Source of the DNA: a virus
Lineage: Duplodnaviria > Caudoviricetes
Direction: 5' to 3' (one strand)
Length of the DNA: 64,000 bases
Virus record (IMG/VR): IMGVR_UViG_2516653005_000001
Coordinates: 36,993-100,992 of that record
Part shown: piece by piece, positions 1-64,000 of the stretch
Layout of the letters: every line of letters starts with the position of its first letter
How positions within the stretch are numbered: the first letter of the stretch is position 1
Position numbers and translations under genes: made by a program
The notes under the pieces: generated by a model
The model's database searches: none
What the model was told of the DNA's origin: nothing
What the model saw: only the letters and a program-made list of their open reading frames with translations

Positions 1-970
1 CGCACAGCACCTTGTACGGACCGATCGCAAATCCCCTCTCGTCTTCCGGGTCGATCGTGACGCCGGACGCCGCCAGCATCGGGAAACGCGCGGCCGACAG
101 GATCGACCGCTGGTCGGAGGACGAAATCCAGTGCTCGATCTGCTTGTAGGCCAAATCGATGAAGACCGGCCTGACAACGTAGTCGGCCTCGCGCTCGCCG
201 GAATAGAGCGTGACGAACGGCACCTCAGACATCTTGATCGGCTGCTCACTGATAAACGTCCAGCCGCCGGACGCACCACCAGAGGCCGAGGTCTTCTGCT
301 CCCAGAGCTGAACGATGCCGTTCTCTGTGCCCGGCTCGACCTCGATCACCCGGAGCTGGTTATACAGCTGCTCCTTGAAGTCGACCAGCTCGGCGCGCTG
401 GCTGACAATGCGAACGTGGAAAGTCTTTACGTCGCCGCCGACATATTCGTCATAGGCGGCAAGCACGCTGGAGTTCTTGAAGAGCTTGAAGAACGGACGA
501 GCGCCAGACGCCTTTTGAGCTGCGAGGTTAGGCATGTTGTAGGTGTCAGGGTGATCCACCAGCAGATGACACATGCCATCAAGCATCGCATTGTTGAAGA
601 GCGAGTGAGCAAAGACATGGATGTGACTACCCTGAAGATCGATGTCCTGAGCCCACAGCTGCAGATCAGGATCAGCATTCTGAAGTTTGAGAAGAGAGCG
701 AAACGGTTTCGCGGAAGCAGCGTCGACAGCCTCACGCAGCTTGTTCAGCGCGAAGGTTGAGGCAAGACGCGTCTGGTAGCGCGCGTCAGACTCCTTGTCG
801 TATTGCGGCAGGAAGTCCTTACCCTTGGCCCGCATCGACTCCGTTCCGCCATAGACGGCTCGAAGCATTTCGGTCCTGGTCGCCATCGTGGTGGCGGCGG
901 ACGAAAGAACACCAGGGTTTCCGTTCTGCGGCGACTTCGTATAGGTTTGAGCAATAGTATTGGATGCCAT
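1..970 (-). CDS. Portal protein (DUF4055-like), 5' part only; runs off the window edge
   Basis: Not in ORF track because truncated. ATG at 968-970 reads MASNTIAQTYTKSPQNG...RAVYGGTESMRAKGKDFLPQYDKESDARYQTRL with no stop to base 1; directly follows TerL. Confidence 0.8.
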   Translation of the reverse strand, partial: MASNTIAQTYTKSPQNGNPGVLSSAATTMATRTEMLRAVYGGTESMRAKGKDFLPQYDKESDARYQTRLASTFALNKLREAVDAASAKPFRSLLKLQNADPDLQLWAQDIDLQGSHIHVFAHSLFNNAMLDGMCHLLVDHPDTYNMPNLAAQKASGARPFFKLFKNSSVLAAYDEYVGGDVKTFHVRIVSQRAELVDFKEQLYNQLRVIEVEPGTENGIVQLWEQKTSASGGASGGWTFISEQPIKMSEVPFVTLYSGEREADYVVRPVFIDLAYKQIEHWISSSDQRSILSAARFPMLAASGVTIDPEDERGFAIGPYKVLC

Positions 971-985
971 TAATTGAACCTGACT

Positions 986-2437
986 TTACCAGTCTAGGAT
1001 CGCGGCACGCTTCGGACCGAGTAGCTCGTTGAAAGCATCGGACGCGGCATCGACTTGGTCGTCATGGACACCAAGCGGGAATGTCTCGAGTTCGTCGGTG
1101 AAGCATTCATTCCATCTTCCACTGACGAGCTTGACGTTCCCGGCCTCACACTGCGCAGCAAAGGCGGCAGCACGGGTCTCTTTCGAGCCGGTTGGGCGAA
1201 CGGCCTTGATCTTGTAGCCGGCGAGACGCCGGATGAAATTTTGGGCTTGGCTCTTGCCGGCCTGCCCTGGATCTTGCGGAATGACGATCTGAACCGAGTG
1301 GCCGTCGTTCTTCGCGGTCTGGAAGATTTGGTTCTCGACATCCAGCGGCGTGCCACGAAAGCGGATGACGTTCTCGATGTAGAAGACCCCGTTGGAGTCC
1401 TTCGACATCAGGACGCCGACAGTCCAGTCGCCGTCAGCCGAGGCCGCCAAGTCCCAGGCGCGGACGCGCACGCGGACGCTCGGCAATTCCTTTGGCTGCT
1501 CGAACCACGAGGCCCGAAACATGCCGCCGTCGTCTGACATCGGCTGCTGCTGATACAGCGCCGAGAAAGACCGTTCGCCGAGCACCTCCTGACGATCCTG
1601 CAGAGCCGCGAAAGAGAAGCGGTTTGGCGCTGCGGGCTCATTCGGCCGCCGGCCGAGAGCGTCGCCAGGGACGGTGCCGTCCTCGTTGAGGATCAGTTCA
1701 CCGTCGATCGTCTTCTTGACGATGGGCAGTGCTGGGATCTCGATGATCCGCCAGGGCAGACCTTTGCCCTCGTTCATCAGATTAATCAGCCTGCCGGCGA
1801 TGTCGTCGTAGTGCCAACGCGTCAGCGTCAGAACGATCGCCGCGTCTTCTTCAAGACGCGTGTAGACAACGTCTCGGTACCAATCCCACTGATCCTGACG
1901 AAACCCTGCCGATTCGACTTCCTTGCGATCCTTCACAGGGTCGTCGATCAGGAAAAGGTGCGCGCCCTTACCAGTGGTGCCCGAACCGACGCCGACCGCG
2001 TAATACTGTCCGCCGTTCTCTAACTGCCAGTCGTCTGCCGCTCGCTGGTCGGAGCGGATCGAGACACCAGGGAATAGCGTCTGGTATTCGTTCGACTTGA
2101 TGATGTCGCGGACATTGCGCCCGAAGGTCGTAGCGAAGTCAGCGTTGTACGACGCCGAGATCACGTTGCGATCGGGATGGCGCCCGAGATAGAAGGCCGG
2201 GAAGCGTCTCGTCGACAGCTCTGACTTGCCGTGCCGTGGCGGCGCGAAGATCATCAAACGCTTCGTCGTGCCGTCAGCTACCATCTCCAACTCACGCGCA
2301 ACGGCGTGGTGGAATGGGTCTGCTTGAAACTTCGGAAGCGTATAGGTGGTGAAATCGACGAGGTGGTTGCGGCCCCTCCTTCGACGCAGGATCTCGGCCG
2401 CTGCCTCCTCCGGGGAGACATCGGTGTCTAGGTTCAC
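986..2437 (-). CDS. terL: Terminase large subunit
   Basis: APPRHGKS Walker A, LIDDP Walker B, RAWDLA and HDDQVDA nuclease motifs. Confidence 0.95.
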   Translation of the reverse strand: MNLDTDVSPEEAAAEILRRRRGRNHLVDFTTYTLPKFQADPFHHAVARELEMVADGTTKRLMIFAPPRHGKSELSTRRFPAFYLGRHPDRNVISASYNADFATTFGRNVRDIIKSNEYQTLFPGVSIRSDQRAADDWQLENGGQYYAVGVGSGTTGKGAHLFLIDDPVKDRKEVESAGFRQDQWDWYRDVVYTRLEEDAAIVLTLTRWHYDDIAGRLINLMNEGKGLPWRIIEIPALPIVKKTIDGELILNEDGTVPGDALGRRPNEPAAPNRFSFAALQDRQEVLGERSFSALYQQQPMSDDGGMFRASWFEQPKELPSVRVRVRAWDLAASADGDWTVGVLMSKDSNGVFYIENVIRFRGTPLDVENQIFQTAKNDGHSVQIVIPQDPGQAGKSQAQNFIRRLAGYKIKAVRPTGSKETRAAAFAAQCEAGNVKLVSGRWNECFTDELETFPLGVHDDQVDAASDAFNELLGPKRAAILDW

Positions 2438-2456
2438 AATTTTCTTTCTTGAAATA

Positions 2457-2531
2457 TGGAGCGGACGATCGGGATCGAACCGACGACCACCTGGTTGGAA
2501 GCCAGGAGCTCTACCGCTGAGCTACGTCCGC
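2457..2531 (-). tRNA. tRNA-Gly(UCC)
   Basis: Cloverleaf GCGGACG/CGTCCGC, anticodon arm CCTGG-CTTCCAA-CCAGG, GGTTCGATCCC, encoded CCA. Confidence 0.95.
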
Positions 2532-2536
2532 AAAAT

Positions 2537-2657
2537 TGGCCCCGCCGTTAACTGGCAGCGTTTGCCCTGCTTGGATTAGAGTCGGGGCGACACGGCGGGC
2601 ACATCGACCGACTGCCCACGAGCCGCCGCGCAATTTCGCGACGGTGTCCGTGGGACC
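2537..2657 (-). ncRNA. Candidate structured non-tRNA RNA ending in CCA
   Basis: CCCACG/CGTGGG hairpin, then CCCGCCG...CGGCGGG-G-CCA; no ORF. Confidence 0.45.
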
Positions 2658-2659
2658 AT

Positions 2660-3388
2660 TCAAATGACGTCTTCAAGTTCGAGGCGCTCTGCCGTAAGGA
2701 TGAAATCCTTCACCAGCTCGGAGCGGACAATGTCCTCGCCCGTGAACCGGATGCCTTCGAAGCGGTCCATCTGCTCCAGGATCTTCTGAAACTTCACGAA
2801 GCCAGACTTCTGCCGATGAGGCATGTAGTCGGTCTGCTTGGTGTCGCCGCAGAAGATCACACGGGAATTGTTTCCGACACGCGTGATCAGGCTCGACAGC
2901 TCTTCGAATGTCATGTTCTGACATTCGTCGATGATGATAACGGCGTTGTCGCGAGTGATGCCGCGAACATAGGCCGTGGTCGAGAACTCGATCAGCCCCT
3001 TCTGCTTCAGCACCTCGTAGGCGTCGCTCCGGCCGTAAAGCTCCGAGCAGATGTCCTTGTATGGCTCCTCATAGACGCGCGCCTTTTCAGACTCGCTTCC
3101 CGGCAGGAAGCCCATATCTCGGGACGGCACAGTCGATCGGAAGACGATGACCTTGTTGAAGTCGCGATTTTCGACGGCCCGCAGACCAAGATACAGCGCA
3201 ATGAACGATTTGCCGGTGCCGGCCGATCCAAAGGCATAGACGTTCTTGCCATCCTCGAAGGCGTCGAAGAACATCCCTTGTCTATCGGTAAGCGGGCGAA
3301 TGTTGGCGATGTTCATCGGATTGACCGGAGGCTTTGTGCCATTCCGCTCAGCCCGACGCTGCTTTCTATTGAGACGCTTTTCGTTCAT
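2660..3388 (-). CDS. phoH: PhoH family ATPase
   Basis: GSAGTGKS, MGFLPG, YVRGIT, IIDECQN, GDTKQTD, DIVRS. Confidence 0.93.
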   Translation of the reverse strand: MNEKRLNRKQRRAERNGTKPPVNPMNIANIRPLTDRQGMFFDAFEDGKNVYAFGSAGTGKSFIALYLGLRAVENRDFNKVIVFRSTVPSRDMGFLPGSESEKARVYEEPYKDICSELYGRSDAYEVLKQKGLIEFSTTAYVRGITRDNAVIIIDECQNMTFEELSSLITRVGNNSRVIFCGDTKQTDYMPHRQKSGFVKFQKILEQMDRFEGIRFTGEDIVRSELVKDFILTAERLELEDVI

Positions 3389-3415
3389 TGCGCACCATGA
3401 GGATCACCACCCAAC

Positions 3416-3949
3416 TCAATGGACGGTGTCCTTCTCGACCTTTGGTCTCCCCGCGCGCTGAGCGATTTCGAGGAGCTGGTCCTCGGTCATCTCCTGCACG
3501 GGTTTGGTCACGTTGAGATTTGTGTGGTTCTCGTCCTTCTGGCCGAGATAGTTCTTTCCAAGGAAGATCGCGGCGGGCGCGTTCTTGTCGGCCAGGGCGA
3601 GCTGCTTGCGACGCAGCGAGATCTTTGCGTGCTGGAGACCATCCTCCAGCGCCTCACGCGCTTCGTCGACGGCGTTCAGGAAGTTCGTCAATCCGCGTTT
3701 GCTGATACCGAGAACGGCTGCGATCTCCTCCTGGGTGCAGAACAGCTTTCCCAGCTCAAAGATGGTTCGCAGCGTCTCCTCGTCCGGATTGACCTTGGTG
3801 CCGCGTCGTCTGCGCGGCTTGGCGAGTTGCTCGTCGAGGAATGCCGTCTCTTCTGCGCTCTTGACCTGTTCTGCCTTTGCCGCAGCTTCGCGAGCCGCCT
3901 GCTCCTCCTTGGTCGGGCGTCCTCGACGCCGAGGTGGTAGACCTGTCAT
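3416..3949 (-). CDS. terS: Probable terminase small subunit (HTH)
   Basis: Start reassigned to ATG 3949 after GAGG; TQEEIAAVLGISK helix-turn-helix and AAIFLGKNYLGQKD motif; upstream of TerL. Confidence 0.7.
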   Translation of the reverse strand: MTGLPPRRRGRPTKEEQAAREAAAKAEQVKSAEETAFLDEQLAKPRRRRGTKVNPDEETLRTIFELGKLFCTQEEIAAVLGISKRGLTNFLNAVDEAREALEDGLQHAKISLRRKQLALADKNAPAAIFLGKNYLGQKDENHTNLNVTKPVQEMTEDQLLEIAQRAGRPKVEKDTVH

Positions 3950-3957
3950 TTCCTCAC

Positions 3958-4302
3958 TCAGATGGACTCCGTAGATCCGCGAGCGCCAGGAAAGGCGCTG
4001 TCGATCCAACTCAGAATTTGCGATTTCATGGCGGCACCGCTTCGCATGGCAGTGACCACGCCATTGTCGAACGCGACAAGCGTCGGCACTTGCGACACGG
4101 AGTATCGGCCGGCGACGATCTGGCACTGCTCGACGTCTGCGCTGTAGAAGGTCACAGCGCCCTTGAACTCGGACTCAAGTTCATCGAGTATTTTCTGGAT
4201 GGCCTTACACGGTTGGCACCAGGTGGCACCGAACTTCACGACCACAGGCGCTCGCGCCTTCAGCACCTCGGCATTGAATGTCGAGTCCGTCAGCTCCTTC
4301 AT
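3958..4302 (-). CDS. trxA: Thioredoxin
   Basis: MKELTDSTF...ATWCQPCK, VPTL cis-Pro motif; start at ATG 4302. Confidence 0.92.
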   Translation of the reverse strand: MKELTDSTFNAEVLKARAPVVVKFGATWCQPCKAIQKILDELESEFKGAVTFYSADVEQCQIVAGRYSVSQVPTLVAFDNGVVTAMRSGAAMKSQILSWIDSAFPGARGSTESI

Positions 4303-4304
4303 TG

Positions 4305-4715
4305 TTACCTCGAAAAGATTTTCTTGACTGACGCCACACCGGCAACGCCGCAGACCGTCAGGATGATGTTGTATTGCATGTCGGCATACGGCCCCGGCAA
4401 AGCGGCTACCTTCCATGAACCGACGACGTGCCCCATCAAGGGGATGCTGTCGAAGACGACAGCGGCTGCGTGGAAGATGAAGATGGCGAATGCGGTCGGC
4501 ACCATCCACGCCGTGAACCAATGCTCGCGGTCTCCAGCCCTAAGCTCGGAGGCCATGCGCGCGACTTCGACCTTGTAGCGAAGCTCCGCAACGTTGAGCT
4601 GAACATCACCGCCGATGGCCGTCTTGAATTTTTCCAGATCGGCATCTGTCTTCTTGTTCAGCCATTCGAGAAAGCCGCTCGCGAGCCCTGGAATGAGGGT
4701 CAGGAGTTTCCACAT
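4305..4715 (-). CDS. Membrane protein, possible 3-TM holin-like
   Basis: Hydrophobic segments and basic C-terminus VKKIFSR. Confidence 0.45.
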   Translation of the reverse strand: MWKLLTLIPGLASGFLEWLNKKTDADLEKFKTAIGGDVQLNVAELRYKVEVARMASELRAGDREHWFTAWMVPTAFAIFIFHAAAVVFDSIPLMGHVVGSWKVAALPGPYADMQYNIILTVCGVAGVASVKKIFSR

Positions 4716-4726
4716 CTAGACCTCGG

Positions 4727-4942
4727 CTATTTGATCGGCTCAAAGTTGTCCGCGAAGTAGCGCGCAGCAACGAGCCATTGGTCAGCGTGGTTCTTCGGAT
4801 TTCTTGCGATCATGTCTCCGACTACGGGAGAGCCTGCTAGTCGATCAGCTTCGCTGATGCTAACACCGTCCAGCGGTTCACCCTGGACATACGGGCGCAG
4901 TTCGGCGATCTGCTTTCTCTGGAATTTTTGAAAAGAACTCAC
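4727..4942 (-). CDS. Hypothetical phage protein
   Basis: 71 aa, RBS AGGA, in-line with operon. Confidence 0.7.
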   Translation of the reverse strand: MSSFQKFQRKQIAELRPYVQGEPLDGVSISEADRLAGSPVVGDMIARNPKNHADQWLVAARYFADNFEPIK

Positions 4943-4956
4943 TTACTGTCCTGAAA

Positions 4957-5030
4957 TGGCACCAGAGGAAGGACTCGAACCTTCGCGCAGCGGTTTTGGA
5001 GACCGTGCGGCTACGCCGGAGCGCTCTGAT
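4957..5030 (-). tRNA. tRNA-Trp(CCA), atypical short D-arm
   Basis: ATCAGAG/CTCTGGT acceptor, CT-CCA-AA loop, GAAGG-TTCGAGT-CCTTC, CCA end; C8 and shortened D region. Confidence 0.75.
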
Positions 5031-5036
5031 ATGAAA

Positions 5037-5195
5037 TGGCTCGGGGCTTCTCAGGGACGCAGGCCCTCGGCCCCAGTTAACTTTCCTGCGCTGCTAAGTA
5101 TGTCGTGATGGCGTCAGCCCTTTCGGCGCTTCCTCAGTTTGTGCTGCCTGTAGAGGTCAGCGATCCGCCGCAGCCGCGACCAGCGCTTTCCACCC
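5037..5195 (-). ncRNA. Candidate structured non-tRNA RNA ending in CCA
   Basis: GCGCTG/CAGCGC, GGGGC/GCCCC and AGGG/CCCT stems; ends GAGCCA followed by TTTC. Confidence 0.45.
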
Positions 5196-5196
5196 T

Positions 5197-5286
5197 TCAT
5201 TTCTTGCACTTGCCTCCGGACTTGCGGCCTGAGCCTCCACCAGCCTTGCGGCCAGACTTTCCCTTCGACTTGGCCTTCTTCGCCAT
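5197..5286 (-). CDS. 29-aa Lys/Gly-rich basic peptide
   Basis: MAKKAKSKGKSGRKAGGGSGRKSGGKCKK with AAAGGA upstream; below ORF-track cutoff. Confidence 0.65.
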   Translation of the reverse strand: MAKKAKSKGKSGRKAGGGSGRKSGGKCKK

Positions 5287-5314
5287 GCCTCATCCTTTCT
5301 CTCGTGGTGTGAAT

Positions 5315-5391
5315 TGGTCTGCGCAGCAGGATTTGAACCTGCGACCTCTCGCCTCCAAAGCGAGCGCCCTACCGGACTGAGCTATACGCAG
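5315..5391 (-). tRNA. tRNA-Pro(UGG)
   Basis: CTCGC-TTTGGAG-GCGAG arm, GGTTCAAATCC, CCA. Confidence 0.95.
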
Positions 5392-5422
5392 TTTGAGCTA
5401 TGTCCCGGTGATGCCGGCGTAA

Positions 5423-5698
5423 CTATCCGGCTGGATCTTCGACGTGCTCTTGCGGGATGCGCCAGTGATGCGGGACGGTCGTCACCGACATCGCGATGTT
5501 CGGAAGCATTGTCCCGAACACCCAATCAGAATGCGTTTGGTTGATCTCTTCTGTCGGCCTGACCAGCTTCGCGTGTCTGTAGACTTCCTTTGGAACGTCG
5601 CCGTAGGCGATCGGCTCCCACTCTTCGCCGTTCAGTTTCAGCCAAGCGATCATGGCCCGCGCGTGACTCTTGGTCGACGCGACCATGACGTTCTTCAT
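5423..5698 (-). CDS. Hypothetical protein
   Basis: 91-aa ORF in-line with operon. Confidence 0.65.
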   Translation of the reverse strand: MKNVMVASTKSHARAMIAWLKLNGEEWEPIAYGDVPKEVYRHAKLVRPTEEINQTHSDWVFGTMLPNIAMSVTTVPHHWRIPQEHVEDPAG

Positions 5699-5708
5699 TG
5701 TTGTTCTT

Positions 5709-6026
5709 CTAAGAGATGATGCTGTCGATCCAGGCGAATAGCTCTGGGTTGTCTCGTCGCGCCATCAGAAGGTAAGGCGTCAACATGGTGACGACGCTCT
5801 CTTCATCTTCCTTCGGCGACAGGCCCGCAGCGCTCCAACATGCGTGGATGATTTCGTGCTTCAACGCCTCTGCAAAAATCGTCAGCGGAATGTCCGGCTT
5901 AATCTTGATGGTGAGTTCGTGCCGGTCACACTCACCGAGCTGCCCCTCCTCCTCGAACTTGAGAACGCCGATCCGCAGTGTCGTTGGAAATGGCAGATCT
6001 TCTGTCGATGTGATTCTATCGTTCAT
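5709..6026 (-). CDS. Small HEXXH metallopeptidase-like phage protein
   Basis: LKHEIIHA...DEESVV motif. Confidence 0.6.
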   Translation of the reverse strand: MNDRITSTEDLPFPTTLRIGVLKFEEEGQLGECDRHELTIKIKPDIPLTIFAEALKHEIIHACWSAAGLSPKEDEESVVTMLTPYLLMARRDNPELFAWIDSIIS

Positions 6027-6074
6027 GGCTCGCCAATTCCGGCGGGCTGCTCGGTGATCAAAAACACTTCACTC

Positions 6075-6323
6075 TCACAATAAGGTCAGGCTCTTGGCGA
6101 TCTGTGACCAGCGCGGCCAATGATCCATGTAGTCCAGCGGTTCGGACTGCGTCATTTCGCGGTCCGCCATGATGAACACAACATGCTCGAATTGGCGGCA
6201 AGGACTGTCACACCACGAGTGGGTGGCCCAAATTTCGGGACTTAGCTGGTAGGCTTCGCGATGTCGCTCGGCGATTGAAACGTCGCTGGCCACGATCGCA
6301 TTCCACGGTTCCTGTCTGAACAA
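6075..6323 (-). CDS. Hypothetical protein
   Basis: TTG start; overlaps upstream ORF in another frame. Confidence 0.4.
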   Translation of the reverse strand: MFRQEPWNAIVASDVSIAERHREAYQLSPEIWATHSWCDSPCRQFEHVVFIMADREMTQSEPLDYMDHWPRWSQIAKSLTLL

Positions 6324-6462
6324 TCTCGCTCTCGGCCAGTGTCAGTTCGAATTTCTTGTTGAGGTCGGCTCGCGCGTCGAACACCTCACAGCATCCGCAC
6401 CCGAGCAGGCACGTCTTCTTGCCGCGCAAGTTGACGTCGCCGGCATGTCGGTTGGTCTTCAT
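6208..6462 (-). CDS. Hypothetical Cys-containing protein
   Basis: ATG overlaps stop of 6459..6716; MKTNRHAG...LLGCGCCE. Confidence 0.5.
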   Translation of the reverse strand: MKTNRHAGDVNLRGKKTCLLGCGCCEVFDARADLNKKFELTLAESEIVQTGTVECDRGQRRFNRRATSRSLPAKSRNLGHPLVV

Positions 6463-6716
6463 TTTTTGATTCCGGGCGGGAGCCACGGCGCTTCGAAAAT
6501 GCCCTTCTCGGCGGCCACGCACCTGACGGCGTTCGCCAGCTCTTCCCGTCTCCCCTGTTTGATGGCCGTGACCGGCGTGTCGCCGCCCAGGACATCGTTT
6601 CCTTTCAGCATGAACATCTGCGCCTCGACCGGGCCGATCAGCTTGTCGAGGTGCTGAATGACGTTCAGCGCGACGCCAGCCAGCGGGCTCGTCGAGATCG
6701 GATCGGCCTCAGGCAT
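6459..6716 (-). CDS. Xre/MbcA/ParS C-terminal-like antitoxin domain protein
   Basis: FMLKGNDVLGGDTPVTAIKQGRREEL resembles the WL..PN..LGG.TP...G motif. Confidence 0.5.
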   Translation of the reverse strand: MPEADPISTSPLAGVALNVIQHLDKLIGPVEAQMFMLKGNDVLGGDTPVTAIKQGRREELANAVRCVAAEKGIFEAPWLPPGIKK

Positions 6717-7140
6717 GGGCCAGCACGATTAGAGATCCGCCTGTGCCAGGATCGCGCCTGGCTGCGATTTCGACTGCCGAGAGCGCGTCGGCACCGGCCT
6801 CCATCGCACCGAGCGCAAACTCCTTGCCCGAGCCGATCGCGGTAAACTTGTCGGTCAACACAAACGACCCATCGGCCTCGTAGAGGCGGATGACACCGTT
6901 CTTGAAGGCGATGATGCCGCGATCGGTTTCGCCGGCCTCAGGCGGCGGCGTGTCTTCGCCGGCTTCCAGAAACCATCGCCGGAACTTTTCGGCGTATACT
7001 GTGCCGCCGGCAGATCCTGCCAGTGCGCCGTCGCGGTCCCGGCGGTAGATCTTGACGCAGTCGGACGAGACGATGGCGTAGCCCTGGATCATCCGCCCAT
7101 CGGCGGCCATCTCGCCATCCCTGTAGGCGATCGTCGTCAT
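6709..7140 (-). CDS. Ntn-hydrolase (HslV/proteasome-beta-like) protein
   Basis: Start reassigned to ATG 7140: MTTIAY...AADGR, AIGSG..FALGAM, D..TGG. Confidence 0.7.
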   Translation of the reverse strand: MTTIAYRDGEMAADGRMIQGYAIVSSDCVKIYRRDRDGALAGSAGGTVYAEKFRRWFLEAGEDTPPPEAGETDRGIIAFKNGVIRLYEADGSFVLTDKFTAIGSGKEFALGAMEAGADALSAVEIAARRDPGTGGSLIVLAHA

Positions 7141-7400
7141 AGGCCGCGCCACCATCGCTTGATGAGATAGACCCAGACGGCCGGCGTCGTCAGATATGCG
7201 ATCGTGCCCTTCGCCGTCATGGCTTGGTATCCCTTTGCGTGGACAACGTATCCGTTCCAGCAGAACTGGTTGCGGCTCTCCTTCGACACGAGGTCGCCGT
7301 CCCAAACGAGGCCGCGATCGAACAACTGGAATGCAGTGTCGAGGTCACCGCTATCTGCGCGGAATTTTCCATCGACTAGGATCTTACGGATCATGCCCAC
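7137..7400 (-). CDS. Hypothetical protein
   Basis: 87-aa ORF overlapping next start. Confidence 0.6.
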   Translation of the reverse strand: MGMIRKILVDGKFRADSGDLDTAFQLFDRGLVWDGDLVSKESRNQFCWNGYVVHAKGYQAMTAKGTIAYLTTPAVWVYLIKRWWRGL

Positions 7401-7408
7401 GTCGAAAT

Positions 7409-7557
7409 TGGCCTTTTAGGGTTTGCGTTGAAACGGCGACCCTCGAAGCGAGGGGGTCTTTTTGATGACGGCAGGCCCCTGGACGGGAGTCTTCACACGG
7501 GCCTCTCGCCCGCGTCGCAGGATTGCGTCCGGTGCATAATCCCGGACTGCGCTGCCA
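7409..7557 (-). ncRNA. Candidate structured non-tRNA RNA ending in CCA
   Basis: Nested GGCAG/CTGCC, CGCAG/CTGCG, TCCGG/CCGGA, ACGCGGGC/GCCCGTGT; ends GGCCA followed by ATTTC. Confidence 0.5.
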
Positions 7558-7561
7558 TAAC

Positions 7562-7637
7562 TGGTGCCGGCTGAGGGGCTCGAACCCCCGACCTACGGAT
7601 TACAAATCCGCTGCTCTTCCAACTGAGCTAAACCGGC
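7562..7637 (-). tRNA. tRNA-Thr(UGU)
   Basis: GCGGA-TTTGTAA-TCCGT arm, GGTTCGAGCCC, CCA. Confidence 0.95.
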
Positions 7638-7697
7638 GATCGGCGGAACCAGAAGGTTGCTCTGGACAAGTCGCGCATCCCCGGCTTGGATCTGCCC

Positions 7698-7955
7698 ATG
7701 AAAGATTCCAGAACCGTCATAGAGCTTGAAGCCGAGGGCTATCACCACATCTGCGGTGAATGCTGCAAAGGCTATGTCTGGTTGCCCTTCAGGATGCTGC
7801 GAGAGAGTGTGCCTAGCCTGGACACGATGACGGTCGACCAGATCGGAGCGAGAATGCGCTGCACCAAGTGCGGCAGTCGCCCGACCCGCTATTACCCAGA
7901 GCGTCAGGAGGACGCGCCGGGCTTCGTCAGGAAGTTCTCGTATCCGTCCAGTTGA
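7698..7955 (+). CDS. Small zinc-ribbon protein, opposite to the surrounding operon
   Basis: C..CC and RMRCTKCG motifs. Confidence 0.55.
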   Translation: MKDSRTVIELEAEGYHHICGECCKGYVWLPFRMLRESVPSLDTMTVDQIGARMRCTKCGSRPTRYYPERQEDAPGFVRKFSYPSS

Positions 7956-7958
7956 AAT

Positions 7959-8035
7959 TGGCTTGGGAGGCTGGGCTCGAACCAGCAACAACTCGGTTAA
8001 CAGCCGAGCGCTCTACCAATTAAAGCTACTCCCAA
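7959..8035 (-). tRNA. tRNA-Asn(GUU)
   Basis: CTCGG-CTGTTAA-CCGAG arm, GGTTCGAGCCC, CCA. Confidence 0.95.
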
Positions 8036-8226
8036 ATGCGTCGGGGTCGGAGACGATCCATCCAAAGACGTGAGCCGCTAAGGTTTCATTTGCCCGGCGT
8101 TGTCTCGATGGCGGTCTGTCGTCCGCGACGTTGTTTGTGGAAGGCGGCGGCCCGTTGCACGCCGCATCGGTTTGACCAACCGCCCTCCAGCTCGCAGCCT
8201 GCACGCGGCCTTGAGCTATTTCGAAA

Positions 8227-8469
8227 TTACCTCGGCCCTGTGGGCCATGTGTGCTTCAGCTGGTCCGGCGCGCGGCCGGCGATGTGATAGCTTATCGAGG
8301 CGAAGCCTCCGGCGACCTCAGTCGCCCCGGCCTTGTTCTCCGCATCAGCCTTCGAGATGGCTTGCATCTCGGCCAGCAGCATGTCGAGCCGGACGTAGAA
8401 GATCACGGACCCGATGCTGAGCCCAACCAGCGCCAGCAGCAGGCCCACCTCTTCGGCGAGGTCCAGCAC
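8227..8469 (-). CDS. Small membrane protein
   Basis: N-terminal hydrophobic helix. Confidence 0.5.
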   Translation of the reverse strand: MLDLAEEVGLLLALVGLSIGSVIFYVRLDMLLAEMQAISKADAENKAGATEVAGGFASISYHIAGRAPDQLKHTWPTGPR

Positions 8470-8473
8470 CGGC

Positions 8474-8587
8474 TCACTCGAACAGATAAGAGTAGAGCGC
8501 GCCGCCGATGCAGCCGGCCAGCGTCAGAGCTCCAATCACCTCGACGCTCTGCAGCAGCGCCACCAGGAAAACCACGTCGTTCGTCAT
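8474..8587 (-). CDS. 37-aa membrane peptide
   Basis: ATG 8587 after GAGGG; MTNDVVFLVALLQ... Confidence 0.5.
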   Translation of the reverse strand: MTNDVVFLVALLQSVEVIGALTLAGCIGGALYSYLFE

Positions 8588-8829
8588 CGAACCCTCAAAA
8601 GGAAACCCCGAACTAGTCGCCCGGTCCGGGGGTCTATTCGTCAATCTGTCCGCCTCGTTTGCACTAATGCCAACGGTAGAGCATCCACTACCGCGATTGG
8701 GCGCTTTCGTCAAGAGGGCTGCAAACGGAAATGCAAACGAACCGGCCCAGGCGCAAACGGCGGGGCGTCTTGGGAATAGATCCGAGCGAAGCTCGACGGC
8801 CATCAAGCGCGGCACGCGCGGCTCCCCTC

Positions 8830-9014
8830 CTTGGTTAGAGGTCTGTATCTCTGTTCTGTATCTATATTCTGTATAAAGGTGTCGCAGATGGCGACAGGGG
8901 GTGTCTCGGAGCACGACAGGGGGTGTTGCGCAGAACGACGGAGGGTGTCGCTCTGTGAAACAGGGGGTGTCGCTTAAAACGACAGGGGGTGTTGCCGTGG
9001 GCAACAGGGGTCAG
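8830..9014 (-). repeat. Iteron array with 22-bp period plus (G)ATACAGAA repeats; non-coding copy of the origin in the initiator gene
   Basis: CGACAGGGGGTGT-type units start at 8892, 8914, 8936, 8958, 8980; degenerate units at 8870 and 9002. Confidence 0.9.
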
Positions 9015-9239
9015 GGGTGGTGCTGAAACGGCCGATCAGGCCATGCCGGACCGCGCGAAAGCGCTGCAATATAAGGGTTTCTGTGCTATGAGTGGGTGGT
9101 GGTCTCAGCCCAGCCGGGCGAGATCGAGGGCCGCCGGGAAGGCACTGCCAGGCCAAGGGGTGGAAGGTACCCAGGTGGGAGGGAAAAGGGCCTTTTAGGG
9201 GTGGAAAGTATAAAGGGGACGCCCCAACCAGCCCCCTAG

Positions 9240-9500
9240 TGTGAGAAAAAAAACCTATGCTTGCTATCGATTCGCAAGCTGTTAGTTGGGAATCGTTTCC
9301 CATGCTCTTGCTTGTGCAATGTGAGTATTCATTCCTAGGTTTTCATTCCTTTGATTATTGTTGTGACTTTGTTCCTAGGTTCATTGTCCTTGCGTGGTTC
9401 CCTATTTATAATGTGTCGTTTGCATCTTGAACTAAAGTATTATTCTTGAGTGAGTGCATTTGCATTTTCACGCTTGCAAACCGACTTGGAATGTTGTTTA
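9240..9500. promoter_or_regulatory. AT-rich divergence region, probable promoters and possible genome-end zone
   Basis: Sharp AT enrichment, TTCCTAGGTT twice, TATAAT, switch of coding strand. Confidence 0.5.
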
Positions 9501-9664
9501 TGGATTGTGGAAAGCGGTTTTGAACCGGGCTTCCGGAGCGCACACCCTGCGGGGTCCGTTCCCTCTCACACTCTGAAACAGTCGTTTCCGAGAACGGGAG
9601 AGCCATGTCGAAAACGCGAAATTTTCCCGATGGTCGGGAAAACGAAAACCGGAAAGGCTACACA

Positions 9665-10744
9665 ATGGCACGCAAGGCAAAGGACAAGCCGGACACGGGC
9701 ACCACGGCGACCACGGACACCACGGCAAAGACTGCGGCGGACATCGCGCAGGAAGCCGGCGAAGTGCGCCAGCCGACCGCTGAGGAGATCGCCGAAACCG
9801 AAGCGGCGAACGTTATCCAGTCCGAAGACGAAAAGCGGGTGGATACGATCCAATCCCGCGCGGCGGACATGGCGCGCAAGGCAATCGGTCAGTCCGAAAG
9901 CGCGACCTACAACGCGGTTACCGCGCTGGCGCTCAATCTGTGCGGCGAACAAATCCGCGCCGTGCTGACTGATCAGAATTACGATCCGCTGAAAGACGAT
10001 TGGATTTTCAAGCGGGACATTCTGTCGCCGCTGGCGCGTGACGGCGTCATGATCTACCGCAACACGGAAGATCTGGCAGCCGAAATCGTCAAGGCGAATA
10101 CCGCCTTGCACGGTTTGCGCGGTCAGGCCCGGAAGGACGCGGAAGCGGCGCGCAACGCCTTGGCCGCAGACTATCTGAAGCTGAAACATACCGGCGCGTT
10201 GAAGAACGGCAAGCCGGAAAACGTCAAGCTGACCGATAGCCTTTCGACCATTCGCACGTACGGCAAGCGGCTTGCATCCTATATGCGGACCAATGCCGGA
10301 TCGGTCATCATCGAATGTGCGCGGTCCGCTTCGGTCGAAAGCGCGGAAGCGCGATGGTCGGCGGAAATCGCTGACCGGCTTTCCAGCAAGTGGTCTGTGA
10401 TGTCGTCGCGGCTGGCTGCATACGCGGACCAATCCCGCGCGGCGAAGCCCGGCAAGGCGAAGTCGAAAGACGACGACAAACCGGCTAATGCGCCGACCGA
10501 GATCGCGCAGGAAACCGCAATCGCGACTATCGCTAAGGCGGTATCCGCCGACAAGGTGGCGGCGATCCTCGCTCTAATCGACGCGGTCGATTATGACGCC
10601 TTGATGGCTATCTCCGCACACGTCAATCAACGTGTTGGCGAAATCGGCAAGGCTGCCGAACACGACACGACCGAGACGGCGGATCAGCCCGCGACCGAAA
10701 CGGCGGAAGCGTCCGAACCGGCGCAAATGGCGGAAGCGGCCTAA
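9665..10744 (+). CDS. First early gene, Ala-rich hypothetical protein
   Basis: ATG 9665 after GGAAAGG; 359 aa. Confidence 0.8.
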   Translation: MARKAKDKPDTGTTATTDTTAKTAADIAQEAGEVRQPTAEEIAETEAANVIQSEDEKRVDTIQSRAADMARKAIGQSESATYNAVTALALNLCGEQIRAVLTDQNYDPLKDDWIFKRDILSPLARDGVMIYRNTEDLAAEIVKANTALHGLRGQARKDAEAARNALAADYLKLKHTGALKNGKPENVKLTDSLSTIRTYGKRLASYMRTNAGSVIIECARSASVESAEARWSAEIADRLSSKWSVMSSRLAAYADQSRAAKPGKAKSKDDDKPANAPTEIAQETAIATIAKAVSADKVAAILALIDAVDYDALMAISAHVNQRVGEIGKAAEHDTTETADQPATETAEASEPAQMAEAA

Positions 10745-10795
10745 TCGCGAACTACTCGCGAGGGGATCAGTCCCCTCGCCCACATTTTCCGGTGA

Positions 10796-10830
10796 AAGTC
10801 GCTGCGGTGTCATGCCGTGGCGGCTTTTTT
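10796..10830 (+). terminator. Rho-independent terminator
   Basis: AGTCGCTGCGGT-GTCAT-GCCGTGGCGGCT followed by T run; a second hairpin lies at 10758-10779. Confidence 0.7.
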
Positions 10831-10855
10831 GTTGCCTGTTTTTGGGAGCTTCGTG

Positions 10856-11191
10856 ATGTCGAAACGCGGGCGGACGGTTCGTGAAATTCTCAATTCGGCC
10901 TATGAGCGCGACCCCCCGCCCTCATTTTTGGGTCGAACGGCGACCATGACCGATGACGAATGGCTGGCGATGAACGATCGCGGCCGAACCGTCAAAGACA
11001 GTGAACCGCTCGACCTGCCGCGCACTCAAGGCCCGAGCCAAGCCCTAATCGAAGGGCGCAAGATTTTCGATAGCATCGTCTATCAGGCATCCGAGCCTAA
11101 GACGCTGCACCGCGCGCCCTACATGGGGCCGCGATTTGAACCCCCGACACCCTCCTACATGCGCCGAACCAAGCGGTTCGCGATGCGCTAG
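10856..11191 (+). CDS. Hypothetical protein
   Basis: GGGAG RBS, MSKRGRTVRE. Confidence 0.65.
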   Translation: MSKRGRTVREILNSAYERDPPPSFLGRTATMTDDEWLAMNDRGRTVKDSEPLDLPRTQGPSQALIEGRKIFDSIVYQASEPKTLHRAPYMGPRFEPPTPSYMRRTKRFAMR

Positions 11192-11203
11192 AGGCACGTA
11201 GCA

Positions 11204-11383
11204 ATGTCCAAAGTCCCAATGCCGCGCATTGACTGGTCAAACCTCGAACAGGTCAAAGCCTTCGCGCGCCGCCTCGGTCCCGGCGTGTCCGTGATCAAGC
11301 ATCCTGACCGCCCCAACTACAACATCACGCATTCGTCGCGCCCCGATCAACTCGCCGGCGCGCAAATCTTGCTGCAGACCTGA
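11204..11383 (+). CDS. 59-aa hypothetical protein
   Basis: GAGG RBS; MSKVPMPRIDWSNLEQ; below track cutoff. Confidence 0.6.
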   Translation: MSKVPMPRIDWSNLEQVKAFARRLGPGVSVIKHPDRPNYNITHSSRPDQLAGAQILLQT

Positions 11384-11393
11384 GGCATGCGCC

Positions 11394-11765
11394 ATGACCA
11401 CGACCGACAAGACACCGCTGACGCAGGATGAACTGTCCGGCTTCATCGGCACCGAGAACTATTACCGGCATTCGCTCAACCGCTCGCTGCTCTACACGGA
11501 CGGCGTCAAGTTTCTGGCTGAACGGGCCGGCGCTTACTGGCTGATCGACGCCATCGCTATTGCCAACGCGCTGCCGGCGCTCAAGGCCGAACCGTTTCAG
11601 TCGTGGAAGCTGACGGTCAGCCCCGGCAAGAGCGGGCTCCTGGTCTGCGAGGACGGCAATTCCCGGTCACTCTGGACCGAGCGGATGCAGTACACGGATT
11701 TCCCCCTCCCGGAGATCACCCTGTTCTGCACCGATAACGTGCTTATGCTGACGTCCGAATACTGA
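11394..11765 (+). CDS. DUF6876-like conserved protein
   Basis: FIGTENYYRH...YTDGVKFLAERAGAYWLIDAI...TDFPL...SEY. Confidence 0.7.
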   Translation: MTTTDKTPLTQDELSGFIGTENYYRHSLNRSLLYTDGVKFLAERAGAYWLIDAIAIANALPALKAEPFQSWKLTVSPGKSGLLVCEDGNSRSLWTERMQYTDFPLPEITLFCTDNVLMLTSEY

Positions 11766-11767
11766 CC

Positions 11768-12025
11768 ATGCATCTGGTCCTCGAAAAGGGCATGCCGCTG
11801 CGTGCCTACATCAACGAGTATCGGGCGAACGGCTATCGCGACCTGTTCCCGAGCGTTCGTTCTGTCAAGTCGATCGATGTCGATCCGTACGACGAACACG
11901 GCTACCGGCGTAACCGGGTCTATTGCGCGGTCGACGAATGCTCGACCTTCATCAGCGCCCACACCACGCGCGACGGGGCACAAGCGGTCAATCGCTTCGT
12001 GATGCCTGTCGATATCTGCGCCTAG
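11768..12025 (+). CDS. Hypothetical protein
   Basis: In-line ORF. Confidence 0.55.
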   Translation: MHLVLEKGMPLRAYINEYRANGYRDLFPSVRSVKSIDVDPYDEHGYRRNRVYCAVDECSTFISAHTTRDGAQAVNRFVMPVDICA

Positions 12026-12171
12026 CGCACCCTCACCACATCGCTAATCTGGAGCCTGTGCCATGCTTGACCGCATGATGCGCGCCTATATGCGCGTCGA
12101 AATGCCCGCTGTCTGTCTCGCCTTCGGCGGGATGGCGTTCTTCGCCGCTACCCGGCTGTGAGGAGGCGGCG

Positions 12172-12417
12172 ATGCAACAGCCCCGACCCGTCCTCGTCAA
12201 CCTGATTGATCGTGTCTATGCCAGCGTCGAAGACTGGCTGACCAAAGGACACGACGCCTACGTCTACCTGCGCAGCGATGACAGCCTGTTCGCTGTGCGC
12301 GACGACGACAACGACCGCTTCAACAAGAGCGAGACTGCCGAGCTCGTCGGTTTCGTGTCCAGCCGCCTGTCCGACATCGACATGGCGTTCCTCTCGCCTG
12401 ACTTCGGGAGGGCGTGA
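12172..12417 (+). CDS. Hypothetical protein
   Basis: AGGAGG RBS. Confidence 0.65.
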   Translation: MQQPRPVLVNLIDRVYASVEDWLTKGHDAYVYLRSDDSLFAVRDDDNDRFNKSETAELVGFVSSRLSDIDMAFLSPDFGRA

Positions 12418-12620
12418 TGGCTGCTGACACCAACGCCTATCTGACCGGCTATCGCATGGCGCGCGAGGGCGCCTCCCGTGCGTCTGTAGCCATCGCCTAT
12501 GGCTTATCCGGCGCTGAGGGCTGGGACGCCTTCTACAGCGATCTGGGGCGCCCTAAGGCCCTTGAAACGGCGGCAGAAGCCCAAGCTGCGATCGAGCGAC
12601 TTGTGGAGGTGGATCTGTGA
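12414..12620 (+). CDS. Hypothetical protein
   Basis: Start/stop overlap coupling. Confidence 0.6.
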   Translation: MMAADTNAYLTGYRMAREGASRASVAIAYGLSGAEGWDAFYSDLGRPKALETAAEAQAAIERLVEVDL

Positions 12621-12841
12621 GCCTGCTCGACCTGTTTCGCCGCTGTGTCGGCAAGGCACCGGCGCCAACGCTCTCGGCCGGCGACCTGTTCAATTACGGC
12701 TACTACGCCGCCATGCACGGCGAGTCCCGCGCCTTCGTTTCCCAATCCGGCGCTGACGCACTGGAAGGCTACGACGCCTTCTGGCGTGAGCACGGCCCCG
12801 AGTGCGTCCCGTTCTCATACATGGAAGGAACCAGAGCATGA
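12617..12841 (+). CDS. Hypothetical protein
   Basis: GGAGG RBS, GTGA overlap. Confidence 0.6.
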   Translation: MSLLDLFRRCVGKAPAPTLSAGDLFNYGYYAAMHGESRAFVSQSGADALEGYDAFWREHGPECVPFSYMEGTRA

Positions 12842-13293
12842 CCATTCTCGTCACCCCCGTAGACATCACCTCCGGCCAACTCACCCGCAATGAAGCGATC
12901 ACCGCATGGTGCAGGGCCAAGGGATGGCCCGAGGACAACCAGGGTCATCGCAAGTGCGCCGGCATGGATATCGACGCGCTGGTCTCGGTGTTCGCCATCC
13001 AGCTCAAGCCGACGCCGACCGCGTGGGAGAAGCTGTGCGAGACCGCCGCTCGTGACTACAACTTCTGGCACCAGGATCGAATCGGCGGTTCCCTCTACCA
13101 GATCAATAGCTGTCTCGAAAAGATCGGCGCGAAGGTCGTCTTCAAGGATCGCGACGCCTGGGACGAGTTCTCCAGGAAGGCGCAAGCGAAGTGCAACTGG
13201 GGCGTGGACACCGTTCGCTTCAACTACCTGAAGATCCTGAAGGACCTGCTTCAGGAGATGGGCGCCGAGATCGTCTACAAACAGGAGTCCTGA
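12838..13293 (+). CDS. Hypothetical protein
   Basis: ATGA overlap; MTILVTPV. Confidence 0.65.
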   Translation: MTILVTPVDITSGQLTRNEAITAWCRAKGWPEDNQGHRKCAGMDIDALVSVFAIQLKPTPTAWEKLCETAARDYNFWHQDRIGGSLYQINSCLEKIGAKVVFKDRDAWDEFSRKAQAKCNWGVDTVRFNYLKILKDLLQEMGAEIVYKQES

Positions 13294-14327
13294 CCATGGT
13301 TTTCCTGTCCAATCTGGCGATCGGTACGATCTGCGGCACTGCCGGCATTCTCGTGGTCGACCTGTGGCGCGGTGAACTGAACCGCCAGAAGGCGATCAAC
13401 GCTGTCTGCACCGGCTTCGGCATCGGCGTGGCTGCTGCGATCGTGGCGGCAATCCTGTGAGCACTTTCGCAGCCTCGATCTTGTCCTCCTTCCTCACAGC
13501 TCTGACGCTGCGATGGGTGCAAGATCAGCCGTGGAAGACCAGCGTGTGGCAGAACCTGGTTGGAAGCTGCATCGTCGGTGCGATTGCGACCGCTCTGGTG
13601 TGGTTCGCCCACTACATCTTGTCCTGAGCAGGCAAGTTCAAGGGTACTGGACCGGGATTATCCCGCACCAGATACCAAAATCGCTCAACCACATACTACA
13701 TCTTGTGTTCGGAGAGGCAGAATGATGCTCGAAATGCTCGAGGTCAGGCTACGCTGCGTCTGTGTGCTGGTCACTCTGGCCGGTGAAGTGGTGGCTGAAC
13801 GACTGATTGGTCCGGAAATAATTCGGGCTTTTATGGCGAGGGAAGTCAGCGGATGACGGACCCATCCCATTGCGCATCAAGCACCCAAACAATTCCCGCG
13901 TATTTGGTGCTTTCGCTGCAACATGGATCGATGGTCAACCGATCTTCCCCACTTCCCTCGTCATCGTCGCTTCTCTGTATCGAGAAGGCGTAACCAGTGA
14001 GTTTGCCGGAGCCCTATCCGGCTTGTGATCTGTCTCCACCTCTAGGGTGTTCTCTCTCTTATAGAGGTTGAGTGTCCCCGGCGGCCCGGCAAATTTGGGC
14101 CCGTGGTCTTATCGGAGATCAGGTCACCGCAGTCGTTTCGTCTGCGAGGAAGTAGGACCAAGAAATTAGCACTTGCGCGGGTTTTCGCGCACGCCGTTCA
14201 CGCAGTTCCGTCACTTGCCTGTCGTGCTCGGCGTTTTTCTATCCGGGGCTTCTGTTGCGTCTTACCCTTAGAGGTAAGCGCTCCAGGCGGCCCGCCAAAC
14301 CACCACAACAAGAACCGGGAGATAGCC

Positions 14328-14492
14328 ATGGAGACGTTGGCGTCAATGTATCGCTCTGTCCGCAACCGAGCCAATCCGAGCCCCGCTCAGCGCCGTGCGC
14401 TGGTCTCTGCTCGCTCGATCATCGGCCTTCCCAATGTGCCACCTGAACGGGTGCAGTCTGCGGTCGCCGAGCTGATCTTGGCCTTCGCATAG
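14328..14492 (+). CDS. Hypothetical protein
   Basis: GGGAGA RBS, METLASMY. Confidence 0.55.
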   Translation: METLASMYRSVRNRANPSPAQRRALVSARSIIGLPNVPPERVQSAVAELILAFA

Positions 14493-14695
14493 TCCCCAAA
14501 TAATTCCCGACCGCGCGGGAATTTCGACCCCCAAAACGAATTAATTCGGATTTTTTCGGGATTTTCTCCCGACCCATCCGAAATGCAAACGAGCGGTACG
14601 CGAGTAACTCTCCGCTCATTCACCAACACCCTTCGAAGCTCCATTTCTCTCATGAAACCATGGCCTTAATAGGGCGGAGCGGGTGTGTCCACTTG

Positions 14696-14711
14696 CTTGC
14701 ACGAATGCAAA
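14696..14711 (+). promoter_or_regulatory. One of about 14 copies of the palindrome YTTGCWYGAATGCAAA (operator/promoter element)
   Basis: CTTGCACGAATGCAAA; other copies listed in findings. Confidence 0.75.
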
Positions 14712-14722
14712 AGGAGGCAACC

Positions 14723-14863
14723 ATGTCATTCCTCGACAAGCTGAGCGCTCGAACCTTCTCTCGCCTGGAGAAGATCTTCACGATTGGCAGCGTTGCGCTG
14801 CCGATCATCATCTGGTGCGCCAGCGTCTACATCTTCCTCCACTTCGTCATCAAATACTGGTGA
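14723..14863 (+). CDS. Small membrane protein
   Basis: AAGGAGG RBS; hydrophobic C-terminus ending HFVIKYW. Confidence 0.65.
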   Translation: MSFLDKLSARTFSRLEKIFTIGSVALPIIIWCASVYIFLHFVIKYW

Positions 14864-14867
14864 CGCC

Positions 14868-15254
14868 ATGGAGGTCTATCGCGTCGAAAACAAGCACGGC
14901 GACGGCCCCTACAGAAGCGAGTTCCGCGTCGATTCGATGTCCTTGAAGCACAGCGATGCCGCGCACCCGACGCCAATCATTGATGGCATCAAAGATCAGT
15001 CCAGCAACAAGTTCTGCGGCTTCAAGTCGCTCGACGATCTGAAGCGCTGGTTTGATGGCGAGGATCGCGAGGCCCTCGACTTCATCGGTTACCACGTGTC
15101 GATGTACCGGGTGCCGGACAATGTCATCGATCACGGCACATGCCAGCTCATGTTCCCGAAGGAGGATGCAATCCTTCTCAGCATCATGAACTTGCTGACG
15201 TTCGACCCGCAGACGCCGCGCAACCCGCGCTACTACGACGAACTGTCTTGGTAG
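14868..15254 (+). CDS. Hypothetical phage protein
   Basis: MEVYRVENKHGDGPY. Confidence 0.7.
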   Translation: MEVYRVENKHGDGPYRSEFRVDSMSLKHSDAAHPTPIIDGIKDQSSNKFCGFKSLDDLKRWFDGEDREALDFIGYHVSMYRVPDNVIDHGTCQLMFPKEDAILLSIMNLLTFDPQTPRNPRYYDELSW

Positions 15255-15518
15255 GTGACCATGGGCAAGCGAAAAGACGGTCGCGCCATCACCCCTTACG
15301 CCGGGTCATGGGCGCAGATACAGGCGGCCCGCACCCGCCCGCAATACAACATCCGCCTCACCTACGTGGACGGAAAGCGGAAGTGGAAGGCTGATCGCCA
15401 GCACGCTGACGGTGCCGTTACGCACCTCGATGTCTTCGACAGCCGCAAGCAGGCAGAAACAACGATACGCCTACTCGCCGGTCCTGGCGGGGACGTCACA
15501 ATCCTCGATTACATCTGA
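15255..15518 (+). CDS. Hypothetical protein
   Basis: In-line ORF. Confidence 0.6.
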   Translation: MTMGKRKDGRAITPYAGSWAQIQAARTRPQYNIRLTYVDGKRKWKADRQHADGAVTHLDVFDSRKQAETTIRLLAGPGGDVTILDYI

Positions 15519-15525
15519 GGGGCAC

Positions 15526-15939
15526 ATGACCAACTACTACACCGACTTCGCGGCGGAGTTTCCGCTGCATACGCCGGAGAACGTGGCCAAGGCCTTGCAG
15601 ATCAAGGAGGCGCTGGCCGAGGAGTTCGCCGAACAATGTTGGCCGCTGTTCGAGATGACGGTGAATGCAGACAAGAACAGTCTGTTCTTCACCGGAGACG
15701 GCGATCCCGAACACGTCATCATCTTCATCGAACGACTGGCTAAAGCCCTCAATCTGAGCGGCAAATGGGGCTTCGAGTGGTCGCATGGCTGCGACAAGGC
15801 GCGGACCGATGCGTTCGGCGGCGGCGCAGTCGTCATCGACCTTGCGACCGGCGTCGCGTCAGAGACGATCCACACAAGCGTCTGGCTCGAAGAGCGCACT
15901 GGCGCTCCGTCTCAACCCGCAATCGTGACCCAGCAATAG
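15526..15939 (+). CDS. Conserved hypothetical protein
   Basis: GAGGGG RBS; WGFEWSHGCDKARTDAFGGGAVVI. Confidence 0.7.
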   Translation: MTNYYTDFAAEFPLHTPENVAKALQIKEALAEEFAEQCWPLFEMTVNADKNSLFFTGDGDPEHVIIFIERLAKALNLSGKWGFEWSHGCDKARTDAFGGGAVVIDLATGVASETIHTSVWLEERTGAPSQPAIVTQQ

Positions 15940-15948
15940 GAGGAAGCA

Positions 15949-16164
15949 ATGGGAAGCTTCATGCACATCAAGAAGGGCGATGTCGTCACGCGGCGCATCG
16001 CCGGAGCGGCAGAGATGACCCTGCAGGTCACCGATGTCACCGATACCCACATCATCTGCGGCGCGTGGCAGTTCGACCGCAAGAGTGGCGTGGAAGAGGA
16101 CGGCGAACTCCGCTGGGGTGTCCAGTTCGGCGTGTCCGGCTCCTGTCTCGTCGAAGCCGCATAG
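15949..16164 (+). CDS. Hypothetical protein
   Basis: AGGAGG RBS. Confidence 0.7.
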   Translation: MGSFMHIKKGDVVTRRIAGAAEMTLQVTDVTDTHIICGAWQFDRKSGVEEDGELRWGVQFGVSGSCLVEAA

Positions 16165-16172
16165 GTGCAACC

Positions 16173-16469
16173 ATGAACATCTACCGCGTTCCCATCATCA
16201 TCGCCGGCAGCGCCTATGTGCTGGCCAGCTCCATGGTCGAGGCGCAGCGGGCGGTCGGCATGATGTCCGATATGTCGATCGAGGTTCAGGAGGACGAGAC
16301 CCAGGAGGTGCCGATCTCAGGACGTCGTCTCGATGACCCGGACCTCCCTGACGTATCGATCTCGCCGGCCATGACTGTGGTCGGTATCGAGCCCGATAGC
16401 TCTCCAGAACTGGTTGACACGTCGGCCCTGCCCGAAGTGGACGACACCGACGAACTGCAGGCGGCGTGA
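16173..16469 (+). CDS. Acidic hypothetical protein
   Basis: ATG 16173 after AGGT. Confidence 0.65.
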   Translation: MNIYRVPIIIAGSAYVLASSMVEAQRAVGMMSDMSIEVQEDETQEVPISGRRLDDPDLPDVSISPAMTVVGIEPDSSPELVDTSALPEVDDTDELQAA

Positions 16470-16479
16470 GGCCTTTCCC

Positions 16480-16644
16480 ATGATCATCAAGGCTAAGACC
16501 GATAAGGCGTACGCTCAGGCGTGCAACCTTCCCTTCTCGCTTCCACTTCCATTTCCGAATGTGGATGTCGACCCGAGCTATCTGCACGTTCTCGATCTGC
16601 GCCAGTTCGAGACGGTGGATGGAGGCGTCGTTGAGCCGGCCTAA
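16480..16644 (+). CDS. Hypothetical protein
   Basis: GAGG RBS, MIIKAKTDK. Confidence 0.5.
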   Translation: MIIKAKTDKAYAQACNLPFSLPLPFPNVDVDPSYLHVLDLRQFETVDGGVVEPA

Positions 16645-16678
16645 CGCATCATCCAACCAATCACCAACCAAGAGGTTC

Positions 16679-17423
16679 ATGACACATATCCCGAAGATAC
16701 GGGGAGAGGGTGCTCCCAAGTAGTAGCACCACGCCGAAAGGCGCTGAACGAGGCGTTACTGGACGCCTACAACCCCGTACATAGCTCCCTCATCTTTGGA
16801 GCAGCCTAAAACCTGCCGGTCACAAGGCGTCATAGGCGACACTTACGTCGCAGGCTGTGGCCCTTCCGACCAATCACATCTGATCGATGGACGATTGCAA
16901 GTCCTTGAAACGCACGGTCGCAGCCTCCGCAAAGCTGCCGCCCGGCTGGAGCGAATGCCAGCCACCCATTCCAATCCACTCGCCGGGGGTTCGCGCCAGG
17001 TTCGCCAGCGCAATAGCCCTTAACCTGCAGAGTGAACCTACGCGTTAAAGCCGGGCGCGTAGGCGTAAGCATGCCGGCAACGGCTCTCAGTGAGACCCTA
17101 GCTAAGAGGCCTTAAGCCGTAGGCCTGGCGAGGATGGGTCGACCTCAACAATGTGGTGAACGTTTGCGCGGACCGAAAGCCCCGCGCTCATGAGAGGCTG
17201 CGCGAGCCAAAATCGCGAACCGAGACCGGCGGGATAACCGGTCAACACTTTCCGCTGGAGCACGTAAGTCATCATGCCTCCGGTAAGGGGTTGCGCCGAG
17301 TGATATCCGACGCGCCACATCCGCCGAGAGCTGCAAGGTCAAGAGGGTGATGGACTAAAGCCCGAGAATGGCCGCTCGTGGTCTCGGATCGTTTTCCGGT
17401 GCGCTGCTCCAGCGGAAAGTGTT
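16679..17423 (+). ncRNA. Candidate large, highly structured ncRNA
   Basis: More than 15 visible stems, GNRA loops and a perfect 19-bp inverted repeat; no credible long ORF. Confidence 0.65.
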
Positions 17424-17448
17424 CACCAACTGAAGGAACGACCATTCC

Positions 17449-17694
17449 ATGCCCATCGATGTGATTGAGATTGATCCTGCGGTTGCGGAGCGCACTGAAA
17501 TCGTCAATGCCACAACCTACGATGCGCGCAAGGTCATCATCGATGGCGATGAACTCATCGTCATGATCTACGGCAGCGGCCCAAGCGATCACATCCATCG
17601 TATCGCGCGGATGATCGACGCGATGACATTCATCAGCCTCGCACCGAGCGGCGATGTGAGCATCAAGCAAAGAACGGTGACTGTGTCGCGATGA
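17449..17694 (+). CDS. Hypothetical protein
   Basis: AAGGA RBS. Confidence 0.6.
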   Translation: MPIDVIEIDPAVAERTEIVNATTYDARKVIIDGDELIVMIYGSGPSDHIHRIARMIDAMTFISLAPSGDVSIKQRTVTVSR

Positions 17695-18155
17695 CATGCG
17701 CAACGTGTCGCTGGTTCGATCCAGACTTCGCGCCTGACGACGATCCAGCGGAGGCGCTGGGTCTATGTACATGGCCCGCAGAACGCTTGCCCATTTCCCT
17801 CGAATGGGGAAATCGCGAGCGACGCGCTGTGTCCCCGCTTGACGGCGCTAATTGCTATTGCCTTGAGCCCTCAACAGATAGGTGCGCCATGCCATACTAC
17901 ACAGACAACCGGTTCGATGATGGCCACGCCACGGCTTACTGCGCGGCAAAACCAATCGGTCCGGGTGGAAGGACTGTGCATTTCTGGGCCAGCACAAAAG
18001 CGCTACCTGGTTATCCGGGCTGGCATTTCCTGACCATGCATGCCGATCGGTACGACTCCATGGAATGCTCGACGCGCGATGTCATTGGAACGATTGCCGA
18101 GATGCAGGCGGCGTGGGAGCTCGACCTAACGGCTCGTTACGGAGCCTCTGCGTAA
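17691..18155 (+). CDS. Cys-rich hypothetical protein
   Basis: MTCATCRWF; ATGA overlap. Confidence 0.55.
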   Translation: MTCATCRWFDPDFAPDDDPAEALGLCTWPAERLPISLEWGNRERRAVSPLDGANCYCLEPSTDRCAMPYYTDNRFDDGHATAYCAAKPIGPGGRTVHFWASTKALPGYPGWHFLTMHADRYDSMECSTRDVIGTIAEMQAAWELDLTARYGASA

Positions 18156-18315
18156 CGACTAGATCAACAGACTATATCAATTTGCGCCGTGGTTCCTGGC
18201 GCAATGCTGCCCCGCCGCACGGGGTAGTGCGGTTGGAGTGTTCCTGTCCCTGACGAGTTGCCCGTCAGCGACGGTCGAGCACTCGCGAACCGCATATTTT
18301 CCTTCGGAGGCACCC

Positions 18316-18699
18316 ATGAGCTATTCTTGCACCGACTTCACCGACGACATTCTCGACGCTCTTGGCATCGTGGTACCTGACGAAAGCCTGGAGTGCCCCG
18401 ATGATCAAGCTGCTCTCGCCCTTGCCGAGATCAACCGCATGAAACAACTGATCGAGGACCGCTCTCCGATCGCGGTCATCCTCGAAGGAGGGCTGTGTCA
18501 GTGCGTCGTCTCTAAGAGTCCGTTGATGGTCGGCCGCCCCTATATCGTGATCGATTACGACACCGATGGCGCCGATGATGACGACGATAAGATCGTGGAC
18601 GTCGAGCAAGCGGACGGATCGACATCCGACGCTTTCGTCAGTGGAGGCAAGATCACCGAGGCCACGATCATCATTCCCGTCGAGGGAGCCCCGGAATGA
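18316..18699 (+). CDS. Acidic hypothetical protein
   Basis: GGAGG RBS; LEGGLCQ...VIDYDTDGAD. Confidence 0.7.
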   Translation: MSYSCTDFTDDILDALGIVVPDESLECPDDQAALALAEINRMKQLIEDRSPIAVILEGGLCQCVVSKSPLMVGRPYIVIDYDTDGADDDDDKIVDVEQADGSTSDAFVSGGKITEATIIIPVEGAPE

Positions 18700-18947
18700 G
18701 ACGCCCGATCACTCTCGCGATCGTACTCTTCCTAGGGGCGATGTGCGCCGGCTGTGAAGACGCGGCCAAGCCTGAGCCGCAGTTCGCGTGCATGACGGTA
18801 GGCGACCCGTATGTATGCCGATCCACGTCAGGCCAGTGCTTCAACTGTACCCAGCGCGGCATCGTCTGCCCAGCACCTACGAAGCTCTACTCGAAACCGT
18901 CCGGCGAACTTGGTTGTCGGCTGGAAGACGCATCACAAACAGAATAG
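18696..18947 (+). CDS. Cys-rich putative lipoprotein
   Basis: Signal peptide with CAGC lipobox. Confidence 0.55.
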   Translation: MRRPITLAIVLFLGAMCAGCEDAAKPEPQFACMTVGDPYVCRSTSGQCFNCTQRGIVCPAPTKLYSKPSGELGCRLEDASQTE

Positions 18948-19079
18948 GTCACTCATGACCCGTGCTCTCGACAACATCGGGCGTCTGCTCGAAACGATCG
19001 CCGATGCCTTCATCATCGACATGGTGTTCGCCCTGACCGGCGCCGACATCTCGGTCCCGCACAAGACGGGATTGTCATC

Positions 19080-19613
19080 ATGAAGGCGTTCAATAAGGAC
19101 GAACCATTTACCCTTTCGGAGGTCGAAGCCGCCCTCTGTGTGTGGGAGACCATTCTCAAATGGGTGTGCGACGAGCAGTGCAAACGCCCAGAATGGGAAG
19201 GCGCCAATGATGGTTACGGAGCATATGAGCTGCGCATGCAGTCCATGGTGCTTGGCCGCTGGTGTCTGGCAGTCATCGACATCTGCGAGAAGCGCGACCC
19301 CCAACTGTTCGATGGCATGGCATGGGACTGGGAAGTCATCCCGTTGGTCCTCGGCTACGCAATGACAGCAGACGGACAAGCCGCAATCTATGCACAAGAA
19401 CTTCGCGATTATCGCGACATTGCGGAACTGGTCTATGACCGTGTCAAGCGCGACGAGTTCATCGGAAAAGCCAAGGCTCATGCCGCGTTGATGGGTCTCT
19501 CAGCAGATCTGATCGACGATCACCCGAGTGAAGTCGACAACGCTATCGGCGAGGGCCAAGCCCCGAAAGACTTCGTCACCAAGCTCGCACTGAGTGTGGC
19601 CGACGCCTCCTGA
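19080..19613 (+). CDS. Hypothetical protein
   Basis: 177-aa ORF. Confidence 0.7.
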   Translation: MKAFNKDEPFTLSEVEAALCVWETILKWVCDEQCKRPEWEGANDGYGAYELRMQSMVLGRWCLAVIDICEKRDPQLFDGMAWDWEVIPLVLGYAMTADGQAAIYAQELRDYRDIAELVYDRVKRDEFIGKAKAHAALMGLSADLIDDHPSEVDNAIGEGQAPKDFVTKLALSVADAS

Positions 19614-19618
19614 CAAAC

Positions 19619-19695
19619 GCTCCAATCGTCTAACGGCTAGGACGTCAGCCCCCTCAGGCTGGAAATACGCGGTTCGAGTCCCGTTTGGAGCGCCA
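19619..19695 (+). tRNA. tRNA-Glu-like gene with 8-nt anticodon loop (CCCCUCAG) and bulged T-stem
   Basis: GCTCCAA/TTGGAGC; TCAGC-CCCCTCAG-GCTGG; ACG(C)GG-TTCGAGT-CCCGT; G-CCA; 77 nt. Confidence 0.85.
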
Positions 19696-19737
19696 TCTTC
19701 GTAACTACTCGTTTGCTTGAATTGGAAGGATGAGCGA

Positions 19738-20328
19738 ATGCAAATCTCGTTGAAGCGCGCACTTAAACTGCGCAAGGAACTGGAAGGCCGGTTGAGCTCC
19801 ATGGAGTTTCCGACCGCCGTTAATATCAGCCTGCTCACGGACCTGAGCCGCGAGCAGATCGAGACCGCTATCGAAGCGGCGTCGACGGCGATCGACAAAG
19901 CGTTCGCTCAGTACGAGCAACTGTCTCGCGTCCTCGCCGAGCTGCGCCAGAACATCGCGAAGGCCAACCTCGATAACGGTGTCGAAGCGGCGCTGTCCGA
20001 GATCGCTCACATCGATCGCAAGATCACCATCCGGAAGAAGCTCGCCAGCATCGCGGTGATGCCGCAGATCGACGCAGTCATGGCTGAGGTCGAGTTCTCT
20101 CGCCGCGCTCTGATCTCGCCCGATACGACCAGCTATCGTTCACCGTCCAAGGCGATCGGCTTCTCGGCGGTCTCCGAAACGCTGAAGGAAGAGATCGCCG
20201 GCGAGCTGGCGCAGCTTCGGCGCGACCGCGAAGCCATCGAAGACAAGCGCGCAGCCGCCAACGCTGGCACGCGTATCACCATTGCTGATGAGGACAACGA
20301 ACTGCTCCGGCAGCTCGGCATCCTCTGA
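19738..20328 (+). CDS. All-helical coiled-coil protein, DIP1984/DUF6847-like
   Basis: ISLKRALKLRKEL...LRQNIAKAN...IEDKRAAANAGTRITI pattern; family call is by resemblance only. Confidence 0.5.
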   Translation: MQISLKRALKLRKELEGRLSSMEFPTAVNISLLTDLSREQIETAIEAASTAIDKAFAQYEQLSRVLAELRQNIAKANLDNGVEAALSEIAHIDRKITIRKKLASIAVMPQIDAVMAEVEFSRRALISPDTTSYRSPSKAIGFSAVSETLKEEIAGELAQLRRDREAIEDKRAAANAGTRITIADEDNELLRQLGIL

Positions 20329-20334
20329 CGCAAT

Positions 20335-20545
20335 GGGAGGGGTACTTGTAGAGAGATACTGAAACATTTCGCTCTTCAATGAGCGCCATTGGCAAACGGC
20401 TTTTCGTTATCCGGAATAATCAACCAAGCCCGATCCTAGCTATCTGGGCATTCGTGAATTGATCCGGTTTATGGGCCTTCGTTGCTCGTGCTTCGTCGCT
20501 CGTTTGTGGTCGATCGTTCGTATCTCATCAACTCGTACCCCTCCC
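20335..20545 (+). ncRNA. Candidate ncRNA with closing stem and heptad repeats
   Basis: GGGAGGGGTAC/GTACCCCTCCC, GAGATAC/GTATCTC; six 7-nt units at 20478-20519. Confidence 0.65.
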
Positions 20546-20550
20546 TCCCC

Positions 20551-20625
20551 GCTCCGCTCGTCTATCGGCTAGGACGCTCGCTTCTCAGGCGAGAAAGACA
20601 GGTTCGACTCCTGTGCGGAGCACCA
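20551..20625 (+). tRNA. tRNA-Glu(CUC), A73
   Basis: CTCGC-TTCTCAG-GCGAG, 4-nt variable loop, ACAGG-TTCGACT-CCTGT, CCA. Confidence 0.93.
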
Positions 20626-20669
20626 TCGATTTCCCCTGCCCGAACTAAGCACACGGTTTCGGACGCCAG

Positions 20670-20746
20670 GCTCCCATCGTCTATCGGCTAGGACACCGTC
20701 CCCCTCAGGACGGAAAGGCGCGGTTCGAGTCCCGCTGGGAGCGCCA
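20670..20746 (+). tRNA. tRNA-Glu-like gene with 8-nt anticodon loop (CCCCUCAG) and bulged T-stem
   Basis: GCTCCCA/TGGGAGC; CCGTC-CCCCTCAG-GACGG; GCG(C)GG-TTCGAGT-CCCGC; G-CCA; 77 nt. Confidence 0.85.
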
Positions 20747-20769
20747 TTCAATTCACCACAGGCAACACC

Positions 20770-21768
20770 ATGAAACTCGAAAATATCGGCTTCTACACGC
20801 TCTCCGATTTCAGAGCGCAACATGCGTCTGCAACGTCCGATCTCAAGCGCTGCGAGGTCGTGCTGACATCGCGCTGCAACTTCAACTGTCCCTACTGCCG
20901 GCATGTCGGCGGCGACGACCTGGCTCTCGAACACGCCAAGACTGTGGTGAAGCTGTGGGCGGCTGACAACCTGTCCGCGATCCGCTTCTCCGGCGGAGAA
21001 CCGACGCTGTATCCAGGTCTCGGCGAGCTGGTCGATCTGTCCGCGTCTCTCGGCATCGGCCGCATCGCCATCTCATCGAACGGCTCGATCGCGTGGCGTC
21101 GCTACCAGGAGCTGATCAATCGGGGCGTCAACGACTTCTCGATCTCGCTGGACGCTTGCTGCGCCGAGGTCGGCGACAAGATGGCCGGCGGCATCAAAGG
21201 CGCATGGGCCAAGGTTGTCGCCAACATCGAGCGGATCAGCGCGGCAACCTACACGACGGTCGGCGTCGTCCTCACCGAGGACAATATCAAGACTGTCAAC
21301 GACATCATCCGTTTCGCTGCCGGCCTCGGCGTTGCCGATATCCGCATCATTCCTGCGGCCCAGGACGGCGACCGCCTGCGCGGCGTGGAGGTCGATCAGG
21401 ATCTGCTCGACAAGTTCCCGATCCTGAACTACCGGATCAAGAACTTGCAGGCCGGTCGGCCAGTGCGCGGCGTCTCCAAGACCGACACCCCGAAGTGCGG
21501 CCTCGTCCTCGACGACATGGCCGTGTGCGGGGACGAGCACTACCCCTGCATCATCTACATGCGTGAGGGCGGCGCTCCGATTGGTAAGGTCGGCCCGAAC
21601 ATGCGGTCCGAACGCGAGGCGTGGCACGCGACCCACAATTCGCGTCTCGACCCGATCTGCAGCCGCAACTGCCTCGACGTTTGCGTCGACTACAACAACA
21701 AGCACGCCAACTTCGCTTGCGCCAAGATGCGCAAGATGCAGGAGCGGGAATACGCAATCGCGTGCTGA
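20770..21768 (+). CDS. Radical SAM protein with C-terminal auxiliary-cluster cysteines
   Basis: CNFNCPYC, SGGEP, SISLD; C...YPC...CSRNCLDVC. Confidence 0.92.
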   Translation: MKLENIGFYTLSDFRAQHASATSDLKRCEVVLTSRCNFNCPYCRHVGGDDLALEHAKTVVKLWAADNLSAIRFSGGEPTLYPGLGELVDLSASLGIGRIAISSNGSIAWRRYQELINRGVNDFSISLDACCAEVGDKMAGGIKGAWAKVVANIERISAATYTTVGVVLTEDNIKTVNDIIRFAAGLGVADIRIIPAAQDGDRLRGVEVDQDLLDKFPILNYRIKNLQAGRPVRGVSKTDTPKCGLVLDDMAVCGDEHYPCIIYMREGGAPIGKVGPNMRSEREAWHATHNSRLDPICSRNCLDVCVDYNNKHANFACAKMRKMQEREYAIAC

Positions 21769-21776
21769 TCCAACAC

Positions 21777-21851
21777 GCTCCAATCGTCTATCGGCTAGGA
21801 TGCCAGCTTCTCAGGCTGGAGAGGTAGGTTCGATTCCTGCTTGGAGCGCCA
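21777..21851 (+). tRNA. tRNA-Glu(CUC), G73
   Basis: CCAGC-TTCTCAG-GCTGG, GTAGG-TTCGATT-CCTGC, CCA. Confidence 0.93.
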
Positions 21852-21866
21852 TTTCAAGGACGTAAC

Positions 21867-22172
21867 ATGACTGACCTTTGCGTCGACGATCGCTTTCCAA
21901 TTGTCAGCGAAGACTGCGAGCCCTTCGCTGCGATGATGATCGGCAAGATGTGGGCGCGAGCCCAGGCCGTGAAGGGCGATCCGGATATGTACATCCTTGC
22001 GATGAGAAACGTCTGGTGGACGGCGGAGCAGCTGCTCCGCCTTTCTATCCTTGCTTCGACTGCAACGCACTTCTGCATTGCCTGCAACAACCATCTGCAA
22101 ATCTTGGCGCAGATAATCAAAGCGGAGTTCGGTGTCGATCCGAACAACGAACCAAGCTGGCAATGGAAATAG
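21867..22172 (+). CDS. Hypothetical protein
   Basis: AAGGA RBS. Confidence 0.6.
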   Translation: MTDLCVDDRFPIVSEDCEPFAAMMIGKMWARAQAVKGDPDMYILAMRNVWWTAEQLLRLSILASTATHFCIACNNHLQILAQIIKAEFGVDPNNEPSWQWK

Positions 22173-22340
22173 ATCCTCTAGGGAGGATTGAGCGCACGTG
22201 CCCGAATCCCGGTCTGGTCAAGACACGTGCGCAATAGTCCGGTGGCTACCTTGCCCGTAAGGGTGCGGTTTCAATCCGCTTAATAGCTAGACGACTGAGC
22301 GGTGTCGGCAAACCCGGCAAGCGCGGTGGAAAGCCGCGCA
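22172..22340 (+). ncRNA. Candidate structured RNA with T-loop-like hairpins
   Basis: GCGCACGTG/CACGTGCGC; GCCC-GTAA-GGGT; GCGG-TTTCAAT-CCGC; GCGCGG-TGGAAAG-CCGCGC. Confidence 0.55.
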
Positions 22341-22373
22341 ACAATTTCAACAAGCCAATGATGGAGAACCGGC

Positions 22374-22559
22374 ATGAGTGCCGATCGCATCTATGTGTCT
22401 GAGCGCTCCGCCGCAGATGCTGGCAGGAAAGCTGTCAAGCTTCGTAAGGCTGACGACTTTCGCATCCTTCCACGTATCCAGCGCAATCCAGATCGCTCGA
22501 TTGAACGCGGCTTCGCAGCACTGCTGAAGATACGCGGACGCAGCGTTGGCTACGCCTGA
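22374..22559 (+). CDS. Small basic protein
   Basis: GGAGA RBS. Confidence 0.6.
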   Translation: MSADRIYVSERSAADAGRKAVKLRKADDFRILPRIQRNPDRSIERGFAALLKIRGRSVGYA

Positions 22560-22654
22560 ACATCATGGCCGGTTCGCCCTCCTTCCCGGCCATGAGCGGT
22601 CGCTCTCCTCGTGAGGGCGACCGCAGCTTACCTCACCACAACAGGAACACCGTC

Positions 22655-22825
22655 ATGTACATCCGACAGGAAGTTCGAAAGCTCGCGTCGCAGTTTCTCG
22701 ACGGCACGCCGATGTATCCGGGGGACTGGCTGTTCACCTGGGTCAAGACCCCGTTCATGCCTGAGGTTCTCGTCGGCATGGAGCCGATGCCCAAGGCCAA
22801 GGCCAACGCCGACGCGCAACGCTGA
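22655..22825 (+). CDS. Hypothetical protein
   Basis: AGGA RBS, MYIRQEV. Confidence 0.55.
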   Translation: MYIRQEVRKLASQFLDGTPMYPGDWLFTWVKTPFMPEVLVGMEPMPKAKANADAQR

Positions 22826-22840
22826 ACTTAAGGACGCACA

Positions 22841-23524
22841 ATGAGCAAAGCACTTTACAGTCTCGGCGGGCTCCGCTTCTGGGACGAAAGCGAAATCGAA
22901 CTTCGCGAGATGTTTCAGTCCCGCGCGGTCTCCGTCGTTAAACGCTCGCTGATCAGCCTCAACAAGGCGTGGACCATCACTCGTATGGAAGGTCCGTGTC
23001 TGTCACCGCGTGACCAGATCAGCGCATCGTATGGCGATGACGATCTGTTCTGCACCAATCACACAGCCGGCGGCGGACAGCTCTACCTGCGGGCAGAGAC
23101 GACGCCGTCCAGTTACGCCTTCGCCCGGAAACTCTCGGCGAAGCTTCCGCTCTGTGTCTGGCAGTCCGGCAAAAGCTTCCGCCGCGAAACCAATGACGGG
23201 GCGAGCGCCAGCAAGCTGCGCTTCAACGAGTTCTGGCAACTCGAATTTCAGTGCATCTATGCTGAGGACACCAAAGCCGACTATCGCGCAGAGGTGATCG
23301 CCGCGCTGTGCCCTGAACTTCTTCGCTTCACCGGCCGGCTTCCGCGCACGGTGCCGAGTGACCGCCTGCCTTCGTATTCGGAAAGCACGATCGATATCGA
23401 GCTGAGCCTCGGCGAGGGCAAGTGGCGCGAAGTCGCATCGTGCTCGATCCGCAACGACTACCTTCCCGGAACGAAGGTCTGCGAGATCGCTATCGGTCTG
23501 GATCGCGTCGTTTCGCTTGCTTAG
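22841..23524 (+). CDS. Stand-alone class II aminoacyl-tRNA synthetase catalytic domain, GlyRS(alpha2)-like, no anticodon-binding domain
   Basis: YLRAETT, motif 2 QSGKSFRRE...LRFNEFWQLE, WREVAS, motif 3 EIAIGLDRV at the extreme C-terminus. Confidence 0.85.
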   Translation: MSKALYSLGGLRFWDESEIELREMFQSRAVSVVKRSLISLNKAWTITRMEGPCLSPRDQISASYGDDDLFCTNHTAGGGQLYLRAETTPSSYAFARKLSAKLPLCVWQSGKSFRRETNDGASASKLRFNEFWQLEFQCIYAEDTKADYRAEVIAALCPELLRFTGRLPRTVPSDRLPSYSESTIDIELSLGEGKWREVASCSIRNDYLPGTKVCEIAIGLDRVVSLA

Positions 23525-23546
23525 TGACGACCCATCGGAGGCGGCA

Positions 23547-23741
23547 ATGCCCGAATACTCTATTCGTGATTGCGGGCAGGAGTCGGTCAAGGTGTTCCGA
23601 AAGCGCGAGCGCTCACACTCGCTCGCGCATGCTTGGAGAACACCGAGTGGCTTCTGGATCGTCAGTGTCACCGGCCTCAAAATGGACGTAACCCCCAACA
23701 GGAAGTCCGCCAAGGACTATCTGAGGAAGTATTTCAAATGA
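23547..23741 (+). CDS. Hypothetical protein
   Basis: GGAGG RBS. Confidence 0.6.
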   Translation: MPEYSIRDCGQESVKVFRKRERSHSLAHAWRTPSGFWIVSVTGLKMDVTPNRKSAKDYLRKYFK

Positions 23742-25081
23742 TCACCGGAGACACACTGATCCTGTGGGGCTTTAAGCCAGGCCGCTGGTTCAAACAGGCC
23801 ATCGCCGATGCCAACAAGCTGCGGAGCGACGGCCTGAGCGACGATCAGATCTTCACCTATCTGCAATCGCTGCAGCCGGTCGAGATCACGCTGCGGACGA
23901 ACTCGCTTCCCTATGGCATTTTCATCGATCACAACACTGATCAAGAGCGAGCCAACGTCGAAGCTGTCGTTCGACACATGGATGCGCTGATGCGCGTGCC
24001 GACCATCAAGGATGGCGCGGTCATGCCGGACTCTTGCCCCGCCGGCGCTGCCGAAGGCACGATTCCAGTCGGCGGCGTCGTCTCCTGCGAAGACGCTATC
24101 CATCCCGGCTTCCACTCGGCGGATATCTGCTGTTCGGTCGCGATCAGCACCTTCCGCCGCGACGACAACCCGAAGGTCCTGCTCGACGCCGTCCAGGCCG
24201 TCACGCATTTTGGACCCGGCGGGCGTTCGAGGTCGAACAACCTTGTTCCGAAGGAACTCCTGGCCAAGATGGACGGCAACCGCTTCCTGCACGAGCTGGA
24301 AGGCTATGCACGCGCCCACTTCGCCACACAGGGTGACGGCAACCACTTCGCCTACGTCGGACGGGTGAAATCAAGCGGTAAGCTGGCGCTTGTCACCCAT
24401 CACGGCTCGCGTGGCTTTGGTGCTCAGGTCTACAAGCGCGGCATGGCGGCGGCCAAGAAGCACACCGCGATCGTCGCCCCGAAGGTGCCGGCACACAACG
24501 CCTGGATCAAGGCGGACAGTGACGATGGCCGCGCCTATTGGGAGGCTCTCCAGGTTGTCCGCGAATGGACCAAGGCGAACCACTTCGCGATCCACGATCT
24601 GGCCGCCCGTGCCATCGGCAACGGCGTCGACGAACGCTTCTGGAACGAGCACAACTTCGTCTTCCAGAAGAGCGACGGGCTGTTCTACCACGGCAAGGGC
24701 GCGACCCCGAATTGGTCCGGCTTCTCACCCGACGACTCCGGCCTCACGCTCGTTGCCCTGAACATGGCCGAGCCGATCTTGATGTTGGCGCACACCAACA
24801 ACAAGGAAGCCCTCGGCTTTGCTCCGCACGGAGCCGGTCGCAACATGGGTCGCAGGGCATTCCTTCGCGACAATGCGCCGGAGCTTCCGGCCGGCATCGA
24901 CGCCCGCTTCTACTGCGGCAAGCCCGATCTCGCAGAACTTCCGCAAGCCTATAAGGATGCGGCTTCTGTTCGAGCCCAGATCGACAAGTACCAGATCGGC
25001 CGCGTCGTCGATGAGATCATTCCCTACGGCTCGATCATGGCCGGCGATTGGGAGAAGGACGCACCATGGCGAAAGAAGTGA
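23738..25081 (+). CDS. rtcB: RtcB family RNA ligase
   Basis: MPD, DICCS, GDGNHF, HHGSRG, NEHNF, HGKGA, PHGAGR, ELPQAYK; start at ATG 23738. Confidence 0.92.
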   Translation: MITGDTLILWGFKPGRWFKQAIADANKLRSDGLSDDQIFTYLQSLQPVEITLRTNSLPYGIFIDHNTDQERANVEAVVRHMDALMRVPTIKDGAVMPDSCPAGAAEGTIPVGGVVSCEDAIHPGFHSADICCSVAISTFRRDDNPKVLLDAVQAVTHFGPGGRSRSNNLVPKELLAKMDGNRFLHELEGYARAHFATQGDGNHFAYVGRVKSSGKLALVTHHGSRGFGAQVYKRGMAAAKKHTAIVAPKVPAHNAWIKADSDDGRAYWEALQVVREWTKANHFAIHDLAARAIGNGVDERFWNEHNFVFQKSDGLFYHGKGATPNWSGFSPDDSGLTLVALNMAEPILMLAHTNNKEALGFAPHGAGRNMGRRAFLRDNAPELPAGIDARFYCGKPDLAELPQAYKDAASVRAQIDKYQIGRVVDEIIPYGSIMAGDWEKDAPWRKK

Positions 25082-25281
25082 CGTGCGAGGCATGCAACAA
25101 CCATCGCTACATCATCGCTCTGCGCGATGACGGACGGAAGGCCATCGAGGCGTGCGACAGTTGTGCCAGCCATATCCTTCCCGACGACAAAGCTGCGGCG
25201 ATTGCTCGGTGGGATGGCATTGATTGCAACGAAACATACCCCTGCTACCTCAAAGATCAATCTTACAATCCGGACCTGTGA
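25066..25281 (+). CDS. Small zinc-binding protein
   Basis: CEAC and CDSC. Confidence 0.55.
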   Translation: MAKEVTCEACNNHRYIIALRDDGRKAIEACDSCASHILPDDKAAAIARWDGIDCNETYPCYLKDQSYNPDL

Positions 25282-25289
25282 GCGCTGTC

Positions 25290-25577
25290 ATGGCAAGCGA
25301 TATAACATCTAGCGACTGTCGGTGTCAGAAACAGATGGGCAACGACTTCCTATTCCTCCCCGCAGGAAGTTGCCTGTTCGGCACCTGTGACAAGGACGCA
25401 AACCGGGTCGACAGCAACGATATTGTCGACCGTATCCGACGCTTCGTCGCTAGTCGCGGCGGCCCAGCGAAGGACGATAACGGCAAGCCGATTGGCAACT
25501 CGTGGCCCATGATGCTCGAAGCCGCAGACGAGATCGAACGGCTGCGTAAAGCCATCACCTACCAGAGAGAAACATAA
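25290..25577 (+). CDS. Hypothetical protein
   Basis: DIVDRIR...EAADEIERLR motif common in phages. Confidence 0.55.
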   Translation: MASDITSSDCRCQKQMGNDFLFLPAGSCLFGTCDKDANRVDSNDIVDRIRRFVASRGGPAKDDNGKPIGNSWPMMLEAADEIERLRKAITYQRET

Positions 25578-25939
25578 TGACGACATCGACGTTGCTTGCC
25601 GCAACCACGCGAAAGATCCTGCATGAGCGCTTCCCGGCGTGCTTTGCCGGCAAGGGCAAGGACAAGCGCCCGCTGGCGATCGGCATCCACAAGCAGGTTT
25701 TCGAGGCCGCGCCCGACCTTTCGCGCCGCTCGATCCGGCTGGCCATCCGCGACTACGTCAGCGGCTACAAATATCTACGCAACGTTCGGACCGGTGCGAC
25801 ACGCATCAATCTGGACGGGTCTCTGGCCGGAGCGGTCGTCTCTGAGCACGGCGATTTCTCGCACAAGATCGCCCGTCGCATGCTGCGGACGAAGCGAGCC
25901 AAGAAGCAGGCTCGCCCGGTGATGAAGGTCGCAGCCTAG
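25577..25939 (+). CDS. proQ: ProQ/FinO-domain RNA-binding protein
   Basis: RFPACF...RPLAIGIH...IRLAIRDYVSGYKYL...RINLDG...V..EH. Confidence 0.88.
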   Translation: MTTSTLLAATTRKILHERFPACFAGKGKDKRPLAIGIHKQVFEAAPDLSRRSIRLAIRDYVSGYKYLRNVRTGATRINLDGSLAGAVVSEHGDFSHKIARRMLRTKRAKKQARPVMKVAA

Positions 25940-25951
25940 CAGGAGGTTCAA

Positions 25952-26149
25952 ATGCGTTACGTGCTGAATGTAGTCAACTATCCGAACAAGGAACTGTACC
26001 CCGACAAGCTATGCGCTGACCGTGGTCAATTCGACGACTATCTGCAGACGATCGAGCCGGGCTGGACATCTCTGGTGGTGTCGATACTGCCGCCGGCACA
26101 GGAGGCCACATGCTCCACTTCGTCGGCTTCAAGGACGATCGGTACCTAA
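25952..26149 (+). CDS. Hypothetical protein
   Basis: AGGAGG RBS. Confidence 0.6.
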   Translation: MRYVLNVVNYPNKELYPDKLCADRGQFDDYLQTIEPGWTSLVVSILPPAQEATCSTSSASRTIGT

Positions 26150-26307
26150 ACGCGGTCCGCGTGTTCGGGCGTCCCGATTTCATCCATCGACGATGGGACG
26201 CCCGCGCGGTCTGTGAGGTCGCTCCTGGTGATGTTGTCGTCTTCGCTGATGGTGACGAGACGCAGGCGATCTATCCCTATGCCTACGACGACAGCGCGTT
26301 CTTCTGA
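26110..26307 (+). CDS. Conserved hypothetical phage protein
   Basis: AGGAGG RBS; LHFVGF...AVRVFGRPDFIHRRWD. Confidence 0.7.
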   Translation: MLHFVGFKDDRYLNAVRVFGRPDFIHRRWDARAVCEVAPGDVVVFADGDETQAIYPYAYDDSAFF

Positions 26308-26338
26308 AACACTTTTACCGTCCGCGAAGCCCTTCACT

Positions 26339-26788
26339 ATGAGCAAGATGTTCGAAACACTCGTGACCCTTCCTGGGTGCGACACCCCGGAGCCATCGCT
26401 CCGCGAGATTGTGCGGGCCTATTACAGCCCTCACTTCCATCACGAAGATGCGGATCGGCTAACAGAGATGTACATCAGAGCCGTCTCATCCAAGAGGCCG
26501 GCGGTTGCTGACGGCGCTACTGAGATCAAGATCAGTTATCGACAATTCATGTGCCTCGCAGTGCTCGTCGAGGCCACGGAAAGCGAACGCGTCGCTTCAT
26601 ATGACAGCGTGATGAGTGAAACCGGGCTGACGTTATACCAAACGAGGTGTGCTGTCCGAGCTCTCGCCCGAAAGGGCCTCGCAGAGCAGTCGCCAGCTTA
26701 CTGCGACGACGGGTTTCTTCGCGGTAGCGGATACGTATCGACCCGTGATGGCGTCATCTTGTACCGCCATCTCGCGAACTTGCATTGA
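26339..26788 (+). CDS. Winged-HTH-like protein
   Basis: SETGLT...RCAVRALARKGLAE...GSGY. Confidence 0.55.
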   Translation: MSKMFETLVTLPGCDTPEPSLREIVRAYYSPHFHHEDADRLTEMYIRAVSSKRPAVADGATEIKISYRQFMCLAVLVEATESERVASYDSVMSETGLTLYQTRCAVRALARKGLAEQSPAYCDDGFLRGSGYVSTRDGVILYRHLANLH

Positions 26789-27037
26789 TGATCTTGAACC
26801 TTACCGCAGGAGGTTGATAAGCGATGTTGACACGCACGAACCAAATCAAGTGCGACGAATGCGGCAAGTTCATCGCGTTGGACGACCTGGCTAACGGTAA
26901 GGCACAGCACCAACTTGCTACGCCGGAGTCGCTTACGACACGCGAGACCTTTTCGTCTCTGTGCAGCGAGCACGCAGGCCAAACGCCTCGGCGCGACATG
27001 GCACAGTCGCAGGCGACAATTGCCCCTGCGCTTTCCG

Positions 27038-27484
27038 TCACGCTGCCTTGATCGCAGCGTCAATTTTAGCCTGACGTATCGCCCTCACCCGCTCCAGCAT
27101 CTCGCCATGTGAGAACGTCGGGACACCCGACTTCTCGGCCGCAATCCGCAGCGCCTGCGAGGCGAAGTCGGCCGTCACATCGAACCAGTCGCCGCACAGT
27201 CGGCGGTTGGCTTTGTCGAACAGTGCCGTCGTCTCGTTGTGGAGGCGGATCGCCAGCATATCGCCGGCTGTCCACGCGATGTCGTGGATTTGCAGCTCCT
27301 TCCACGAGCCAAGCTGGATCGCCTGCATCCGGTCCTTCAACTGCCGAGCCCAGCCGATCTTGATCGGCCGCCCGCCTGTCGGGCCGACCGCGTAAACGCA
27401 GGCATATTCGAGATCAGAAAAGATCGCCCGCTCCGGCTTCGATGAAAGCCAGGGCAGGCCGCAGACGAACTCACTCTTTTGCAT
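27038..27484 (-). CDS. T5orf172/GIY-YIG-like domain protein
   Basis: VYAVG...IKIGWA...RMQAIQLG...GDWF. Confidence 0.75.
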   Translation of the reverse strand: MQKSEFVCGLPWLSSKPERAIFSDLEYACVYAVGPTGGRPIKIGWARQLKDRMQAIQLGSWKELQIHDIAWTAGDMLAIRLHNETTALFDKANRRLCGDWFDVTADFASQALRIAAEKSGVPTFSHGEMLERVRAIRQAKIDAAIKAA

Positions 27485-27613
27485 GTCCGAGGACTACCAC
27501 ATCATTTGCATGAATGCAAATGACCGGACGTGAAAACGCTTCGCCCCACCAGATCGAAACGCGCAAGGCCGTCCGGGGGCGACAGGGCCAAGCGCACCAC
27601 AGGAGACCACCAA

Positions 27614-28240
27614 ATGCCCAGCACCAACGCAGCCGTCGCCTCGTCCTCCAGCGCGGCCCTGCCGATCGGCGATATCGATTACAACCGCCCGATCAGACTG
27701 GTCGACAACTACGACGACGACGCCGGCCATACCGACGTCAAGGTTCTGACCGTCATCGAAGGCGCGACCTACCCGATCGTCATCCAGTCGACCGATCCGG
27801 ATGGCGACATCGTGGTCGGCCAGTTCGACCTGGAAGGCGACCATCTCACTGGCGATCTGCGGGTCAAGAACCTCCAGAACGGCCCCGCGACGATCTACGT
27901 TGCGGTCCTGCGCGACGGCGACGGTGAGCTCTACGCCGACCAGGAGGTCTACACCAGCGAGCGGGACGCCATCGACGGCAACGAATTCGAAAACCTTGTG
28001 TTCGTGAGCCCCGTCGAGATCCCGGACGTTTCCGCCAACTTCGTTTCCACCACCAAGACCATCGGCGGCCAGCAGTTCAGCGTCGGTGAGCGCGTCAGCG
28101 CCTATCGCCGAGGCTTCGGCACCTCGACTGCCACGATCGTGAAGTTCCGCGAGCACCCGAGCCGCTCGCTCTACATCCAGCCCGAAGATGGCCGCAACGC
28201 CTACTGGGCCGTGAACAGCAACATCTCGAAGCTGTCGTAA
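27614..28240 (+). CDS. Hypothetical protein
   Basis: AGGAG RBS, MPSTNAA; strong codon bias. Confidence 0.8.
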   Translation: MPSTNAAVASSSSAALPIGDIDYNRPIRLVDNYDDDAGHTDVKVLTVIEGATYPIVIQSTDPDGDIVVGQFDLEGDHLTGDLRVKNLQNGPATIYVAVLRDGDGELYADQEVYTSERDAIDGNEFENLVFVSPVEIPDVSANFVSTTKTIGGQQFSVGERVSAYRRGFGTSTATIVKFREHPSRSLYIQPEDGRNAYWAVNSNISKLS

Positions 28241-28286
28241 TCGAACGACGGAGAGGCGCCCGCCCCACGGCGGGCGCATCCATCCC

Positions 28287-28475
28287 ATGGCAGACAAGGC
28301 AGACACCCCGGACAAGCCGACTCTCTATGCCCGGCTGAATGGAACGACGATCCGCGCGAAGTGGCCAGGAAAGCGTTGGCATGGCGCATATCCGAACATT
28401 CACGCCGCCCGCGAGGCCGCGATGAAGGATGGACTGTCGAAGTTCGTGATCGATTACGTGACTGAGGAGCACTGA
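28287..28475 (+). CDS. Hypothetical protein
   Basis: 62-aa ORF. Confidence 0.5.
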   Translation: MADKADTPDKPTLYARLNGTTIRAKWPGKRWHGAYPNIHAAREAAMKDGLSKFVIDYVTEEH

Positions 28476-28582
28476 CAAGCGGCACCTTGGACTACCCGAC
28501 TACAAAAAACAAAAAGACTACAATTCGATCAACAGCAAAAGTGACGGAGCAGATTTGAAACAAGAACCATACGCCAGAGAAA

Positions 28583-28902
28583 GGGCGGTCATCAGTCATG
28601 ATGGTCCACACCGCATCCGGAGTCCGCCGACTCCGTAGCTACAATCCTCGAGATAGACCGTCCATCCAGCATCGCGAAGAGTTTCGACAGAAAGGCTTCA
28701 TCGAAATGGATGGACTAAGGAATGATCGTTCCAGAAGACGGGGTCATACGACCCCGAATGTATAACGCTCGTGACAGACCGGTAACTTGCTCAAAGGAAG
28801 CATCGCTCAGCGACTCCAATGATCAAGCAGGTCATCATGATCGTATCAGAAGACGGGGTCTCACGGCTCCGCGTTTACAACGCCCGAGACAGACCGGCGT
28901 AA
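28583..28902 (+). repeat. Three diverged ~60-nt direct repeats, each with a conserved hairpin
   Basis: CGGRGTC-N4-GRCYCCG at 28618, 28739, 28854, each followed by TAYAAYSCYCGWGAYAGACCG. Confidence 0.85.
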
Positions 28903-29021
28903 GCCGACACTCGAACTAATCATCCACCACTCATCAATGCGCGAGCACCTGGCCCGAAAGGGTCCGGGCGACTGCGCACGTCATCTCGTGCGCACGAATG
29001 CAATCGAAAAGGAGGTTGCAA

Positions 29022-30347
29022 ATGTTCTATCTCATCAGACTGAAGCGTGATGCGTCTGGAGAGCTGATCCAGGAGCCGATCCCAGAAGCTGGTACTTTCG
29101 AAAAGGGCAGCGACGCCGGCCGCGAGGCAAAGGTCTGGGAAGCCCGACTCGGCGTGAAGGTGCAGTGCCGCCGCAAGAGCCAGGCCCCCGATTGGCGTGC
29201 CCGTGAAAAGCAGCGCATCGAAGCTGGCCACTATCGTCCGCTCCCCGATGGCTGGACGCTTCAGCCGATCGCTGATCACTTCGCCCATATCGCTCCGTCC
29301 GATCACACCAAGATCGAGTTCACCGAGTCGGAGGATCTGGCGATCATTGACCGGCGCACCATCTTGTCGCCCGGCCGCTACATCAGCCGCTTCTACCCCG
29401 ACGTCGACGACAACACGCGACGGAAGCTGATCGCATCCATCGATCCTAACTCCGATCTGTATTTCGCCTACACCCGCGAAGAAATTGCGATGGTGTACAA
29501 GACAGGCCCGTCTTCGTGCATGGACGGCTCGCACGATTTCCGCCATCTGCCCTGCATGCCGGTCGAAGCTTACGCCGGCGGCGATCTTGCGGTCGTCTAC
29601 ACCAAGAACTCGCGCGGCCAAATCCAATCTCGCGCTGTCTGCTTCCCCGCGAAGAAGCTGTACGGCCGATGCTATGGAGACCAACAGCGTCTTTCTGCAG
29701 CACTCGACGCTGAGGGCTGGACCTACGTCCGCAACTTCATGGACGATGACCGTCGTTTTATGAACGGCGCGAAGCTTCTGAAGATCGAAGCTGACAAGGG
29801 CCAAGGCACCTATGTGATGCCTTATCTCGACGACATCAACTATGCCGTCGATAAGGGGGACCACTTTATCTCCACGTCCTCCGTCACTAACGATGACATC
29901 TTCATCCAGTGCGGCGGGACCGGCGGCTATTCCCCGCTGTTTCGCTACTGCCCCAAGTGGGACGGCCCGATGCCGGCGCATGATTTCGCGTTTGTCGAGG
30001 GCGTCAATCAGTGGTGGTCGCGCCGAGCCATCTCTGAACATGCGTTTACTTGTGCCGGCTCGAACAAGATCTATCCGCGCGAACAGCGTGTCCCGATGTC
30101 GGACGGCCGATTTTGGTCGGAAGCGCACTTCAAAGAGCATGGCGCCTTCTGCTCAATCACCGGTCGCCGCTTTCCGAAAAGCGAGTTGGTGATGAAGGAT
30201 GGCAAGTGGGTCCATCCTAATAACGAACGCATCGTCAATGCCAATCAGGCCAAAGCACGCGGCGGGAATAATGCCAGCGGCCGGGGTGCGGCGTACCTGA
30301 TCGTGGACGACATCCCCTACTACGATCCAATCCTGCGTGCGTCGTGA
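29022..30347 (+). CDS. Conserved hypothetical phage protein
   Basis: AGGAGG RBS; GPSSCM, RCYGD, VMPYLD motifs. Confidence 0.8.
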   Translation: MFYLIRLKRDASGELIQEPIPEAGTFEKGSDAGREAKVWEARLGVKVQCRRKSQAPDWRAREKQRIEAGHYRPLPDGWTLQPIADHFAHIAPSDHTKIEFTESEDLAIIDRRTILSPGRYISRFYPDVDDNTRRKLIASIDPNSDLYFAYTREEIAMVYKTGPSSCMDGSHDFRHLPCMPVEAYAGGDLAVVYTKNSRGQIQSRAVCFPAKKLYGRCYGDQQRLSAALDAEGWTYVRNFMDDDRRFMNGAKLLKIEADKGQGTYVMPYLDDINYAVDKGDHFISTSSVTNDDIFIQCGGTGGYSPLFRYCPKWDGPMPAHDFAFVEGVNQWWSRRAISEHAFTCAGSNKIYPREQRVPMSDGRFWSEAHFKEHGAFCSITGRRFPKSELVMKDGKWVHPNNERIVNANQAKARGGNNASGRGAAYLIVDDIPYYDPILRAS

Positions 30348-30357
30348 GGACATGACC

Positions 30358-31293
30358 ATGAACCCAGACGTATCCAAACTTCTCGCGATGCTCTCTTATC
30401 GTAGGCCGGCTGGATCTGAAAGCGAGAGGCAGTTCATCAAGCGCTTCATCGCTCCCCTCGGAACGACCGAGGACAAGTTCGGCAACCACATGATCACGAT
30501 CGGTAAAGACAAGCCGACCGTGCTGTGGTCGTGCCACACGGACTCGGTCCATCGCCAGGACGGCTTTCAGAAACTGTCCTGGAACGGCAAGCACATCGCA
30601 CTGCCGAAGGGCAGCAAGAGCAATTGCCTTGGTGCAGACGACGCAGCCGGCGTTTGGATTTTGATGCAGATGATCGAGGCAAAAGTCCCCGGTCTCTACA
30701 TCTTCCATCGCTCGGAAGAGATCGGCTGTATCGGCTCGTCGTCGATCGCAATGGAAACCCCCGAAGTGCTCGATGGCATTCGGATCGCAGTTGCGTTCGA
30801 TCGCAGGGGAACTGACTCGGTCATCACGCATCAGGGACAGCGTTGCTGCTCCGATGCGTTTGCCATTTCTCTGGCCAAGCAGCTACCGAAGCGGTTCAAG
30901 CTCGACGCAACCGGCGTACTCACCGACACGCGCATCTATATGCCGCTTGTCGACGAGTGCTCGAATGTGTCGGTCGGATACTCGGATGAGCATGGCCCGA
31001 CCGAAGCCCTCGATGTCGAGCACCTTCTGGAGCTTCGCGACCACATGGTTGCGATCGACCAGACGTCATTGGTGATCGAGCGGAGCTGCTCTGACTACGT
31101 TCCGTATGTCAAGAAGCCCTATCAGCCATACACGCAGTCATCGATGTTCGACGACGACATCGAACCGAAGAACATCCAAGACCTCGTGTGGATGTATCCA
31201 CGGCGCGTCGCGGACTTTCTCGAAGACAACGGCATCACGTTCGACGTGCTGCTCGAAGAGATCAATAATCGCGACCGTCGTGTCGCCGTCTGA
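30358..31293 (+). CDS. M28-like zinc peptidase
   Basis: SCHTDSVH, LGADDAAG, EEIG, FDRRG, TD, EH. Confidence 0.85.
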   Translation: MNPDVSKLLAMLSYRRPAGSESERQFIKRFIAPLGTTEDKFGNHMITIGKDKPTVLWSCHTDSVHRQDGFQKLSWNGKHIALPKGSKSNCLGADDAAGVWILMQMIEAKVPGLYIFHRSEEIGCIGSSSIAMETPEVLDGIRIAVAFDRRGTDSVITHQGQRCCSDAFAISLAKQLPKRFKLDATGVLTDTRIYMPLVDECSNVSVGYSDEHGPTEALDVEHLLELRDHMVAIDQTSLVIERSCSDYVPYVKKPYQPYTQSSMFDDDIEPKNIQDLVWMYPRRVADFLEDNGITFDVLLEEINNRDRRVAV

Positions 31294-31304
31294 AGGGGCC
31301 AACA

Positions 31305-33422
31305 ATGAAACTCGGACTGAAGAACCACACCGACATCGCCGCTGGTGTCCAGAAGGAAACCCGCATCACTATCTCGGCGAACGCCGTATCGTTCTACGCG
31401 CAGATCTCCGGCGTCGCTTCGGACAAGATCGGCTACGCGATGCGCGAGATTTCGGCGAACGCCTGGGACGCTTCGCGCGGGAATTTCGAACTGCATCTGC
31501 CGACGCAGGTCGATCCGACGTGCCGCTGGCGGGACTTCGGCCCCGGTATGTCGCCGGAAGACATGGATAACATCTGGGCGCGCATGTACGAGAGCACCAA
31601 ACGCTCGGACGACAGCGCGGTCGGCGGCTGGGGTCTCGGCCGCTTCTCTCCGTTCGCATACCTGATTAGCGAAGGCGGCGCCGGCTCCTACTCCGTCACG
31701 AGCTACCACGACGGTATGATGCACGCCTACGAGATGATGCTCGACATCAACGGCAGTCCGGTTATGCGGCTGATGTTCTCCGGCGAGAGCAACGAACCGT
31801 CCGGGATGGAAATCTCTTTCGGTGTCCGCCGGAACGACATCCCCACCTTCCGCAGCAAGGCATCCACCATCCTGTGGTCGTTCGAGCCGCGCCCGAAGAT
31901 CTATCCGGATCTCGGCTGGAAGGAGCCGGTCGTCACCATGGCCGGCGAGAACTGGACCGTCTACAACGGCAACACCGTGCCGTTTATCGGCCCGCAGGTG
32001 CGCATGGGCTGCGTTATGTATCCCATCAATCTGCACCTCATCAAGCATTCCGGTTTCCTCAATCCGAGCGAAGCAATCGTCTTCGACGCCAAGATCGGTA
32101 GCCTGCGTGTGACGCTGTCCCGCGAGGATCTCGCCTACGACGACGTGACCAAGGCAACGATCGAGCAGCTCGTTGCCGAGTACGAAGAGTCGTTTGTTGC
32201 AAAGATCCAGGAGGCCGTAAGTGCGGCCTCGAACTGGTTCTCTGCAAATGAGGCGTTCAACAGCGCCATGAAGCCGTTCGGCTCCTGGTGTATGGACGAA
32301 GTTCGCAAGCGCGTCTCCTGGAATGGCTACAAGCTGAGCCACTGGCTCGACAAGAGCGACATCAAGATGATGCGTCTCGGCGAGGGGTGGTCTTCGTTCG
32401 AGAAATTCTCTTCCGAAAACGTCCTGTCGACCTGGCCGGCGGACGCGACCATCGTGATCGAGCACAACCCGAGCTATTCCGCACAGCGCTTCGCGCTTGC
32501 CGATCTGGTCGGCAAGAAGCTGCTCTGGATCCGCTGCAAGCGCGATTGTCGCAGTGAAGTCCTGGCGGCCATGGGTAATCCTGACGTCGTCGATCTCGAC
32601 GACTACAAGATCACGCCGGCCGAGCGTGCAAAGCGGACCATTCGCAAGCGTCGCACGCTACTGGTCAACAGTGCCGGCAATCTCTGGCGCGAGACTGTCG
32701 ACATCGACATGGCAGAGGGCGGACTCTACGTCGAGACGTCGCCCTCCCTCCGCCGCTGGGGAACCTACGGCCAGGAATGGTACAGGGTCGCCAGCGGTCG
32801 CCAGCAGATGAACTTCAGTGCGATCGACGACGTCGTCGAGACCTGCGTCCAACTTGGCCTGATCGCGAAGGGAACTCGCATCCTGATCAGCAACGCGGAT
32901 GTCACGCTGGCGGATAACTGGGAGCTGCTCGGCGACAATCTGATCCCGAGGTTGACTGCGCTGGTCGACAAGACCCAGTTCAGCGCCTTGCACGGTCGGA
33001 AGCTCACGGACATGGAGCGCGACCTTCGTCTGTTCTCCGAATGCAACGCGGATGGGTTGCCGAGCGATCTTAAGGCGCTCCATCAGAAGGCGGCTGAAAT
33101 GGCCGCATCGCTGCGGATCATCGAGAACGGCTCGTTCGTCCCCACGCCGAGCGATCGTGCCGCCGACGCTTTGGTTCGTCTCGGAGAAAACAACCTCCGG
33201 AACGACGTCCCCAGTCCGACAGCCGCACTGAACCAAGAGTGGGTTGCCATGAAGCGGCGTTACCCGTTGCTGCGAGCCGTGATGTCATCGACCGCCTACG
33301 GCTACGGCAGTCGCGTCGAAGCTCAGCCGATGCTCTCTCACTACGCTTCGCTGCTGGCTGACCGTACCAAATTGCAACTTCTGAAATCGGCCTCCGATGG
33401 CCAGATGAAGGAAGCCGCGTAG
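31305..33422 (+). CDS. rIIA: rIIA-like GHKL ATPase protein
   Basis: REISANAWDA, DFGPGMS, ESTKR...GGWGLG, MGCVMYPI, TLSREDL. Confidence 0.85.
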   Translation: MKLGLKNHTDIAAGVQKETRITISANAVSFYAQISGVASDKIGYAMREISANAWDASRGNFELHLPTQVDPTCRWRDFGPGMSPEDMDNIWARMYESTKRSDDSAVGGWGLGRFSPFAYLISEGGAGSYSVTSYHDGMMHAYEMMLDINGSPVMRLMFSGESNEPSGMEISFGVRRNDIPTFRSKASTILWSFEPRPKIYPDLGWKEPVVTMAGENWTVYNGNTVPFIGPQVRMGCVMYPINLHLIKHSGFLNPSEAIVFDAKIGSLRVTLSREDLAYDDVTKATIEQLVAEYEESFVAKIQEAVSAASNWFSANEAFNSAMKPFGSWCMDEVRKRVSWNGYKLSHWLDKSDIKMMRLGEGWSSFEKFSSENVLSTWPADATIVIEHNPSYSAQRFALADLVGKKLLWIRCKRDCRSEVLAAMGNPDVVDLDDYKITPAERAKRTIRKRRTLLVNSAGNLWRETVDIDMAEGGLYVETSPSLRRWGTYGQEWYRVASGRQQMNFSAIDDVVETCVQLGLIAKGTRILISNADVTLADNWELLGDNLIPRLTALVDKTQFSALHGRKLTDMERDLRLFSECNADGLPSDLKALHQKAAEMAASLRIIENGSFVPTPSDRAADALVRLGENNLRNDVPSPTAALNQEWVAMKRRYPLLRAVMSSTAYGYGSRVEAQPMLSHYASLLADRTKLQLLKSASDGQMKEAA

Positions 33423-33431
33423 GAGAGCAAC

Positions 33432-33902
33432 ATGATCCCGAGGATCATCACGGACTGTTCGATCACCTTCTTCGCCAGGGGGAAGCGCTTCCTCCTGGCG
33501 GGGGACCATCCGAACTTCGAAACGGTGAAGCAGCTCTTGACGTCTGGTCACGAGGACGAAGATCAGCTCGTCCGACTCACCGACGTTCGCATTGCTGTCA
33601 GCGACGCGACGAACGGTGCGGCAGAGCTGGTGGACGGCGACCTCGTCCTCAACGGGGAGAAAATGTGCCACGATTGGTTTCTCAAGGCCGTCGCATCGCC
33701 TAGCGAAACCAAGATCCTTCTCATCAAGCCCGGCGATACGGTCCTGGTGGAGGGAGATGAAGAAGCGCCAGACGGCGAGTACACGGTCGGCGATGTCGAT
33801 GATGACGACGTCGATAAGCGCATTTTCATCGAGTCTGAGGACGGCTTCCTCGGCTTCGTGCCAAATGCGTCGATCAAATCAATCGTTCATACCAGCATCT
33901 AG
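33432..33902 (+). CDS. rIIB-like N-terminal domain protein, short
   Basis: Follows rIIA; MIPRIITDCSITF...DHPNFE resembles rIIB N-termini. Confidence 0.5.
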   Translation: MIPRIITDCSITFFARGKRFLLAGDHPNFETVKQLLTSGHEDEDQLVRLTDVRIAVSDATNGAAELVDGDLVLNGEKMCHDWFLKAVASPSETKILLIKPGDTVLVEGDEEAPDGEYTVGDVDDDDVDKRIFIESEDGFLGFVPNASIKSIVHTSI

Positions 33903-33938
33903 GTCAGCTACAGCCGGCCTTAACGAAGGAGAGTGTCC

Positions 33939-34604
33939 ATGCGAAGAGCCAAGCGGACAAAGGATTGGAGAGACAACCCCGACATCGTCGCAATCGAAGG
34001 ACATGGCCGCCTTGGCCGTCTTGAGCAGTTTCACGCGTCGATCGAGACCGGCCTCATCACATTCGCACACGGCGGCTGCTCCGACAACAACGAGCTCTAC
34101 GATGGAGGCTATGCCGACATCAAAGGGCTTCGCGCCTACTACGAGACGATCTTCTACACCGATACGCGCAAGTACATCCCGATCGAAGAGCTGCGCGTCA
34201 CGCTGACGAACGGCGACGTGTGCGAGCCACAGCACGAAGCGCGAATGCGGCACATCCACACCGTGTGCATCGACGAGCCGAAGTCGAAGACGTCGCTTCT
34301 CAAGCACCTGAACTGGATCGAGCCGGACTGGACAACCTTCGAGCATCTCGAAATCGCCGGCTGCAGCACGATCGACGGTGAACTCGTTTCCGGCTTCGAC
34401 CTCGAAGATGCCAGTTTCATTGCCATTCTGGCAATTCCGAAGTCTGGTGAAGAGGTCGTCGTCATCGACATGCAGCACCTCAAGGAAAGCGAGGACGGCT
34501 TTAAGTATGACGAGTACGACCGTCGCTGCTTCCTGAACAGCATGCGAGATCGTGCTTCGGAGTTCGGCAAGATAGCGTTCCTTCCGCTTTACGTTCTCAT
34601 CTAA
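33939..34604 (+). CDS. Hypothetical protein
   Basis: AAGGAGA RBS. Confidence 0.7.
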   Translation: MRRAKRTKDWRDNPDIVAIEGHGRLGRLEQFHASIETGLITFAHGGCSDNNELYDGGYADIKGLRAYYETIFYTDTRKYIPIEELRVTLTNGDVCEPQHEARMRHIHTVCIDEPKSKTSLLKHLNWIEPDWTTFEHLEIAGCSTIDGELVSGFDLEDASFIAILAIPKSGEEVVVIDMQHLKESEDGFKYDEYDRRCFLNSMRDRASEFGKIAFLPLYVLI

Positions 34605-34673
34605 ACCTGCGTCGCAACGTTTGCTTGAAAGCAATTAACGACGCAATGCAATCACCTGATATGGAGTTGGCGC

Positions 34674-35042
34674 ATGACGCCGAAAGAATTGGAGCAGTTG
34701 CAGGGGTTCGACAACCCGCGCGACGCCGAGATTGGTGTCGTCTTCGGACCGGACCGGACGCTGCTACTCGGTTACGACACTGACAGAAGGACGTGGCATG
34801 TCTATCAGCAGGGCGGTCTTCTGCACCACGTCATCTACTCCTACGGCAGCTCGTCTTTCGATTTCACGAGCGTTGCCGAACGCCTGACCGCCGTGTCGCT
34901 TGTGCCCAACAAGCGACTCTACCCGGAGCGTTGCGATTTTCTGTTTTGCGCAAGGCTGAGGCAGCTCGGCGTCGGTCTTCCGTTCACCACTTACCCTAAC
35001 AGCAGCTTCGAGAACCAGCCGTTCTACGGACGAACTCTGTAG
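34674..35042 (+). CDS. Conserved hypothetical protein
   Basis: DRTLLLGY...TWHVY...VPNKRLYPERCDFLFC. Confidence 0.7.
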   Translation: MTPKELEQLQGFDNPRDAEIGVVFGPDRTLLLGYDTDRRTWHVYQQGGLLHHVIYSYGSSSFDFTSVAERLTAVSLVPNKRLYPERCDFLFCARLRQLGVGLPFTTYPNSSFENQPFYGRTL

Positions 35043-35091
35043 CTGATCAGCCACGCCAGGTGATTTGCATGAAAACAAATAAGGAGAGCAG

Positions 35092-35844
35092 ATGCAAGGC
35101 TTTGTGTTTTATCGAGGCCCTTCACAGATCGACGGCAAGCCGATCGTAGGCATTGCGACAGGCCTGATGAGCGGCGGCTTCAACACCAAGACCGGCAACA
35201 TGGTCCAGACCTACATCATGAGGTCGGACATCAACCCGGTCCAAGCCGTGCATACTGGCGACGACTATTCGGTGTGCTTCGACTGTCGTCATCGAGGGTC
35301 AGTCGTCGAAGATGGCAACGCCACGAGGAACGTAGGCCGGTCCTGCTACGTCACCCTCTTCCACGGACCGCGTGTGGTCTTCAACGCATTCCAGCGTGGT
35401 GTATACGCCGCCGTCGAGCCGGTGCGGGCTCGTAGCCTTCTAGCCAGGCGGAGCGTTCGAGTCGGCTCCTACGGAGATCCTGGAGCCATTCCATCGAGCG
35501 TCTGGCAGACCATCCTGGGCAAGGTCAAATTCCTCAGCGGCTACACCCATCTCTGGGAACGGCGCCCAGAGCTCGCCGAGTTCTGCATGGCCTCCTGCGA
35601 CTCCGAAGAGGAGCGTAACCGAGCCAAAGCCCTTGGTTTCCGCACCTTCCGCGTGCGCTCGCCCGACGACCCTAAGCTCAGCGGCGAAGGGCACTGCCCA
35701 GCATCGCACGAGATGAACAAGGCAATCCAGTGCGCGGACTGCCTGCTCTGCGGCGGAGCCCGCTGTGGCGGAAAGGCAGACATCACCATCATCGCCCACG
35801 GCGTGGGCGCTTCAAACTTCACCCGCCAGAACATGGCTTCTTGA
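35092..35844 (+). CDS. Cys-rich conserved phage protein
   Basis: YRGPSQIDGKPIV...NTKTG...C..C...CYV...RVGSYGDP...GYTH...C..C..C. Confidence 0.8.
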   Translation: MQGFVFYRGPSQIDGKPIVGIATGLMSGGFNTKTGNMVQTYIMRSDINPVQAVHTGDDYSVCFDCRHRGSVVEDGNATRNVGRSCYVTLFHGPRVVFNAFQRGVYAAVEPVRARSLLARRSVRVGSYGDPGAIPSSVWQTILGKVKFLSGYTHLWERRPELAEFCMASCDSEEERNRAKALGFRTFRVRSPDDPKLSGEGHCPASHEMNKAIQCADCLLCGGARCGGKADITIIAHGVGASNFTRQNMAS

Positions 35845-35853
35845 GGCAAATCA

Positions 35854-36039
35854 ATGCCCGATCCTGCTTGGAAGAACGTTGTTGTTCTTGATCGCGCGGC
35901 GTTCGATACGGATGTTGAGACCGACGAACTGCTGCTTGTGACACTCGGCCAGAGACGATTGTCGAACCACCACGACAGCGACTATCGTAAACCCGAGGAT
36001 TTCGATTGTGATGGATATGATGCGCCGGACTTTGCATAA
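35854..36039 (+). CDS. Acidic hypothetical protein
   Basis: GAGG RBS. Confidence 0.5.
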   Translation: MPDPAWKNVVVLDRAAFDTDVETDELLLVTLGQRRLSNHHDSDYRKPEDFDCDGYDAPDFA

Positions 36040-36071
36040 AGACCCAGCGTTTCGTCCGAGTCGGAGGATAA

Positions 36072-36266
36072 GTGACGCAGAAGAATGATCAAAGCCTTTA
36101 CTACGTGAAGTCTCTCAAGAGCCCTGGGCCGAAGTGGCACACCGTGTCGGACCCTGTCACCAGGACAGAAGCCGCTCCGATCGTTGAAGGCCAATGGAAG
36201 CAAGGGCACTACACCCGGCTCTTCCCCGCCGAAGAACCGGCCAAACAGAAAACAGGTGTGAAATGA
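36072..36266 (+). CDS. Hypothetical protein
   Basis: GGAGGA RBS. Confidence 0.6.
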   Translation: MTQKNDQSLYYVKSLKSPGPKWHTVSDPVTRTEAAPIVEGQWKQGHYTRLFPAEEPAKQKTGVK

Positions 36267-36595
36267 AACGTGCAGTTCTTGCGGCAGGCATCATGCTTGC
36301 CGCAATTTCTGCGGCTCGTGCCGAGCTGCCATCCGATGTCCGACTTTTTGCCATCGCCTATTTTGTCGAGAGCGAGTGTGTCGGCATGAAGGTCGACAAG
36401 GACGCGCTCAACACCGTCCTAAATGGCGTTGGCTTCACGAACTCACGACTGGATGAGAAGCGCTTTCTCGACGCCGTGCAGGCGACACTCGTGACACTCT
36501 CCAAGGACGTCAAGCAGTCTTGTTCGATCGCTTGGAAGCGGTTTGGGCCCGACGGAACAACGGTCCAAGGTATTGTCGTGGAGGCGAACCGGTAG
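36263..36595 (+). CDS. Exported protein with signal peptide
   Basis: MKRAVLAAGIMLAAISAARA; two cysteines. Confidence 0.7.
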   Translation: MKRAVLAAGIMLAAISAARAELPSDVRLFAIAYFVESECVGMKVDKDALNTVLNGVGFTNSRLDEKRFLDAVQATLVTLSKDVKQSCSIAWKRFGPDGTTVQGIVVEANR

Positions 36596-36694
36596 CTCGA
36601 CAAAGTGCGCGCAATGGCTGCTCCCGGTCTAGGCGCCGTTGCGCACACTGACCTGTACCGCTAGCTTGGATTACCACCAACTAGCGAGATTATC

Positions 36695-37012
36695 GTGGCC
36701 AAACCATCTACACGAAGCCCATCGCGAAAGTTCCTGTCTGGGACCGACTTCCGGACGTGGAGGGTTTCACGCGGTCTTACGCTCGCTGAAGTCGCCGACT
36801 GGCTAGGGCTCACAATTCCGGCGATAGCAGCATATGAAAAGCGCGGAGCCACTAAGGCAGTTGCCCTCGCGCTGTCGGCTGTCGACAGAGGGCTCCAGCC
36901 CTATAAGCCGACCGATTTAGATCAGGAAGCCGCCAAGAAGGACGTCTCAACGAAGTCCAAGGTCAAGGCAGGAAATGAACGAGCAACAAAGCGCCCAGTC
37001 CGAAAAACATGA
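36695..37012 (+). CDS. XRE/Cro-like HTH protein
   Basis: FRTWRVSRGLTLAEVADWLGLT...YEK. Confidence 0.8.
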   Translation: MAKPSTRSPSRKFLSGTDFRTWRVSRGLTLAEVADWLGLTIPAIAAYEKRGATKAVALALSAVDRGLQPYKPTDLDQEAAKKDVSTKSKVKAGNERATKRPVRKT

Positions 37013-37376
37013 AGCCGCGCCGGCTACCTTCCCTCACCAGCCACTAAACGCCCGCTTCCGCGACCGTATCCCGTCAATTGTGGAACAGATCGCCATGGCC
37101 GGATATCGGGTGGACCAGCCGCTCAACGAGGCGAAGGTCGCGCTCGAGGAATTTCGAGACTACCTATCATTTGAAATCGCGAAGATCGACCTCAAGATCA
37201 AGCGAGATGAATGGGAGTCTCGGGTCGATCCCGCGCAGTTGGAGATCGATAAGGCGTGGCTCTCCGAGCTTCAGAAATTGAAGGAAGAGTTCACGCCCGA
37301 TCAGATCATGTCGTCACGGAAGACGATGTCGGATCTTACGGACAAGATCACAAAGGTGTTGTGCGGTCGCGATTGA
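36975..37376 (+). CDS. Hypothetical protein
   Basis: 133-aa ORF. Confidence 0.65.
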   Translation: MNEQQSAQSEKHEAAPATFPHQPLNARFRDRIPSIVEQIAMAGYRVDQPLNEAKVALEEFRDYLSFEIAKIDLKIKRDEWESRVDPAQLEIDKAWLSELQKLKEEFTPDQIMSSRKTMSDLTDKITKVLCGRD

Positions 37377-38054
37377 TTACGTCCGCACAACGGCCAAGAC
37401 AATCGCCAGCTCTGAGACCTTATCGAAGTTGATCTCTTCGTCAGGCTTCATCGGCATCGTCTTGGACAGCTTCAGCCCGGTCGAATTGATGCTGGCCAGA
37501 GCGCGGACGCGCGAACGTCCTTCCTTGTCGATCACGATAACGAGGTCGCCGAGCACCGGATCGCGCCGCTTCGATGCGAACAGCAAACTGCCGGCCTTAA
37601 TCCAGGGCTCAAGCGTATCGTCCGGCATGTAGCAAGCAAACAACGTGTCGTCGCCATCAAGCTGCGGGATCGCAGGCACGAAGGACTCGCGCTTGTTGTT
37701 CGAGGGAGCCTGGATAGCCGCCGGCAGGGATGAGATGTAGCGAACCTCGACGCTGAGCGCGCGATATTGACGGGACCGACGTCCGCTGGGCGCGTCCTCA
37801 GGGACCTCCGGAGCCTCCATAGAACCAGCGCCCATGGCCTCACTGACCTTGCGAGGGATCGGATAGCCGGAGGCTTCAGCGATCTTCTGCAAGGTCCTCA
37901 GCGTTGGGATGTACTGATGCTTCGGGTCGTTCATGAGACGAAGGATAGTCGAAGGCGCAAGGTCCGCCTTCCTGGCTAAATCCGTACCGTTCCAATTCTT
38001 GCGCTGAAGAATGTGGTCGATCCATTCAATAACGGCGTCCCTGGGATTTGCCAT
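37377..38054 (-). CDS. CI-like repressor (HTH plus degenerate S24-like domain); start uncertain
   Basis: TDLARKADLAPSTILR...PTLRTLQKIAEA; C-terminal MPDDTLEPWIKAG...GDLV. Confidence 0.75.
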   Translation of the reverse strand: MANPRDAVIEWIDHILQRKNWNGTDLARKADLAPSTILRLMNDPKHQYIPTLRTLQKIAEASGYPIPRKVSEAMGAGSMEAPEVPEDAPSGRRSRQYRALSVEVRYISSLPAAIQAPSNNKRESFVPAIPQLDGDDTLFACYMPDDTLEPWIKAGSLLFASKRRDPVLGDLVIVIDKEGRSRVRALASINSTGLKLSKTMPMKPDEEINFDKVSELAIVLAVVRT

Positions 38055-38250
38055 GTTCCCCGCATTTTCCAAAGTCATGTCGAGTCCTATAATTCTAAGC
38101 ATGAGTAAACGAGTCGTCGGAGGCATGCACCTCCAACGGTTGTATTATCTCGTTCTTCTTGCTTTCGAATTGCCGAACATGATCTTTTGCTCTTATGCTA
38201 ACGACCAACTAGCGCGAGCAAAAAACAAATGCAAGTGAAAAAATGGCGAA

Positions 38251-38847
38251 TCAACCGGTCTTTTGGGTGGACTGCATAAGCCGCATGAGCTGTTTGAACT
38301 CGGGCGTATTCACCCCAGCATAGATGATTGCACACGCATCGGCTGCGTGTTCGTTGTCGTCGTGCAAATCACCTGCATTCCGAGACTTCGTGCCCTTCTT
38401 GGACGAGGATGCGTAGCGCTTCCACTCAAGGTCAGGATAGAGGCCGGCGGCCCACGAGATGATCTCCGGCTTGGTCGCAGTCTTTGACCCAACCGACGCG
38501 AGCTTAGTTTCCAGCGGCATCACCTGAATGACCGGCGCATGGCAAGAAGCCAGCACGCCAAGGGCTACGCCGAACCCCAACGCAGACCTCGCATGCTGCG
38601 CTCCTGAAGGAATTTCCGCGAACAGAACATCGCAGTCGTCCACCTCTTCATGCATCGCCTCGAACAGCTCTGTAGCCCGGCGAAGGTCATCGGAGTTCTT
38701 GCGGACCGTCTTCTCGGTCCTAGGCTCCGTTTCGATGGTTCTGATGCGGTCGACGACGATACCGCCAGTGTCCGTCTCAAACGTTGCCCTCGCAACGCCA
38801 AAATGTGCAAACGCCGGATCGAGACCGGCGACGCGAATAATTCCCAT
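38251..38847 (-). CDS. ruvC: RuvC-like Holliday junction resolvase
   Basis: VAGLDP..AHFG, FAE, TKLA..G...ATK.EI, NEHAADA. Confidence 0.85.
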   Translation of the reverse strand: MGIIRVAGLDPAFAHFGVARATFETDTGGIVVDRIRTIETEPRTEKTVRKNSDDLRRATELFEAMHEEVDDCDVLFAEIPSGAQHARSALGFGVALGVLASCHAPVIQVMPLETKLASVGSKTATKPEIISWAAGLYPDLEWKRYASSSKKGTKSRNAGDLHDDNEHAADACAIIYAGVNTPEFKQLMRLMQSTQKTG

Positions 38848-38975
38848 AAAACAACACCTAGTGCGTATTCCGCCAGGCCGTTCAATTTGCAGCGGCTTGA
38901 CTGTTTGTTTGCATTCAAGCTAATACGCCAATTCCGCATTGCGGGTCAACCTCAGCCACCAAGAAGAAAATACCA

Positions 38976-39779
38976 ATGAGTCACAGAGCACTGTCGTGGG
39001 CCTGCAATCTCGTCCGGGAAGAGGTCTCGACGTCGAAAAAGCTGATCCTGCTGATCATGGCGAACTTCGCCAACGACTCTGGAGAGATGTTCATCAAGCA
39101 GTCGACGCTGTCGGCTATGACCGGCCTCGTCCGGAGCACCGTTGCTCGGCTGATCTCCGAGATGGAGAAAGACGATATCCTGTCGATCACCAGGAGAAGC
39201 CACGCTAACGGCGGCCAGCGATCGTCGGTCTACAAGCTGAACCTGGATCTTCCGTCGACCCGTCAGATCGACGACGACGAGATCACCCTCATCCCGGATG
39301 AGACTCCGGCTGTTGAGCCAGACCACACGTCGTCTACGACTACACCCCCTGTCGTCGAGGGAAACACCCCCTGTCGTACAGAACGACACCCCCTGTCGCT
39401 CAGCACGACACCCCCTGTTTCACAAAACGACACCTTGATACAGAACCTAGATACAGAACAAGATACCAAGGAAGATAATGATCGACCAACGCAGTCGCGG
39501 GTCGATCCGTGGCCGTCCGACGCCTTCGAACGCTTCTGGCAGATGTATCCCAACAAGGTCGGGAAGATCGCTGTCAAGAAGAAGTTCGACATGATCAGGC
39601 GCGATGGAGAGGTCGAATTTTCAGACTTGATGGCAGGTCTTCGCGCCTACGTCCGTAAGCGTGACGACAGGCCGTGGTGCAATCCCCTCACCTGGCTCAA
39701 CCAAGGCCGGTGGGACGACAAGCCGTTCGTCATGTCGCGATCGGAAGAGATCCGATCAAGGCGGAACGTCGCGATCTAG
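38976..39779 (+). CDS. Replication initiator (N-terminal wHTH, internal iterons)
   Basis: KLILLIMANFAN...QSTLS..TGL.RSTV; FERFWQMYPNKVGK; NPLTWLNQGRWDD. Confidence 0.85.
   Translation: MSHRALSWACNLVREEVSTSKKLILLIMANFANDSGEMFIKQSTLSAMTGLVRSTVARLISEMEKDDILSITRRSHANGGQRSSVYKLNLDLPSTRQIDDDEITLIPDETPAVEPDHTSSTTTPPVVEGNTPCRTERHPLSLSTTPPVSQNDTLIQNLDTEQDTKEDNDRPTQSRVDPWPSDAFERFWQMYPNKVGKIAVKKKFDMIRRDGEVEFSDLMAGLRAYVRKRDDRPWCNPLTWLNQGRWDDKPFVMSRSEEIRSRRNVAI
39342..39471 (+). repeat. Replication origin: 22-bp-period iterons plus A-rich GATACAGAA repeats
   Basis: ACACCCCCTGTCG at 39342, 39364, 39386; variant at 39408; partial at 39430. Confidence 0.88.
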
Positions 39780-39791
39780 CCGGAGAACCGG

Positions 39792-40121
39792 ATGGATGTT
39801 TTCAACGAGGCGGCGCGGCTGGGGATCAAGCTGCGCCGGCAGAGCTACGGCAATCAGTACACCACCTGTCCATTCTGCTCAGAACACAGAAAGGCGTCAC
39901 ATCGAAAGCTGAAATGCCTGAGCGTCAAGATCGACTCTCAAGGCCTTGTCTACAACTGTCATCATTGCGGCACGACTGGAGCTATCAACGATAATGCTAA
40001 GCGAAGCCCACACGAGGGGGATCGAGGAAAGAGGACTGAGCGTCGAGCTGGCGGCGGATATGGGTCTGCACAGCGGGACGCTCTTGCGAGATGGGTCCAT
40101 CGTTCCGGACCCCAAGGGTAA
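39792..40121 (+). CDS. Primase zinc-binding domain as a separate ORF
   Basis: GGAGA RBS; TTCPFCS...CLSV...YNCHHCG. Confidence 0.8.
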   Translation: MDVFNEAARLGIKLRRQSYGNQYTTCPFCSEHRKASHRKLKCLSVKIDSQGLVYNCHHCGTTGAINDNAKRSPHEGDRGKRTERRAGGGYGSAQRDALARWVHRSGPQG

Positions 40122-41547
40122 TGTCCTCTGCATCCCATATTTCGAGCGCGACGAGGAGGTCAACACCAAGTACCGCTGGCGTGAAGACGGCCAGAGGATG
40201 TTCCGGCAGCGCAAGAACGCTGTGAAGACGGTTTACAACGCGAACATCCTGCTCAACGACGAGACGCACCGTGAGCTGCAATGCGACACCGCTTCCCTGA
40301 TCTGGGTCGAGGGCGAGTTCGATTGCCTTGCATCGATCGAGAGCGGCTTTCCGCACACCATCTCGGTTCCGGACGGAGCGCCGCCAGCCCGTGACAAGCT
40401 CGGCCGGCTGATCCATGTGCCGGACGACGACCACGACATCGACCCCGAGGACGACGACAAGTTCTCGTTCATGGGCCGGCTGATGGAACGCATCATGCTG
40501 GTCAAGACGCACATCATCGCTACCGACAATGACGAGCCCGGCCGGCGATTGGCGAAGGAGCTGGTGCGCCGCATCGGCGCCGCTCGCTGCCGGTTCATCA
40601 CCTATCCGACTGACGAGGTCGTGCCGGTCGCCGGCAAGAAGCGGACGTTCCGCGCCCCGAAGGATCTGAACGAGGTCAAGAAGTACCTCGGCGTCGAGAA
40701 GGTGCGCGAGATCATCGAGCTGGCGAAGCCGTGGCCGATCCGTGGTCTCTTCAAGCTGTCGGACTATCCCGAAGTGGATATGCCGACGATGCTGGAGACT
40801 GGCATCAGCAAGATGCTGGACGAGAAGATGAAGATCTATCCCGGCCAGTTCATCGTCTGCACAGGCATTCCCAACTCGGGAAAGTCGACTTTTATCAACC
40901 AGGTCTCGGTCAGCATGGCCGAGCGCCACAAATGGCCGCAGGCCATCTTCTCTGGCGAAAAGCTCGTCAAGCCGTTCCTTGCGAACGAGCTGATGACAGC
41001 GTTCCTGAAGAAGCCGATCGGCAGTTGGACATCAGAGGAGGCGCAGAGGGCAAGAGCATTCGTTGAACGATACTACCGGTTCATCGACTACGATGAACAG
41101 GGCGACGATGTCGAGATGGACCTCGATTTCGTGCTCGATAAGGCGGCGACAGCAGTCTTCCGGGACGGCGTGAGGATGCTGATCATCGATCCCTGGAACG
41201 AGCTCGAACATCGCCGGTCAACCACAAAGTCGCTCACTGAGTACACTGGCGACGCTATCCGGAAGATGAAGAGGTTCGGCAAGAAGTTCGAATGCGCGGT
41301 CGTTGTTGTCGCTCACCCGACGAAGATCGATCCCAAAACGATCCCAGGCCTCTACAACATCTCGGACTCGGCGCACTGGAGTAACAAGAGCGATCTTGGC
41401 ATCGTCGTCCACGGAGAGGATCACGAGAACACGGAAAGGCAAATCTACATCAACAAAGTACGCTTGAGACGGATCGCGGGTGATCTTGGTGTCGTCGATC
41501 TCCAGTTCGATACCACCACGAACCTATTCGTCGATCCAGATTTTTGA
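39994..41547 (+). CDS. T7 gp4/Twinkle-like primase-helicase lacking its Zn domain
   Basis: KYR, WVEGEFDCL, SVPDGA, ATDNDEPG, KDLNE; TGIPNSGKST, IIDPWN, VAHP, SDSAHW. Confidence 0.92.
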   Translation: MLSEAHTRGIEERGLSVELAADMGLHSGTLLRDGSIVPDPKGNVLCIPYFERDEEVNTKYRWREDGQRMFRQRKNAVKTVYNANILLNDETHRELQCDTASLIWVEGEFDCLASIESGFPHTISVPDGAPPARDKLGRLIHVPDDDHDIDPEDDDKFSFMGRLMERIMLVKTHIIATDNDEPGRRLAKELVRRIGAARCRFITYPTDEVVPVAGKKRTFRAPKDLNEVKKYLGVEKVREIIELAKPWPIRGLFKLSDYPEVDMPTMLETGISKMLDEKMKIYPGQFIVCTGIPNSGKSTFINQVSVSMAERHKWPQAIFSGEKLVKPFLANELMTAFLKKPIGSWTSEEAQRARAFVERYYRFIDYDEQGDDVEMDLDFVLDKAATAVFRDGVRMLIIDPWNELEHRRSTTKSLTEYTGDAIRKMKRFGKKFECAVVVVAHPTKIDPKTIPGLYNISDSAHWSNKSDLGIVVHGEDHENTERQIYINKVRLRRIAGDLGVVDLQFDTTTNLFVDPDF

Positions 41548-41611
41548 TTTTGCGCTTGCATGAATGCAAACCGCATGCTAGTGCAAACGACGAAACAGGA
41601 GAGAAAGCTGA

Positions 41612-42247
41612 ATGGCTTCAATCAACAAAGTGATCCTGCTGGGACGGGTCGGTAAGGACCCCGAAATCAGGTCGGCTGGCGACGTATATGTCGCCAACTT
41701 CTCGGTCGCCACGTCGGAGACCTGGAAGGATAAGCGCTCGGGTGAGCGTAAAGAGAAGACCGAGTGGCACAATATCGTGGTGTGGAACGAGGCCACGATC
41801 AACTTCATCGAGCAGTACGTCAAGAAGGGCGATCAGGTCTACATCGAAGGCCAGCTGCAGACGCGCTCGTGGGAGGAGAAGGACACTGGTGCCACCCGAT
41901 ACACGACCGAAGTCGTCGTCCCCGCCTTCGGCGGAAAGGTCGAGCTCAACATCTCTAACGACAGCGGTGGTCGTCGTGATGACGACGATGCTGACGATCG
42001 CGGTCGCGGTCGATCTTCTTCGCGCGGCGGCGGTCGTAGTCGTGACGATGACGATGGTGATGATCGCGCTGAGCGTTCGTCGTCCCGCAGCAGCCGTCGC
42101 GGTAGCGAGGACAGTGGTCGCGGCTCTTCTCGTGGTCGCGGGCGTGACGATGAAGGCAGCTCTGGCGGTCGCTCCGGTGGTCGCACGGCTGATCGCGGCA
42201 AGGGCCGCAGCGTCAAGGACGACCTCGACGACGACATCCCGTTCTAA
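41612..42247 (+). CDS. ssb: Single-stranded DNA-binding protein
   Basis: INKVILLGRVGKDPE, TEWH, EGQLQTRSW, DDDIPF tail. Confidence 0.97.
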   Translation: MASINKVILLGRVGKDPEIRSAGDVYVANFSVATSETWKDKRSGERKEKTEWHNIVVWNEATINFIEQYVKKGDQVYIEGQLQTRSWEEKDTGATRYTTEVVVPAFGGKVELNISNDSGGRRDDDDADDRGRGRSSSRGGGRSRDDDDGDDRAERSSSRSSRRGSEDSGRGSSRGRGRDDEGSSGGRSGGRTADRGKGRSVKDDLDDDIPF

Positions 42248-42280
42248 GGCCTAACGATACTCCGTGGTGGAGCAAGTAAG

Positions 42281-42324
42281 GGGGCGCCCGGTTAGTGGCG
42301 TGTATGGGCGCCTCCTTTGATTTT
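42281..42324 (+). terminator. Probable terminator
   Basis: GGGGCGCCC/GGGCGCCTC stem followed by T-rich tract. Confidence 0.5.
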
Positions 42325-42361
42325 CCGTTTGTTCAAATGCAAATCGAACAGGAGACTACAG

Positions 42362-42598
42362 ATGATCGACGATAACATCGATACCGTGGACTTCGGCCTG
42401 GCTCCGAGAGCGCAGACCACCTCCCCGAGCGAAGGCGCTGGCCCGTCAATCGCGGATTTCCTCGCCGAGCTCGCCGAACAGGCTCGCGAGGCGGCTAAGG
42501 CGGCGCAGGTCGCTCAGCTCGGCAACATCATCGAGACGATGACGACGGTCGTCGGCATGTACACGGCGATGGTCGGCGACACTCAGTTCGAGGGCTGA
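42362..42598 (+). CDS. Hypothetical protein
   Basis: AGGAGA RBS. Confidence 0.65.
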   Translation: MIDDNIDTVDFGLAPRAQTTSPSEGAGPSIADFLAELAEQAREAAKAAQVAQLGNIIETMTTVVGMYTAMVGDTQFEG

Positions 42599-42601
42599 GC
42601 A

Positions 42602-42946
42602 GTGCCCGCGAGAACCGTCCTGGACATCGGCCCTGGCGCTCTCGCTGAATACTACGAGTGGATCAAGAACGCCTCTCATGGAGACGTTCTGGTCTACTGG
42701 AAGGGAGACCTTCAGTTCGAACGGCAAATCCAGATCAGCGAATACGACTTGGCACGTAGCCAGCGGCGCATGGAAATCTCCGTTCTGAACGTGATCGCCT
42801 CCCGAGTATTCGACGACGCAAAGGCTGGCCTTGTCAGCCTGACGCAGAAGCGTTTGAGCGACGGCATCTACGAATACCGTGCCACTCGCCTTCGAACCCA
42901 ACCCGTATCGGCTCCTGTGAACGATGATCAACTCGAATACGCATGA
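42602..42946 (+). CDS. Conserved hypothetical protein
   Basis: W..NA..GD.LVY..G.L...GLV.LTQKR...YEYRA. Confidence 0.7.
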   Translation: MPARTVLDIGPGALAEYYEWIKNASHGDVLVYWKGDLQFERQIQISEYDLARSQRRMEISVLNVIASRVFDDAKAGLVSLTQKRLSDGIYEYRATRLRTQPVSAPVNDDQLEYA

Positions 42947-43508
42947 GCGCCGAACTTTAGCGATGAGCTGGCTCGCCCATGGTGGCGAGCTGGCTCGCGC
43001 CCTCAAAGGTGAGGAAGCGCGACATCGTGACGTGATCTGGATGCTTCTGACTGAGGCGGTCGAGACAATAGACAAGCTTCCGGATCAAGAACGCCGATGG
43101 CTCTCCTCTGGGGCTCGATCCGGCGGCTGGAACATGGTCGGCATGTCAATTGCCGATCTGAAAGAGCTTGAGCGCATTCGCCTCCTGTCGGCAATGAAGC
43201 CATACGACGGCTCATCTCGCGCATCTTTTGCGACACACGACATCGACCGTGCTTTGGGCGTCATGGAATGGCTGCGCTGGTGCAATCGCGCGGCTCAACC
43301 AGAGCCGCTGAAAAAGGCTGCTGTCGTTTTGGCTCGGGGCGGCGATCAGGAAATCGTCCACAAGGTGTACTGCCCGAACCGAAAACCAAACCGACAGAAC
43401 GTTCACGAGATCAAGACGCGGACGACCGGCTTCATCATCACCGGACTGCGCGAGGATCTCTCGATCATCCCAGGTGAAGGCGTCACATTCGAAGAGGTCC
43501 ATTTTTGA
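42924..43508 (+). CDS. Hypothetical protein, possible transcription regulator
   Basis: LTEAVETI..LPD and A..DIDR...VMEWL pattern. Confidence 0.6.
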   Translation: MINSNTHERRTLAMSWLAHGGELARALKGEEARHRDVIWMLLTEAVETIDKLPDQERRWLSSGARSGGWNMVGMSIADLKELERIRLLSAMKPYDGSSRASFATHDIDRALGVMEWLRWCNRAAQPEPLKKAAVVLARGGDQEIVHKVYCPNRKPNRQNVHEIKTRTTGFIITGLREDLSIIPGEGVTFEEVHF

Positions 43509-43747
43509 GTCAGAGAACGCTTGATGCTTACGCCGAGTTTTCGGCTGCCACAAAGGCCTTCGAAGCCTACATCAAGGCCTATGAGGCCGAGATAATCCTC
43601 GGTTGTCGCGACCCGTCTCGCCGTCACCTCGTTGAGACCAGGAGACAGGCCGTCATGGCTGCGGCCGAAGCGATTACCGACCGCTTGTTCAACCTCACCA
43701 TCTCTCGCATGCGCGACGATGGGATCGAACCAGTTGGTGCCGAGTGA
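43505..43747 (+). CDS. Hypothetical protein
   Basis: Coupled ORF. Confidence 0.6.
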   Translation: MSQRTLDAYAEFSAATKAFEAYIKAYEAEIILGCRDPSRRHLVETRRQAVMAAAEAITDRLFNLTISRMRDDGIEPVGAE

Positions 43748-44437
43748 ATGCGTGAAATCGTCTTCGACACAGAGACGACAGGTCTCGACAAGAAAAAGGA
43801 CAGGGTCATCGAGGTCGGATGTGTCGAACTGGTTGACCTAGTTCCCACGGGAGAGAAGCTGCACCTTTACATCAATCCGCAGTACCCGGTGTCGAAGGAA
43901 GCCTTTGCAGTCCACGGCTTGTCTAACGCATTTCTTCGCGGCAAGCCGATCTTCTCCCGCGTAGCAGACTCTATTCTGGACTTCTTCGGCGACGATCGAC
44001 TGGTTGCACACAATGCTCCGTTCGACATCGGATTTCTGAATGCGGAGCTTGGCCGGCTCGATATCCCTCCGCTTCGAAACGAGGTTGTCGACACTCTGGC
44101 TTTGTCGAAGCAGCTTCGGCCAGGTGCCCGGCACACGCTCGATGCGCTCTGCTCTGCCTTCAACGTGGACCGATCGCACCGAACGCTTCACGGCGCTCTG
44201 CTCGACTCCGAGTTGCTGGCGGAGGTCTACGTCGAACTATGTGGTGGGCGGCAATTCCACATGGGACTGCAAGAGAGGCCGCCCGAACTCAAGATCGAAC
44301 GTCGCGACATCCGGCCGCGACGAAAGCCACTCAAAAGCAGGCTCTCAGACGAAGAGCTGCAAGCCCACTTAGCCTTCATCGACAGCCTCGGAGACAAGGC
44401 TGTGTGGAGGCAGTACCGCACCCCATCGATTGCTTGA
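43748..44437 (+). CDS. dnaQ: DNA polymerase III epsilon subunit
   Basis: FDTETTG, AHNAPFD, HGALLDSELLAEVY; C-terminal ELQAHLAFI...W. Confidence 0.95.
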   Translation: MREIVFDTETTGLDKKKDRVIEVGCVELVDLVPTGEKLHLYINPQYPVSKEAFAVHGLSNAFLRGKPIFSRVADSILDFFGDDRLVAHNAPFDIGFLNAELGRLDIPPLRNEVVDTLALSKQLRPGARHTLDALCSAFNVDRSHRTLHGALLDSELLAEVYVELCGGRQFHMGLQERPPELKIERRDIRPRRKPLKSRLSDEELQAHLAFIDSLGDKAVWRQYRTPSIA

Positions 44438-44461
44438 TTGCAAAGGTCCGCCACAATGCAA

Positions 44462-45385
44462 ATGTTCTCACGTACCAAACACCTCCAGATGTCCGATGAA
44501 GCGAAGCTCGCTCGGCGCAAGTCGATCGGCGGCTCTGATGCACGCATCATCGCTTCTGGCGATCAGATCGCCATCGAGAAGCTCTGGGCCGAGAAGCGAG
44601 GCGAGGTCGCACCCGAAGACCTGTCGGACTCGCTGGTCGTTCAACTCGGCAACACCACTGAGCCGCTGAACCTCGACTGGTTCGAGAAGGACACCGGCTT
44701 CCTGATCGTTGATGCGCAGAAGAAGTTCTTCTTCTCGGAGTGGGGGTTCGCTCACGCCACGGTCGACGGCCTCGTCACCAAGGAAGAGAACGAGGCCCCG
44801 TTCGCCGTGTTCGAGGCGAAGTTCATGCTGCCGTTCAACTTCTCGAAGGAGAAGGCGATCGAGAAATACTACCCGCAGCTCCAGCACAACATGCTGTGCG
44901 TCGGTCTCGAGAGTTGCTTCATCTCGATCATCACTGGCGGTGGCCAATACTTCCGCGAAGAGATCCTCGCTGACGCGATGTACCAGTACGATCTGCTGAA
45001 GATGGAGAAGGACTTCTGGGATTGTGTCCAGACCGGCCGCACCCCTGGCAATCCGAAGGCTCCGGTGCCGGATATCGAGCGCATCAAGGTCGTCGACATG
45101 AGCGCCAACAACGAGTGGGCTGACTTGGCCTTTACGTTGGTGAGCACGAAGACGGCGACCGACAAGCACGAGAAGGCCAAGAAGGAGATCAAGAAACTCT
45201 TTCCGGCCGATGCAGCTGAGGCCTCTGGTCGCGGCGTGAAGATCGCTCTGTCGAAGGACAAGAAGCAACTCATCACCATCGATAAGGACGAGGTCGCCAA
45301 GACCGACGCCTTGTTCGGAGCGACCCCGCCCGTCGCTGAGAACGACAACGTCAAGGCCAAGAAGTCCCGCAAGAAAGCCGCTTAA
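44462..45385 (+). CDS. YqaJ-like recombination exonuclease
   Basis: RRKSIGGSD, GNTTEP, ATVDG, EAK, YYPQLQH. Confidence 0.9.
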   Translation: MFSRTKHLQMSDEAKLARRKSIGGSDARIIASGDQIAIEKLWAEKRGEVAPEDLSDSLVVQLGNTTEPLNLDWFEKDTGFLIVDAQKKFFFSEWGFAHATVDGLVTKEENEAPFAVFEAKFMLPFNFSKEKAIEKYYPQLQHNMLCVGLESCFISIITGGGQYFREEILADAMYQYDLLKMEKDFWDCVQTGRTPGNPKAPVPDIERIKVVDMSANNEWADLAFTLVSTKTATDKHEKAKKEIKKLFPADAAEASGRGVKIALSKDKKQLITIDKDEVAKTDALFGATPPVAENDNVKAKKSRKKAA

Positions 45386-45395
45386 GGAATACACA

Positions 45396-46079
45396 ATGGC
45401 TCCGCGAAAGAACACGAAACTCGACGCGATCTACGACGTCTTCGAAAAGCACGGCGTCGATGTCGGCCGAGACGATATCTGGGAGGTGCAAGGCACTCCC
45501 GTCGTCAAGCACAAACTCTGCGAGGTGCTTGGTGCGAAGATCGGCGTGGAATGGGACGTTCCGACCATCATTCGCGCCGAACGCGATGAGGCTGTCATCA
45601 TGGTCTCTGGCTCGGTCGGAGACCGCACCGAGTGGTCGATCGGAGAGGCTCTCGTCAACGGTAACTATCGAGTCTCGGCGAAGCAACCGGCCTACGTCTA
45701 CGCCATGGCTGAGAAGCGCGCCAAGGATCGCGTCATTCTGAAGCTCGCGAACCTGCACGGCCAGGTCTACTCGGAAGAGGAGGCTGACGACTTCAAGGAC
45801 AAGCGCTCGACCACTGGCCGGTCGGTCGAAAAGCGGCCAGCGAACGACAACCCCAACGCTATGTCCGATGATGAAATCGACAGCTTCTTCGACTTGCTCA
45901 GCAACAAGTTGAGCGACTGCAAGCAGATCAAGGAAGTCACCGCCGTCATGGACGACGAGAAGATCAAGTCCGTGATGTCGAAGTTGTCGAACGACGACTA
46001 CCGCGACGCTCGCAAGCTTGGTGCTGACCGCCTGAAGGCGCTCGGATGGGGTAAGCGCCAGCAACAAGAGGCAGCCTGA
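45396..46079 (+). CDS. Probable single-strand annealing protein
   Basis: Adjacent to YqaJ; YAMAEKRAKDRVILKL...VYSEEEADDF. Confidence 0.55.
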   Translation: MAPRKNTKLDAIYDVFEKHGVDVGRDDIWEVQGTPVVKHKLCEVLGAKIGVEWDVPTIIRAERDEAVIMVSGSVGDRTEWSIGEALVNGNYRVSAKQPAYVYAMAEKRAKDRVILKLANLHGQVYSEEEADDFKDKRSTTGRSVEKRPANDNPNAMSDDEIDSFFDLLSNKLSDCKQIKEVTAVMDDEKIKSVMSKLSNDDYRDARKLGADRLKALGWGKRQQQEAA

Positions 46080-46238
46080 TGGTTGGCCTCCTTATCGACG
46101 GCTACCCGGTCGATGACCGGGCAGTCGCACTCGCACAGCGGCTCGCCAGGAGCACCGCTAAACGCCAGCAGATGAGCGATGTCGATTGGAAGCGCTTCTA
46201 CAGAACGGCGGCGCTCTGGTTCGGACTGAAGCAAGAAG

Positions 46239-46484
46239 ATGCCAACGCAAGCTGACGTCTACTACGACCTCGCCGTCAAGGTCGCCGGGCTCGCGACGAC
46301 TCCCGGTGATCTGCGAAGCTGGTGGACGGAAGAGAAGGCGCGGAGGGACCGATACGGTCTCTCCGCTGACCAGACTGCCTCTCTGATCGACGTGTGCGCG
46401 CGACAGGTCGCCATACTCGAGGAAGGTCGCAACGACGTCGCCTCAAACAAACCCACGAAGAAACGAGTGAGGCCAAAGATATGA
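46239..46484 (+). CDS. Hypothetical protein
   Basis: 81-aa ORF. Confidence 0.55.
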   Translation: MPTQADVYYDLAVKVAGLATTPGDLRSWWTEEKARRDRYGLSADQTASLIDVCARQVAILEEGRNDVASNKPTKKRVRPKI

Positions 46485-46517
46485 TCATGGGTTCCAGACG
46501 TGTCGCTCGGGAGCTGA

Positions 46518-46994
46518 GTGATGTCTAAGTCAGCAAAAGCCAAGAGCGGCTGGCTTCTCGCAAAGAAGGTCGACGGCAAGCTCGTCCCTTACGCGAAATA
46601 CGACGCAGAACGTTTCGCCGAAATCCCAGCCGACAAGATCATTCGCATCCAGGTCGCGCAGCCGCGCAGCATTCCGCGGCACCGCCTCTACCGGGTGTTG
46701 CTGCGGCAAGTCGTCAAGAACACGAACGCATTCGCCACTGACGACGCTCTGCACAAGACGTTGCTCGTTGGCTGTGGCGTCGTCGAGCCCGTTATCACGG
46801 TCGAAGGCGAGATAATCATGATCCCCTCCTCTACCGCGTTCGAGGCAATGCCCGAAGAGCAGTTCAAGACCTACTTCGATCAGGCCCTGACGATCATCTC
46901 CGAGCACATCATCCCAGGCGTCGATATCGACGACCTCCTGGTCGAAGCAAAGTCAGAGGCCGGTTGGCAGGAGCCGATCAAAGAGGCCGCATAA
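46518..46994 (+). CDS. DUF1367/NinB-like protein
   Basis: QPRS..RHRLY...PSSTAFEAM.EEQF..Y. Confidence 0.75.
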   Translation: MMSKSAKAKSGWLLAKKVDGKLVPYAKYDAERFAEIPADKIIRIQVAQPRSIPRHRLYRVLLRQVVKNTNAFATDDALHKTLLVGCGVVEPVITVEGEIIMIPSSTAFEAMPEEQFKTYFDQALTIISEHIIPGVDIDDLLVEAKSEAGWQEPIKEAA

Positions 46995-47004
46995 GGAGCG
47001 AGCA

Positions 47005-48132
47005 TTGATTTCTGAACCCATCTACAAGCGCGACTCGGCCGGAAAAATCCGGACCTGGCAGTACGAGGTAGACGGTGCTGCCTATCGCACCATCGCCGGC
47101 ATCGAAGGCGGGAAGCTGGTGACGTCCGGCTGGACCGAATGCGAGCCGAAGAACGTCGGCAAGAAGAACGAGACGACACCCGAACAGCAGGCACTGGCGG
47201 AGGCTGTTGCTGAAGAAAAGAAGAAGCTGAAGCGGGAATATCGCAAGACCGTTCCGGAACTGGAGTTCGTGCCGAACGGGCCGATGCTTGCCGAGACCTA
47301 TGGCAAACACAAGTTCTCTCTCGACTTCGAGACCGGCATCTTCGCTCAGCCGAAGCTAGACGGCATCCGTGCTTTCATGAACATCAAGCACGGCGCAACG
47401 ACGCGCGAGTTTCAGCCGCATCCCAACTGCACGCATCTGATGGCACGTCTCGTGCCGCTGTTCGCCAAGTACCCCGACATCATCTTCGATGGTGAGCTGT
47501 ACAACCACGACTACAAGGATGCGTTCAACGAACTGTCCGGCATCATCCGGAGGGAGAAGATCACCGAGGAAGATCGTAAAAAGGTCCATTCAATCGTTCA
47601 GTTTCACGTCTACGACCTTCCCAGCGAGCGCCCATTTGCCGAGCGGACCGCCCAGCTGAAGCAGATGCTGACCGAGCTGAACGACCCGATGATCGTGTAC
47701 GTCGACACGGTACGTGTTCAGGACCAAGATCACCTCGACAGCCTGAATGCGCAGTTCATCTGCGACGGATACGAGGGGCAGATGGTCCGGCTTGGACATG
47801 AGCCGTACTACTTCGACAGCCGTCCTTGGGCGCTGATGAAGCGCAAGGACAAGTTCGTCACTGAGGAGTTCCCGGTCAAGCGGATCGAGGAAGGCACCGG
47901 CAATTGGGCCGGTGTCGCCAAGCGGGTTGTTCTCGACATCCCGACCGCCCCCCGTGGCGAGGTTGGAGCGGGAATGAGGGGGTCGAAGGAGTTCGCGCGC
48001 GAGATGATGACGAAGGTCAAGGCTGGGCAGACGCCGAAGCTCGCGACTATTCGCCACTTCGGCGTGACGCCTGACGGCTCCCTTCGTCATGCCGTCGCTG
48101 TCGACTTCTTCGACGAAGAAAGGATGGACTGA
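47005..48132 (+). CDS. ATP-dependent DNA ligase
   Basis: PMLA, QPKLDGIR, FDGELY, HVYD, GYEGQMVR, LMKRK; ATT start after AGGAG. Confidence 0.92.
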   Translation: MISEPIYKRDSAGKIRTWQYEVDGAAYRTIAGIEGGKLVTSGWTECEPKNVGKKNETTPEQQALAEAVAEEKKKLKREYRKTVPELEFVPNGPMLAETYGKHKFSLDFETGIFAQPKLDGIRAFMNIKHGATTREFQPHPNCTHLMARLVPLFAKYPDIIFDGELYNHDYKDAFNELSGIIRREKITEEDRKKVHSIVQFHVYDLPSERPFAERTAQLKQMLTELNDPMIVYVDTVRVQDQDHLDSLNAQFICDGYEGQMVRLGHEPYYFDSRPWALMKRKDKFVTEEFPVKRIEEGTGNWAGVAKRVVLDIPTAPRGEVGAGMRGSKEFAREMMTKVKAGQTPKLATIRHFGVTPDGSLRHAVAVDFFDEERMD

Positions 48133-48292
48133 TGGAGTGGTTATTATTCTTGGCAGCGCTTCGGTCTGGGAAGTCATCTCCCGACGACGATAGCTCCATC
48201 GCCTACACGGCGGTGGCTGTCATACTCGCCGTCTGCGCGATCGTAATGATCGTCGCTCTTGCTTTCAAATTGGTGCAGTAAGGCTTGCTTGA

Positions 48293-49375
48293 ATGCAAAA
48301 CAACAACAAGCAGGTTGATTTTGCGGTCTTCATCGGCCGCTTTCAGCCTCTCCACTTAGGCCACCAACAGGTGATCGACGAGGCGCTTCGGCAGGCTCGG
48401 CATGTCATTATTCTTGTCGGCTCCTCCTTCAGCTCGCGCAGTCCGCGCAATCCGTTCACGTATAACGAGCGGGCGAACATGATCGTACGCGCTTATCCTC
48501 AAGCGGTTGCTGAGAACCGTTTGTCGATCAGGCCGCTCACCGACTTCCCGTATGACGACAAGGCATGGGTCAACAAGGTCGAGCACACGGTCAACCGCGT
48601 TGTGCTGCAGCAGCTGAACCATGGACTGAACGTTACTCTGCACGGTGTTAACGACGCATCCATTGCGTTGATCGGGTTCGCGAAGGATCACACCAGCTAC
48701 TACCTCAAGATGTTTCCGAGGTGGTCGTCGATCAACGTAGTGCCCAACACGAACATCGATGCCACTTCGATCCGGAACGACTATTTCACCTCTGGACGGA
48801 TCGACTTTGCGTCGCTCTCCAAGAGCATTGGCGAGATCGTCTTCGAGTTCCTTGGAACGCCGGCTTACGATTGGCTTGTCGCGGAGCACTGCTTTAACGC
48901 AGGCTACAAGGCCGAATGGAGCCAGTCGCCCTATCCTCCCACATTCAACACCGCTGATGCGGTCGTTGTGCATCGTGACAAGGTGCTGCTCGTCGAACGC
49001 GGAAGGCACCCTGGAAAAGGGCTGTATGCCGTGCCTGGAGGGTTCGTGAACCCTCACGAGAGGCTTTTCAGCGCCGCCATTCGCGAACTTCTTGAAGAGA
49101 CGGAGATCCGAGGTCCCAATGGAATCATGTCCAGCGAACAACTCGCTGCGATGATTCAAGGCCCGCCGGTCGTCTTCGACGCTCCACATCGATCAGAGCG
49201 GGGACGCATCTTCACGCAGGCATATCTGTTCAAGATCCCTGACGACTTTGAAACGCCGACTCTGACGGCGTCGGACGACGCCAGCGACGCCTTCTGGCGT
49301 CACAGGGACATGCTCGATCCGCCGCTTTTCTTTGAAGATCACTACCACATCGTCACGACCATGATTGGAAATTGA
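48293..49375 (+). CDS. nadM: Bifunctional NMN adenylyltransferase/Nudix hydrolase
   Basis: GRFQPLHLGH, RNPFT, ATSIR; Nudix box PGGF...AAIRELLEET; FEDH. Confidence 0.95.
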   Translation: MQNNNKQVDFAVFIGRFQPLHLGHQQVIDEALRQARHVIILVGSSFSSRSPRNPFTYNERANMIVRAYPQAVAENRLSIRPLTDFPYDDKAWVNKVEHTVNRVVLQQLNHGLNVTLHGVNDASIALIGFAKDHTSYYLKMFPRWSSINVVPNTNIDATSIRNDYFTSGRIDFASLSKSIGEIVFEFLGTPAYDWLVAEHCFNAGYKAEWSQSPYPPTFNTADAVVVHRDKVLLVERGRHPGKGLYAVPGGFVNPHERLFSAAIRELLEETEIRGPNGIMSSEQLAAMIQGPPVVFDAPHRSERGRIFTQAYLFKIPDDFETPTLTASDDASDAFWRHRDMLDPPLFFEDHYHIVTTMIGN

Positions 49376-49376
49376 C

Positions 49377-50783
49377 ATGGCGAACAATCTCATCCTCCGC
49401 ACCGACAGCTACAAACTCAGCCACCCGTTCCAACTGCCGCTAGGCACGACGCGAATGTCGGCCTATATCGAGGCTCGAAATGGCGGCGATTTCGACGAGG
49501 TGACGTTCTTCGGATTGCAGATGTTTCTGCTGAAGTACCTCTCCAGGCGCGTCGCCTACAGTGATGTCGTCGAAGCGAAGAAGCTCGCCAAGGGGCACGG
49601 CGAACCCTTCGCCGAAGACGCTTGGATGACCATCGTGAAGGAGCATGACGGCATTCTGCCGCTGAAGATCGAGGCGATCCCTGAGGGGCTGACAGTCCCA
49701 ACCGGGACGCCGCTGGTTCAGGTGTCGAACACCGACCCGCGTTTCCCGTGGTTGACGACATTCATCGAGACGCAACTGCTGCGCGCCGTCTGGTATCCAT
49801 CGACGGTCGCCACGCTGTCACGCCATGCCAAGCAGATCATCTACGACGGCCTGGTTCATACAAGCGACGATCCGGATGGGCAGATCAGTTTTAAGCTGCA
49901 CGACTTCGGCGCTCGTGGCTGCACGAGCAGTGAGCAGGCTGAAATCGGCGGTCTTGCCCACCTCGTGAACTTTCTGGGGACCGATACCGTCGAGGCGCTT
50001 GTTGCAGCGCGGAAATACTACGACGAACCGATGGCTGGTTTCTCGATCCCGGCGGCTGAGCACTCGACGATCACGGCATGGGGTCAGGAGAACGAAACTG
50101 CGGCGTATCGCAACATGCTTCAGCAGTTTGGCGGCGACAAGAAGCTGGTCGCGGTCGTTTCGGATTCCTACGATCTCTTCAATGCCGTCGAGAACATCTG
50201 GGGCGTCGAGCTGCACGACGAAGTCCTGGCGACCGGTGGCACGCTAGTGGTCCGCCCTGACTCCGGCAATCCGGTCGACACTCCGATCGCTGTCATCGAG
50301 AAGCTCGCGGAAAAGTTCGGCTTCACGACCAACAGCAAGGGTTACAAGGTGCTCCACCCGAGTGTTCGCGTGATCCAAGGGGACGGAATGTCCTTGTTGA
50401 ACATCAAGCGTCTGGTGTGGTCGATGACACTGAAGGGATGGTCGATCGACAACATCGCGTTTGGTATGGGCGGCGGTCTGCTGCAGGACGTCAATCGAGA
50501 TAGCATTCGCTTCGCGATGAAGGCTAACCAGATTGAGGTCGACGGCGTCGAGCGAGACATCTGCAAGAAGCCGAAGACTGATCCTGGCAAGGCTTCCAAA
50601 GCCGGCCGCCAGCAAGTCTGGAGGACGCAGGATGGCCGGTTCTTCTCGACCAGAGAGGGCTGCAATGATCTCGTCCAGAAGGGCGACGAGCAGATCCTTA
50701 AGCTGGTTTGGCAGAACGGCAATCTCTACGAGAAGCGGACCCTGGCGGAGATCCGCCAGAATGCCCAGCTTCGCCGGGCTTGA
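49377..50783 (+). CDS. nadV: Nicotinamide phosphoribosyltransferase
   Basis: TDSYKLSH, LHDFGARG, PAAEHS, VSDSYD, RPDSG, IQGDG, FGMGGGLLQ. Confidence 0.96.
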   Translation: MANNLILRTDSYKLSHPFQLPLGTTRMSAYIEARNGGDFDEVTFFGLQMFLLKYLSRRVAYSDVVEAKKLAKGHGEPFAEDAWMTIVKEHDGILPLKIEAIPEGLTVPTGTPLVQVSNTDPRFPWLTTFIETQLLRAVWYPSTVATLSRHAKQIIYDGLVHTSDDPDGQISFKLHDFGARGCTSSEQAEIGGLAHLVNFLGTDTVEALVAARKYYDEPMAGFSIPAAEHSTITAWGQENETAAYRNMLQQFGGDKKLVAVVSDSYDLFNAVENIWGVELHDEVLATGGTLVVRPDSGNPVDTPIAVIEKLAEKFGFTTNSKGYKVLHPSVRVIQGDGMSLLNIKRLVWSMTLKGWSIDNIAFGMGGGLLQDVNRDSIRFAMKANQIEVDGVERDICKKPKTDPGKASKAGRQQVWRTQDGRFFSTREGCNDLVQKGDEQILKLVWQNGNLYEKRTLAEIRQNAQLRRA

Positions 50784-50808
50784 CTATTTGCACGAATGCA
50801 AATAGATC

Positions 50809-51297
50809 ATGCAAATGGACAGTGAGCTTCCACAGGGACCGCCGGCTGGTTTTCGAAAGACCATCCCGGTCCTTGTGAAGCTGCAGGTTGTCATTCGTCA
50901 GAACAGCAGATGTACCGCCTGTGGCGAGCATCTCGGTCGCTTGGAAGACGCAGAGTTCGATCACGTCCCAGCTATCCAATTACGATGCTGGGACGCGGAC
51001 GAAAAGGACACGATCCCGAAGTCTAATGATCCAGAGTTCATCTTTGCCAAGCACGTCAAATGCCATGCTGAGAAGACCTTCGGCCGCGTCGGAGGATCAA
51101 AGCGTGGCTCAGATGTAACTGAGATTGCCCGCACCAAGCGGATCGCGAAAGACACGCTGGAGTTCAGACGGAAGATGTTGGCCAAGTCCGACCCTTCCGT
51201 TGAGCTGCCTGAGCCCAAGCGAAAGAAGAACTGGCCCTCTCGGCCATTTCCGAAACGCAAGGACAACAAAAGCAAGAAACGGCATCAACGTGCGTGA
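50809..51297 (+). CDS. HNH-like protein
   Basis: CTACG...EFDH.P...KCHAEKT. Confidence 0.65.
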   Translation: MQMDSELPQGPPAGFRKTIPVLVKLQVVIRQNSRCTACGEHLGRLEDAEFDHVPAIQLRCWDADEKDTIPKSNDPEFIFAKHVKCHAEKTFGRVGGSKRGSDVTEIARTKRIAKDTLEFRRKMLAKSDPSVELPEPKRKKNWPSRPFPKRKDNKSKKRHQRA

Positions 51298-51330
51298 TGA
51301 CGTTTGCTTGAATGCAAATTGGAAGATCTG

Positions 51331-51630
51331 ATGAGAGAGTTCAACGAGACGACACTTGGCCTTCTCAAGGCCGCCCACAACCTGACGGCTCAGGCCAACA
51401 AGCCCCCGAAGAAAAAATACCAGTACGAGAAAGCAGGCACCGCCATCCACGCCGCTCGCTGCCTGAAGAAGAAGGAGCGTGATGATCTGAATTTCCTTCT
51501 GGAGCAAATCCGGATCGCGGCGGCCAACGGTGACACCCGCGATGTCGAGCAACTTCTCAAGGATGTCGTCCGGCTCCCTGTGAAGTTTGTGCCCGTCAAA
51601 CGGCAGCTTCCGATCGATCTCGCCGCCTAA
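51331..51630 (+). CDS. Hypothetical protein
   Basis: In-line ORF. Confidence 0.6.
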   Translation: MREFNETTLGLLKAAHNLTAQANKPPKKKYQYEKAGTAIHAARCLKKKERDDLNFLLEQIRIAAANGDTRDVEQLLKDVVRLPVKFVPVKRQLPIDLAA

Positions 51631-51656
51631 TTAGTAACAGAGAGAACAATCAGTAA

Positions 51657-54600
51657 ATGAGAATTGAGCGACGATTTACGGTCGACGGTGATCCCTATGC
51701 GGGCATCTCCTTCAAGACTGCGTCCAGCGAAATCCGTAAGCCGGACGGCACGGTCGTGTTCAAGATGGACAACATCGAGGTTCCTGCGGACTGGTCCCAG
51801 GTCGCCATCGATGTTCTGGCGCAGAAATACTTCCGCCGCGTCGGCGTTCCTTCGGCCACTATGGATGTGCAGGACTTCACGGTCCCGCAGTGGCTCCGTC
51901 CGCGCACGGCATCATATTGCGACGGTTACGGCTTGCCTGTTACCTATGGTCCCGAAACGTCGGCGAAGCAGGTCTTCGATCGCCTGGCCGGGTGCTGGAC
52001 CTATTGGGCCTTCAAGAACAATTACTTCGGCGAGTACGTGGTCGAGGACGACGGATCGGTCAATCCTGATGTCGATGCGAGCGCTCGCGCTTTCTACGAT
52101 GAGCTGCGTTTCATGCTGGCGACGCAGATGTTCGCGCCGAACAGCCCGCAGTTCTTCAACACCGGCCTACACTGGGCTTATGGCATCGACGGCCCTGGCC
52201 AGGGCCATTGGTACGTCGACCCGCGCATCAAGGGGCTGAACCAGCTGGTGCAATCGGCCTCGTCCTACGAACGCCCGCAACCTCACGCCTGCTTCATCCA
52301 GTCGATTGACGACAACCTGCTGCAGGAAGGCGGGATCATGGACCTGTGGGTGCGTGAAGCTCGCTTGTTCAAGTACGGCTCCGGCACCGGCACCAACTTC
52401 TCGACGCTCCGAGGTAAGGGTGAAAAGCTCTCAGGCGGCGGCCGTTCGTCCGGGCTTCTATCGTTCTTGAAGATCGGTGATCGTGCCGCTGGCGCGGTCA
52501 AATCGGGTGGAACGACGCGCCGTGCGGCAAAGATGGTCATTCTCGACATCGATCATCCGGACATTGAGGAGTTCATCGACTGGAAGGTCGAGGAGGAGCA
52601 GAAGGTCGCCGCCCTCGTGGCCGGCTCAAAGGCTGCTCGGAAGCATCTGTACGCCATCTATGATGCCGTCTCGCAACTGGAGCCCTACACTGATCTGGTG
52701 AAGGAAGCTCGCGCTGCGTTCGTCCCGGACAGCTACATCAAGCGCGTCATCCAGATGGCGGAGTCTGCAGAGCCATTCCACTTTCCTGTCTACGACGTGG
52801 ATTGGGAGTCGAAGGCCTACGAGACCGTGTCTGGCCAGAACTCGAACAACACCGTGTCGCTCAGCAATGCGTTCCTGCGTGCCGTGGAGAGTGGTCGCGA
52901 TTGGGATCTGATTGGCCGCACCGATGGGAAGGTCGTGAAGACCATCAACGCGACCTATCTTTGGGACAAAATCGCATCGGCGGCGTGGAGCTGTGCCGAC
53001 CCTGGCCTGCACTTCAACGACACGATCAACGAGTGGCACACCTGCCCTGCCGGCGGAAAGATCCGGGCTTCGAACCCGTGTTCGGAGTACCTTTTCCTCG
53101 ACGATACGGCGTGCAACTTGGCTTCGCTGAACTTCATCAAGTTCTATGATGTCGCTAATAACTGTTTCGGCACCGACGACTTCATTCACGCCAGCCGGCT
53201 GCTGACCATCGTTCTGGAAGTGTCGGTTGCGATGGCGCAGTTCCCGTCTCGCGAGATCGCTCGGCTTTCTTATGACTACCGGACACTTGGTCTCGGCTTC
53301 GCCAATCTTGGTGGGCTGCTGATGTCCATGGGCATTCCGTATGACTCGGATGACGGTCGCGCTTTGGCCGCCGCGCTTTCGGCGATCATGACGGCGACCG
53401 CTTACCGTACGTCTGCGGAGATGGCCAAGGAGCTTGGCACCTTCCTGCGGTTCCAAGAGAACCGGGACGCCATGTTGCGTGTGATGCGCAATCATCGTGC
53501 GGCGGCGGACGGCGGTCTGTTCGAGGGCCTGACCATCGAGCCGGTCCGTCTGTCTAAGACGAACCCGATCCCGGAGCTGCCCGTGATTGCTGCCAAGCTT
53601 TGGCGGGATGTTTGCGAGATGGGCGAGAAGTACGGCTTCCGCAATGCTCAGACGACTGTGGTTGCCCCGACCGGCACGATCGGCCTTGTCATGGATTGCG
53701 ACACGACCGGCATCGAGCCTGATTACGCACTTGTCAAGTTCAAGTCGCTGTCTGGCGGCGGGAGCTTCAAGATCATCAATCAGGCCGTTCCGACCGCGCT
53801 GCGACGCCTCGGCTATACCGAGACACAGATCAAGGACGTCGTCGAATACGTCACCGGCACCGGAGTGCTACCCAAGGCATTCTGGAATGCCCTGAAGAAC
53901 TTCGGCACTTCCGACACCGAAATCCCGTCGACGATCTTTGATATCCGTCTCCTGGCGGATTGGAAGGCACTCGGCTTTAGCGAAGAGGAGATCGAGAAGG
54001 TAAACGCTGAGGTCTGCGGAACGATGACCGTCGAAGGTGCGCCGCACCTCGTCGAGGATGACTATGCCGTGTTCGACTGCGCCAGCCCGTGTGGCCGGCT
54101 CGGCAAGCGGTCTATCTCGGTCGACGGTCACATCAAGATGATGGCTGCGGTTCAGCCGTTCATTTCGGGGTCGATCTCCAAGACCATCAATATGCCCCAC
54201 GATGCCTCGGTCGAGGACATCAAGGCGGCCTACATGAAGTCTTGGAAGCTTGGCCTGAAGTGTAACGCCATCTACCGTGATGGATCGAAGCTTTCGCAGC
54301 CGCTGACCACGTCGCTGGTCGACGATGAGCCGGTGATCTTGTCGCAGAACAAGACAGAGGCCGTCGTTCAGGTCGTCGAGAAGATCGTTCGTCAGCGCGA
54401 GAAGCTGCCGAACAGGTGCTCCGGCTATCGTCAGAAGGCGGTCGTCGGAGGGCACAAGGTCTACCTGCGCACCGGCGAGTATCCTGACGGTCGGCTCGGC
54501 GAAATCTTCATCGACCTTCACAAGGAGGGCGCGGCCTTCCGATCGATGATGAATGCCTACGCCATCGCCGTCAGCATCGGCCTGCAATACGGCGTGCCGC

Positions 54601-55022
54601 TGGAGGAGTACGTCGACGCGTTCACCTTCTTCCGGTTCGAGCCCTCTGGTTTTGTCCAGGGTCATGACCGGATCAAGAACTCGATGTCGATCATCGACTT
54701 CATCTGGCGCGATCTCGCGATCAACTACCTCGATCGCAAGGATCTCGCCCACGTTGATCCTCAGGACGAGACGCATTCGACGGTCGGCAAGGGTCTCAAC
54801 GAGGGCAAGCCGGAAGTCGTCACCGGGGTCACCATCACCAGTGGCGGTCCGGGAACGGTGACCGTGATCGCGCCCAAGGTGGAGACGATCGACAAGATCT
54901 CGGCCGCTCGTCAACAGGGGTATACGGGCGACTCCTGTCATGCCTGCGGGCAGTTCACGATGGTCCGCAATGGGACGTGCTCGAAGTGCGTCTCGTGTGG
55001 CGAAACGACCGGCTGCTCGTGA
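51657..55022 (+). CDS. nrdJ: Class II (B12-dependent) ribonucleotide reductase
   Basis: PNSP, HACFI, ASNPCSE, APTGT, YRDGSK, C-terminal Zn ribbon. Confidence 0.97.
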
Positions 55023-55084
55023 CCTGAAACCATCAAGACGCAAGGCCCATAGCGGCCTTGCTCTTGCTTGAATGCAAATTGGCA

Positions 55085-55345
55085 ATGGCAAAAGAAGAAG
55101 AGAAGAAGCCCGAGTGGCTGATGGTCAATCGCCATCTCCAATCGGTAGGCACAGCTACTTGCGATGTCAGCAACATGATCTTGCAGGCAGAGTCGTGTGG
55201 CAAAGGGCCCGAACGCATCATGCTGATGAGTGCGGCTCGTGAAGTCCTGAACCTTCGCCAGAAGGTGCGCAGGCTCACCGCTTTCCGCCTCTCGCGCAAG
55301 CACTTCCCGATCAAACGTCCGACTACTCTAAAGAGGTACAAGTAA
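55085..55345 (+). CDS. Hypothetical protein
   Basis: In-line ORF. Confidence 0.55.
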   Translation: MAKEEEKKPEWLMVNRHLQSVGTATCDVSNMILQAESCGKGPERIMLMSAAREVLNLRQKVRRLTAFRLSRKHFPIKRPTTLKRYK

Positions 55346-56475
55346 TGATGGATGGTGAGCGTAAGCTTGCAACAATCAGACGTATTTCGGCGATCGATCC
55401 GATCCCAGGCGCCGATCAGATCGTCAAACTGACGATCGATGGCTGGGAGCTGGTCTCTCAGAAGGACAACTTCAAAGCCGGCGATCTTGCGGTCTATTTC
55501 GAGATCGACTCCTTCCTGCCCGTGCGGCCGGAGTTCGAGTTCCTCCGCCCGCGCTGCTTCAAATCCACCACCAATCTCGGTGATGGCTTCCGGCTGCGTA
55601 CGATCAAGCTGCGCGGTCAGATTTCGCAAGGTCTGGCGATGCCGGTCGGCGAGCTGTTTGCCTACGACCACGAGAAGGGCCTGTACTATATCAATCATCC
55701 GGAACACGGCCATGTTACCGTTGGCGAAGGTGATGACGTCACCGATCTTCTGGACGTCAAGAAATACGAGCAGCCGATCCCGGCACAACTCGCTGGCCGC
55801 GTGAAGGGCAACTTCCCGACCTTCCTTCGGAAGACGGACCAGGAGCGAGTTCAGAACTGCTTCAACTCGGTGAAGAAGTGGATCGGCTACAAAGAGCCCG
55901 CCACCCCTGCGAACGACAACGAGCGCTCCAATTTCGAGATCACACTGAAGCTCGACGGTTCGTCGATCACAATGTACCACAACGATGGCCAGGTCGGCGT
56001 CTGTTCGCGCAATCTCGACTTGAAGCGCGACTACAACAACGCTTTCTGGTACACGGCGATTAATGCCCGCATTCTGCCGGCGCTCGTCGATTTCGGCCGA
56101 AACGTCGCCATCCAGGGCGAGCTGATGGGTCCTGGCATCCAGGGCAACCGCGAGGCTCTGCAACACAACAAGATCTTCATCTTCGATATCTTCGATATCG
56201 ACGCGCAACGCTATCTGACGCCGTCCGAGCGCGAAATCATGCTCGACGACCTGGAGATGTCCGGCATTGTCGACGTGCGCTACGTCGACCACGCTCCGGT
56301 TATCGGCGTGGTGAGCTTGGATAGCTACGAAACCGTTGGCGACGTTCTCGCGGTGGCGGACAGATCGTCGATCAACAATACGGTCGCCGAAGGCGTTGTC
56401 TTCAAGAGCTATCTGCCGAATGGGCCGACGTTTAAGGCCATCAACAACAAGTACCTCCTCGCTGAGAAGGACTGA
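55345..56475 (+). CDS. RNA ligase, DRB0094/Rnl5 family
   Basis: RKLATI, YFEIDS, LRGQISQGL, KTDQER, KLDGSS, QGELMG, EGVVFK, FKAI. Confidence 0.92.
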   Translation: MMDGERKLATIRRISAIDPIPGADQIVKLTIDGWELVSQKDNFKAGDLAVYFEIDSFLPVRPEFEFLRPRCFKSTTNLGDGFRLRTIKLRGQISQGLAMPVGELFAYDHEKGLYYINHPEHGHVTVGEGDDVTDLLDVKKYEQPIPAQLAGRVKGNFPTFLRKTDQERVQNCFNSVKKWIGYKEPATPANDNERSNFEITLKLDGSSITMYHNDGQVGVCSRNLDLKRDYNNAFWYTAINARILPALVDFGRNVAIQGELMGPGIQGNREALQHNKIFIFDIFDIDAQRYLTPSEREIMLDDLEMSGIVDVRYVDHAPVIGVVSLDSYETVGDVLAVADRSSINNTVAEGVVFKSYLPNGPTFKAINNKYLLAEKD

Positions 56476-56483
56476 TTTCTTCC

Positions 56484-56819
56484 GTGTTCACCGATCTGGA
56501 AATCCTGGAGCGCTGTCTACTGCTCTACTCAAAGCCGGGCCGATGGACGCAGAAGACGAACGCCAGGGACCGATCTGGAAGGTCGGTCGGCGTCTTCAGC
56601 AGCGAGGCCCGATCCTTCGATATTGAAGGAGCGATCCGAAGGGCTGCTGGCATCGACGATAGGGGCGCGTATGCGCGCCTCCGCCCTACCCTCATGTCGC
56701 AGATCGCGACGCATCGAAACCCGTTCGATTGGAACGACCAGAAAGGACGACACCAGCGTGAGGTCGTCCGCCTCTTCGAGGATCTGGCCGATCTGTATCG
56801 TTTCAAGGAAGCTGCATGA
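56484..56819 (+). CDS. Hypothetical protein (DUF6197-like)
   Basis: WTQ..NARD..G...GAI...WND..GR...EV. Confidence 0.65.
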   Translation: MFTDLEILERCLLLYSKPGRWTQKTNARDRSGRSVGVFSSEARSFDIEGAIRRAAGIDDRGAYARLRPTLMSQIATHRNPFDWNDQKGRHQREVVRLFEDLADLYRFKEAA

Positions 56820-57223
56820 ACATCGACACCAACAAAATAGAGACCAATGCTGCGGCGCTGAGAGACGCCGTCAATACGATCGTTTCCATCTGCCACGCTA
56901 TGAATGCCAAATGGTGGGTCGATCCAGAGACTGGAGCTCAACTGCAGGACAACCCCCTGATCGTGCCGACCAAGCTCGCCCTTGTTCACAGCGAGGTTTC
57001 TGAGGCTCTGGAAGGTCACCGATGCGACAAGCCGGATGACAAGCTTCCGCAGTACCCGGCTGTCGTAGCGGAGCTGGCGGACGTCCTGATCCGGGTCGGA
57101 GACCTGGCTGGCGCGATGGGCTACCGACTCGGCGACGCCGTCTACGACAAGACCATCTTCAACACCGTCCGGGCAGACCACAAGCTTGAGAACCGCGTGA
57201 AGAAGGGCGGAAAGCGCTATTGA
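56816..57223 (+). CDS. MazG-like NTP pyrophosphohydrolase
   Basis: LALVHSEVSEALEG.R, ELADVLIR, K..FN..R. Confidence 0.88.
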   Translation: MNIDTNKIETNAAALRDAVNTIVSICHAMNAKWWVDPETGAQLQDNPLIVPTKLALVHSEVSEALEGHRCDKPDDKLPQYPAVVAELADVLIRVGDLAGAMGYRLGDAVYDKTIFNTVRADHKLENRVKKGGKRY

Positions 57224-57266
57224 CATTGTGCGCGCTCAAATGCAAATGATGGAGAAAGAAAAGCAA

Positions 57267-57617
57267 ATGGACATCACGCAAGCCGCTCAGACTGCCGACG
57301 AATTGGTCTCCGCCGAGATCTCCCTGCAGAACGAAAAATGGGGCGATCTTAATGAGCGGGCGGACGCGACCAAAAGACAGCTCATGCACGCCGCTATGGC
57401 GCAGCTTGACGCTCTGTTCGATCGGCACTGCGGCGTGGAAGACGCTTTTGACAGCCCTCCGGAGATCTATCCGGAAGACTGGAAAGGCTTCCGCGACTAC
57501 GGAAGTGATGTCGCCAACCTCGTCGTTGCGGCGGCCTTCCTGCTGCAAGAGATCAAGCGTCTGGTGTATCTCGGCGAAGACACCACGCGCACTTCGCGCA
57601 CCTCGCCGATTGTTTGA
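57267..57617 (+). CDS. Hypothetical protein
   Basis: NLVVAAAFLLQEIKRL motif. Confidence 0.65.
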   Translation: MDITQAAQTADELVSAEISLQNEKWGDLNERADATKRQLMHAAMAQLDALFDRHCGVEDAFDSPPEIYPEDWKGFRDYGSDVANLVVAAAFLLQEIKRLVYLGEDTTRTSRTSPIV

Positions 57618-57639
57618 ATGCAAACCGAAGAGCAAACGA

Positions 57640-58524
57640 ATGTTCAAGATCGGTCGAATTGCAGCGCTGGCAGCAGCGCTGCTGGTGGCCAGCTCAGCCT
57701 GGGCAGGCCCCTCGTTCTCCTCTGGAGGACGATCATCGTTCTCCTCGGGTGGCTTCTCGTCGTCGCGCTCGTCGGCGCCGTCGCCGTCTTTCAGGTCCTC
57801 AAGTTCGTCGTCGTCATCCAGCTTTAGCCGTAGCCAGCCATCCAGCTCCGGCGGCTTCAGCTCGAAGGCCGTGATTGGGACCGGCGCCGCTGTTGGGGCT
57901 GCGTCGGCTGTGTCGACGTCTCCGAGCAGCTCGGCGTCATCAACGACTGCGCCGAAAGCTTCATCAACGCCTGCGCCGAAGGCGTCAGCGTTCGATGCAT
58001 CGGTCAACCGGAGCATCAGCTCCCAGGCCTATCAGGCCCGTCAGACGCCGGCTTTCAAAGCTGCTGTCGGAGACAAGGTCTACACGCCGACGCAGGTTCA
58101 GACGGTTCGGACGAATTACTACACGACCGTCTACCGGGACCACTATGTCCCGCCGATGATGGGCCATTCCTACGGCTCGTTCTCGGAAGGGTTCATGTGG
58201 GCGATGATGTTCAACGCTGCGTTCGCACATAACCACTCGGACGACCCGTCATACATCGCGTGGCGGCGCGACGCTGAGCAGCGGGCCGCTACCGATCAGA
58301 AGGTGAAGGACCAGCTCGCAGAGCTCGACAAGAAGGTGAAAGAGCTTGAAGGCCAGCCGAAGGACAAGAACTACATACCAAAGGACGTCCCTCCGGAGGT
58401 CGTCTTCTCTGAAGACGTCCTGACCAGTCGCGCAAGCCATCCTATCTGGACTTGGCTGTATGTGCTTGCCGCGCTCGGTGCCGTGATTGGCATCTTTGTT
58501 TGGATCGAGCGGAAAACCCGATGA
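57640..58524 (+). CDS. Exported Ser/Gly-rich membrane-anchored protein
   Basis: Signal peptide, low-complexity Ser tract, coiled coil, C-terminal TM helix. Confidence 0.75.
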   Translation: MFKIGRIAALAAALLVASSAWAGPSFSSGGRSSFSSGGFSSSRSSAPSPSFRSSSSSSSSSFSRSQPSSSGGFSSKAVIGTGAAVGAASAVSTSPSSSASSTTAPKASSTPAPKASAFDASVNRSISSQAYQARQTPAFKAAVGDKVYTPTQVQTVRTNYYTTVYRDHYVPPMMGHSYGSFSEGFMWAMMFNAAFAHNHSDDPSYIAWRRDAEQRAATDQKVKDQLAELDKKVKELEGQPKDKNYIPKDVPPEVVFSEDVLTSRASHPIWTWLYVLAALGAVIGIFVWIERKTR

Positions 58525-59207
58525 GCATCCGACTTGCGAAACGAATGATCGAAAACATGGCTGGTCGCTCTCCCAAAAGCGACGCGCCGATTGCTTCGGT
58601 TGAAGGGCCGATCGGAAAGCTGAAGGTCGGCGGCGTGCTCGACCTGGCACCGGCGGTCGCAACCTTTGTCATGGCGCAATCGGCTGGGTCTCTAGTCAAG
58701 CCGCTGCAGCTCAGCAGCATCATTAAGGCGCACGGCAAGACCGATAGCGGTCCCTACACGATCCATCGCTTCTACATCGACGACGCCTTTCTACAGATCG
58801 TGACGATGCACGGTCTTCCTGTCGCCGACGAGGTTCGCTTTTTCTCGCATCTGGCTGAGGTCAATCCTCAGGACACGTTCGAGTGGGATCTCTGGCTGAA
58901 GGGCGTCAACGGCAATCCGCCGTTGTTGACCGGTCCGTCCATCTTCTGGGACGAAACCTACAACTTTACCAGGATGTGGGGAGGTAACGCCTCCGACGTC
59001 AAACCCATCCGATCCGTCGAGTGGATCGACAATGGCGAATACAGGTCGAGCCTGTCGCTACAGAGCATGCGCTATGGCCGCAAATTGGGAGGGACTGATC
59101 GAGACGAGTGGCTTCAGCTTGCTGTTGTCCAAGACGATGCCGGTGACACCTGGATCGAAGCTTATGTCGGTCTGACGATCGCCACTGGTGAAGTGAATGC
59201 AATCTAA
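58521..59207 (+). CDS. DUF2491 (YjfK)-like protein
   Basis: IHRFY...FLQI...W..WL...FTRMWG...YGR...EWL...YVGL; sits next to PspA-like gene. Confidence 0.6.
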   Translation: MSIRLAKRMIENMAGRSPKSDAPIASVEGPIGKLKVGGVLDLAPAVATFVMAQSAGSLVKPLQLSSIIKAHGKTDSGPYTIHRFYIDDAFLQIVTMHGLPVADEVRFFSHLAEVNPQDTFEWDLWLKGVNGNPPLLTGPSIFWDETYNFTRMWGGNASDVKPIRSVEWIDNGEYRSSLSLQSMRYGRKLGGTDRDEWLQLAVVQDDAGDTWIEAYVGLTIATGEVNAI

Positions 59208-59220
59208 CGAAAGGGAAACA

Positions 59221-59982
59221 ATGTCTCTGAAATTCCTCGGCTCCTACGCGACACAGACCGTTCGCGAAGCCTCGAAGGCTCTGGTCGATACGCTGGTCGC
59301 TTTCGATCCCAAGGGCGCAACTGAAGCCCAAATCTCACTGATGACTGATCAGCTCGACCAACTCGGCAAGAAGGTGGCCGCAACCCAGCGCGCCTCCAAC
59401 GAAGCGAGCAAGCGCTACAGTGAAGCGAGCGCCATCTACGCGAACCGCATCTCTGCAGCCGAGCTGCTACAGTCCCAGGTCGATGCTGGAAAGACCGAGG
59501 TCCAGGTCAGCCTCGACACGTTGCTCGATCTGATCGACGTATCCAGCACCGAACTTGGTGAGCTGAAGACCGATGCGGATGCGACCGCAACCTATCTGGC
59601 AGAGCTCCGTGCAGCCTACACCGACGCTGCAAAGAAACTCCAAGGCGCACGCCGAGAGCTGGCAAGCGCCGAGCGCGGCATGCAGCGTGCAAAATTGGCT
59701 ACGGATCGGGCCAACGATCGTGCGCAGGCTGCGGAGATTGCGGCCGGCATCAAGACCTCGGGCGGCACGCTGTCGACGGCTCTCGACGCCATGAAGCGCC
59801 AGACCATCGCTGCGCAGGATGCTGCAGCGGCAGCTGACATGAAGGCGGCCAGTCTGCAATCGTCCAGCGTTGAGGCTGAGGACAAGAACATCGCTGCTGC
59901 AATGTCGGCAGTGGTAGGCGGCTCGAACGTTCTGCAGTCCTCGAGGGATCGGCTCGCTGCCCTGAAGAAGAACGCGGCCTAA
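59221..59982 (+). CDS. PspA/IM30-like coiled-coil protein
   Basis: FDPKGATEAQI, long coiled coil, DRLAALKK C-terminus. Confidence 0.65.
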   Translation: MSLKFLGSYATQTVREASKALVDTLVAFDPKGATEAQISLMTDQLDQLGKKVAATQRASNEASKRYSEASAIYANRISAAELLQSQVDAGKTEVQVSLDTLLDLIDVSSTELGELKTDADATATYLAELRAAYTDAAKKLQGARRELASAERGMQRAKLATDRANDRAQAAEIAAGIKTSGGTLSTALDAMKRQTIAAQDAAAAADMKAASLQSSSVEAEDKNIAAAMSAVVGGSNVLQSSRDRLAALKKNAA

Positions 59983-60045
59983 TCAATCAACGCACGGTCA
60001 TCATCCTGGTGACCGTGCCTTCCCTTCCAGATGCCCGGAGAGCAA

Positions 60046-60534
60046 ATGTCAGACGTGACCGACGAACAGATCATCTCGTTCCTTTCTCAGCTCAGAAACT
60101 CGTTGCACCTGTTCAAGGACCCCGTTTGGGCCGCTACAGAAGAGATGTCCTTCGAACAGCACGTCTCCGAGTTCCGAGACCAGCTCACCAAGACTATCGT
60201 GCACTTCGATCTTCCTGAGGAGACCACGATGCACTACGTCGTCAGCGGTCAGGACGGACCGATCCTGTTCTGCTCTGGCAACGCCCCAAACTCTGGCGAA
60301 CGGTCGCGGATTTTGACTGGTGTCCTGACGGCGCTGCCGGCTGTCGTTCAGGAGGTTCAAGACCTGATCACCATCAAGAACATGCAGTCCGAGCGTATCA
60401 ACGAGCTGCTGGAAGAAAACAACAAGAAGCTCTTCGAAATCCGCGCTCTGCGCGCGGAGCTGAAACGCTACAAGGCAAACCAGGAATGGTTGCTCGACAA
60501 GATCGCTGACGATCAGCAGGAGATGACAGCTTGA
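60046..60534 (+). CDS. Hypothetical protein
   Basis: GGAGA RBS. Confidence 0.65.
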   Translation: MSDVTDEQIISFLSQLRNSLHLFKDPVWAATEEMSFEQHVSEFRDQLTKTIVHFDLPEETTMHYVVSGQDGPILFCSGNAPNSGERSRILTGVLTALPAVVQEVQDLITIKNMQSERINELLEENNKKLFEIRALRAELKRYKANQEWLLDKIADDQQEMTA

Positions 60535-61235
60535 GCAGCTTCACCTATGTGATAGCCGACGTCCACGGCAGGTTCGATCTCCTGACATCAGCCGTATCGC
60601 TGATCAGGAGGCGCGTGCGAGAAGAAGAAGTATGCACCGTCGTCGTGCTCGGCGATTTTGTCGATCGTGGCCCGCAAAGTCGTCAGTGTATCGAGTACCT
60701 GATGAACCGGAGTTTTTGGGAAAACATCAAGCTCGTGGTGCTGAAGGGCAATCACGAAGCCATGATGATCGAGACGCTGAAGACGCCGATTGGTCCTAGC
60801 TGGTGGCTCGGACAAGGAGGCGACTTCACGATGAAGTCCTACGGACACGGCAATTACATGTTTGAGCCGTCCTTTGTGCCTGCCTCTCACATCGATTGGC
60901 TTGAGGCCCTTCCGCTCTATTATGCCGACGAGCATAGGGTCTACGTTCACGCTGCGGTCGTAGACGGCGTCCCGCTCGACCAGCAGGTCGAGGACACCTT
61001 TCTGTGGGCTCGATACCCGGCGGGCTACGCCTATGGGTACGGCGAGAAGCACGTTGTGCATGGTCACACACCGTTCAAGAGCGGCCCCATCATGATGTCA
61101 GGCCGGACCAACCTGGATACTGGCGCGGTGTGGACGGGTCGTCTCGTCGTTGGTGTCTTCGCTGATGAACTTGCTGGCGGGCCGATCGATACGATCGAAG
61201 TCGTGGCGACTGACGTTGCCCCTGCGTTTGCTTGA
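60531..61235 (+). CDS. Ser/Thr protein phosphatase-like metallophosphoesterase
   Basis: DVHG, GDFVDRG, GNHE, VHGHTP, DTGA. Confidence 0.93.
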   Translation: MSSFTYVIADVHGRFDLLTSAVSLIRRRVREEEVCTVVVLGDFVDRGPQSRQCIEYLMNRSFWENIKLVVLKGNHEAMMIETLKTPIGPSWWLGQGGDFTMKSYGHGNYMFEPSFVPASHIDWLEALPLYYADEHRVYVHAAVVDGVPLDQQVEDTFLWARYPAGYAYGYGEKHVVHGHTPFKSGPIMMSGRTNLDTGAVWTGRLVVGVFADELAGGPIDTIEVVATDVAPAFA

Positions 61236-61255
61236 AAACAAAGAGACTGCAAAGA

Positions 61256-62239
61256 ATGACAATTTCTGCAACTATGATCGCCCACAGCCGAGCCGAAACC
61301 GGCGTTGAGCTAAAGACGGTCCTTCTTCGCTACCCCCGCTTCATCCATGCGGAGGAGCTGACGCATCGCGTCCTTTCGTCGACGCCGGATGAGATCATCA
61401 TCCAGACCATTGCGGATGGGCTGATGTACGACCGCAACCTGTCGCGCAATGCGTCTAGCTCTCGCGCGATCCCCGTCAAGCGCCTGATCGATGACATTCT
61501 GCAGGACACGGCGATGCCGATCCATTGGGGTCGTAATCAGGCAGGGATGCAGGCGTTCGCTGAAAACAATGCTCCCGTCATGCTCTTCGACAAGGAAGGG
61601 CATGGTCTGGAGCATACAAGGGAAGAGGCATGGCTTGCTGCACGTGATCGGGCGATCGAGATCGCTCAAGCCTTCGATGCTGCCGGCTATCACAAGCAGA
61701 TCGTCAACCGCCTGCTGGAGCCCTTCTCCCACATCAATGTGCTGGTGACGGCGACCGAATGGGACAACTTCTTCGAACTGCGTAATCACACCGATGCTCA
61801 GCCTGAGATCGGAGCTCTAGCCGTTGCGATCCTTGAGGCGTTCGCAAATTCTACGCCTGTCGATCTGAAGCCGGGCCAATGGCACCTGCCGTTCGTCGAC
61901 GTTGAGCGGGACAGTGAAGCTGTCGCTCAGTATCTGGTTGACGTACTCGATGCACCCGTGCCCGACCAAATCGTCCTCGACACGATCATCAAGCTGTCTG
62001 TCGCACGGTGCGCGAGGACTTCCTATCTGACGCACGACATGCAGCCCCCGACGATCGCCAAGGATATCGAGCTGTACGACCGGTTGGTCGGCATGCGCCC
62101 GCTTCACGCATCGCCGGCAGAGCATCAGGCGACGCCAGACTCCTATCCGGACCTCGGTTGGGCGAACAAGCATCTGCACGGCAACTTCAACGGCTTCATC
62201 CAGTATCGCAAGATCCTCGAAGCGAGCTTCGTATGGTGA
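61256..62239 (+). CDS. thyX: FAD-dependent thymidylate synthase-like protein
   Basis: YPRFIHAE..THR, SRNASSSRAIP, HKQ..NRLLEP, AQPEI, ARCARTSY, HASPAEH. Confidence 0.85.
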   Translation: MTISATMIAHSRAETGVELKTVLLRYPRFIHAEELTHRVLSSTPDEIIIQTIADGLMYDRNLSRNASSSRAIPVKRLIDDILQDTAMPIHWGRNQAGMQAFAENNAPVMLFDKEGHGLEHTREEAWLAARDRAIEIAQAFDAAGYHKQIVNRLLEPFSHINVLVTATEWDNFFELRNHTDAQPEIGALAVAILEAFANSTPVDLKPGQWHLPFVDVERDSEAVAQYLVDVLDAPVPDQIVLDTIIKLSVARCARTSYLTHDMQPPTIAKDIELYDRLVGMRPLHASPAEHQATPDSYPDLGWANKHLHGNFNGFIQYRKILEASFVW

Positions 62240-62562
62240 AGCCTGCGACCGCCTACTACGTCGCTGCGATCCCGCACAAGCAGGTGCCTGGAATTTTCCA
62301 GGCATCGTTCGGGATGCCGGGTGACGCTCCCGCCTGGGTGCTTGGGCACGACGGCAGGCCGGACGTCTTCACCAACGCTCTTGAGGCAGAGCTGGCCGGA
62401 TATCGGGTGCTGATTTCGAAGCTGAACAAGGCACGCGGAGTGCAGGAAGTCCACGTCAAGGGAAGCGGCAAGCACCAAATTCGATCGTACCGCGCTCCGG
62501 AAGGAAACTCGCATCAAGCGGAGATCGATGCGGTGTTCGGGAAGAAGAAGCAACCGGCCTAG
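62233..62562 (+). CDS. Hypothetical protein
   Basis: ATG overlapping the thyX end. Confidence 0.6.
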   Translation: MVKPATAYYVAAIPHKQVPGIFQASFGMPGDAPAWVLGHDGRPDVFTNALEAELAGYRVLISKLNKARGVQEVHVKGSGKHQIRSYRAPEGNSHQAEIDAVFGKKKQPA

Positions 62563-62603
62563 AGTTTACGCCACGCTTTATTTGCTAAGTCAGACTGTGT
62601 AAA

Positions 62604-62954
62604 ATGGCAGATATTCAAACCATCGACGAAACGACCCCACTGAGACTGCAGGACGCAGTCCGTTTGGGATTTCCAAATGGGGGAATGACGGTCTCCGGTC
62701 TCCGACGAGAGATAAAGCGTGGCCGTCTCAGCGTAGAGACGATCGCCGGCAAGCACTTCACTACGCTTGCTGACATCAAGAGTATGAGAGCGTTATGCCG
62801 CGTGCAAGCAAAGGGCCGTATCTCTGGAAGCGTCCAGGACGAAACGGACGATCGCCCCTCTGGATCATCAAAGATGGAGACAAGCAGGTCTCCACGGGAT
62901 GCGTTGCTACGGCGACTGCACAGCGACCTCCAGAGGACGCGGTCAAGGCATTAG
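62604..62954 (+). CDS. xis: Excisionase-like HTH protein
   Basis: TPLRL..A....FP.G.MTVSGLRRE..RGRL....IAGK.FTTL; overlaps the integrase start. Confidence 0.75.
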   Translation: MADIQTIDETTPLRLQDAVRLGFPNGGMTVSGLRREIKRGRLSVETIAGKHFTTLADIKSMRALCRVQAKGRISGSVQDETDDRPSGSSKMETSRSPRDALLRRLHSDLQRTRSRH

Positions 62955-64000
62955 CTAAGTACATCGACGACAAGTACAAGCCTGAACGGAAGGCTCGCGA
63001 TGTCGACTTCATCGACATCGCCGACGTGCTTGCGATCTATTACGAAGACCGAGTCGATAGCTTCGAGACTGAGGTATATCGACGTCGCTTTACGAGCAGC
63101 ATCGAGCGGCTGACGCGCTTTTTTGGCGGCACGATGCTCGGTAAACTAAACTCGAAGCTCTGCGACAAATACGTCAAGTCTCGCAAGACGCCAGGTGGTG
63201 CTCGGCGCGACCTTGAGAATTTGCGAGCTGCAATTGGACATCACGCGAAGGAGAACCTTCATCACGCCGTGATCCATGTGAAGCTTCCGCCAAAAGGGCA
63301 GCCTCGTCAGCGTTGGTTGACACGCGACGAAGCAGCAAAGCTGATCTGGGCGTGCTGGACGTACCGTGAAACCCAGACGGTGCATCGCGGTCCACGAAAG
63401 GGAGAGAAGGTTCAGACCGACAAGCGCCCCCTTCGCCATATTGCCCGCTTCATTCTGATCGGCCTCTACACTGGCACTCGCGCGAACGCCATCGCAGCAG
63501 CCTCCCCGACACAGGCCGATGGACGGTCGTATGTCGATCTTGAGGCCGGCATCTTCTACCGTCTTGCGGTCGGCAAGCGTGTGACCAACAAGCGCCAACC
63601 TCCCGTCCGGCTCCCGGATCGACTGCTCGCGCATATGCGACGCTGGAAGGACAAGAAGCTCATCGCGAACCACTTCGTCGAGTTTCAGGGCTCTGGCGTC
63701 GCGTCCGTTAAGGTCGGCTTCAAGCGGGCCGTCTCTCTGGCGAAGCTTTCGACAAAGACCGGCAACATCACTCCGCACACCCTTCGTCACACGGCGGCGA
63801 CGTGGCTGATGCAACGCGGAGTTGACATGTGGCAGGCCGCTGGCTTCCTCGGAATGTCGGTGCAGGTTCTTATGGACACTTACGGTCACCACCACCCTGA
63901 TTTCATGAAGGGTGCTGCCGATGCGATTACCCGAAAGGATCGCGTCCAGCCGGGTTCTGGTAATCGTAGTGGTAATCCTGAGGTTTCGTCAGTTGCCTAA
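62795..64000 (+). CDS. int: Tyrosine integrase
   Basis: YTGTR, TNKRQPP, PHTLRHTAATW, TYGH. Confidence 0.95.
   Translation: MPRASKGPYLWKRPGRNGRSPLWIIKDGDKQVSTGCVATATAQRPPEDAVKALAKYIDDKYKPERKARDVDFIDIADVLAIYYEDRVDSFETEVYRRRFTSSIERLTRFFGGTMLGKLNSKLCDKYVKSRKTPGGARRDLENLRAAIGHHAKENLHHAVIHVKLPPKGQPRQRWLTRDEAAKLIWACWTYRETQTVHRGPRKGEKVQTDKRPLRHIARFILIGLYTGTRANAIAAASPTQADGRSYVDLEAGIFYRLAVGKRVTNKRQPPVRLPDRLLAHMRRWKDKKLIANHFVEFQGSGVASVKVGFKRAVSLAKLSTKTGNITPHTLRHTAATWLMQRGVDMWQAAGFLGMSVQVLMDTYGHHHPDFMKGAADAITRKDRVQPGSGNRSGNPEVSSVA

Follow-up and report, generated by a model that had tools for sequence, protein, structure and literature searches.

Evidence, from a non-coding gap between genes, for a new family of pseudoknotted RNAs in Bradyrhizobium phages of the BDU-MI-1 type

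The window analyzed here, a stretch of 64,000 nucleotides of phage DNA, contains a gap at positions 16645–17448 that is bordered by two called genes (16480–16644 and 17449–17694) and has no coding content of its own. The flanking ORFs, of 54 and 81 amino acids respectively, are separate genes whose lengths are unchanged in a relative, and both are present in a collection of 15 billion proteins. The downstream gene lies on the plus strand, is preceded at 10 nt by an AAGGA, sets the 3′ limit of the gap, and has an 81-aa relative on an 83,541-nt contig; it has no match in Pfam or PHROG, and the other neighboring genes are likewise without an assigned family. The longest open frame inside the gap is 80 codons, none of the eight gap ORFs queried has an entry in the same protein collection, no homologue was found for an 80-aa ORF on the minus strand, and comparison of the gap as a whole found no protein similarity. 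The three-phase GC signal ranges from 0.28 to 0.38 in the flanking genes and only from 0.04 to 0.22 at positions 16750–17424. The frames, protein look-ups and GC signal together confirm the claim of an earlier note on this DNA that there is a long non-coding gap among the genes.

The same note described the gap as a candidate large ornate RNA of about 740 nt. Folding of the whole region gives a minimum free energy (MFE) of −323.1 kcal/mol, compared with −285.97 ± 7.83 kcal/mol for shuffled sequences (z −4.74, with none of 20 shuffles as good), which supports a structured RNA on the plus strand; the minus strand has a z-score of −3.39. The complementary segments that had been named are all present: TACGGGG at 16698–16704 is complementary to CCCCGTA at 16773–16779, and GGTGCT/AGCACC, CGCC-GAAA-GGCG, AGGCGT/ACGCCT, ACCCAT/ATGGGT, GCCG-GCAA-CGGC, CTCGCCGGG/CCTGGCGAG and CCTACGCG/CGCGTAGG can each be found. 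The fold signal comes mainly from an inverted-repeat domain near the 3′ end (z −4.80) and from the 5′ part (z −3.09, with none of 100 shuffles as good), and the conserved core is by itself unremarkable (z −1.33). A single RNA of about 740 nt is unsupported as stated, since the comparative evidence covers only the core of ~207 nt. We consider it probable that the gap is a composite of three non-coding parts, all on the plus strand: a 5′ flank (16645–17036), the conserved core (17037–17243), and a 3′ domain (17244–17423). As this case shows, a long gap that reads as fully paired in one sequence may combine a conserved RNA with additions specific to a lineage.

The core was recognized by comparison with related phages. 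R2, a covariance model derived from the core, matches positions 17084–17243 of the window with 116.5 bits, and its use on 52 phage records yielded 11 strong hits, all with E values of 1e-22 or lower. Hits are present in five of the eight records that are at least 90% complete, and one lies at 108993–109151 in the isolate BDU-MI-1, inside an annotated 269-nt gap; the complete relative G405 has no R2 hit. By BLAST, a 72%-identical stretch corresponding to 17076–17216 is seen in one of 19 related phage records. A three-sequence pattern searched against all of IMG/VR identified five stretches, all of them in phages with a TerL related to that of the window, and a second pattern identified nine, in eight records already known and one new. 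The members seen number 12, together with a contig (X3) of about 95% identity, and all belong to one phage clade; the narrow distribution limits the generality of what can be concluded. The window itself has the R2 match, all of the family's helices can be drawn at 17037–17243, and the conserved boxes are at 17097–17137.

Searches further afield found no convincing additional member. R2 gave no convincing hit in 151 Bradyrhizobium-family genomes (two partial hits have E values of 0.003–0.01), and BLAST against 401 such genomes found matches of only 28–38 nt in five of them, with another part of the query matched in every case. A blastn search with the gap found no match among 50,697 phage records, the flanking proteins had no match in IMG/VR, and BLAST of the gap against the BDU-MI-1 genome gave chance matches only (E of at least 0.3). 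Several candidate loci were set aside: a Bradyrhizobium chromosome (L013), in which all that remains is 32 aa of a downstream gene, without the RNA; a 225-kb phage contig (L014, the same as L022), in which the CxxC gene is present but is preceded by dense ORFs, with no hit to R1 or R2; and three BDU-MI-1 gaps of 675–850 nt (fold z-scores of −4.18, −1.42 and −1.95), which are unrelated and consist of repeats and AT-rich sequence.

The core unit is 210–290 nt long in the relatives, and no uninterrupted frame crosses it in the window or in G412, G410 and G408. The genes on both sides vary among the members, and the gene that follows may encode a small basic protein, a membrane-like protein, an acidic protein, or an 81-aa protein; the core stays in place while the adjacent genes change, and this variation of the flanking genes argues that it is an independent RNA module.

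The core begins with hairpin P0 (17037–17063), in which CCUACGCG pairs with CGCGUAGG around the loop UUAAAGCCGGG with a pair probability of 0.97; the relatives have hairpins at this position with different stems and a similar loop, for example GUGUGCGG-UAAAGCGGU-CCGCACAC and GAGUGCAG..CUGCACUC. It is followed by the 6-bp pseudoknot P1 (17080–17119), formed by 17080–17085 (ACGGCU) and 17114–17119 (AGCCGU), the 3′ strand of which is located in the loop of another hairpin, P1alt. The RNAalifold consensus places P1alt (17107–17112 with 17121–17126) on top of P2b (17101–17103 with 17127–17129) and P2 (17094–17098 with 17136–17140), and this irregular hairpin (17094–17140) encloses an invariant CUAG and the near-invariant GCCUGGCGAGGAUGG (17123–17137). 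Three further hairpins complete the core: P3 (17166–17187; GCGCGG with CCGCGC, pair probability 0.99), which has an A-rich loop with GAAA; P4′ (17201–17217; CGCGA with UCGCG), which has the conserved loop GCCAAAA; and the terminal P5 (17224–17243; GACCGG with CCGGUC). P1 resembles the hairpin-loop pseudoknots and kissing loops of pistol, HIV DIS and TAR-TAR* in that six bases of a 5–9-nt loop pair with a distant strand, but here the strand with which the loop pairs is located upstream of the hairpin, and no described motif is matched by the helices and conserved bases around it.

Covariation, which the earlier note had named as a check, supports this fold. For P1 we used a MAFFT alignment of ten relatives that was not fitted to any structure; five of its six pairs are doubly changed, 93.3% of cells can pair, and none of 500 shuffles reaches the score. 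Likewise, when each P1 strand is matched with its own partner all six pairs form in eight of 11 sequences, compared with two of 98 cross-combinations with a foreign partner. The other helices were assessed in an alignment (A11, with 10 distinct rows) that was fitted to the structure of the model and thus favors that structure; 93.6% of its cells pair compared with 86.8% in shuffles, 11 pairs are doubly changed compared with 2.6 in shuffles (none of 500 is as high), and slid controls are only 25.6–46.8% paired. Within A11, P2 is paired in 97.5% of cells with two of four pairs doubly changed, P2b in 100%, P1alt in 77.8%, the outer three pairs of P3 in 96.7%, P4′ (helix 7) in 91.1% with five of nine pairs doubly changed, and P5 in 100% with one pair doubly changed. 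The exchange in P2 is apparent by eye, with GACCC/GGGUC in the window, GGGUC/GACCC in G408, GGCC/GGCC in most members, and GGCU/AGCC in UViG175. G-U pairs are frequent, with UG in eight or nine of the ten rows at three P4′ pairs; as the opposite strand would have A-C mismatches in their place, they indicate an RNA of the plus strand. With only about nine distinct sequence types from one phage clade, these counts rest on few independent events. Taking the structural and family claims together, we are nonetheless quite confident that the core is conserved, that its helices covary in a pseudoknotted fold, and that the family is confined, within what was searched, to Bradyrhizobium phages of the BDU-MI-1 type.

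Some details of the fold are less clear. In some members the whole 6-nt loop of P1alt is used by P1, so that the two helices may be unable to coexist, and the fold may consist of two alternative states rather than one. Several pairings that had been read from the single sequence compete with the family helices: ACCCAT/ATGGGT and CTCGCCGGG/CCTGGCGAG with P1alt, P2b and P2, and the hairpin GCCG-GCAA-CGGC with P1. These three probably do not belong to the functional fold, as the helices with which they compete are supported by covariation. P4′ and the long-range helices of the single-sequence MFE structure are also mutually competing.

The family is previously undescribed and absent from Rfam 15, a release that includes models for GOLLD, ROOL, introns, RNase P, and tmRNA. 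At gathering score the 64-kb window has seven tRNA hits and nothing else; at E values up to 10 there is no hit in 16400–17700, so that the gap matches no known family, GOLLD and ROOL included; and at E values up to 1 there is no hit at the RNA in the loci of seven relatives. ARAGORN finds seven tRNAs in positions 1–30000, all of them outside the gap, and does not detect a tmRNA. On the plus strand the closest tRNA genes are at 20551 and 21777, at least 3.1 kb downstream, and the spacing in BDU-MI-1 is similar; we note that downstream of the gap tRNA genes lie 3–4.5 kb away and an RtcB gene 6 kb away. Searches of the open-access literature on Bradyrhizobium phages and non-coding RNA pseudoknots found no description of the RNA; the passages found in PMC12656738 mention tRNA and tmRNA genes in different Bradyrhizobium phages and say nothing of it.

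Several known types of RNA were considered and rejected. A tRNA, tmRNA or RNase P RNA is not detected in the gap by ARAGORN or Rfam, and the hammerhead, twister, pistol, hatchet, and HDV-like ribozymes have no Rfam match. A group I or group II intron likewise has no Rfam hit, the flanking ORFs are separate genes, and the neighbors are unrelated in other members. A riboswitch is disfavored by the different downstream genes among members, the lack of a terminator-like site, and the lack of a match to any known riboswitch model. A bacterial Y RNA of the YrlA type has no Rfam hit, and its TROVE/Rsr partner (PF05731) was found in none of four phage records, in a search that was positive in two of 14 control genomes.

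The 5′ flank (16645–17036, plus strand) contains no called gene and appears to be a structured non-coding region specific to this phage lineage. It has no BLAST match in the 19 related phage records, and neither blastn nor tblastx finds a match in the loci of ten relatives; it is about 95% identical in the X3 contig, and positions 16698–16875 are 99% identical in a second contig (X4). The inclusion of these 390 nt in a single large RNA is not supported, as they lack a counterpart in the relatives. A three-hairpin junction, the 5′ junction of the earlier note, is predicted at 16691–16799 from MFE helices of the single sequence, with pair probabilities of 0.8–0.98. A 14-codon mini-ORF proposed at 16679–16723 is present behind an AAGAGG and overlaps the first predicted helices, but its status as a gene is without support, and its longer in-frame form (16559–16723, 54 aa) has no entry in the protein collection. 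A candidate second copy of the family's 3′ half, in degenerate form, lies at 16870–16975, with a hairpin (16920–16924 with 16934–16938) carrying a CUCCGCAAA loop, a second hairpin (16944–16949 with 16958–16963), and then CCAAUCC. With filters off, R2 scores 13.3 bits at 16840–16963 (E 3.5e-4 in 1.2 kb), and R3, a model that includes no sequence from the window, reaches 13.4 bits (E 0.016 for the full 64 kb), with a comparable R3 hit elsewhere in the window at 6733–6839 on the minus strand. These scores hint weakly that part of the 5′ flank may be a decayed, partial tandem copy of the family's 3′ half.

The 3′ domain (17244–17423, plus strand) is a long hairpin with a perfect 19-bp stem (17244–17262 with 17405–17423) enclosing 142 nt of additional structure. 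The inverted repeat is as had been reported and slightly longer, with arms of 23 nt at 17240–17262 and 17405–17427 that are 96% complementary. Its inclusion in a single large RNA is not supported, as the domain is missing in ten of 11 other members; at the same site G407 carries a long hairpin of ~17 bp that is unrelated, and in the X3 contig positions 17311–17423 are replaced by 100 other letters. It is present once in the 101-kb record, and no further copies were found in the 401 host-family genomes or the phage collection. A MITE or other small mobile element was considered for its inverted repeats and rejected, there being a single copy and no flanking direct repeat. As judged from these sequence comparisons, the 3′ domain is a lineage-specific addition between the RNA and the next gene.

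Comparison with X3 gives some indication of constraint. Counting from the substitutions listed, taken as the first 40 by position, at most 26 fall in 16590–17310, a divergence of 3.6% compared with 6.2% and 4.9% in the flanking coding sequence among the same substitutions. Third codon positions of the gene at 16173–16469 are changed in 18 of 99 cases, and the non-coding stretch changes about five times less than synonymous sites, again among the substitutions listed. This pattern would fit constraint on the non-coding stretch; recombination mosaics could also produce such uneven divergence.

RNAs of comparable complexity are usually ribozymes, riboswitches, or parts of RNA-protein machines; we know of few in phages, and of none from phages of nitrogen-fixing rhizobia. 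In the fold that we propose for the core, the 5′ hairpin P0 is followed by a compact pseudoknotted center and then by hairpins P3, P4′, and P5. In the center, the irregular hairpin P2-P2b-P1alt offers its apical loop to the upstream strand through the six pairs of P1, surrounded by the near-invariant unpaired bases (CUAG and GCCUGGCGAGGAUGG). The RNA would be made within a rightward early polycistronic transcript, as we infer from the lack of any visible promoter or terminator and from the start of the relatives' element at the upstream stop codon. Two RNA sequencing runs gave no reads on the stretch, which does not count against its expression. The pseudoknotted center would then act by binding one particular partner, most probably a protein of the host or of the phage, whether the RNA is first cut out by host RNases or stays within the transcript, and the long 3′ hairpin may serve as an RNase III-type processing or stabilizing site. 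The 3′ domain is similar to the RNase III hairpins of T7 early mRNA in being a long, nearly perfect duplex between cistrons; it differs in having 142 nt of further structure within the stem and a 3′ arm that the 95%-identical relative does not retain. We offer this mechanism of a processed, partner-binding RNA only tentatively.

A possible alternative, to which we give somewhat less credence, is that the RNA remains in the polycistronic transcript and acts in cis on what lies downstream, through processive antitermination as with the HK022 put RNA, through control of translation of the next cistron, or through protection from RNases, with P1 and P1alt as the two states of a switch. It is on the same strand as all of its neighbors, no promoter-like or terminator-like site was found in 15500–18500, the element starts at or a few bases from the upstream stop codon in the relatives, and it ends ~20–28 nt before the next start codon in six members (G402, G403, G411, G408, BDU-MI-1 and G412). 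In three others (G406, G409 and G410) the element is followed by another conserved hairpin motif and by a hairpin that resembles a terminator; a second intergenic motif, ACCGGUGAA.CCGCGAGCGACCGGAC, is not found in the window. P1 and P1alt, both of which show covariation, compete for the same space. The put element of HK022 consists of two simple stem-loops of ~70 nt just after the promoter, and is comparable in being a folded sense-strand RNA of the early transcript that lacks its own terminator and is indifferent to the identity of the downstream gene. However, the element described here is 3–4 times larger, pseudoknotted, and deep inside an operon directly after a stop codon; at 210–290 nt and at least eight helices it far exceeds the known put and nut-type elements. 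Moreover, the downstream gene differs between members, which is unusual for a riboswitch, and there is no expression platform in the form of a U-tract terminator or visible pairing with the next ribosome-binding site.

We think it unlikely that the core represents a new functional RNA class of riboswitch or ribozyme grade, in which P1 and P1alt would compete for the loop as a switch or a catalytic pseudoknot, and in which the module has been duplicated and extended in this phage to a GOLLD-sized ~780 nt. Slightly less probable still is the related idea of one ornate RNA of ~780 nt in the GOLLD/ROOL size class, its core elaborated by a 5′ domain that is partly a tandem duplication and by the 3′ hairpin. 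The z-scores of the whole gap, the 5′ flank, and the 3′ domain all agree with it, as do the lower divergence of 16590–17310 relative to flanking coding sequence (even with an unchanged core, the rest would differ by no more than 5%) and the tRNA and RtcB genes downstream. GOLLD and ROOL are roughly 500–800 nt in length and tend to adjoin tRNA genes in phages or prophages, and the locus resembles them in being phage-borne and structured, in a genome that also has tRNA genes, with a span that is in their size range. The conserved unit is only 210–290 nt, however, the tRNA genes are at least 3 kb off rather than adjacent, the hosts of the element are a single clade of alphaproteobacterial phages, and neither model matches. 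In addition, 11 other members manage without both flanks, the long-range helices between core and flanks compete with the covarying family helices, and the closest relative has other sequence in place of the hairpin domain's 3′ half.

It seems very unlikely that the element severs the early transcript between cistrons, either as a self-cleaving ribozyme or as a module for RNase-guided processing. The compact pseudoknotted fold with near-invariant unpaired bases, the position exactly between cistrons, and the RNase III-like long hairpin adjoining the element in two members are all compatible with such a role, but there is no match to Rfam ribozyme families or to group I or II introns, and the order of the helices is unlike that of the HDV-like and pistol folds. 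Least credible is a feature of the DNA (a replication origin, a packaging site or an inserted MITE) or a set of decayed genes: the 19-bp inverted repeat does resemble the terminal repeats of a small mobile element, and G408 has a small gene at the place of the window's 5′ flank, but pairing is maintained through double changes, the G-U pairs function on one strand only, there are no iterons and no AT-rich stretch (the GC content is 0.56–0.62), such direct repeats as occur are short and imperfect, the phage has only one copy of the inverted-repeat element and none was found in 401 host-family genomes, and the gap has no detectable protein similarity. Because one member of the family is carried by BDU-MI-1 (KY940711), a phage in culture together with its host, Bradyrhizobium diazoefficiens USDA110, the expression, ends, structure, and phenotype of the RNA are directly testable.

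The gap occupies 16645–17448 on the + strand, between the stop codon of one called gene (54 aa, 16480–16644) and the start of the next (81 aa, 17449–17694), and sits within a rightward-transcribed run of small genes mostly without a Pfam or PHROG family (seven of its ten neighbours have no PHROG match and nine no Pfam match). The earlier note had described it as gene-free and strongly folded, and both observations hold. No frame stays open beyond 80 codons, the flanking genes' codon-phase GC signal is lost within it, no homologue was found for its longest ORF, and none of eight ORFs looked up is present in a collection of 15 billion proteins. The complementary segments named there are present, and the MFE z-score against shuffles is −4.74 on the + strand and −3.39 on the minus strand of the whole gap; by part, it is −3.09 for 16645–17036, −1.33 for 17037–17242 and −4.80 for 17240–17430. 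The inverted repeat does contain 19 perfect base pairs, but is longer than had been stated, at 23 nt with 96% complementarity. Infernal comparison of the gap with Rfam 15 gave no family at gathering score and none at E≤10, and the proposal of a structured RNA that is neither GOLLD nor ROOL was correct.

First DNA similarity searches with the gap, and searches with the neighbouring proteins, yielded no useful relatives. The source record (100,992 nt, of which the window is bases 36993–100992) is labelled a provirus in IMG/VR; its TerL shares 80% identity, and its rIIA 45%, with the protein of Bradyrhizobium phage BDU-MI-1 (KY940711), whose host is B. diazoefficiens USDA110. Relatives were found by way of an alignment of these two TerL proteins, which led to 49 IMG/VR loci. 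BLAST of the gap against 19 of these records gave one match, between 17076–17216 and record G412 (72% identity), and a two-sequence covariance model, R1, gave one further weak match, in record G411. The three sequences yielded a pattern (CCTAGCT, then GCCTGGCNANGATGG after a spacing of 10–30) that occurs in five stretches in all of IMG/VR, all five in the BDU-MI-1-type phage group. Model R2, built from six sequences, had 11 matches at E≤1e-22 among 52 records: the window record, G402, G403, G406 to G412, and BDU-MI-1, whose copy (KY940711 108993–109151) falls between two small CDS, in a 269-nt gap that carries no annotation. A second pattern scan returned nine stretches, eight in known records and one new, in IMGVR_UViG_3300046457_000175 (UViG175; 110 bits). 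By R2 the RNA is present in five of eight records at least 90% complete. G405 (IMGVR_UViG_2927454664_000002; 120,844 nt, 100% complete, TerL 78% identical) has no R2 match at E≤1, and either lacks the RNA or carries a version too divergent for R2. No convincing R2 match was seen among 151 Bradyrhizobium-family genomes, and the portions of the Bradyrhizobium phage literature available to the search yielded no mention of the RNA. It is a new family with 12 members found, all in one phage clade, with a ~95%-identical contig of the public sequencing run X3 counted apart.

The window's copy of the RNA is 17037–17243. In most relatives it starts at the upstream stop codon or a few bases beyond, with GAGGCCCC, and a short CCCC/GGGG helix surrounds hairpin P0, whose stem varies among members while the loop is similar. 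The 5′ strand of P1 follows, and then P2, P2b and P1alt, which form one irregular stacked hairpin around an invariant CUAG. On the 3′ side of these are a near-invariant GCCUGGCGA(G/U)GAUGG, a conserved CAUGAUG..GUUYGCG, the P3 hairpin with a GAGAAA-type loop, the P4′ hairpin with loop (A/G)CC(C)AAA, and the last hairpin, P5 (GGCCGG...CCGGCC), often with CAAUUC directly 3′. P1 is a pseudoknot (17080–17085 with 17114–17119), since its 3′ strand is formed by the 3′ portion of the P1alt loop. Its strands are ACGGCU/AGCCGU in the window, ACGGUC/GACCGU in G412, GGGCCA/UGGCCC in G411, GGACGA/UCGUCC in G402, G403 and G407, GGACCA/UGGUCC in G410, ACACCA/UGGUGU in BDU-MI-1 and GGGCCA/UGGUCC in UViG175; pairing is partial in G406 and G409 (five of six pairs) and in G408 (four of six).

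Covariation among homologues is found for the core helices, including P1. In a model-fitted alignment with 10 distinct rows, pairs form in 93.6% of the 311 cells, compared with 86.8% in shuffles, and both sides have changed in 11 of 32 pairs, compared with 2.6 (a value reached by 0/500 shuffles); when the partner is shifted by 1–3 columns, pairing falls to 25.6–46.8%. The P1 strand forms all six pairs with its own loop in 8 of 11 sequences, but with another member's loop in only 2 of 98 combinations. In a MAFFT alignment of 10 relatives made without reference to structure, from which the window and G412 were left out (3′ strand placed two columns off), five of the six P1 pairs are doubly changed, with a covariation score reached by 0/500 shuffles. 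No open reading frame crosses the RNA in the window, G412, G410 or G408. The X3 contig (83,541 nt) is ~95% identical over 15949–17310 and 17424–18299, with 17311–17423 swapped for 100 other letters and small indels at 17111, 17279 and 17284. There are 66 substitutions in 15949–17310, 40 of them at or before 16589, so that 16590–17310 has no more than 26 (3.6%) if the substitutions are listed in positional order. The gene at 16173–16469 has 22 changes, 18 of them at its 99 third codon positions, and with this one gene as yardstick the non-coding stretch changes about five times more slowly than near-neutral sites.

The neighbouring genes on both sides of the RNA vary among members, and it is therefore a module of its own and not a leader for one gene. 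Because no promoter-like or terminator-like site was found at the RNA and it borders directly on the upstream stop codon, it most likely forms part of an early polycistronic transcript. The size of the RNA, its pseudoknot and its invariant unpaired bases suggest recognition of a specific partner, and the reading we favour, tentatively, is an RNA that would bind a putative partner, either processed from the early transcript or acting inside it. A cis-acting control element, which could include a P1/P1alt switch, ranks next and is somewhat less likely.

The earlier note had proposed one ~740-nt molecule (16679–17423) whose 3′ domain is closed by the 19-bp repeat. The evidence does not show this: the conserved unit is 17037–17243 and its flanks are not shared by the other members. 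No counterpart of the 5′ 390 nt of the gap was found in relatives, and G408 has another small gene between the 54-aa gene homologue and the RNA. In six of about nine sequence types the next gene begins 20–28 nt past P5; this space holds the 180-nt hairpin domain in the window (17244–17423), a different inverted repeat of ~17 bp in G407, and a second conserved hairpin motif in G406, G409 and G410. Because the contents of the site vary and the 3′ half is replaced in the 95% relative, the domain with the 19-bp stem is a variable add-on outside the conserved RNA, most simply read as a putative processing or stabilising hairpin. A single-sequence fold does join flank and core by long-range helices (16988–17009 with 17197–17221, and the previously described ACCCAT/ATGGGT and CTCGCCGGG/CCTGGCGAG), but these compete with P4′, P2, P2b and P1alt, all of which covary in the family, and we consider one large RNA unlikely. 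That the RNA is a ribozyme or processing module seems more improbable still; the relatives' copies have no Rfam match. A feature acting at the DNA level is the least credible, and the structure is assigned to the + strand because G-U pairs are frequent.

Without filters, R2 has a weak second match in the 5′ flank at 16840–16963 (13.3 bits), and a model of the family 3′ half built without window sequence matches 16870–16975 (13.4 bits, E 0.016 over the whole window), with a P4′-like hairpin with CUCCGCAAA loop, a P5-like hairpin and then CCAAUCC. With low confidence, this may be a decayed tandem copy of the 3′ half. An equally weak match to the 3′-half model on the minus strand at 6733–6839 (14.7 bits, E 0.006) lies within a minus-strand ORF near a minus-strand tRNA cluster and is probably chance.

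Downstream of the gap, all on the + strand, are tRNA genes at 20551, 20670 and 21777, a radical-SAM gene (20770–21768) and an RtcB RNA ligase (23570–25081). The tRNA at 20670–20743 is weak (36 bits) and reported by Rfam but not ARAGORN; a tRNA-Trp at 4957–5030 (−) is reported by ARAGORN but is missing from the Rfam gathering-score list. RtcB, together with an ATP-dependent DNA ligase, an NMN adenylyltransferase/NUDIX-like protein, nicotinamide phosphoribosyltransferase and the class I ribonucleotide reductase large subunit (23570–25081, 47005–50783 and 51657–55022), makes up what is in effect a set for RNA repair and NAD salvage. No support was found for a Y-RNA-like role alongside RtcB, with a TROVE gene in none of four phages and no model match. 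Among the neighbours, the 154-aa ORF 17691–18155 spans two genes that are separate elsewhere, a CxxC protein (homologues P0006 and L014, a 225-kb phage contig) and an 88-aa protein from 17889 (P0001; homologues in unclassified Bradyrhizobium), the sole part taken by gene callers. In the 234-aa ORF 15765–16469 the gene is the last 98 aa only (16173–16469). Its family is a large one, made up of ~85-aa proteins without a Pfam match, and the 187 representatives at E≤1e-3 all align to residues ~132–234. The gene 3′ of the RNA in G411 (locus L085:1334–1474, −), and in the same place in L082 and L083 (G402 and G403), encodes a very basic 46-aa peptide, MKKRKT..RSPIARDLRTPKYKPRVVPNKKRKA.., for which Pfam gave no match.

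The second conserved motif between genes reads ACCGGUGAA(G/C)CCGCGAGCGACCGGAC and has a GC-rich hairpin after it. It was not found in the window; in several BDU-MI-1-like phages it lies immediately 3′ of the RNA or one small gene on (L072:~2010–2100; L075 minus strand ~1130–1215; L087–L089 directly 3′ of the RNA). BDU-MI-1 also has, at L021:19724–19824 (KY940711 ~99,723–99,823, +), a sub-threshold match to suhB/mmgR (RF00519), a family of alphaproteobacterial sRNAs; it scores 37 bits (E 1e-4), where the gathering score is 41. A 674-nt gap in the same phage, L021:20065–20738 (KY940711 ~100,064–100,737), has units resembling CUGGCUGGACAACCCC directly repeated several times and looks like an array of iterons or regulatory repeats.

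Follow-up and report, generated by a model that had tools for sequence, protein, structure and literature searches.

Why would a phage that encodes two ordinary tRNA-Glu genes carry, among them, two further genes of the same type with an enlarged anticodon loop and an interrupted T-stem? The window (the whole stretch of 64,000 nucleotides of viral DNA analysed here) contains four Glu(CUC)-type genes, all on the plus strand. Two are variants, at 19619..19695 (variant 1) and 20670..20746 (variant 2), and two are ordinary 75-nt tRNA-Glu(CUC) genes, found at 20551..20625 and 21777..21851, alongside the variants as a preliminary description of the locus had reported.

Anatomy and authenticity of the variant genes

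Both variants have a Glu-type body: the D-stem is GUCU/GGAC, the D-loop contains GG, the variable region is 4 nt long and the YUC anticodon precedes a purine; the Glu identity elements were defined in work on the GluRS of E. coli. Read from the sequence, variant 1 is laid out as GCUCCAA-UC-GUCU-AACGGCUA-GGAC-G-UCAGC-CCCCUCAG-GCUGG-AAAU-ACG-C-GG-UUCGAGU-CCCGU-UUGGAGC-G-CCA, with the CCA end encoded. Variant 2 has the same layout, the same loop and the same bulge, but different stems (CCGUC/GACGG, GCUCCCA/UGGGAGC, and GCG-C-GG/CCCGC). Instead of the canonical 7-nt loop with U33, both have eight unpaired bases, CCCCUCAG, with C replacing U33, and instead of an uninterrupted 5-bp T-stem, both have an unpaired C between positions 51 and 52 (ACG-C-GG/CCCGU in variant 1 and GCG-C-GG/CCCGC in variant 2). 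The acceptor stem has 7 bp and, in the alignment, the T-stem has five paired positions, so the architecture is not of the 8/4 acceptor/T type. The 8-nt loop corresponds to a single-base insertion, as in frameshift-suppressor and quadruplet tRNAs.

In a search against Rfam RF00005 (gathering threshold of 29 bits), variant 1 scored 42.7 bits and variant 2 scored 36.1 bits. Furthermore, cmscan aligned both over the full length of the model (positions 1-71 of 71) and itself marked two insertions in each variant, the first in the anticodon loop and the second in the 5′ strand of the T-stem. The coordinates, the 8-nt loop, the C at position 33 and the unpaired C between 51 and 52, all given in the preliminary description, are borne out by the sequence and by cmscan. 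Neither variant was called in the default output of ARAGORN. The two ordinary genes, both called by ARAGORN, have the 7-nt loop UUCUCAG and Rfam scores of 51.4 bits (20551..20625, with a 5-bp T-stem) and 51.9 bits (21777..21851); the latter has an acceptor stem in common with variant 1 and is identical to it at 56 of 67 positions outside the loop and the bulge.

The insertions are not sequencing errors because an 83.5-kb metagenome contig from the independent run X3 spans positions 19505-21900 with 66 substitutions and 0 gaps, in agreement with the earlier view that error or decay is unlikely. Independent contigs from both X3 and X4 carry variant 1 without indels, and variant 2 is gap-free in the X3 contig, where its second loop base is A (loop CACCUCAG). 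Closer inspection of 24 unique aligned relatives revealed that 97.7% of the cells are paired and that 16 of the 22 pairs have changed on both sides, values for pairing and covariation that were reached by none of 500 shuffles; the proposal that the insertions were kept through compensatory changes in the stems therefore holds well beyond the two genes from which it was drawn. The D-arm columns are invariant in all 24 relatives, a Glu-type D-arm being required by all collection patterns. The register of the loop is fixed by covariation of the pair 33-42 (CG in 18, GC in 6), and a 7-nt register fits equally well in only 1 of 52 metagenome relatives.

An alternative fold has to be considered: a pair between the C that opens the loop and the G that closes it would lengthen the stem to 6 bp and leave a loop of 6 nt, and this fold is favoured by RNAfold and the permissive calls of ARAGORN. 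In the 24 aligned sequences, this pair is C-G in 22 and U-G in 2, its constancy not being independent evidence, as the final G was imposed by the search patterns in most of them. Because there is no double change and the G was forced by the patterns, the 8-nt loop and the 6-bp stem with a 6-nt loop cannot be told apart from this alignment. Both genes encode real, folded, CCA-ended glutamate-type tRNAs.

A phage-borne family with 8-nt loops

The same architecture is found in the Bradyrhizobium phage BDU-MI-1, at a syntenic site, and in a Mesorhizobium prophage. The synteny includes a 203-codon open reading frame of unknown function (19717..20328, plus strand; in-frame ATG at 19738; phrog_25230), which also follows the variant tRNA in BDU-MI-1 and has a tblastn match of 39% identity in the viral locus L001. 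Further 8-nt-loop loci were found on viral contigs (21), in metagenomes (64) and in cellular genomes (19). The metagenome loci yielded 51 clean unique 8-nt genes, of which 42 have an encoded CCA. Tandem copies are common, often two or three per locus, and the other-genome search for the double insertion that the preliminary description had called for was answered in the positive, with the 8-nt loop and the bulge together in 10 of 26 unique genes. Hence, the variants belong to a widespread, phage-borne and apparently undescribed family of tRNA-Glu genes with 8-nt loops; no description of such phage genes was found in open-access literature and preprints, supplementary tables aside.

The family has the loop consensus C-C-Y-C-U-C-R-G. 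The collection patterns required a Glu-type D-arm, YTC or CTC followed by a purine and then G, and GGTTCRA; the conservation of the anticodon, of R37 and of the final G is therefore imposed and not independent evidence, and members with another last loop base, other T-loops (e.g. L207:5749) or other D-arms are undercounted. A strict pattern with the exact D-loop of the window gave 0 viral matches, and a looser one was used for the family census. The 5′ side of the loop varies among relatives (CCC, CCU, CUU, CAC, UCU, CCG), while its length of 8 nt is constant.

The enlarged loop is accompanied by a second unusual feature. The 51a bulge in the T-stem is present in those 10 of 26 unique 8-nt-loop genes and, among the matches listed, in 0 of 87 normal-loop Glu-type phage genes (Fisher p = 9e-8), a control set that gives no frequency of variant versus normal genes. 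In the 24-member alignment (A3), 10 sequences have the bulge and 14 a perfect 5-bp T-stem.

In four of the five complete phages of 64 to 77 kb, one or two variants are the sole tRNA genes, and the fifth has, in addition to its variants, only a tRNA-Cys. In the Mesorhizobium genome, the one case in which host and phage loops were compared, the tRNA-Glu loops of the host are CUCUCAC and CUUUCAC, compared to CCUCUCAG and CCCCUCAG in its prophage. Chromosomal 8-nt-loop paralogues are found beside normal tRNA-Glu in Pirellulales and other cells; in the planctomycete sequences, which were read by eye, only housekeeping genes were seen as neighbours.

The family is easily overlooked. When each variant was compared by blastn with 50,697 phage records, BDU-MI-1 was the sole look-alike; variant 2 also matched 71 to 72 bases in five other records, which are annotated as ordinary tRNA-Glu or tRNA-Asp. 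For family members, ARAGORN found nothing, reported 'tRNA-???' or, for some, gave 4-base anticodons, and the GenBank record of BDU-MI-1 labels its variant copy tRNA-Glu-TTC. Since standard tRNA finders miss or mislabel the variants, censuses of phage tRNAs undercount them.

Possible functions

The mechanism that we consider most likely, although at less than an even chance, is a spare supply of tRNA-Glu on which an anticodon-loop nuclease has no effect. Some hosts would cut or modify the anticodon loop of tRNA-Glu upon infection or attack by a competitor, and the phage would supply copies of tRNA-Glu that have a single pyrimidine inserted on the 5′ side of the CUC anticodon. With no uridine at positions 32 and 33 of the window's variants, the attacking enzyme may no longer fit or cut. 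Host GluRS would still glutamylate the variants via the unchanged Glu-type D-arm, 4-nt variable region, acceptor stem and anticodon, and the charged variants would read GAG mainly as a triplet. The charging, the reading of triplets and the attacking enzyme, its existence as well as its identity, are inferred. Charging with glutamate is plausible because the GluRS of E. coli selectively charged an engineered quadruplet tRNA on a tRNA-Glu scaffold, as described in passages of PMC9094753.

The status of the variants as sole tRNAs is a poor fit to codon supplementation and matches the phage tRNAs that, according to passages of PMC10264068, PMC11464382 and PMC11555353, neutralise tRNA-targeting defences. 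The high dosage (tandem copies, and four Glu(CUC)-type genes in the window) speaks for such replacement, as do the variation on the 5′ side of the loop at a constant length of 8 nt and the prophage loops that differ from those of the Mesorhizobium host. Anticodon-loop cleavage that hits tRNA-Glu(UUC), among others, is reported for Cas13a in part of PMC11042736; a nuclease specific for tRNA-Glu(CUC) is not described in the passages on anticodon nucleases that we consulted, which speaks against replacement.

The RNA repair ligase RtcB also speaks for replacement in so far as it is encoded beside the variants in three rhizobial phages. In the window, its gene lies at 23739..25081 on the plus strand (PF01139; phrog_1075, 4e-94; start ATG at 23739 read from the sequence), and it is adjacent to variant tRNAs in L001 and L207/L062. 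The link is limited to rhizobial phages: of 18 other viral contigs with variants, 17 lack RtcB, which counts against replacement, and with 1 of 18 such contigs compared to 5 of 30 controls it was rejected as a general partner.

Other observations also argue against a replacement tRNA. U33 is missing from the window variants, two normal tRNA-Glu(CUC) genes are retained in the window, and a decoder with an 8-nt loop should cause some +1 slippage at the ~1,090 GAG codons of the phage. Furthermore, the three T-stem pairs 49-51/63-65 set the affinity for EF-Tu, as stated in part of PMC3239215, and the 51a bulge adjoins them, which is hard to explain for a tRNA that is delivered to the ribosome. The chromosomal paralogues beside normal tRNA-Glu in Pirellulales and other cells suggest a function that is not tied to phage infection.

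Alternatively, the variants could be RNAs of a new class, derived from tRNA but kept out of translation, with a role in counter-defence or metabolism. This reading, possible but somewhat doubtful, would comprise decoys as well as glutamyl donors for the GNAT-like protein A described below, and it would apply alike to the paralogues of Pirellulales and other bacteria. The expanded loop would block processing by a host enzyme directed at tRNA-Glu, and the 51a bulge would exclude EF-Tu.

Within this class, a decoy is a close rival of the spare tRNA, although we regard it as rather unlikely. The variants would mimic tRNA-Glu, bind the host enzyme that attacks or senses it, escape processing via the altered loop and titrate the enzyme, be it an anticodon nuclease, a modifying toxin or a defence sensor; the bulge would keep the RNAs off EF-Tu and the ribosome and spare the phage the damage of frameshifting. 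A decoy accounts for both oddities, the bulge being confined, among the matches listed, to genes with 8-nt loops, and also for GAGG that is not avoided and for missing recoding sites; it fits the high copy number, the sole-tRNA status and the lack of an obligate phage protein partner. Both selC* tRNA-Cys and 8/4 tRNA-Sec bypass EF-Tu. According to passages of PMC7609411, it is in these two that a 51a bulge is otherwise described. However, the perfect 5-bp T-stem of 14 of the 24 aligned members means that exclusion from EF-Tu is not family-wide, and the encoded CCA and intact Glu identity elements are expected equally of a working tRNA. Moreover, no phage tRNA decoy against an anticodon nuclease was found in the literature searched, where the documented cases are functional replacement tRNAs.

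Use as a glutamyl carrier appears improbable. The bulge would hold Glu-charged variants off EF-Tu, and these would pass their glutamate to a transferase of the phage, for which protein A with the metallopeptidase B is the candidate, in parallel to the tRNA-Gly species of S. aureus that feed FemXAB. The precedent of proteinogenic versus non-proteinogenic tRNA-Gly (passages of PMC4574755 and PMC12256121) favours it, and a weakened binding of EF-Tu may be inferred from the position of the bulge beside pairs 49-51/63-65 (PMC3239215, in part). The genes for protein A (28998..30347; no family; tblastn 5e-21 to 2e-32 to relatives) and protein B (30337..31293; M28-like; phrog_4191, 1.9e-77) lie on the plus strand, and A and B are encoded within 10 kb downstream of variants in the window, the Mesorhizobium prophage, G007, G013, G016, G018, G019, G021, G022, G054 and one jumbo phage. 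Protein B has the conserved motifs HTDTVH / GADD / EEIG / GYxxxH (346 viral relatives), and the gene for A is upstream of that for B in 76 of 80 loci. Protein A marks a phage lineage with variant tRNAs upstream.

The predicted model of protein A (pLDDT of 85.5 for the whole and 89.9 for the domain) gave almost only GNAT-fold matches for the central domain (Z of 3.5 to 5.1), and the weak ones include the aminoacyl-tRNA-dependent FemX (Foldseek E of 0.07), MprF and Sbb17. However, all fold scores are below the tools' guide for noise (Z under 8; Foldseek E of at least 0.027), and nothing separates an acetyl-CoA-using from a tRNA-using GNAT. Sequence searches with A and B against the PDB gave no meaningful matches, and for A the ESM Atlas yielded nothing but viral clusters without names. 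Neither protein found any locus when a single sequence served as the query; the relatives of B came from an alignment-based search. In 74 of the 80 loci with relatives of B, no Glu-type tRNA lies within 10 kb, i.e., A and B usually occur without variants, and they were rejected as obligate partners; G008, G014, G017 and G023, all partial loci, have no match to A or B.

Two more neighbours were considered as partners. The gene at 22841..23524 (plus strand) encodes a stand-alone GlyRS-like class II synthetase core (PF00587, 31.3 bits) with a C-terminal motif-3-like EIAIGLDRV; GlyRS chains in the PDB are matched with an E value of 8e-4 and NF003211 with 9.5e-10, far below the family cut-off. The preliminary description had set this enzyme beside host GluRS as a candidate for charging the variants, a link that found no support, given its GlyRS-like nature and its presence in only 1 of 20 other variant-carrying records; it was rejected as a partner on the same count. 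The idea that a +1 shift completes this gene was dropped as well, the core being already complete and the paired open reading frame having its own Shine-Dalgarno sequence and start. The second neighbour, a radical SAM enzyme with a MoaA/SPASM-like N-terminal core (20770..21768, plus strand; PF04055, 6.9e-19; NCBIfam matches all below cut-offs), was encoded in 0 of 20 other variant-carrying records, in a search that had no positive control and proves little. It has 49 related viral loci, and when the first 35 (L002-L036) were scanned with ARAGORN, several lay in tRNA arrays, none of them Glu-specific.

Quadruplet decoding, which had been proposed from the enlarged loop, is very improbable. In this reading, the extended anticodon CCUC would pair with GAGG (GAGR in the case of UCUC), whether at a single programmed site or at many sites with low efficiency. 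Indeed, what characterises suf-type frameshift suppressors is an 8-nt loop that arises from one inserted base (passages of PMC4238358 and 10.1101/2020.12.31.424971), functional quadruplet tRNAs could be made from each of the 20 isoacceptor classes, the one on a Glu scaffold being selectively charged with Glu (PMC9094753, in part), and ARAGORN gives some members 4-base anticodons. However, GAG-G is not specifically avoided in the window's phage, which has 334 in-frame GAGG sites: G follows GAG in 30.8% of cases, compared to 31.4% for CAG and 33.8% for AAG. Avoidance was also tested in two complete phages whose only tRNA is of the variant type; G016 showed no depletion of GAG-G (35.1% versus 35.2%) and G021 only a general NAG-G effect. 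Nor was a +1 recoding site found in three phage genomes with a simple screen (pairs of open reading frames with an extension of at least 40 to 60 codons), in which all plausible pairs, including the one beside the GlyRS-like gene, had their own Shine-Dalgarno sequence and start codon. Furthermore, no single quadruplet is conserved, because relatives have C, U, A or G immediately 5′ of CUC. A role of the loop as an anti-Shine-Dalgarno mimic was dropped by eye, since only some loop variants would match.

That the variants are decaying pseudogenes or assembly artefacts without function is hardly credible: the default ARAGORN run misses them and their Rfam scores are below those of the normal copies, but the gap-free independent assembly and the compensatory changes effectively refute it, as do the recurrence of this architecture in dozens of independent contigs and the sole-tRNA status in complete phages.

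Significance and relation to known systems

To our knowledge, natural tRNAs with 8-nt anticodon loops have been regarded as rare curiosities, exemplified by frameshift suppressors from the laboratory and by one mitochondrial tRNA of yeast. The family described here is conserved and was recovered from several dozen or more independent contigs of phages and metagenomes, and its enlarged loop shows a statistical association with another rare feature, the bulge on the EF-Tu-facing T-stem. Should the variants prove to be nuclease-proof tRNAs or decoys, they would indicate that hosts widely attack tRNA-Glu in a manner not yet characterised, and would offer a way of finding this attack; should they be translated, they would amount to a natural experiment on the handling of expanded loops by ribosomes.

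The closest parallel to a nuclease-insensitive spare tRNA is given by the anti-defence tRNAs of phages, as far as described in passages of van den Berg et al. 2023 (PMC10264068), for T5 tRNA-Lys against PARIS (PMC11464382) and for tRNA-Tyr against the retron Eco7 (PMC11555353). Like the variants, these are phage copies with a loop unlike that of the host; they can be the sole tRNA or one of few, and RNA repair genes are adjacent in some phages. The published tRNAs have substitutions in a 7-nt loop, whereas the variants have an inserted base and, in ~40%, also a bulge in the T-stem; unlike the published ones, they have no known cognate nuclease. None of the terms 'insertion', 'extra nucleotide', 'tRNA-Glu', 'tRNAGlu', 'eight' and 'RtcB' occurs in the main text of PMC10264068.

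The suppressors sufD, sufA6, sufB2 and sufJ and engineered quadruplet tRNAs share the 8-nt loop from one inserted base in an otherwise normal elongator (passages of PMC4238358, 10.1101/2020.12.31.424971 and PMC9094753). These are laboratory suppressors or designed molecules, whereas the variants are natural, conserved, multi-copy and widespread, without GAGG avoidance or recoding sites. The tRNA-Gly species of S. aureus that are not used for protein synthesis (PMC4574755 and PMC12256121, in part) are, like the variants, extra isoacceptors with an altered T-stem beside normal copies, but they have base-pair substitutions, a 7-nt loop and a known transferase, compared to a bulge, an 8-nt loop and no established partner in the variants. 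The unpaired nucleotide at 51a is shared with selC* tRNA-Cys and minor 8/4 tRNA-Sec (passages of PMC7609411, citing Mukai et al. 2017), which have the 8/4 architecture and a Sec- or Cys-type body, whereas the variants are 7/5 with a Glu-type body. A natural 8-nt loop is likewise found in the yeast mitochondrial tRNA-Thr(UAG), which, according to passages of PMC3113583 and PMC7609411, is functional and decodes ordinary triplets; it is organellar, derives from tRNA-His and serves a codon reassignment, and unlike the variants it is neither phage-borne nor a tRNA-Glu and has a T-stem free of the bulge.

Variant tRNA-Glu genes in the window and their relatives

The window, part of a 101-kb virus record, has the Bradyrhizobium phage BDU-MI-1 as its closest annotated relative, with patchy identity of about 74%. 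It carries two tRNA-Glu(CUC)-type genes on the plus strand, variant 1 at 19619-19695 and variant 2 at 20670-20746, which score 42.7 and 36.1 bits, respectively, with the Rfam tRNA model (gathering score, 29). In each, one extra base in the anticodon loop and one in the 5′ T-stem strand are marked by cmscan as insertions. Read from the sequence, the anticodon loop of both is CCCCUCAG, closed by 5-bp stems of UCAGC/GCUGG (variant 1) and CCGUC/GACGG (variant 2), and the T arm has the form NCG-C-GG UUCGAGU CCCGN; both also share a Glu-type D arm, a variable region of 4 nt, and an encoded CCA. The default run of ARAGORN missed the variants and gave only two ordinary tRNA-Glu(CUC) genes here (20551-20625 and 21777-21851), each with the loop UUCUCAG.

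All stem differences with retained pairing that the preliminary description had listed are present in the sequence, and its view that the insertions are unlikely to be sequencing errors was borne out when contigs of public sequencing runs were compared with window 19500-21900. A single 83.5-kb contig from an independent metagenome (run X3) spans 19505-21900 and differs there by 66 substitutions but no gap; in a further run (X4), variant 1 is covered and its tRNA sequence is free of indels. In this comparison, 19645 T>C in variant 1 converts U27·G43 to a C-G pair, and 20702 C>A in variant 2 replaces base 2 of the loop to yield CACCUCAG, the length staying at 8 nt. Elsewhere in the window, a tRNA-Trp(CCA) called by ARAGORN on the minus strand (4957-5030) may also be atypical, scoring only 23.6 bits with the Rfam tRNA model, below the gathering score. 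Inside the Glu-tRNA cluster, 20329-20550 and 22173-22564 contain no convincing ORFs and may encode other small RNAs; the single Rfam match near them (Xoo2, 22522-22630) is at chance level (E = 0.97).

A search of other phage genomes recovered the double insertion in BDU-MI-1 and further viral contigs. The BDU-MI-1 gene (L001:5013-5089; KY940711.1 114085-114161) is syntenic with a window variant, has the same unusual length, the loop CUUCUCGG, and an additional nucleotide on the 5′ side of the T stem, and is annotated in GenBank as an ordinary "tRNA-Glu-TTC." A scan pattern of a Glu-type D arm, YTC one base off the normal register, a purine, G, and the T loop matched 21 loci in viral contigs (32 hits, 26 unique genes, including those of the window and BDU-MI-1), 19 loci in cellular genomes (one-genome-per-species collections, 185,579 species), and, in its CUC version, 64 loci in metagenomes (81 hits, 56 unique, 51 in a clean 8-nt register). 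A permissive ARAGORN run and a D-arm scan revealed copies that the pattern missed (L207:5749, L063:8354, L065:330, L065:770, L305:1598, L305:3364, and L314:7292). Loop sequences in the clean metagenome set of 51 are CCCCUCAG (18), CCUCUCAG (15), CUUCUCGG (6), CCUCUCGG (4), and rarer forms; 48 of these loops begin with C, and 42 of the genes encode CCA. A UUC-anticodon version with the loops CUUUUCAG, CUAUUCAG, and CUUUUCGG occurs mainly in jumbo-phage contigs. Such genes in L051, L055, L057, L058, and L064 do not encode CCA; in several jumbo-phage UUC-type genes, the anticodon stem is mismatched, and some have the same bulged U at 51a. A different gene in a Mesorhizobium-type prophage record (L261:6891-6963), called "tRNA-???" by ARAGORN with a four-base anticodon (gata) and lying directly after a tRNA-Pro, may represent another type of tRNA with an expanded loop.

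Loop register and the linked T-stem bulge

Pairing was counted on the cloverleaf in an alignment of 24 unique CUC-type members, in which 97.7% of the cells are paired and 16 of 22 pairs vary in both bases; these values were reached by 0 of 500 shuffles, and all slid controls dropped to 35 to 53% paired. In the 5-bp anticodon stem, covariation at the pair next to the loop (CG in 18, GC in 6) fixes the register with eight unpaired bases. A 7-nt loop with an extra base before the stem fits equally well in only 1 of 52 metagenome members. RNAfold and ARAGORN prefer a fold with a 6-bp stem and a loop of 6 nt, which may also form. The additional pair it would have, between the two outermost loop bases (C-G in 22 sequences, U·G in 2), offers no double change, and the final G was forced by the search patterns in most of the 24 sequences scored.

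The T-stem bulge goes together with the enlarged loop. Among the matches listed, a single unpaired base between T-stem positions 51 and 52 is found in 10 of 26 unique viral 8-nt-loop genes (U in 8, C in 2) and in 0 of 87 normal-loop viral Glu-type genes (matched patterns; Fisher P = 9e-8). In the 24-member alignment, 10 members have the extra base and all form the flanking pair 53-66; the metagenome set adds six bulged-U cases.

Genomic setting and neighboring genes

The variants commonly lie in tandem pairs or triplets. Five complete phage genomes of 64 to 77 kb have one or two genes each by the tRNA model. In G016, G018, G021, and G023, 8-nt-loop Glu(CUC)-type genes make up all tRNA-model matches (ARAGORN calls the G023 gene a plain tRNA-Glu, and a 7-nt register is arguable there); the complete phage G013 has one tRNA-Cys in addition. 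Extra 8-nt-loop tRNA-Glu-type genes are also found in genomes of Pirellulales (L190, L191, L195, L196, L199, L200, L203, L204, L206, and L208) and in metagenome-assembled genomes of Polyangiaceae (L193 and L201) and Anaerolineales (L198), with the loops UUUUUCGG, CUUUUCAG, CCUUUCAG, or UCUCUCGG. In Pirellulales, the gene is kept across genera in a housekeeping neighborhood, adjoining a leuA-like gene. Ordinary tRNA-Glu genes were always present beside it in the five cellular genomes checked; in a Polyangiaceae metagenome-assembled genome, which has the UUC-type variant, the ordinary gene found was of the CUC type only. A Mesorhizobium sp. STM 4661 record (L207) has two variants downstream of RtcB, and the tRNA sequences of viral record L062 are identical to these.

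In the window, in BDU-MI-1, and in L207/L062, RtcB lies next to the variants. As a general partner it was rejected, being found in 1 of 18 variant-carrying viral contigs versus 5 of 30 contigs with a normal-loop Glu gene. The enzyme encoded at 22841-23524, named earlier as a candidate for charging the variants, is a stand-alone GlyRS-like class II core ending in a motif-3-like segment; it occurs in just 1 of 20 other variant-carrying records, which speaks against a link. Its homolog in G006, a jumbo-phage contig with UUC-type genes, has 40% identity, and in BDU-MI-1 a gene annotated as GTP pyrophosphokinase takes its place immediately upstream of RtcB. The radical SAM enzyme (20770-21768) was found in 0 of 20 other variant-carrying records and is likewise not a consistent partner.

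Many variant-carrying phages, that of the window included, have a tightly linked gene pair no more than 10 kb downstream from the variants (window 28998-31293, plus strand): A (28998-30347), of no family and with Cys-rich C-terminal repeats, and B (30337-31293; phrog_4191), an M28-like metallopeptidase with 346 viral relatives. A RIIA-like gene follows at 31305-33422. The gene order is A then B in 76 of the 80 best B loci (L241 to L320). The link to the variants is diluted, since by the D-arm scan 74 of these 80 lack any Glu-type tRNA at a distance of up to 10 kb; 8-nt variants occur near 5, and a normal gene alone near 1. At L308:10964-11042, directly after a B homolog, ARAGORN calls a tRNA-Glu(UUC)-like gene, missed by the D-arm scan, with C at position 33 and apparently an additional nucleotide separating the D stem from the anticodon stem. 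The confident model of A (pLDDT, 85.5; central domain, 89.9) has a central domain whose matches are nearly all GNAT-fold proteins, with Z scores of 3.5 to 5.1, the noise range by the tools' notes; the aminoacyl-tRNA-dependent enzymes FemX, MprF, and Sbb17 are among these weak rows. The best Foldseek matches, FemX for the domain (E = 0.07) and a LIM-domain complex for whole A (E = 0.027), are also in the noise range, and the modeled GNAT/FemX resemblance may serve as a lead only.

Possible functions of the variants

Judged from sequence, the variants appear to keep all features that tRNA-Glu needs for processing, folding, and recognition, and the altered surfaces would be those that meet anticodon-loop enzymes and EF-Tu. 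Counter-defense against an attack on tRNA-Glu fits better than codon supplementation, because a variant is the sole tRNA in some phages, the variants are multicopy, sequence variation falls in the 5′ half of a loop of fixed length, and an RNA repair ligase adjoins them in one lineage. For other phage tRNAs, such a role is described in published work (PMC10264068, PMC11464382, PMC11555353). We tentatively rank first a working tRNA-Glu that would be insensitive to a nuclease attacking host tRNA-Glu, given these direct precedents and the tolerance of GluRS for an enlarged anticodon loop (PMC9094753). A decoy that is not translated is a close second; it would explain the T-stem bulge and the indifference to GAGG better than a working tRNA does. 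Some role outside these readings is less probable again, and the chromosomal paralogs in Pirellulales are a reminder of it; a glutamyl carrier is improbable.

Least probable of the named readings is +1 decoding, the GAGG quadruplet decoder of the preliminary description. In the window's phage (genes approximated by 131 long ORFs, with 86% coverage), G follows 334 (30.8%) of 1,086 in-frame GAG codons, versus 31.4% after CAG, 33.8% after AAG, and 36.5% overall; the values are 35.1% versus 35.2% in G016 and 28.4% versus 33.9% in G021 (31.6% after CAG). By these frequencies, GAGG is not specifically avoided, even where a variant is the sole tRNA. We also screened for genes with an open +1-frame extension of at least 40 to 60 codons and GAG-G in the overlap; in this simple ORF-pair screen, each good candidate had its own Shine-Dalgarno sequence and start codon near the upstream stop. 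This holds for window 46518-46994 and 44438-45385, and for G016 27637-29280, where GTG 29273, with GAGGAG ahead, starts the downstream gene. The apparent extension of the GlyRS-like gene is a separate 64-codon gene (23548-23741, plus strand) with a GGAGG Shine-Dalgarno sequence, between the GlyRS-like core and RtcB; RtcB starts at ATG 23739 in an ATGA overlap, the TTG 23570 of the ORF list being incorrect. Nothing in these phages calls for +1 recoding, a weak negative.

Natural 8-nt anticodon loops, 51a bulges, and anti-defense phage tRNAs are each known separately (PMC7609411, PMC10264068, PMC11464382, PMC11555353). The open-access literature and preprints searched held no description of a conserved phage tRNA-Glu family with both an 8-nt loop and a 51a bulge.

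Follow-up and report, generated by a model that had tools for sequence, protein, structure and literature searches.

Does a compact run of tRNA-related genes in a phage genome form one dedicated machine, or does it gather parts that belong to no common unit? The question is raised by a block at 19619-25939 of the window (the whole stretch of DNA analysed, 64,000 nucleotides of a Bradyrhizobium-type phage), in which all elements are located on the + strand. The parts of this island exist and appear intact, its core is syntenic among relatives, and its cargo genes assort separately in other phages. Most of the parts travel apart elsewhere, without forming one fixed machine.

On balance, the host phage is of a ~100-120-kb Bradyrhizobium type and carries the block in its early region as an accessory island. 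The reading that we lean towards is that of a lineage-conserved core next to a variable slot with independently mobile cargo, rather than a fixed multi-gene system. The core probably comprises a tRNA-Glu(CUC)-family gene, the coiled-coil gene and a structured RNA of ~220 nt, and the slot probably extends from this core to RtcB. Its cargo here, apparently of a tRNA/RNA-maintenance type, would consist of duplicated tRNA-Glu copies and a conserved rhizobiophage ncRNA, together with two proteins, a radical SAM enzyme of the twitch type and a GlyRS-like catalytic core.

Composition of the island

The inventory drawn up in the first-pass annotation was confirmed for every element (Table 1). Four tRNA-Glu-type genes lie on one strand, and two of them tightly flank the radical SAM gene, which starts 23 nt past tE3 and stops 8 nt ahead of tE4. 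The coiled-coil gene with its own 3' RNA, the two further structured RNAs, the GlyRS-like enzyme devoid of an anticodon domain, RtcB and the ProQ/FinO protein were likewise recovered. The separation of these tRNAs from the ordinary set was also confirmed, as ARAGORN calls a second group, of Gly, Trp, Pro, Thr and Asn tRNAs, between 2457 and 8035 on the opposite (-) strand. Between 19000 and 26500, neither promoter-like sites (1 against 1.8 expected) nor terminator-like sites (7 against 6.0) exceed chance, and none of the records listed as containing the stretch is recorded as RNA; the single RNA run compared at the level of raw reads yielded none.

Table 1. Elements of the island, with positions in the window
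Element	Position	Strand	Evidence
tE1, tRNA-Glu-like, 8-nt anticodon loop CCCCUCAG, CCA encoded, extra T-arm base	19619..19695	+	
Coiled-coil protein P0003, 196 aa	19738..20328	+	phrog_25230
Structured ~220-nt RNA, 3' of coiled-coil gene	20329..20550	+	fold z = -5.4
tE2, canonical tRNA-Glu(CUC)	20551..20625	+	ARAGORN; Rfam 51.4 bits
tE3, second tRNA-Glu-like, 8-nt loop CCCCUCAG	20670..20746	+	Rfam 36.1 bits
Radical SAM enzyme P0001, 332 aa	20770..21768	+	PF04055, 69 bits
tE4, canonical tRNA-Glu(CUC)	21777..21851	+	ARAGORN; Rfam 51.9 bits
ORF, 101 aa	21867..22172	+	no Pfam, PHROG or NCBIfam match
Structured RNA, undescribed rhizobiophage family	22192..22345	+	covarying stems
ORF, 61 aa	22374..22559	+	no family match
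Two adjacent strong hairpins between small ORFs	22563..22624	+	z = -4.4
GlyRS-like class II aaRS catalytic core P0002, 227 aa	22841..23524	+	PF00587, 31.3 bits
RtcB RNA ligase P0004, 447 aa	23738..25081	+	PF01139, 92.6 bits; phrog_1075, 1e-93
Two small ORFs, 25078-25281 and 25290-25577	25078..25577	+	no family match
ProQ/FinO-domain protein, 120 aa, after RtcB	25577..25939	+	PF04352, 76.2 bits

tRNA-Glu genes and their anticodon loops

All four + strand tRNA genes pass the gathering score of Rfam RF00005 (29 bits), with matches at 19619-19692 for tE1 (42.7 bits; 49.8 bits against the R1 model), 20551-20622 for tE2, 20670-20743 for tE3 and 21777-21848 for tE4. Only the canonical tE2 and tE4, both CUC, are called by ARAGORN. 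By direct reading, the loop of the canonical copies is UUCUCAG; that of tE1 and tE3 has 8 nt, and one additional base occurs in their T-arm region. The extra loop base is positioned 5' of CUC and U33 is missing. ViennaRNA predicts a cloverleaf for all four genes and gives the variants a 6-bp stem capped by a 6-nt loop. The four are paralogues, 70-83% identical, and one duplicated copy carries the upstream flank too.

The 8-nt loops are conserved among relatives of 74-96% identity. In BDU-MI-1, the nearest named relative, the tRNA syntenic with tE1 (L001:4013-4089) also has an 8-nt loop, CUUCUCGG. A 95.6%-identical relative keeps the tE1 loop unchanged, the sole change in that gene being a stem U-G that becomes C-G. 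The tE3 loop of contig X3 (83.5 kb, 95.6% identity) reads CACCUCAG, still 8 nt, and the X5 contigs (~92% identity) keep the 8-nt loop with no indel within tE3. Across eight sequences of the tRNA-Glu family, standard pairs fill all 144 stem cells, 7 of the 18 stem pairs show double-sided changes, and the observed covariation score was equalled in none of 500 shuffles.

GAG accounts for 768 of the 19,267 codons in 59 long ORFs and for 65% of Glu codons, and ranks fifth in use among phage codons. One blastn search of two draft Bradyrhizobium genomes matched only a prophage CUC copy and one host tRNA-Glu(UUC); no host tRNA-Glu(CUC) was found in it. The canonical tRNA-Glu(CUC) copies would give the phage a dedicated reader of GAG in hosts that appear to encode tRNA-Glu(UUC) only.

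Conserved core and proposed variable slot

BDU-MI-1 matches the island in its upstream genes, in the 8-nt tRNA, in the coiled-coil gene with the beginning of the RNA behind it, in RtcB and in the minus-strand gene further downstream. The radical SAM, mini-aaRS (P0002) and ProQ genes are absent from BDU-MI-1, where the slot before RtcB holds different ORFs and an HD_4 protein of the RelA/SpoT hydrolase type. In two Bradyrhizobium loci (L153, L154) and a Methylobacteriaceae MAG (L155), the coiled-coil gene and its intergenic region are followed by a canonical tRNA-Glu(CUC) at the position of tE2; among these three, RtcB occurs in L155 only. The coiled-coil gene is found in all five related genomes examined and RtcB in three of them, and ProQ is absent from BDU-MI-1 and L153-L155. 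The 95.6%-identical relative retains 19600-25076 unbroken, which indicates that the genes co-travel inside a narrow lineage; it skips 25077-25311 and with it the small ORF at 25078-25281.

P0003 has nine homologues, one of them in a Bradyrhizobium genome. The ESM Atlas puts the protein near DUF6847/DIP1984-like clusters, a placement that serves as a lead only. The fold of the ~220-nt RNA is equalled by none of 200 shuffles; its terminal stem joins 20335-20345 to 20535-20545, and close to its 3' end it contains a tract poor in A and rich in U, C and G. This region is conserved in L153, L154 and L155 as well as at the RNA start in BDU-MI-1. In alignments judged by eye the terminal pairing survives double changes, and the RNAalifold covariation term (+2.4), computed on a poor alignment, is not supportive overall.

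The RNA at 22192-22345 matches the Sinorhizobium phages phiM12, phiN3, phiM7 and phiM19, with five distinct instances, and no Rfam family at E<=5. Inside a 9-bp stem lies a 23-nt element (22201-22223) that does not vary and folds into two mini-hairpins of 3 bp each, and the 3' hairpin carries the loop UGGAAAG. Double-sided changes affect 14 of 33 predicted pairs, including all nine of the first stem. For the hairpins at 22563-22624, equalled by none of 200 shuffles, the sole Rfam match is Xoo2, which is sub-threshold (20.8 bits against 45).

Enzymes of the island and their distribution

P0001 carries a CNFNCPYC cluster motif and, towards its C-terminus, a twitch-like Cys cluster. Its family, an orphan one of phages, is large (3602 homologues) and has invariant cysteines. 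Its predicted model (pLDDT 90.7) is closest to the solved folds of BlsE, SkfB, MoaA, DesII and viperin (TM 0.44-0.65), BlsE (PDB 7VOB) being the nearest. Members in other phages have as neighbours ligases of the RtcB type, a partner protein of ~90 aa and a small cyclase-like protein without a Pfam match at E<=0.05. Neither of the latter two accompanies the island copy, which is flanked by tRNA genes instead. The 101-aa ORF was considered as the ~90-aa partner and proved unrelated (hhalign probability 0.1%).

P0002 lacks an anticodon-binding domain. In NCBIfam it matches GlyRS best, at 37.9 bits where the cut-off is 312, and its model (pLDDT 87.8) resembles best the GlyRS catalytic domains among solved folds (TMq 0.62-0.69). 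The residues of motifs 2 and 3 do not vary across 26 members of a family of 1261 homologues from metagenomic, largely phage sequences. P0004 shares 71% identity with the BDU-MI-1 RtcB (74% between the genes as DNA) and 70% with that of L155, and its HGAGR and HxGSRG motifs align with those of P. horikoshii RtcB. The ProQ protein scores 70.9 bits against NCBIfam ProQ, under the cut-off of 127.

The radical SAM family was surveyed at 158 unique loci (1.47 Mb). Many of these are short, only 93 extending 1.5 kb or more to each side of the gene, so that co-occurrence is undercounted. RtcB lies near the enzyme in 14 loci, 12 of them within 800 bp and on the same strand; Pnkp-like genes are found in two, Rnl-like genes in two and the mini-aaRS in one, whereas neither ProQ nor the coiled-coil gene occurs in any. 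From the side of the mini-aaRS, radical SAM, RtcB or ProQ genes were detected at none of 16 viral loci by tblastn and at none of 15 in a phmmer rescan. The mini-aaRS is absent from five near-complete jumbo phages with the radical SAM gene, as is the latter from five records carrying the mini-aaRS. One locus, L074, echoes the combination of the island, with mini-aaRS, Pnkp-like, Rnl-like and radical SAM genes within 6 kb.

Some pairwise links are real, namely the adjacency of radical SAM and RtcB genes and the presence of the mini-aaRS in tRNA arrays (L059, L061, L062/L063, L066). In phage Phosso the mini-aaRS lies 330 bp from a suppressor-type tRNA with a CUA anticodon; at 10 of the 16 mini-aaRS loci no tRNA occurs in the DNA examined. 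The tRNAs closest to radical SAM loci are of many kinds. Fifteen loci other than that of the island have one within 1.5 kb, the nearest being Glu-type in 2 of them, and the family is not generally tied to tRNA-Glu. A specific link may exist, given the Glu-type immediate neighbours at L069, flanked by Glu(UUC) and Glu(CUC) tRNAs, and at L104, with a Glu-like tRNA of 6-nt loop 342 bp upstream.

Competing explanations

The first-pass annotation had proposed a dedicated tRNA system. As one unit, an anticodon-blind mini-aaRS would charge the 8-nt-loop tRNAs, the radical SAM enzyme would modify these tRNAs or the cargo they carry, RtcB would repair them and ProQ would act as chaperone of the RNAs. 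Co-orientation within 6.3 kb, the close insertion of the radical SAM gene between tRNAs, the intact block of the 95.6%-identical relative, the L074 locus, the Phosso pair and the odd-loop tRNA of L104 all speak for such a pathway. It is nevertheless quite unlikely, since the radical SAM and mini-aaRS genes meet in a single surveyed locus and in none of ten whole records, ProQ and the coiled-coil gene accompany neither, BDU-MI-1 retains its 8-nt tRNA in the absence of radical SAM, mini-aaRS and ProQ, most mini-aaRS loci have no tRNA in the DNA examined and the tRNAs nearest to the radical SAM family are diverse. What stands of the proposal is its theme of supply, repair and counter-defence, with RtcB recurring beside the radical SAM family, the mini-aaRS recurring in tRNA arrays and HD_4 in the BDU-MI-1 slot; its unity is supported only in part, most pairs assorting independently.

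The same independence would suit unrelated accessory genes gathered at tRNA clusters that are merely insertion hot spots, the 8-nt copies being decaying pseudo-tRNAs from tandem duplication. The paralogy of the four tRNAs, the upstream flank of one duplicate, the absence of U33 from the variants, the rejection of the variants by ARAGORN, and the lack of a match to their exact D-arm and loop pattern in viral and genome collections (a narrow pattern, blind to other 8-nt-loop tRNAs) point the same way. This explanation is doubtful, however, given the syntenic 8-nt loop of BDU-MI-1 and of two closer relatives, the retention of every stem pair with compensatory changes, the identical loop on distinct stems in tE1 and tE3, and the radical SAM/RtcB adjacency in 12 independent loci. 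Natural +1 frameshift suppressors, decoding quadruplets for programmed recoding of a phage gene, are very improbable. The classic suppressors SufB2 and SufJ, as the accounts drawn on here describe them, are marked by an anticodon loop of 8 nt, and the additional base does lie 5' of CUC; but U33 is missing from the copies in the window, and relatives vary in the bases that precede CUC (CCC, CAC, CUU), so that there is no conserved four-base anticodon. A crude scan of the 101-kb genome for coding-like ORF pairs joined by a +1 shift gave two candidates, neither with GAGG in its overlap and one probably the shadow of an opposite-strand gene.

An accessory island with a conserved core and mobile cargo would keep translation going during infection. 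Its 8-nt-loop tRNA-Glu derivatives would be under maintaining selection; most likely they are not ordinary decoders but forms of tRNA-Glu that evade nucleases, act as decoys or are linked to repair. RtcB would reseal tRNAs or other RNAs cleaved by host nucleases, and in that conflict the cargo enzymes would have RNA, tRNA ends or nucleotides as their substrates.

Relation to known systems

The closest parallels, in the parts of the sources drawn on here, are phage tRNA repair and replacement in the face of anticodon nucleases, as with T4 Pnkp/Rnl1 against PrrC, and phage tRNAs whose anticodon-loop mutations evade host tRNases (eLife 2023, PMC10264068). As there, the island provides its own tRNAs and an RNA ligase, with anticodon loops unlike those of the host. 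Its ligase is RtcB, unlike T4 Pnkp/Rnl, and its loop change is an added base rather than a substitution; Glu, RtcB and insertion do not occur in the portion of PMC10264068 used. Single phage tRNAs also counter PARIS or retron defences by replacing depleted host tRNAs (PMC11464382, PMC11555353, as excerpted). Those are tRNA-Lys and tRNA-Tyr with normal 7-nt loops, whereas the island encodes tRNA-Glu(CUC) together with 8-nt variants. The likeness to SufB2 and SufJ lies in the 8-nt loop; these are, in the accounts drawn on, cellular tRNAs mutated in the laboratory whose four-base anticodon is defined, unlike the phage-borne island copies with their variable added base and no recoding site found by the crude scan.

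Truncated aaRS paralogues with non-translational roles include the amino acid:carrier-protein ligases of Bradyrhizobium and Agrobacterium, HisZ and EpmA. They share with P0002 a class II catalytic core without the anticodon-binding domain, with ATP and amino-acid motifs intact. These paralogues are SerRS-, HisRS- or LysRS-like, whereas P0002 is GlyRS-like; it differs from them further in its length of only 227 aa and in its family of more than 1200 largely phage sequences, often located in tRNA arrays.

tRNA-Glu genes of the block

The most fitting reading of the block is an island for tRNA and RNA maintenance, in which exchangeable cargo accompanies a conserved tRNA-Glu/RtcB core. The elements reported in the first-pass annotation, namely four tRNA-Glu-type genes, a radical SAM gene (rSAM), a coiled-coil gene followed by its own RNA, two further structured RNAs, a GlyRS-like enzyme devoid of an anticodon domain (mini-aaRS), RtcB and a ProQ/FinO protein, are all present and all co-oriented.

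Positions of features in the window (+ strand block) and in the fetched comparison loci
Feature	Locus	Position	Remark
tE1, 8-nt-loop tRNA	window	19619-19695	
Coiled-coil gene	window	19738-20328	
~220-nt RNA	window	20329-20550	
A-poor tract	window	20480-20530	within the ~220-nt RNA
tE2, tRNA-Glu(CUC)	window	20551-20625	
tE3, 8-nt-loop tRNA	window	20670-20746	
rSAM	window	20770-21768	
tE4, tRNA-Glu(CUC)	window	21777-21851	
~150-nt RNA	window	22192-22345	
~150-nt RNA	L002	3993-4141	
~150-nt RNA	L149	1467-1630	
~150-nt RNA	L150	10115-10270	
~150-nt RNA	L151	3842-3995	
Hairpin pair	window	22563-22624	
mini-aaRS	window	22841-23524	
RtcB	window	23738-25081	
Replaced segment	window	25077-25311	includes a 67-aa ORF
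ProQ/FinO protein	window	25577-25939	
HD_4 protein	L001	5814-6368	BDU-MI-1, immediately before RtcB
tRNA, CUA anticodon	L246	3591-3666	Phosso, 'tRNA-Undet'
mini-aaRS homologue	L246	3998-4750	Phosso
mini-aaRS	L074 (=L007)	149-838	
Pnkp-like protein	L074 (=L007)	1823-3133	AAA_33 + Metallophos
RNA-ligase-like protein	L074 (=L007)	3620-4951	KxDGxN motif
rSAM	L074 (=L007)	5423-6355	
~90-aa rSAM partner	L073	6311-6583	example
tRNA-Glu(UUC) and tRNA-Glu(CUC)	L069	2483-2560, 3902-3979	flank rSAM
Glu-like tRNA	L104	1204-1281	6-nt loop CUCUCC

The four + strand tRNAs fold as cloverleaves and pass the 29-bit gathering score of Rfam RF00005 (51.9, 51.4, 42.7 and 36.1 bits), while ARAGORN calls just two of them, both as tRNA-Glu(CUC). 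A canonical elongator tRNA-Glu is defined here by a 7-nt anticodon loop, U33 and a YUC anticodon. tE2 and tE4, with the loop UUCUCAG, conform to this definition, and tE1 and tE3 fall outside it: their 8-nt loop, CCCCUCAG, has no U ahead of CUC, and their T arm contains one additional base. A role in codon supply suits the canonical CUC copies: GAG is the fifth most used codon of the phage, and blastn of two Bradyrhizobium genomes finds tRNA-Glu of the UUC type only, a prophage CUC copy aside. Across eight tRNA-Glu-family sequences, pairing is standard in 144/144 stem cells (100%), compensatory changes affect 7 of the 18 stem pairs, and the covariation score is matched by none of 500 shuffles.

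The 8-nt loop recurs in relatives of the phage. In the syntenic tRNA of Bradyrhizobium phage BDU-MI-1 it reads CUUCUCGG. An 83.5-kb metagenome contig, 95.6% identical over window positions 19600-25076, keeps the loop, one copy being CACCUCAG, with zero indels within either 8-nt-loop tRNA; contigs of ~92% identity from a separate study likewise retain it. As judged from these sequences, the 8-nt-loop tRNA is a conserved derivative, and the comparison shows that variation is tolerated at the position or positions 5′ of CUC. By blastn against named phages, BDU-MI-1 is the sole match of the 8-nt tRNA. Exact-pattern scans of viral and genome contig collections for the D arm plus 8-nt loop gave zero matches; the pattern is narrow, so this null result says little about other 8-nt tRNAs.

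Lineage core and structured RNAs

In each of the five related genomes, a tRNA-Glu(CUC)-family gene accompanies the coiled-coil gene and its structured RNA; three of these genomes also contain RtcB. The nearest named relative is BDU-MI-1, with ~74% identity across one quarter of the block. It has kept the 8-nt tRNA and RtcB as well as the coiled-coil gene with its RNA, and the intervening genes differ from those of the window. Its protein encoded immediately before RtcB is annotated as a 'GTP pyrophosphokinase', yet its sole domain match is an HD_4 hydrolase, and it resembles a small protein of the alarmone-hydrolase type, not a synthetase. Homologues of the coiled-coil gene occur in two Bradyrhizobium genomes and one Methylobacteriaceae MAG; a profile search of the viral contig collection found no relative.

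The ~220-nt spacer 3′ of the coiled-coil gene has a fold z of −5.4. Double changes distinguish the window from its relatives in the terminal stem and leave the pairing there intact; the automatic alignment, which is of poor quality, yields no net covariation score. Its A-poor tract, with UCGU-like repeats, is conserved in BDU-MI-1 and in the related loci L153 and L154, and is possibly a protein-binding platform. The hairpin pair has a fold z of −4.4.

The ~150-nt RNA is common to other rhizobiophages. Five distinct instances are found (the window, phiM12, phiN3 and two IMG/VR lineages), and three of them directly adjoin tRNA genes (phiM12, phiN3 and L151/L152). Double-sided changes affect 14 of 33 predicted pairs, including 9/9 of the first stem; this 9-bp stem encloses an invariant 23-nt element, and the 3′ hairpin has the loop UGGAAAG. 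The RNA is similar to the small stable RNAs that phage T4 encodes within its tRNA cluster. At E≤5, none of the three non-tRNA RNAs matches an Rfam family, and a Y-RNA-like interpretation of the long-stem RNA was discarded on that ground. The ~150-nt RNA represents a previously undescribed structured RNA family in rhizobiophages, and two such undescribed families are brought to light in all.

The radical SAM enzyme and its neighbours

rSAM belongs to the radical SAM superfamily (PF04055, 69.1 bits against a cut-off of 29.5), and the cysteines of its CxxxCxxC motif (C36, C40, C43) are invariant. Four cysteines towards the C-terminus (C243, C260, C297, C301) are invariant and a fifth, C305, reaches at least 90% conservation, forming a candidate twitch/SPASM auxiliary-cluster domain. 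The fold of the structural model (pLDDT 90.7) agrees with those of radical SAM enzymes, which share a partial TIM barrel; its closest matches are BlsE, SkfB, MoaA, DesII, sactipeptide maturases and viperin, with TM values of 0.44-0.65 and identities of about 12-24%; BlsE, SkfB and MoaA have domains of the auxiliary-cluster type. The protein is below every named NCBIfam cut-off (MoaA 78.6 vs 284, PqqE 61.5 vs 381, prokaryotic viperin 41 vs 180). The model indicates a putative twitch-type radical SAM enzyme.

The rSAM family gathered from viral and metagenome collections comprises 158 unique loci (1.47 Mb). RtcB lies near rSAM in 14 of them, within 800 bp and on the same strand in 12 cases, and Pnkp-like or Rnl-like genes are nearby in three further loci, among them L074, where the mini-aaRS is present too. 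This neighbourhood hints at RNA or nucleotides as candidate substrate, and the recurrent RtcB adjacency offers a clue for a very large orphan phage family. A literature search found no paper joining phage RtcB with a radical SAM enzyme. In the first 100 loci, rSAM is adjoined by a ~90-aa protein (16 loci) and by a small cyclase-like protein (9 loci), and the window contains neither; its 101-aa and 86-aa ORFs were considered as the ~90-aa partner and rejected. This partner has no Pfam match; conservation in it marks W, R, A-x-G, R-x-K, M-F and W-x-H.

There is no general tie of rSAM to tRNA-Glu. A tRNA occurs within 1.5 kb of the gene in 15 other rSAM loci; the closest one is tRNA-Arg(UCU) in four, Glu-type in two and of another kind in nine. 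A specific tie had been raised by L069 and L104, and weakened as more loci were added. These two Glu-type cases are notable all the same: the two tRNA-Glu genes flanking rSAM in L069 are unlike the window tRNAs in sequence, and in L104, a phage contig of 26.5% GC, 342 bp separate the rSAM homologue from the Glu-like tRNA upstream of it. tRNA-Arg(UCU), a minor share of all tRNAs in rSAM loci, is the nearest, or nearest upstream, tRNA in L004, L019, L035, L097 and L181; this proximity may reflect chance or shared ancestry.

The mini-synthetase, RtcB and the FinO-domain protein

The mini-aaRS has the catalytic core of a class II aminoacyl-tRNA synthetase, a type of core marked by motifs 2 and 3 on an antiparallel sheet. 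Ten residues are invariant in 26 sequences (R114, R115, E116, R127, F128, Q133, E135, G219, L220 and R222), which we take to be class II motif 2 (fRxE ... F.Q.E) and motif 3 (G.G..R). The best fold matches of the model (pLDDT 87.8) are GlyRS catalytic domains. At 227 aa and with a score of 37.9 vs a cut-off of 312 for NF003211, the protein falls short of a bona fide GlyRS, and a Pfam search revealed no domain besides the catalytic core. The acidic residues that hold glycine in GlyRS structures are apparently retained. We infer amino-acid activation by this enzyme, with glycine as the probable substrate.

A literature search turned up no account of a phage-encoded GlyRS-like enzyme lacking an anticodon domain. 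More than 1200 GlyRS-like catalytic cores, metagenomic and largely of phage origin, form a family that tends to sit among tRNA genes; for example, the mini-aaRS lies within tRNA arrays in L059, L061, L062/L063 and L066. In Sinorhizobium phage Phosso, a tRNA with a CUA anticodon is located 330 bp upstream of the homologue, and CysRS, RNA ligase and peptidyl-tRNA hydrolase genes are in the vicinity. Here, an anticodon-blind synthetase would stand beside a suppressor-type tRNA.

The predicted RtcB falls within its family (PF01139, 92.6 bits against a cut-off of 27; phrog_1075, 1e-93), and its HGAGR and HxGSRG motifs align to P. horikoshii RtcB. The ProQ/FinO protein scores 76.2 bits with PF04352 (cut-off 27) and misses the NCBIfam ProQ equivalog cut-off (70.9 vs 127), and is therefore considered FinO-domain-only.

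One system or separate parts

The first-pass annotation had proposed one dedicated system, and had itself named independent assortment of the genes as grounds for abandoning it. Such assortment is largely what is found. The mini-aaRS is nearby in one of the 158 rSAM loci, and ProQ and the coiled-coil gene in none (0/158 each, phmmer); rSAM and the mini-aaRS occur in disjoint sets of named phages, and the gene differences of BDU-MI-1 point the same way. In 16 viral mini-aaRS loci, tblastn detects no rSAM, RtcB or ProQ (0/16), nor does phmmer in the 15 that were rescanned (0/15). At the scale of whole records, the mini-aaRS is found in 0/5 near-complete jumbo phages with rSAM, and rSAM in 0/5 mini-aaRS records. 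Co-occurrence across unrelated genomes, as expected of a single co-inherited multi-gene system, is seen for the rSAM/RtcB pair only. Two pairwise links are real, that of rSAM with RtcB and that of the mini-aaRS with tRNA arrays. A striking neighbourhood in a single genome need not be a fixed system. Locus L074 groups mini-aaRS, Pnkp-like kinase/phosphoesterase, RNA-ligase-like and rSAM genes within 6 kb, and so mirrors the RtcB neighbourhood of the window with Pnkp/Rnl in place of RtcB.

Current understanding casts phage tRNAs and RNA ligases as counter-measures to tRNA-cutting defences, a picture to which this island adds. Beside the preferred reading of a maintenance island, an integrated pathway with all parts acting as one functional unit accords with the co-orientation of the elements and, given the assortment of the genes, is distinctly improbable. 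It is also unlikely, if less so, that the block is inert cargo with pseudo-tRNAs: tE1 and tE3 do depart from the canonical form, but retention of their 8-nt loop in BDU-MI-1 and in the 95.6% and ~92% relatives argues against simple decay. Quadruplet decoding, where these tRNAs would serve as +1 frameshift suppressors, calls for an 8-nt loop, an anticodon of four defined bases and a recoding site to match it. The loop is present in tE1 and tE3. The added base varies across relatives, and a crude scan of +1 junctions returned nothing credible and none with GAGG; this role is very unlikely.

A very slim chance is given to another role, in which the 8-nt-loop tRNA-Glu copies would be RtcB partners, spares pre-adapted to a base-removing anticodon nuclease, and the RtcB-linked rSAM could add a modification. 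The model is the RloC-type nuclease, which excises the wobble base. If one base at the wobble position or 5′ of it were lost and RtcB sealed the ends, CCCCUCAG would become a 7-nt CUC loop, and the BDU-MI-1 loop CUUCUCGG a 7-nt loop with CUC or UUC, each a Glu anticodon. Hen1 acts in bacterial Pnkp/Hen1 repair; by analogy, the RtcB-associated rSAM family could supply a protective or restoring modification. With their 8-nt anticodon loop and their syntenic link to RtcB, the conserved tRNA derivatives provide a concrete and testable case of non-standard phage tRNAs.

Genomic context of the block

The source record, of 100,992 bases, is classed as a provirus by IMG/VR, with a completeness estimate of 83%. 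Promoter and terminator scans over window positions 19000-26500 remained at chance level. In the 95.6%-identical relative (the 83.5-kb contig, from sequencing run X3), the segment that includes the 67-aa ORF is swapped for 11 other bases, and the remainder of window 19600-25947 is collinear. Among the records listed as containing the stretch none is of RNA, and two wastewater "RNA-Seq" runs that contain fragments of it are probably DNA.
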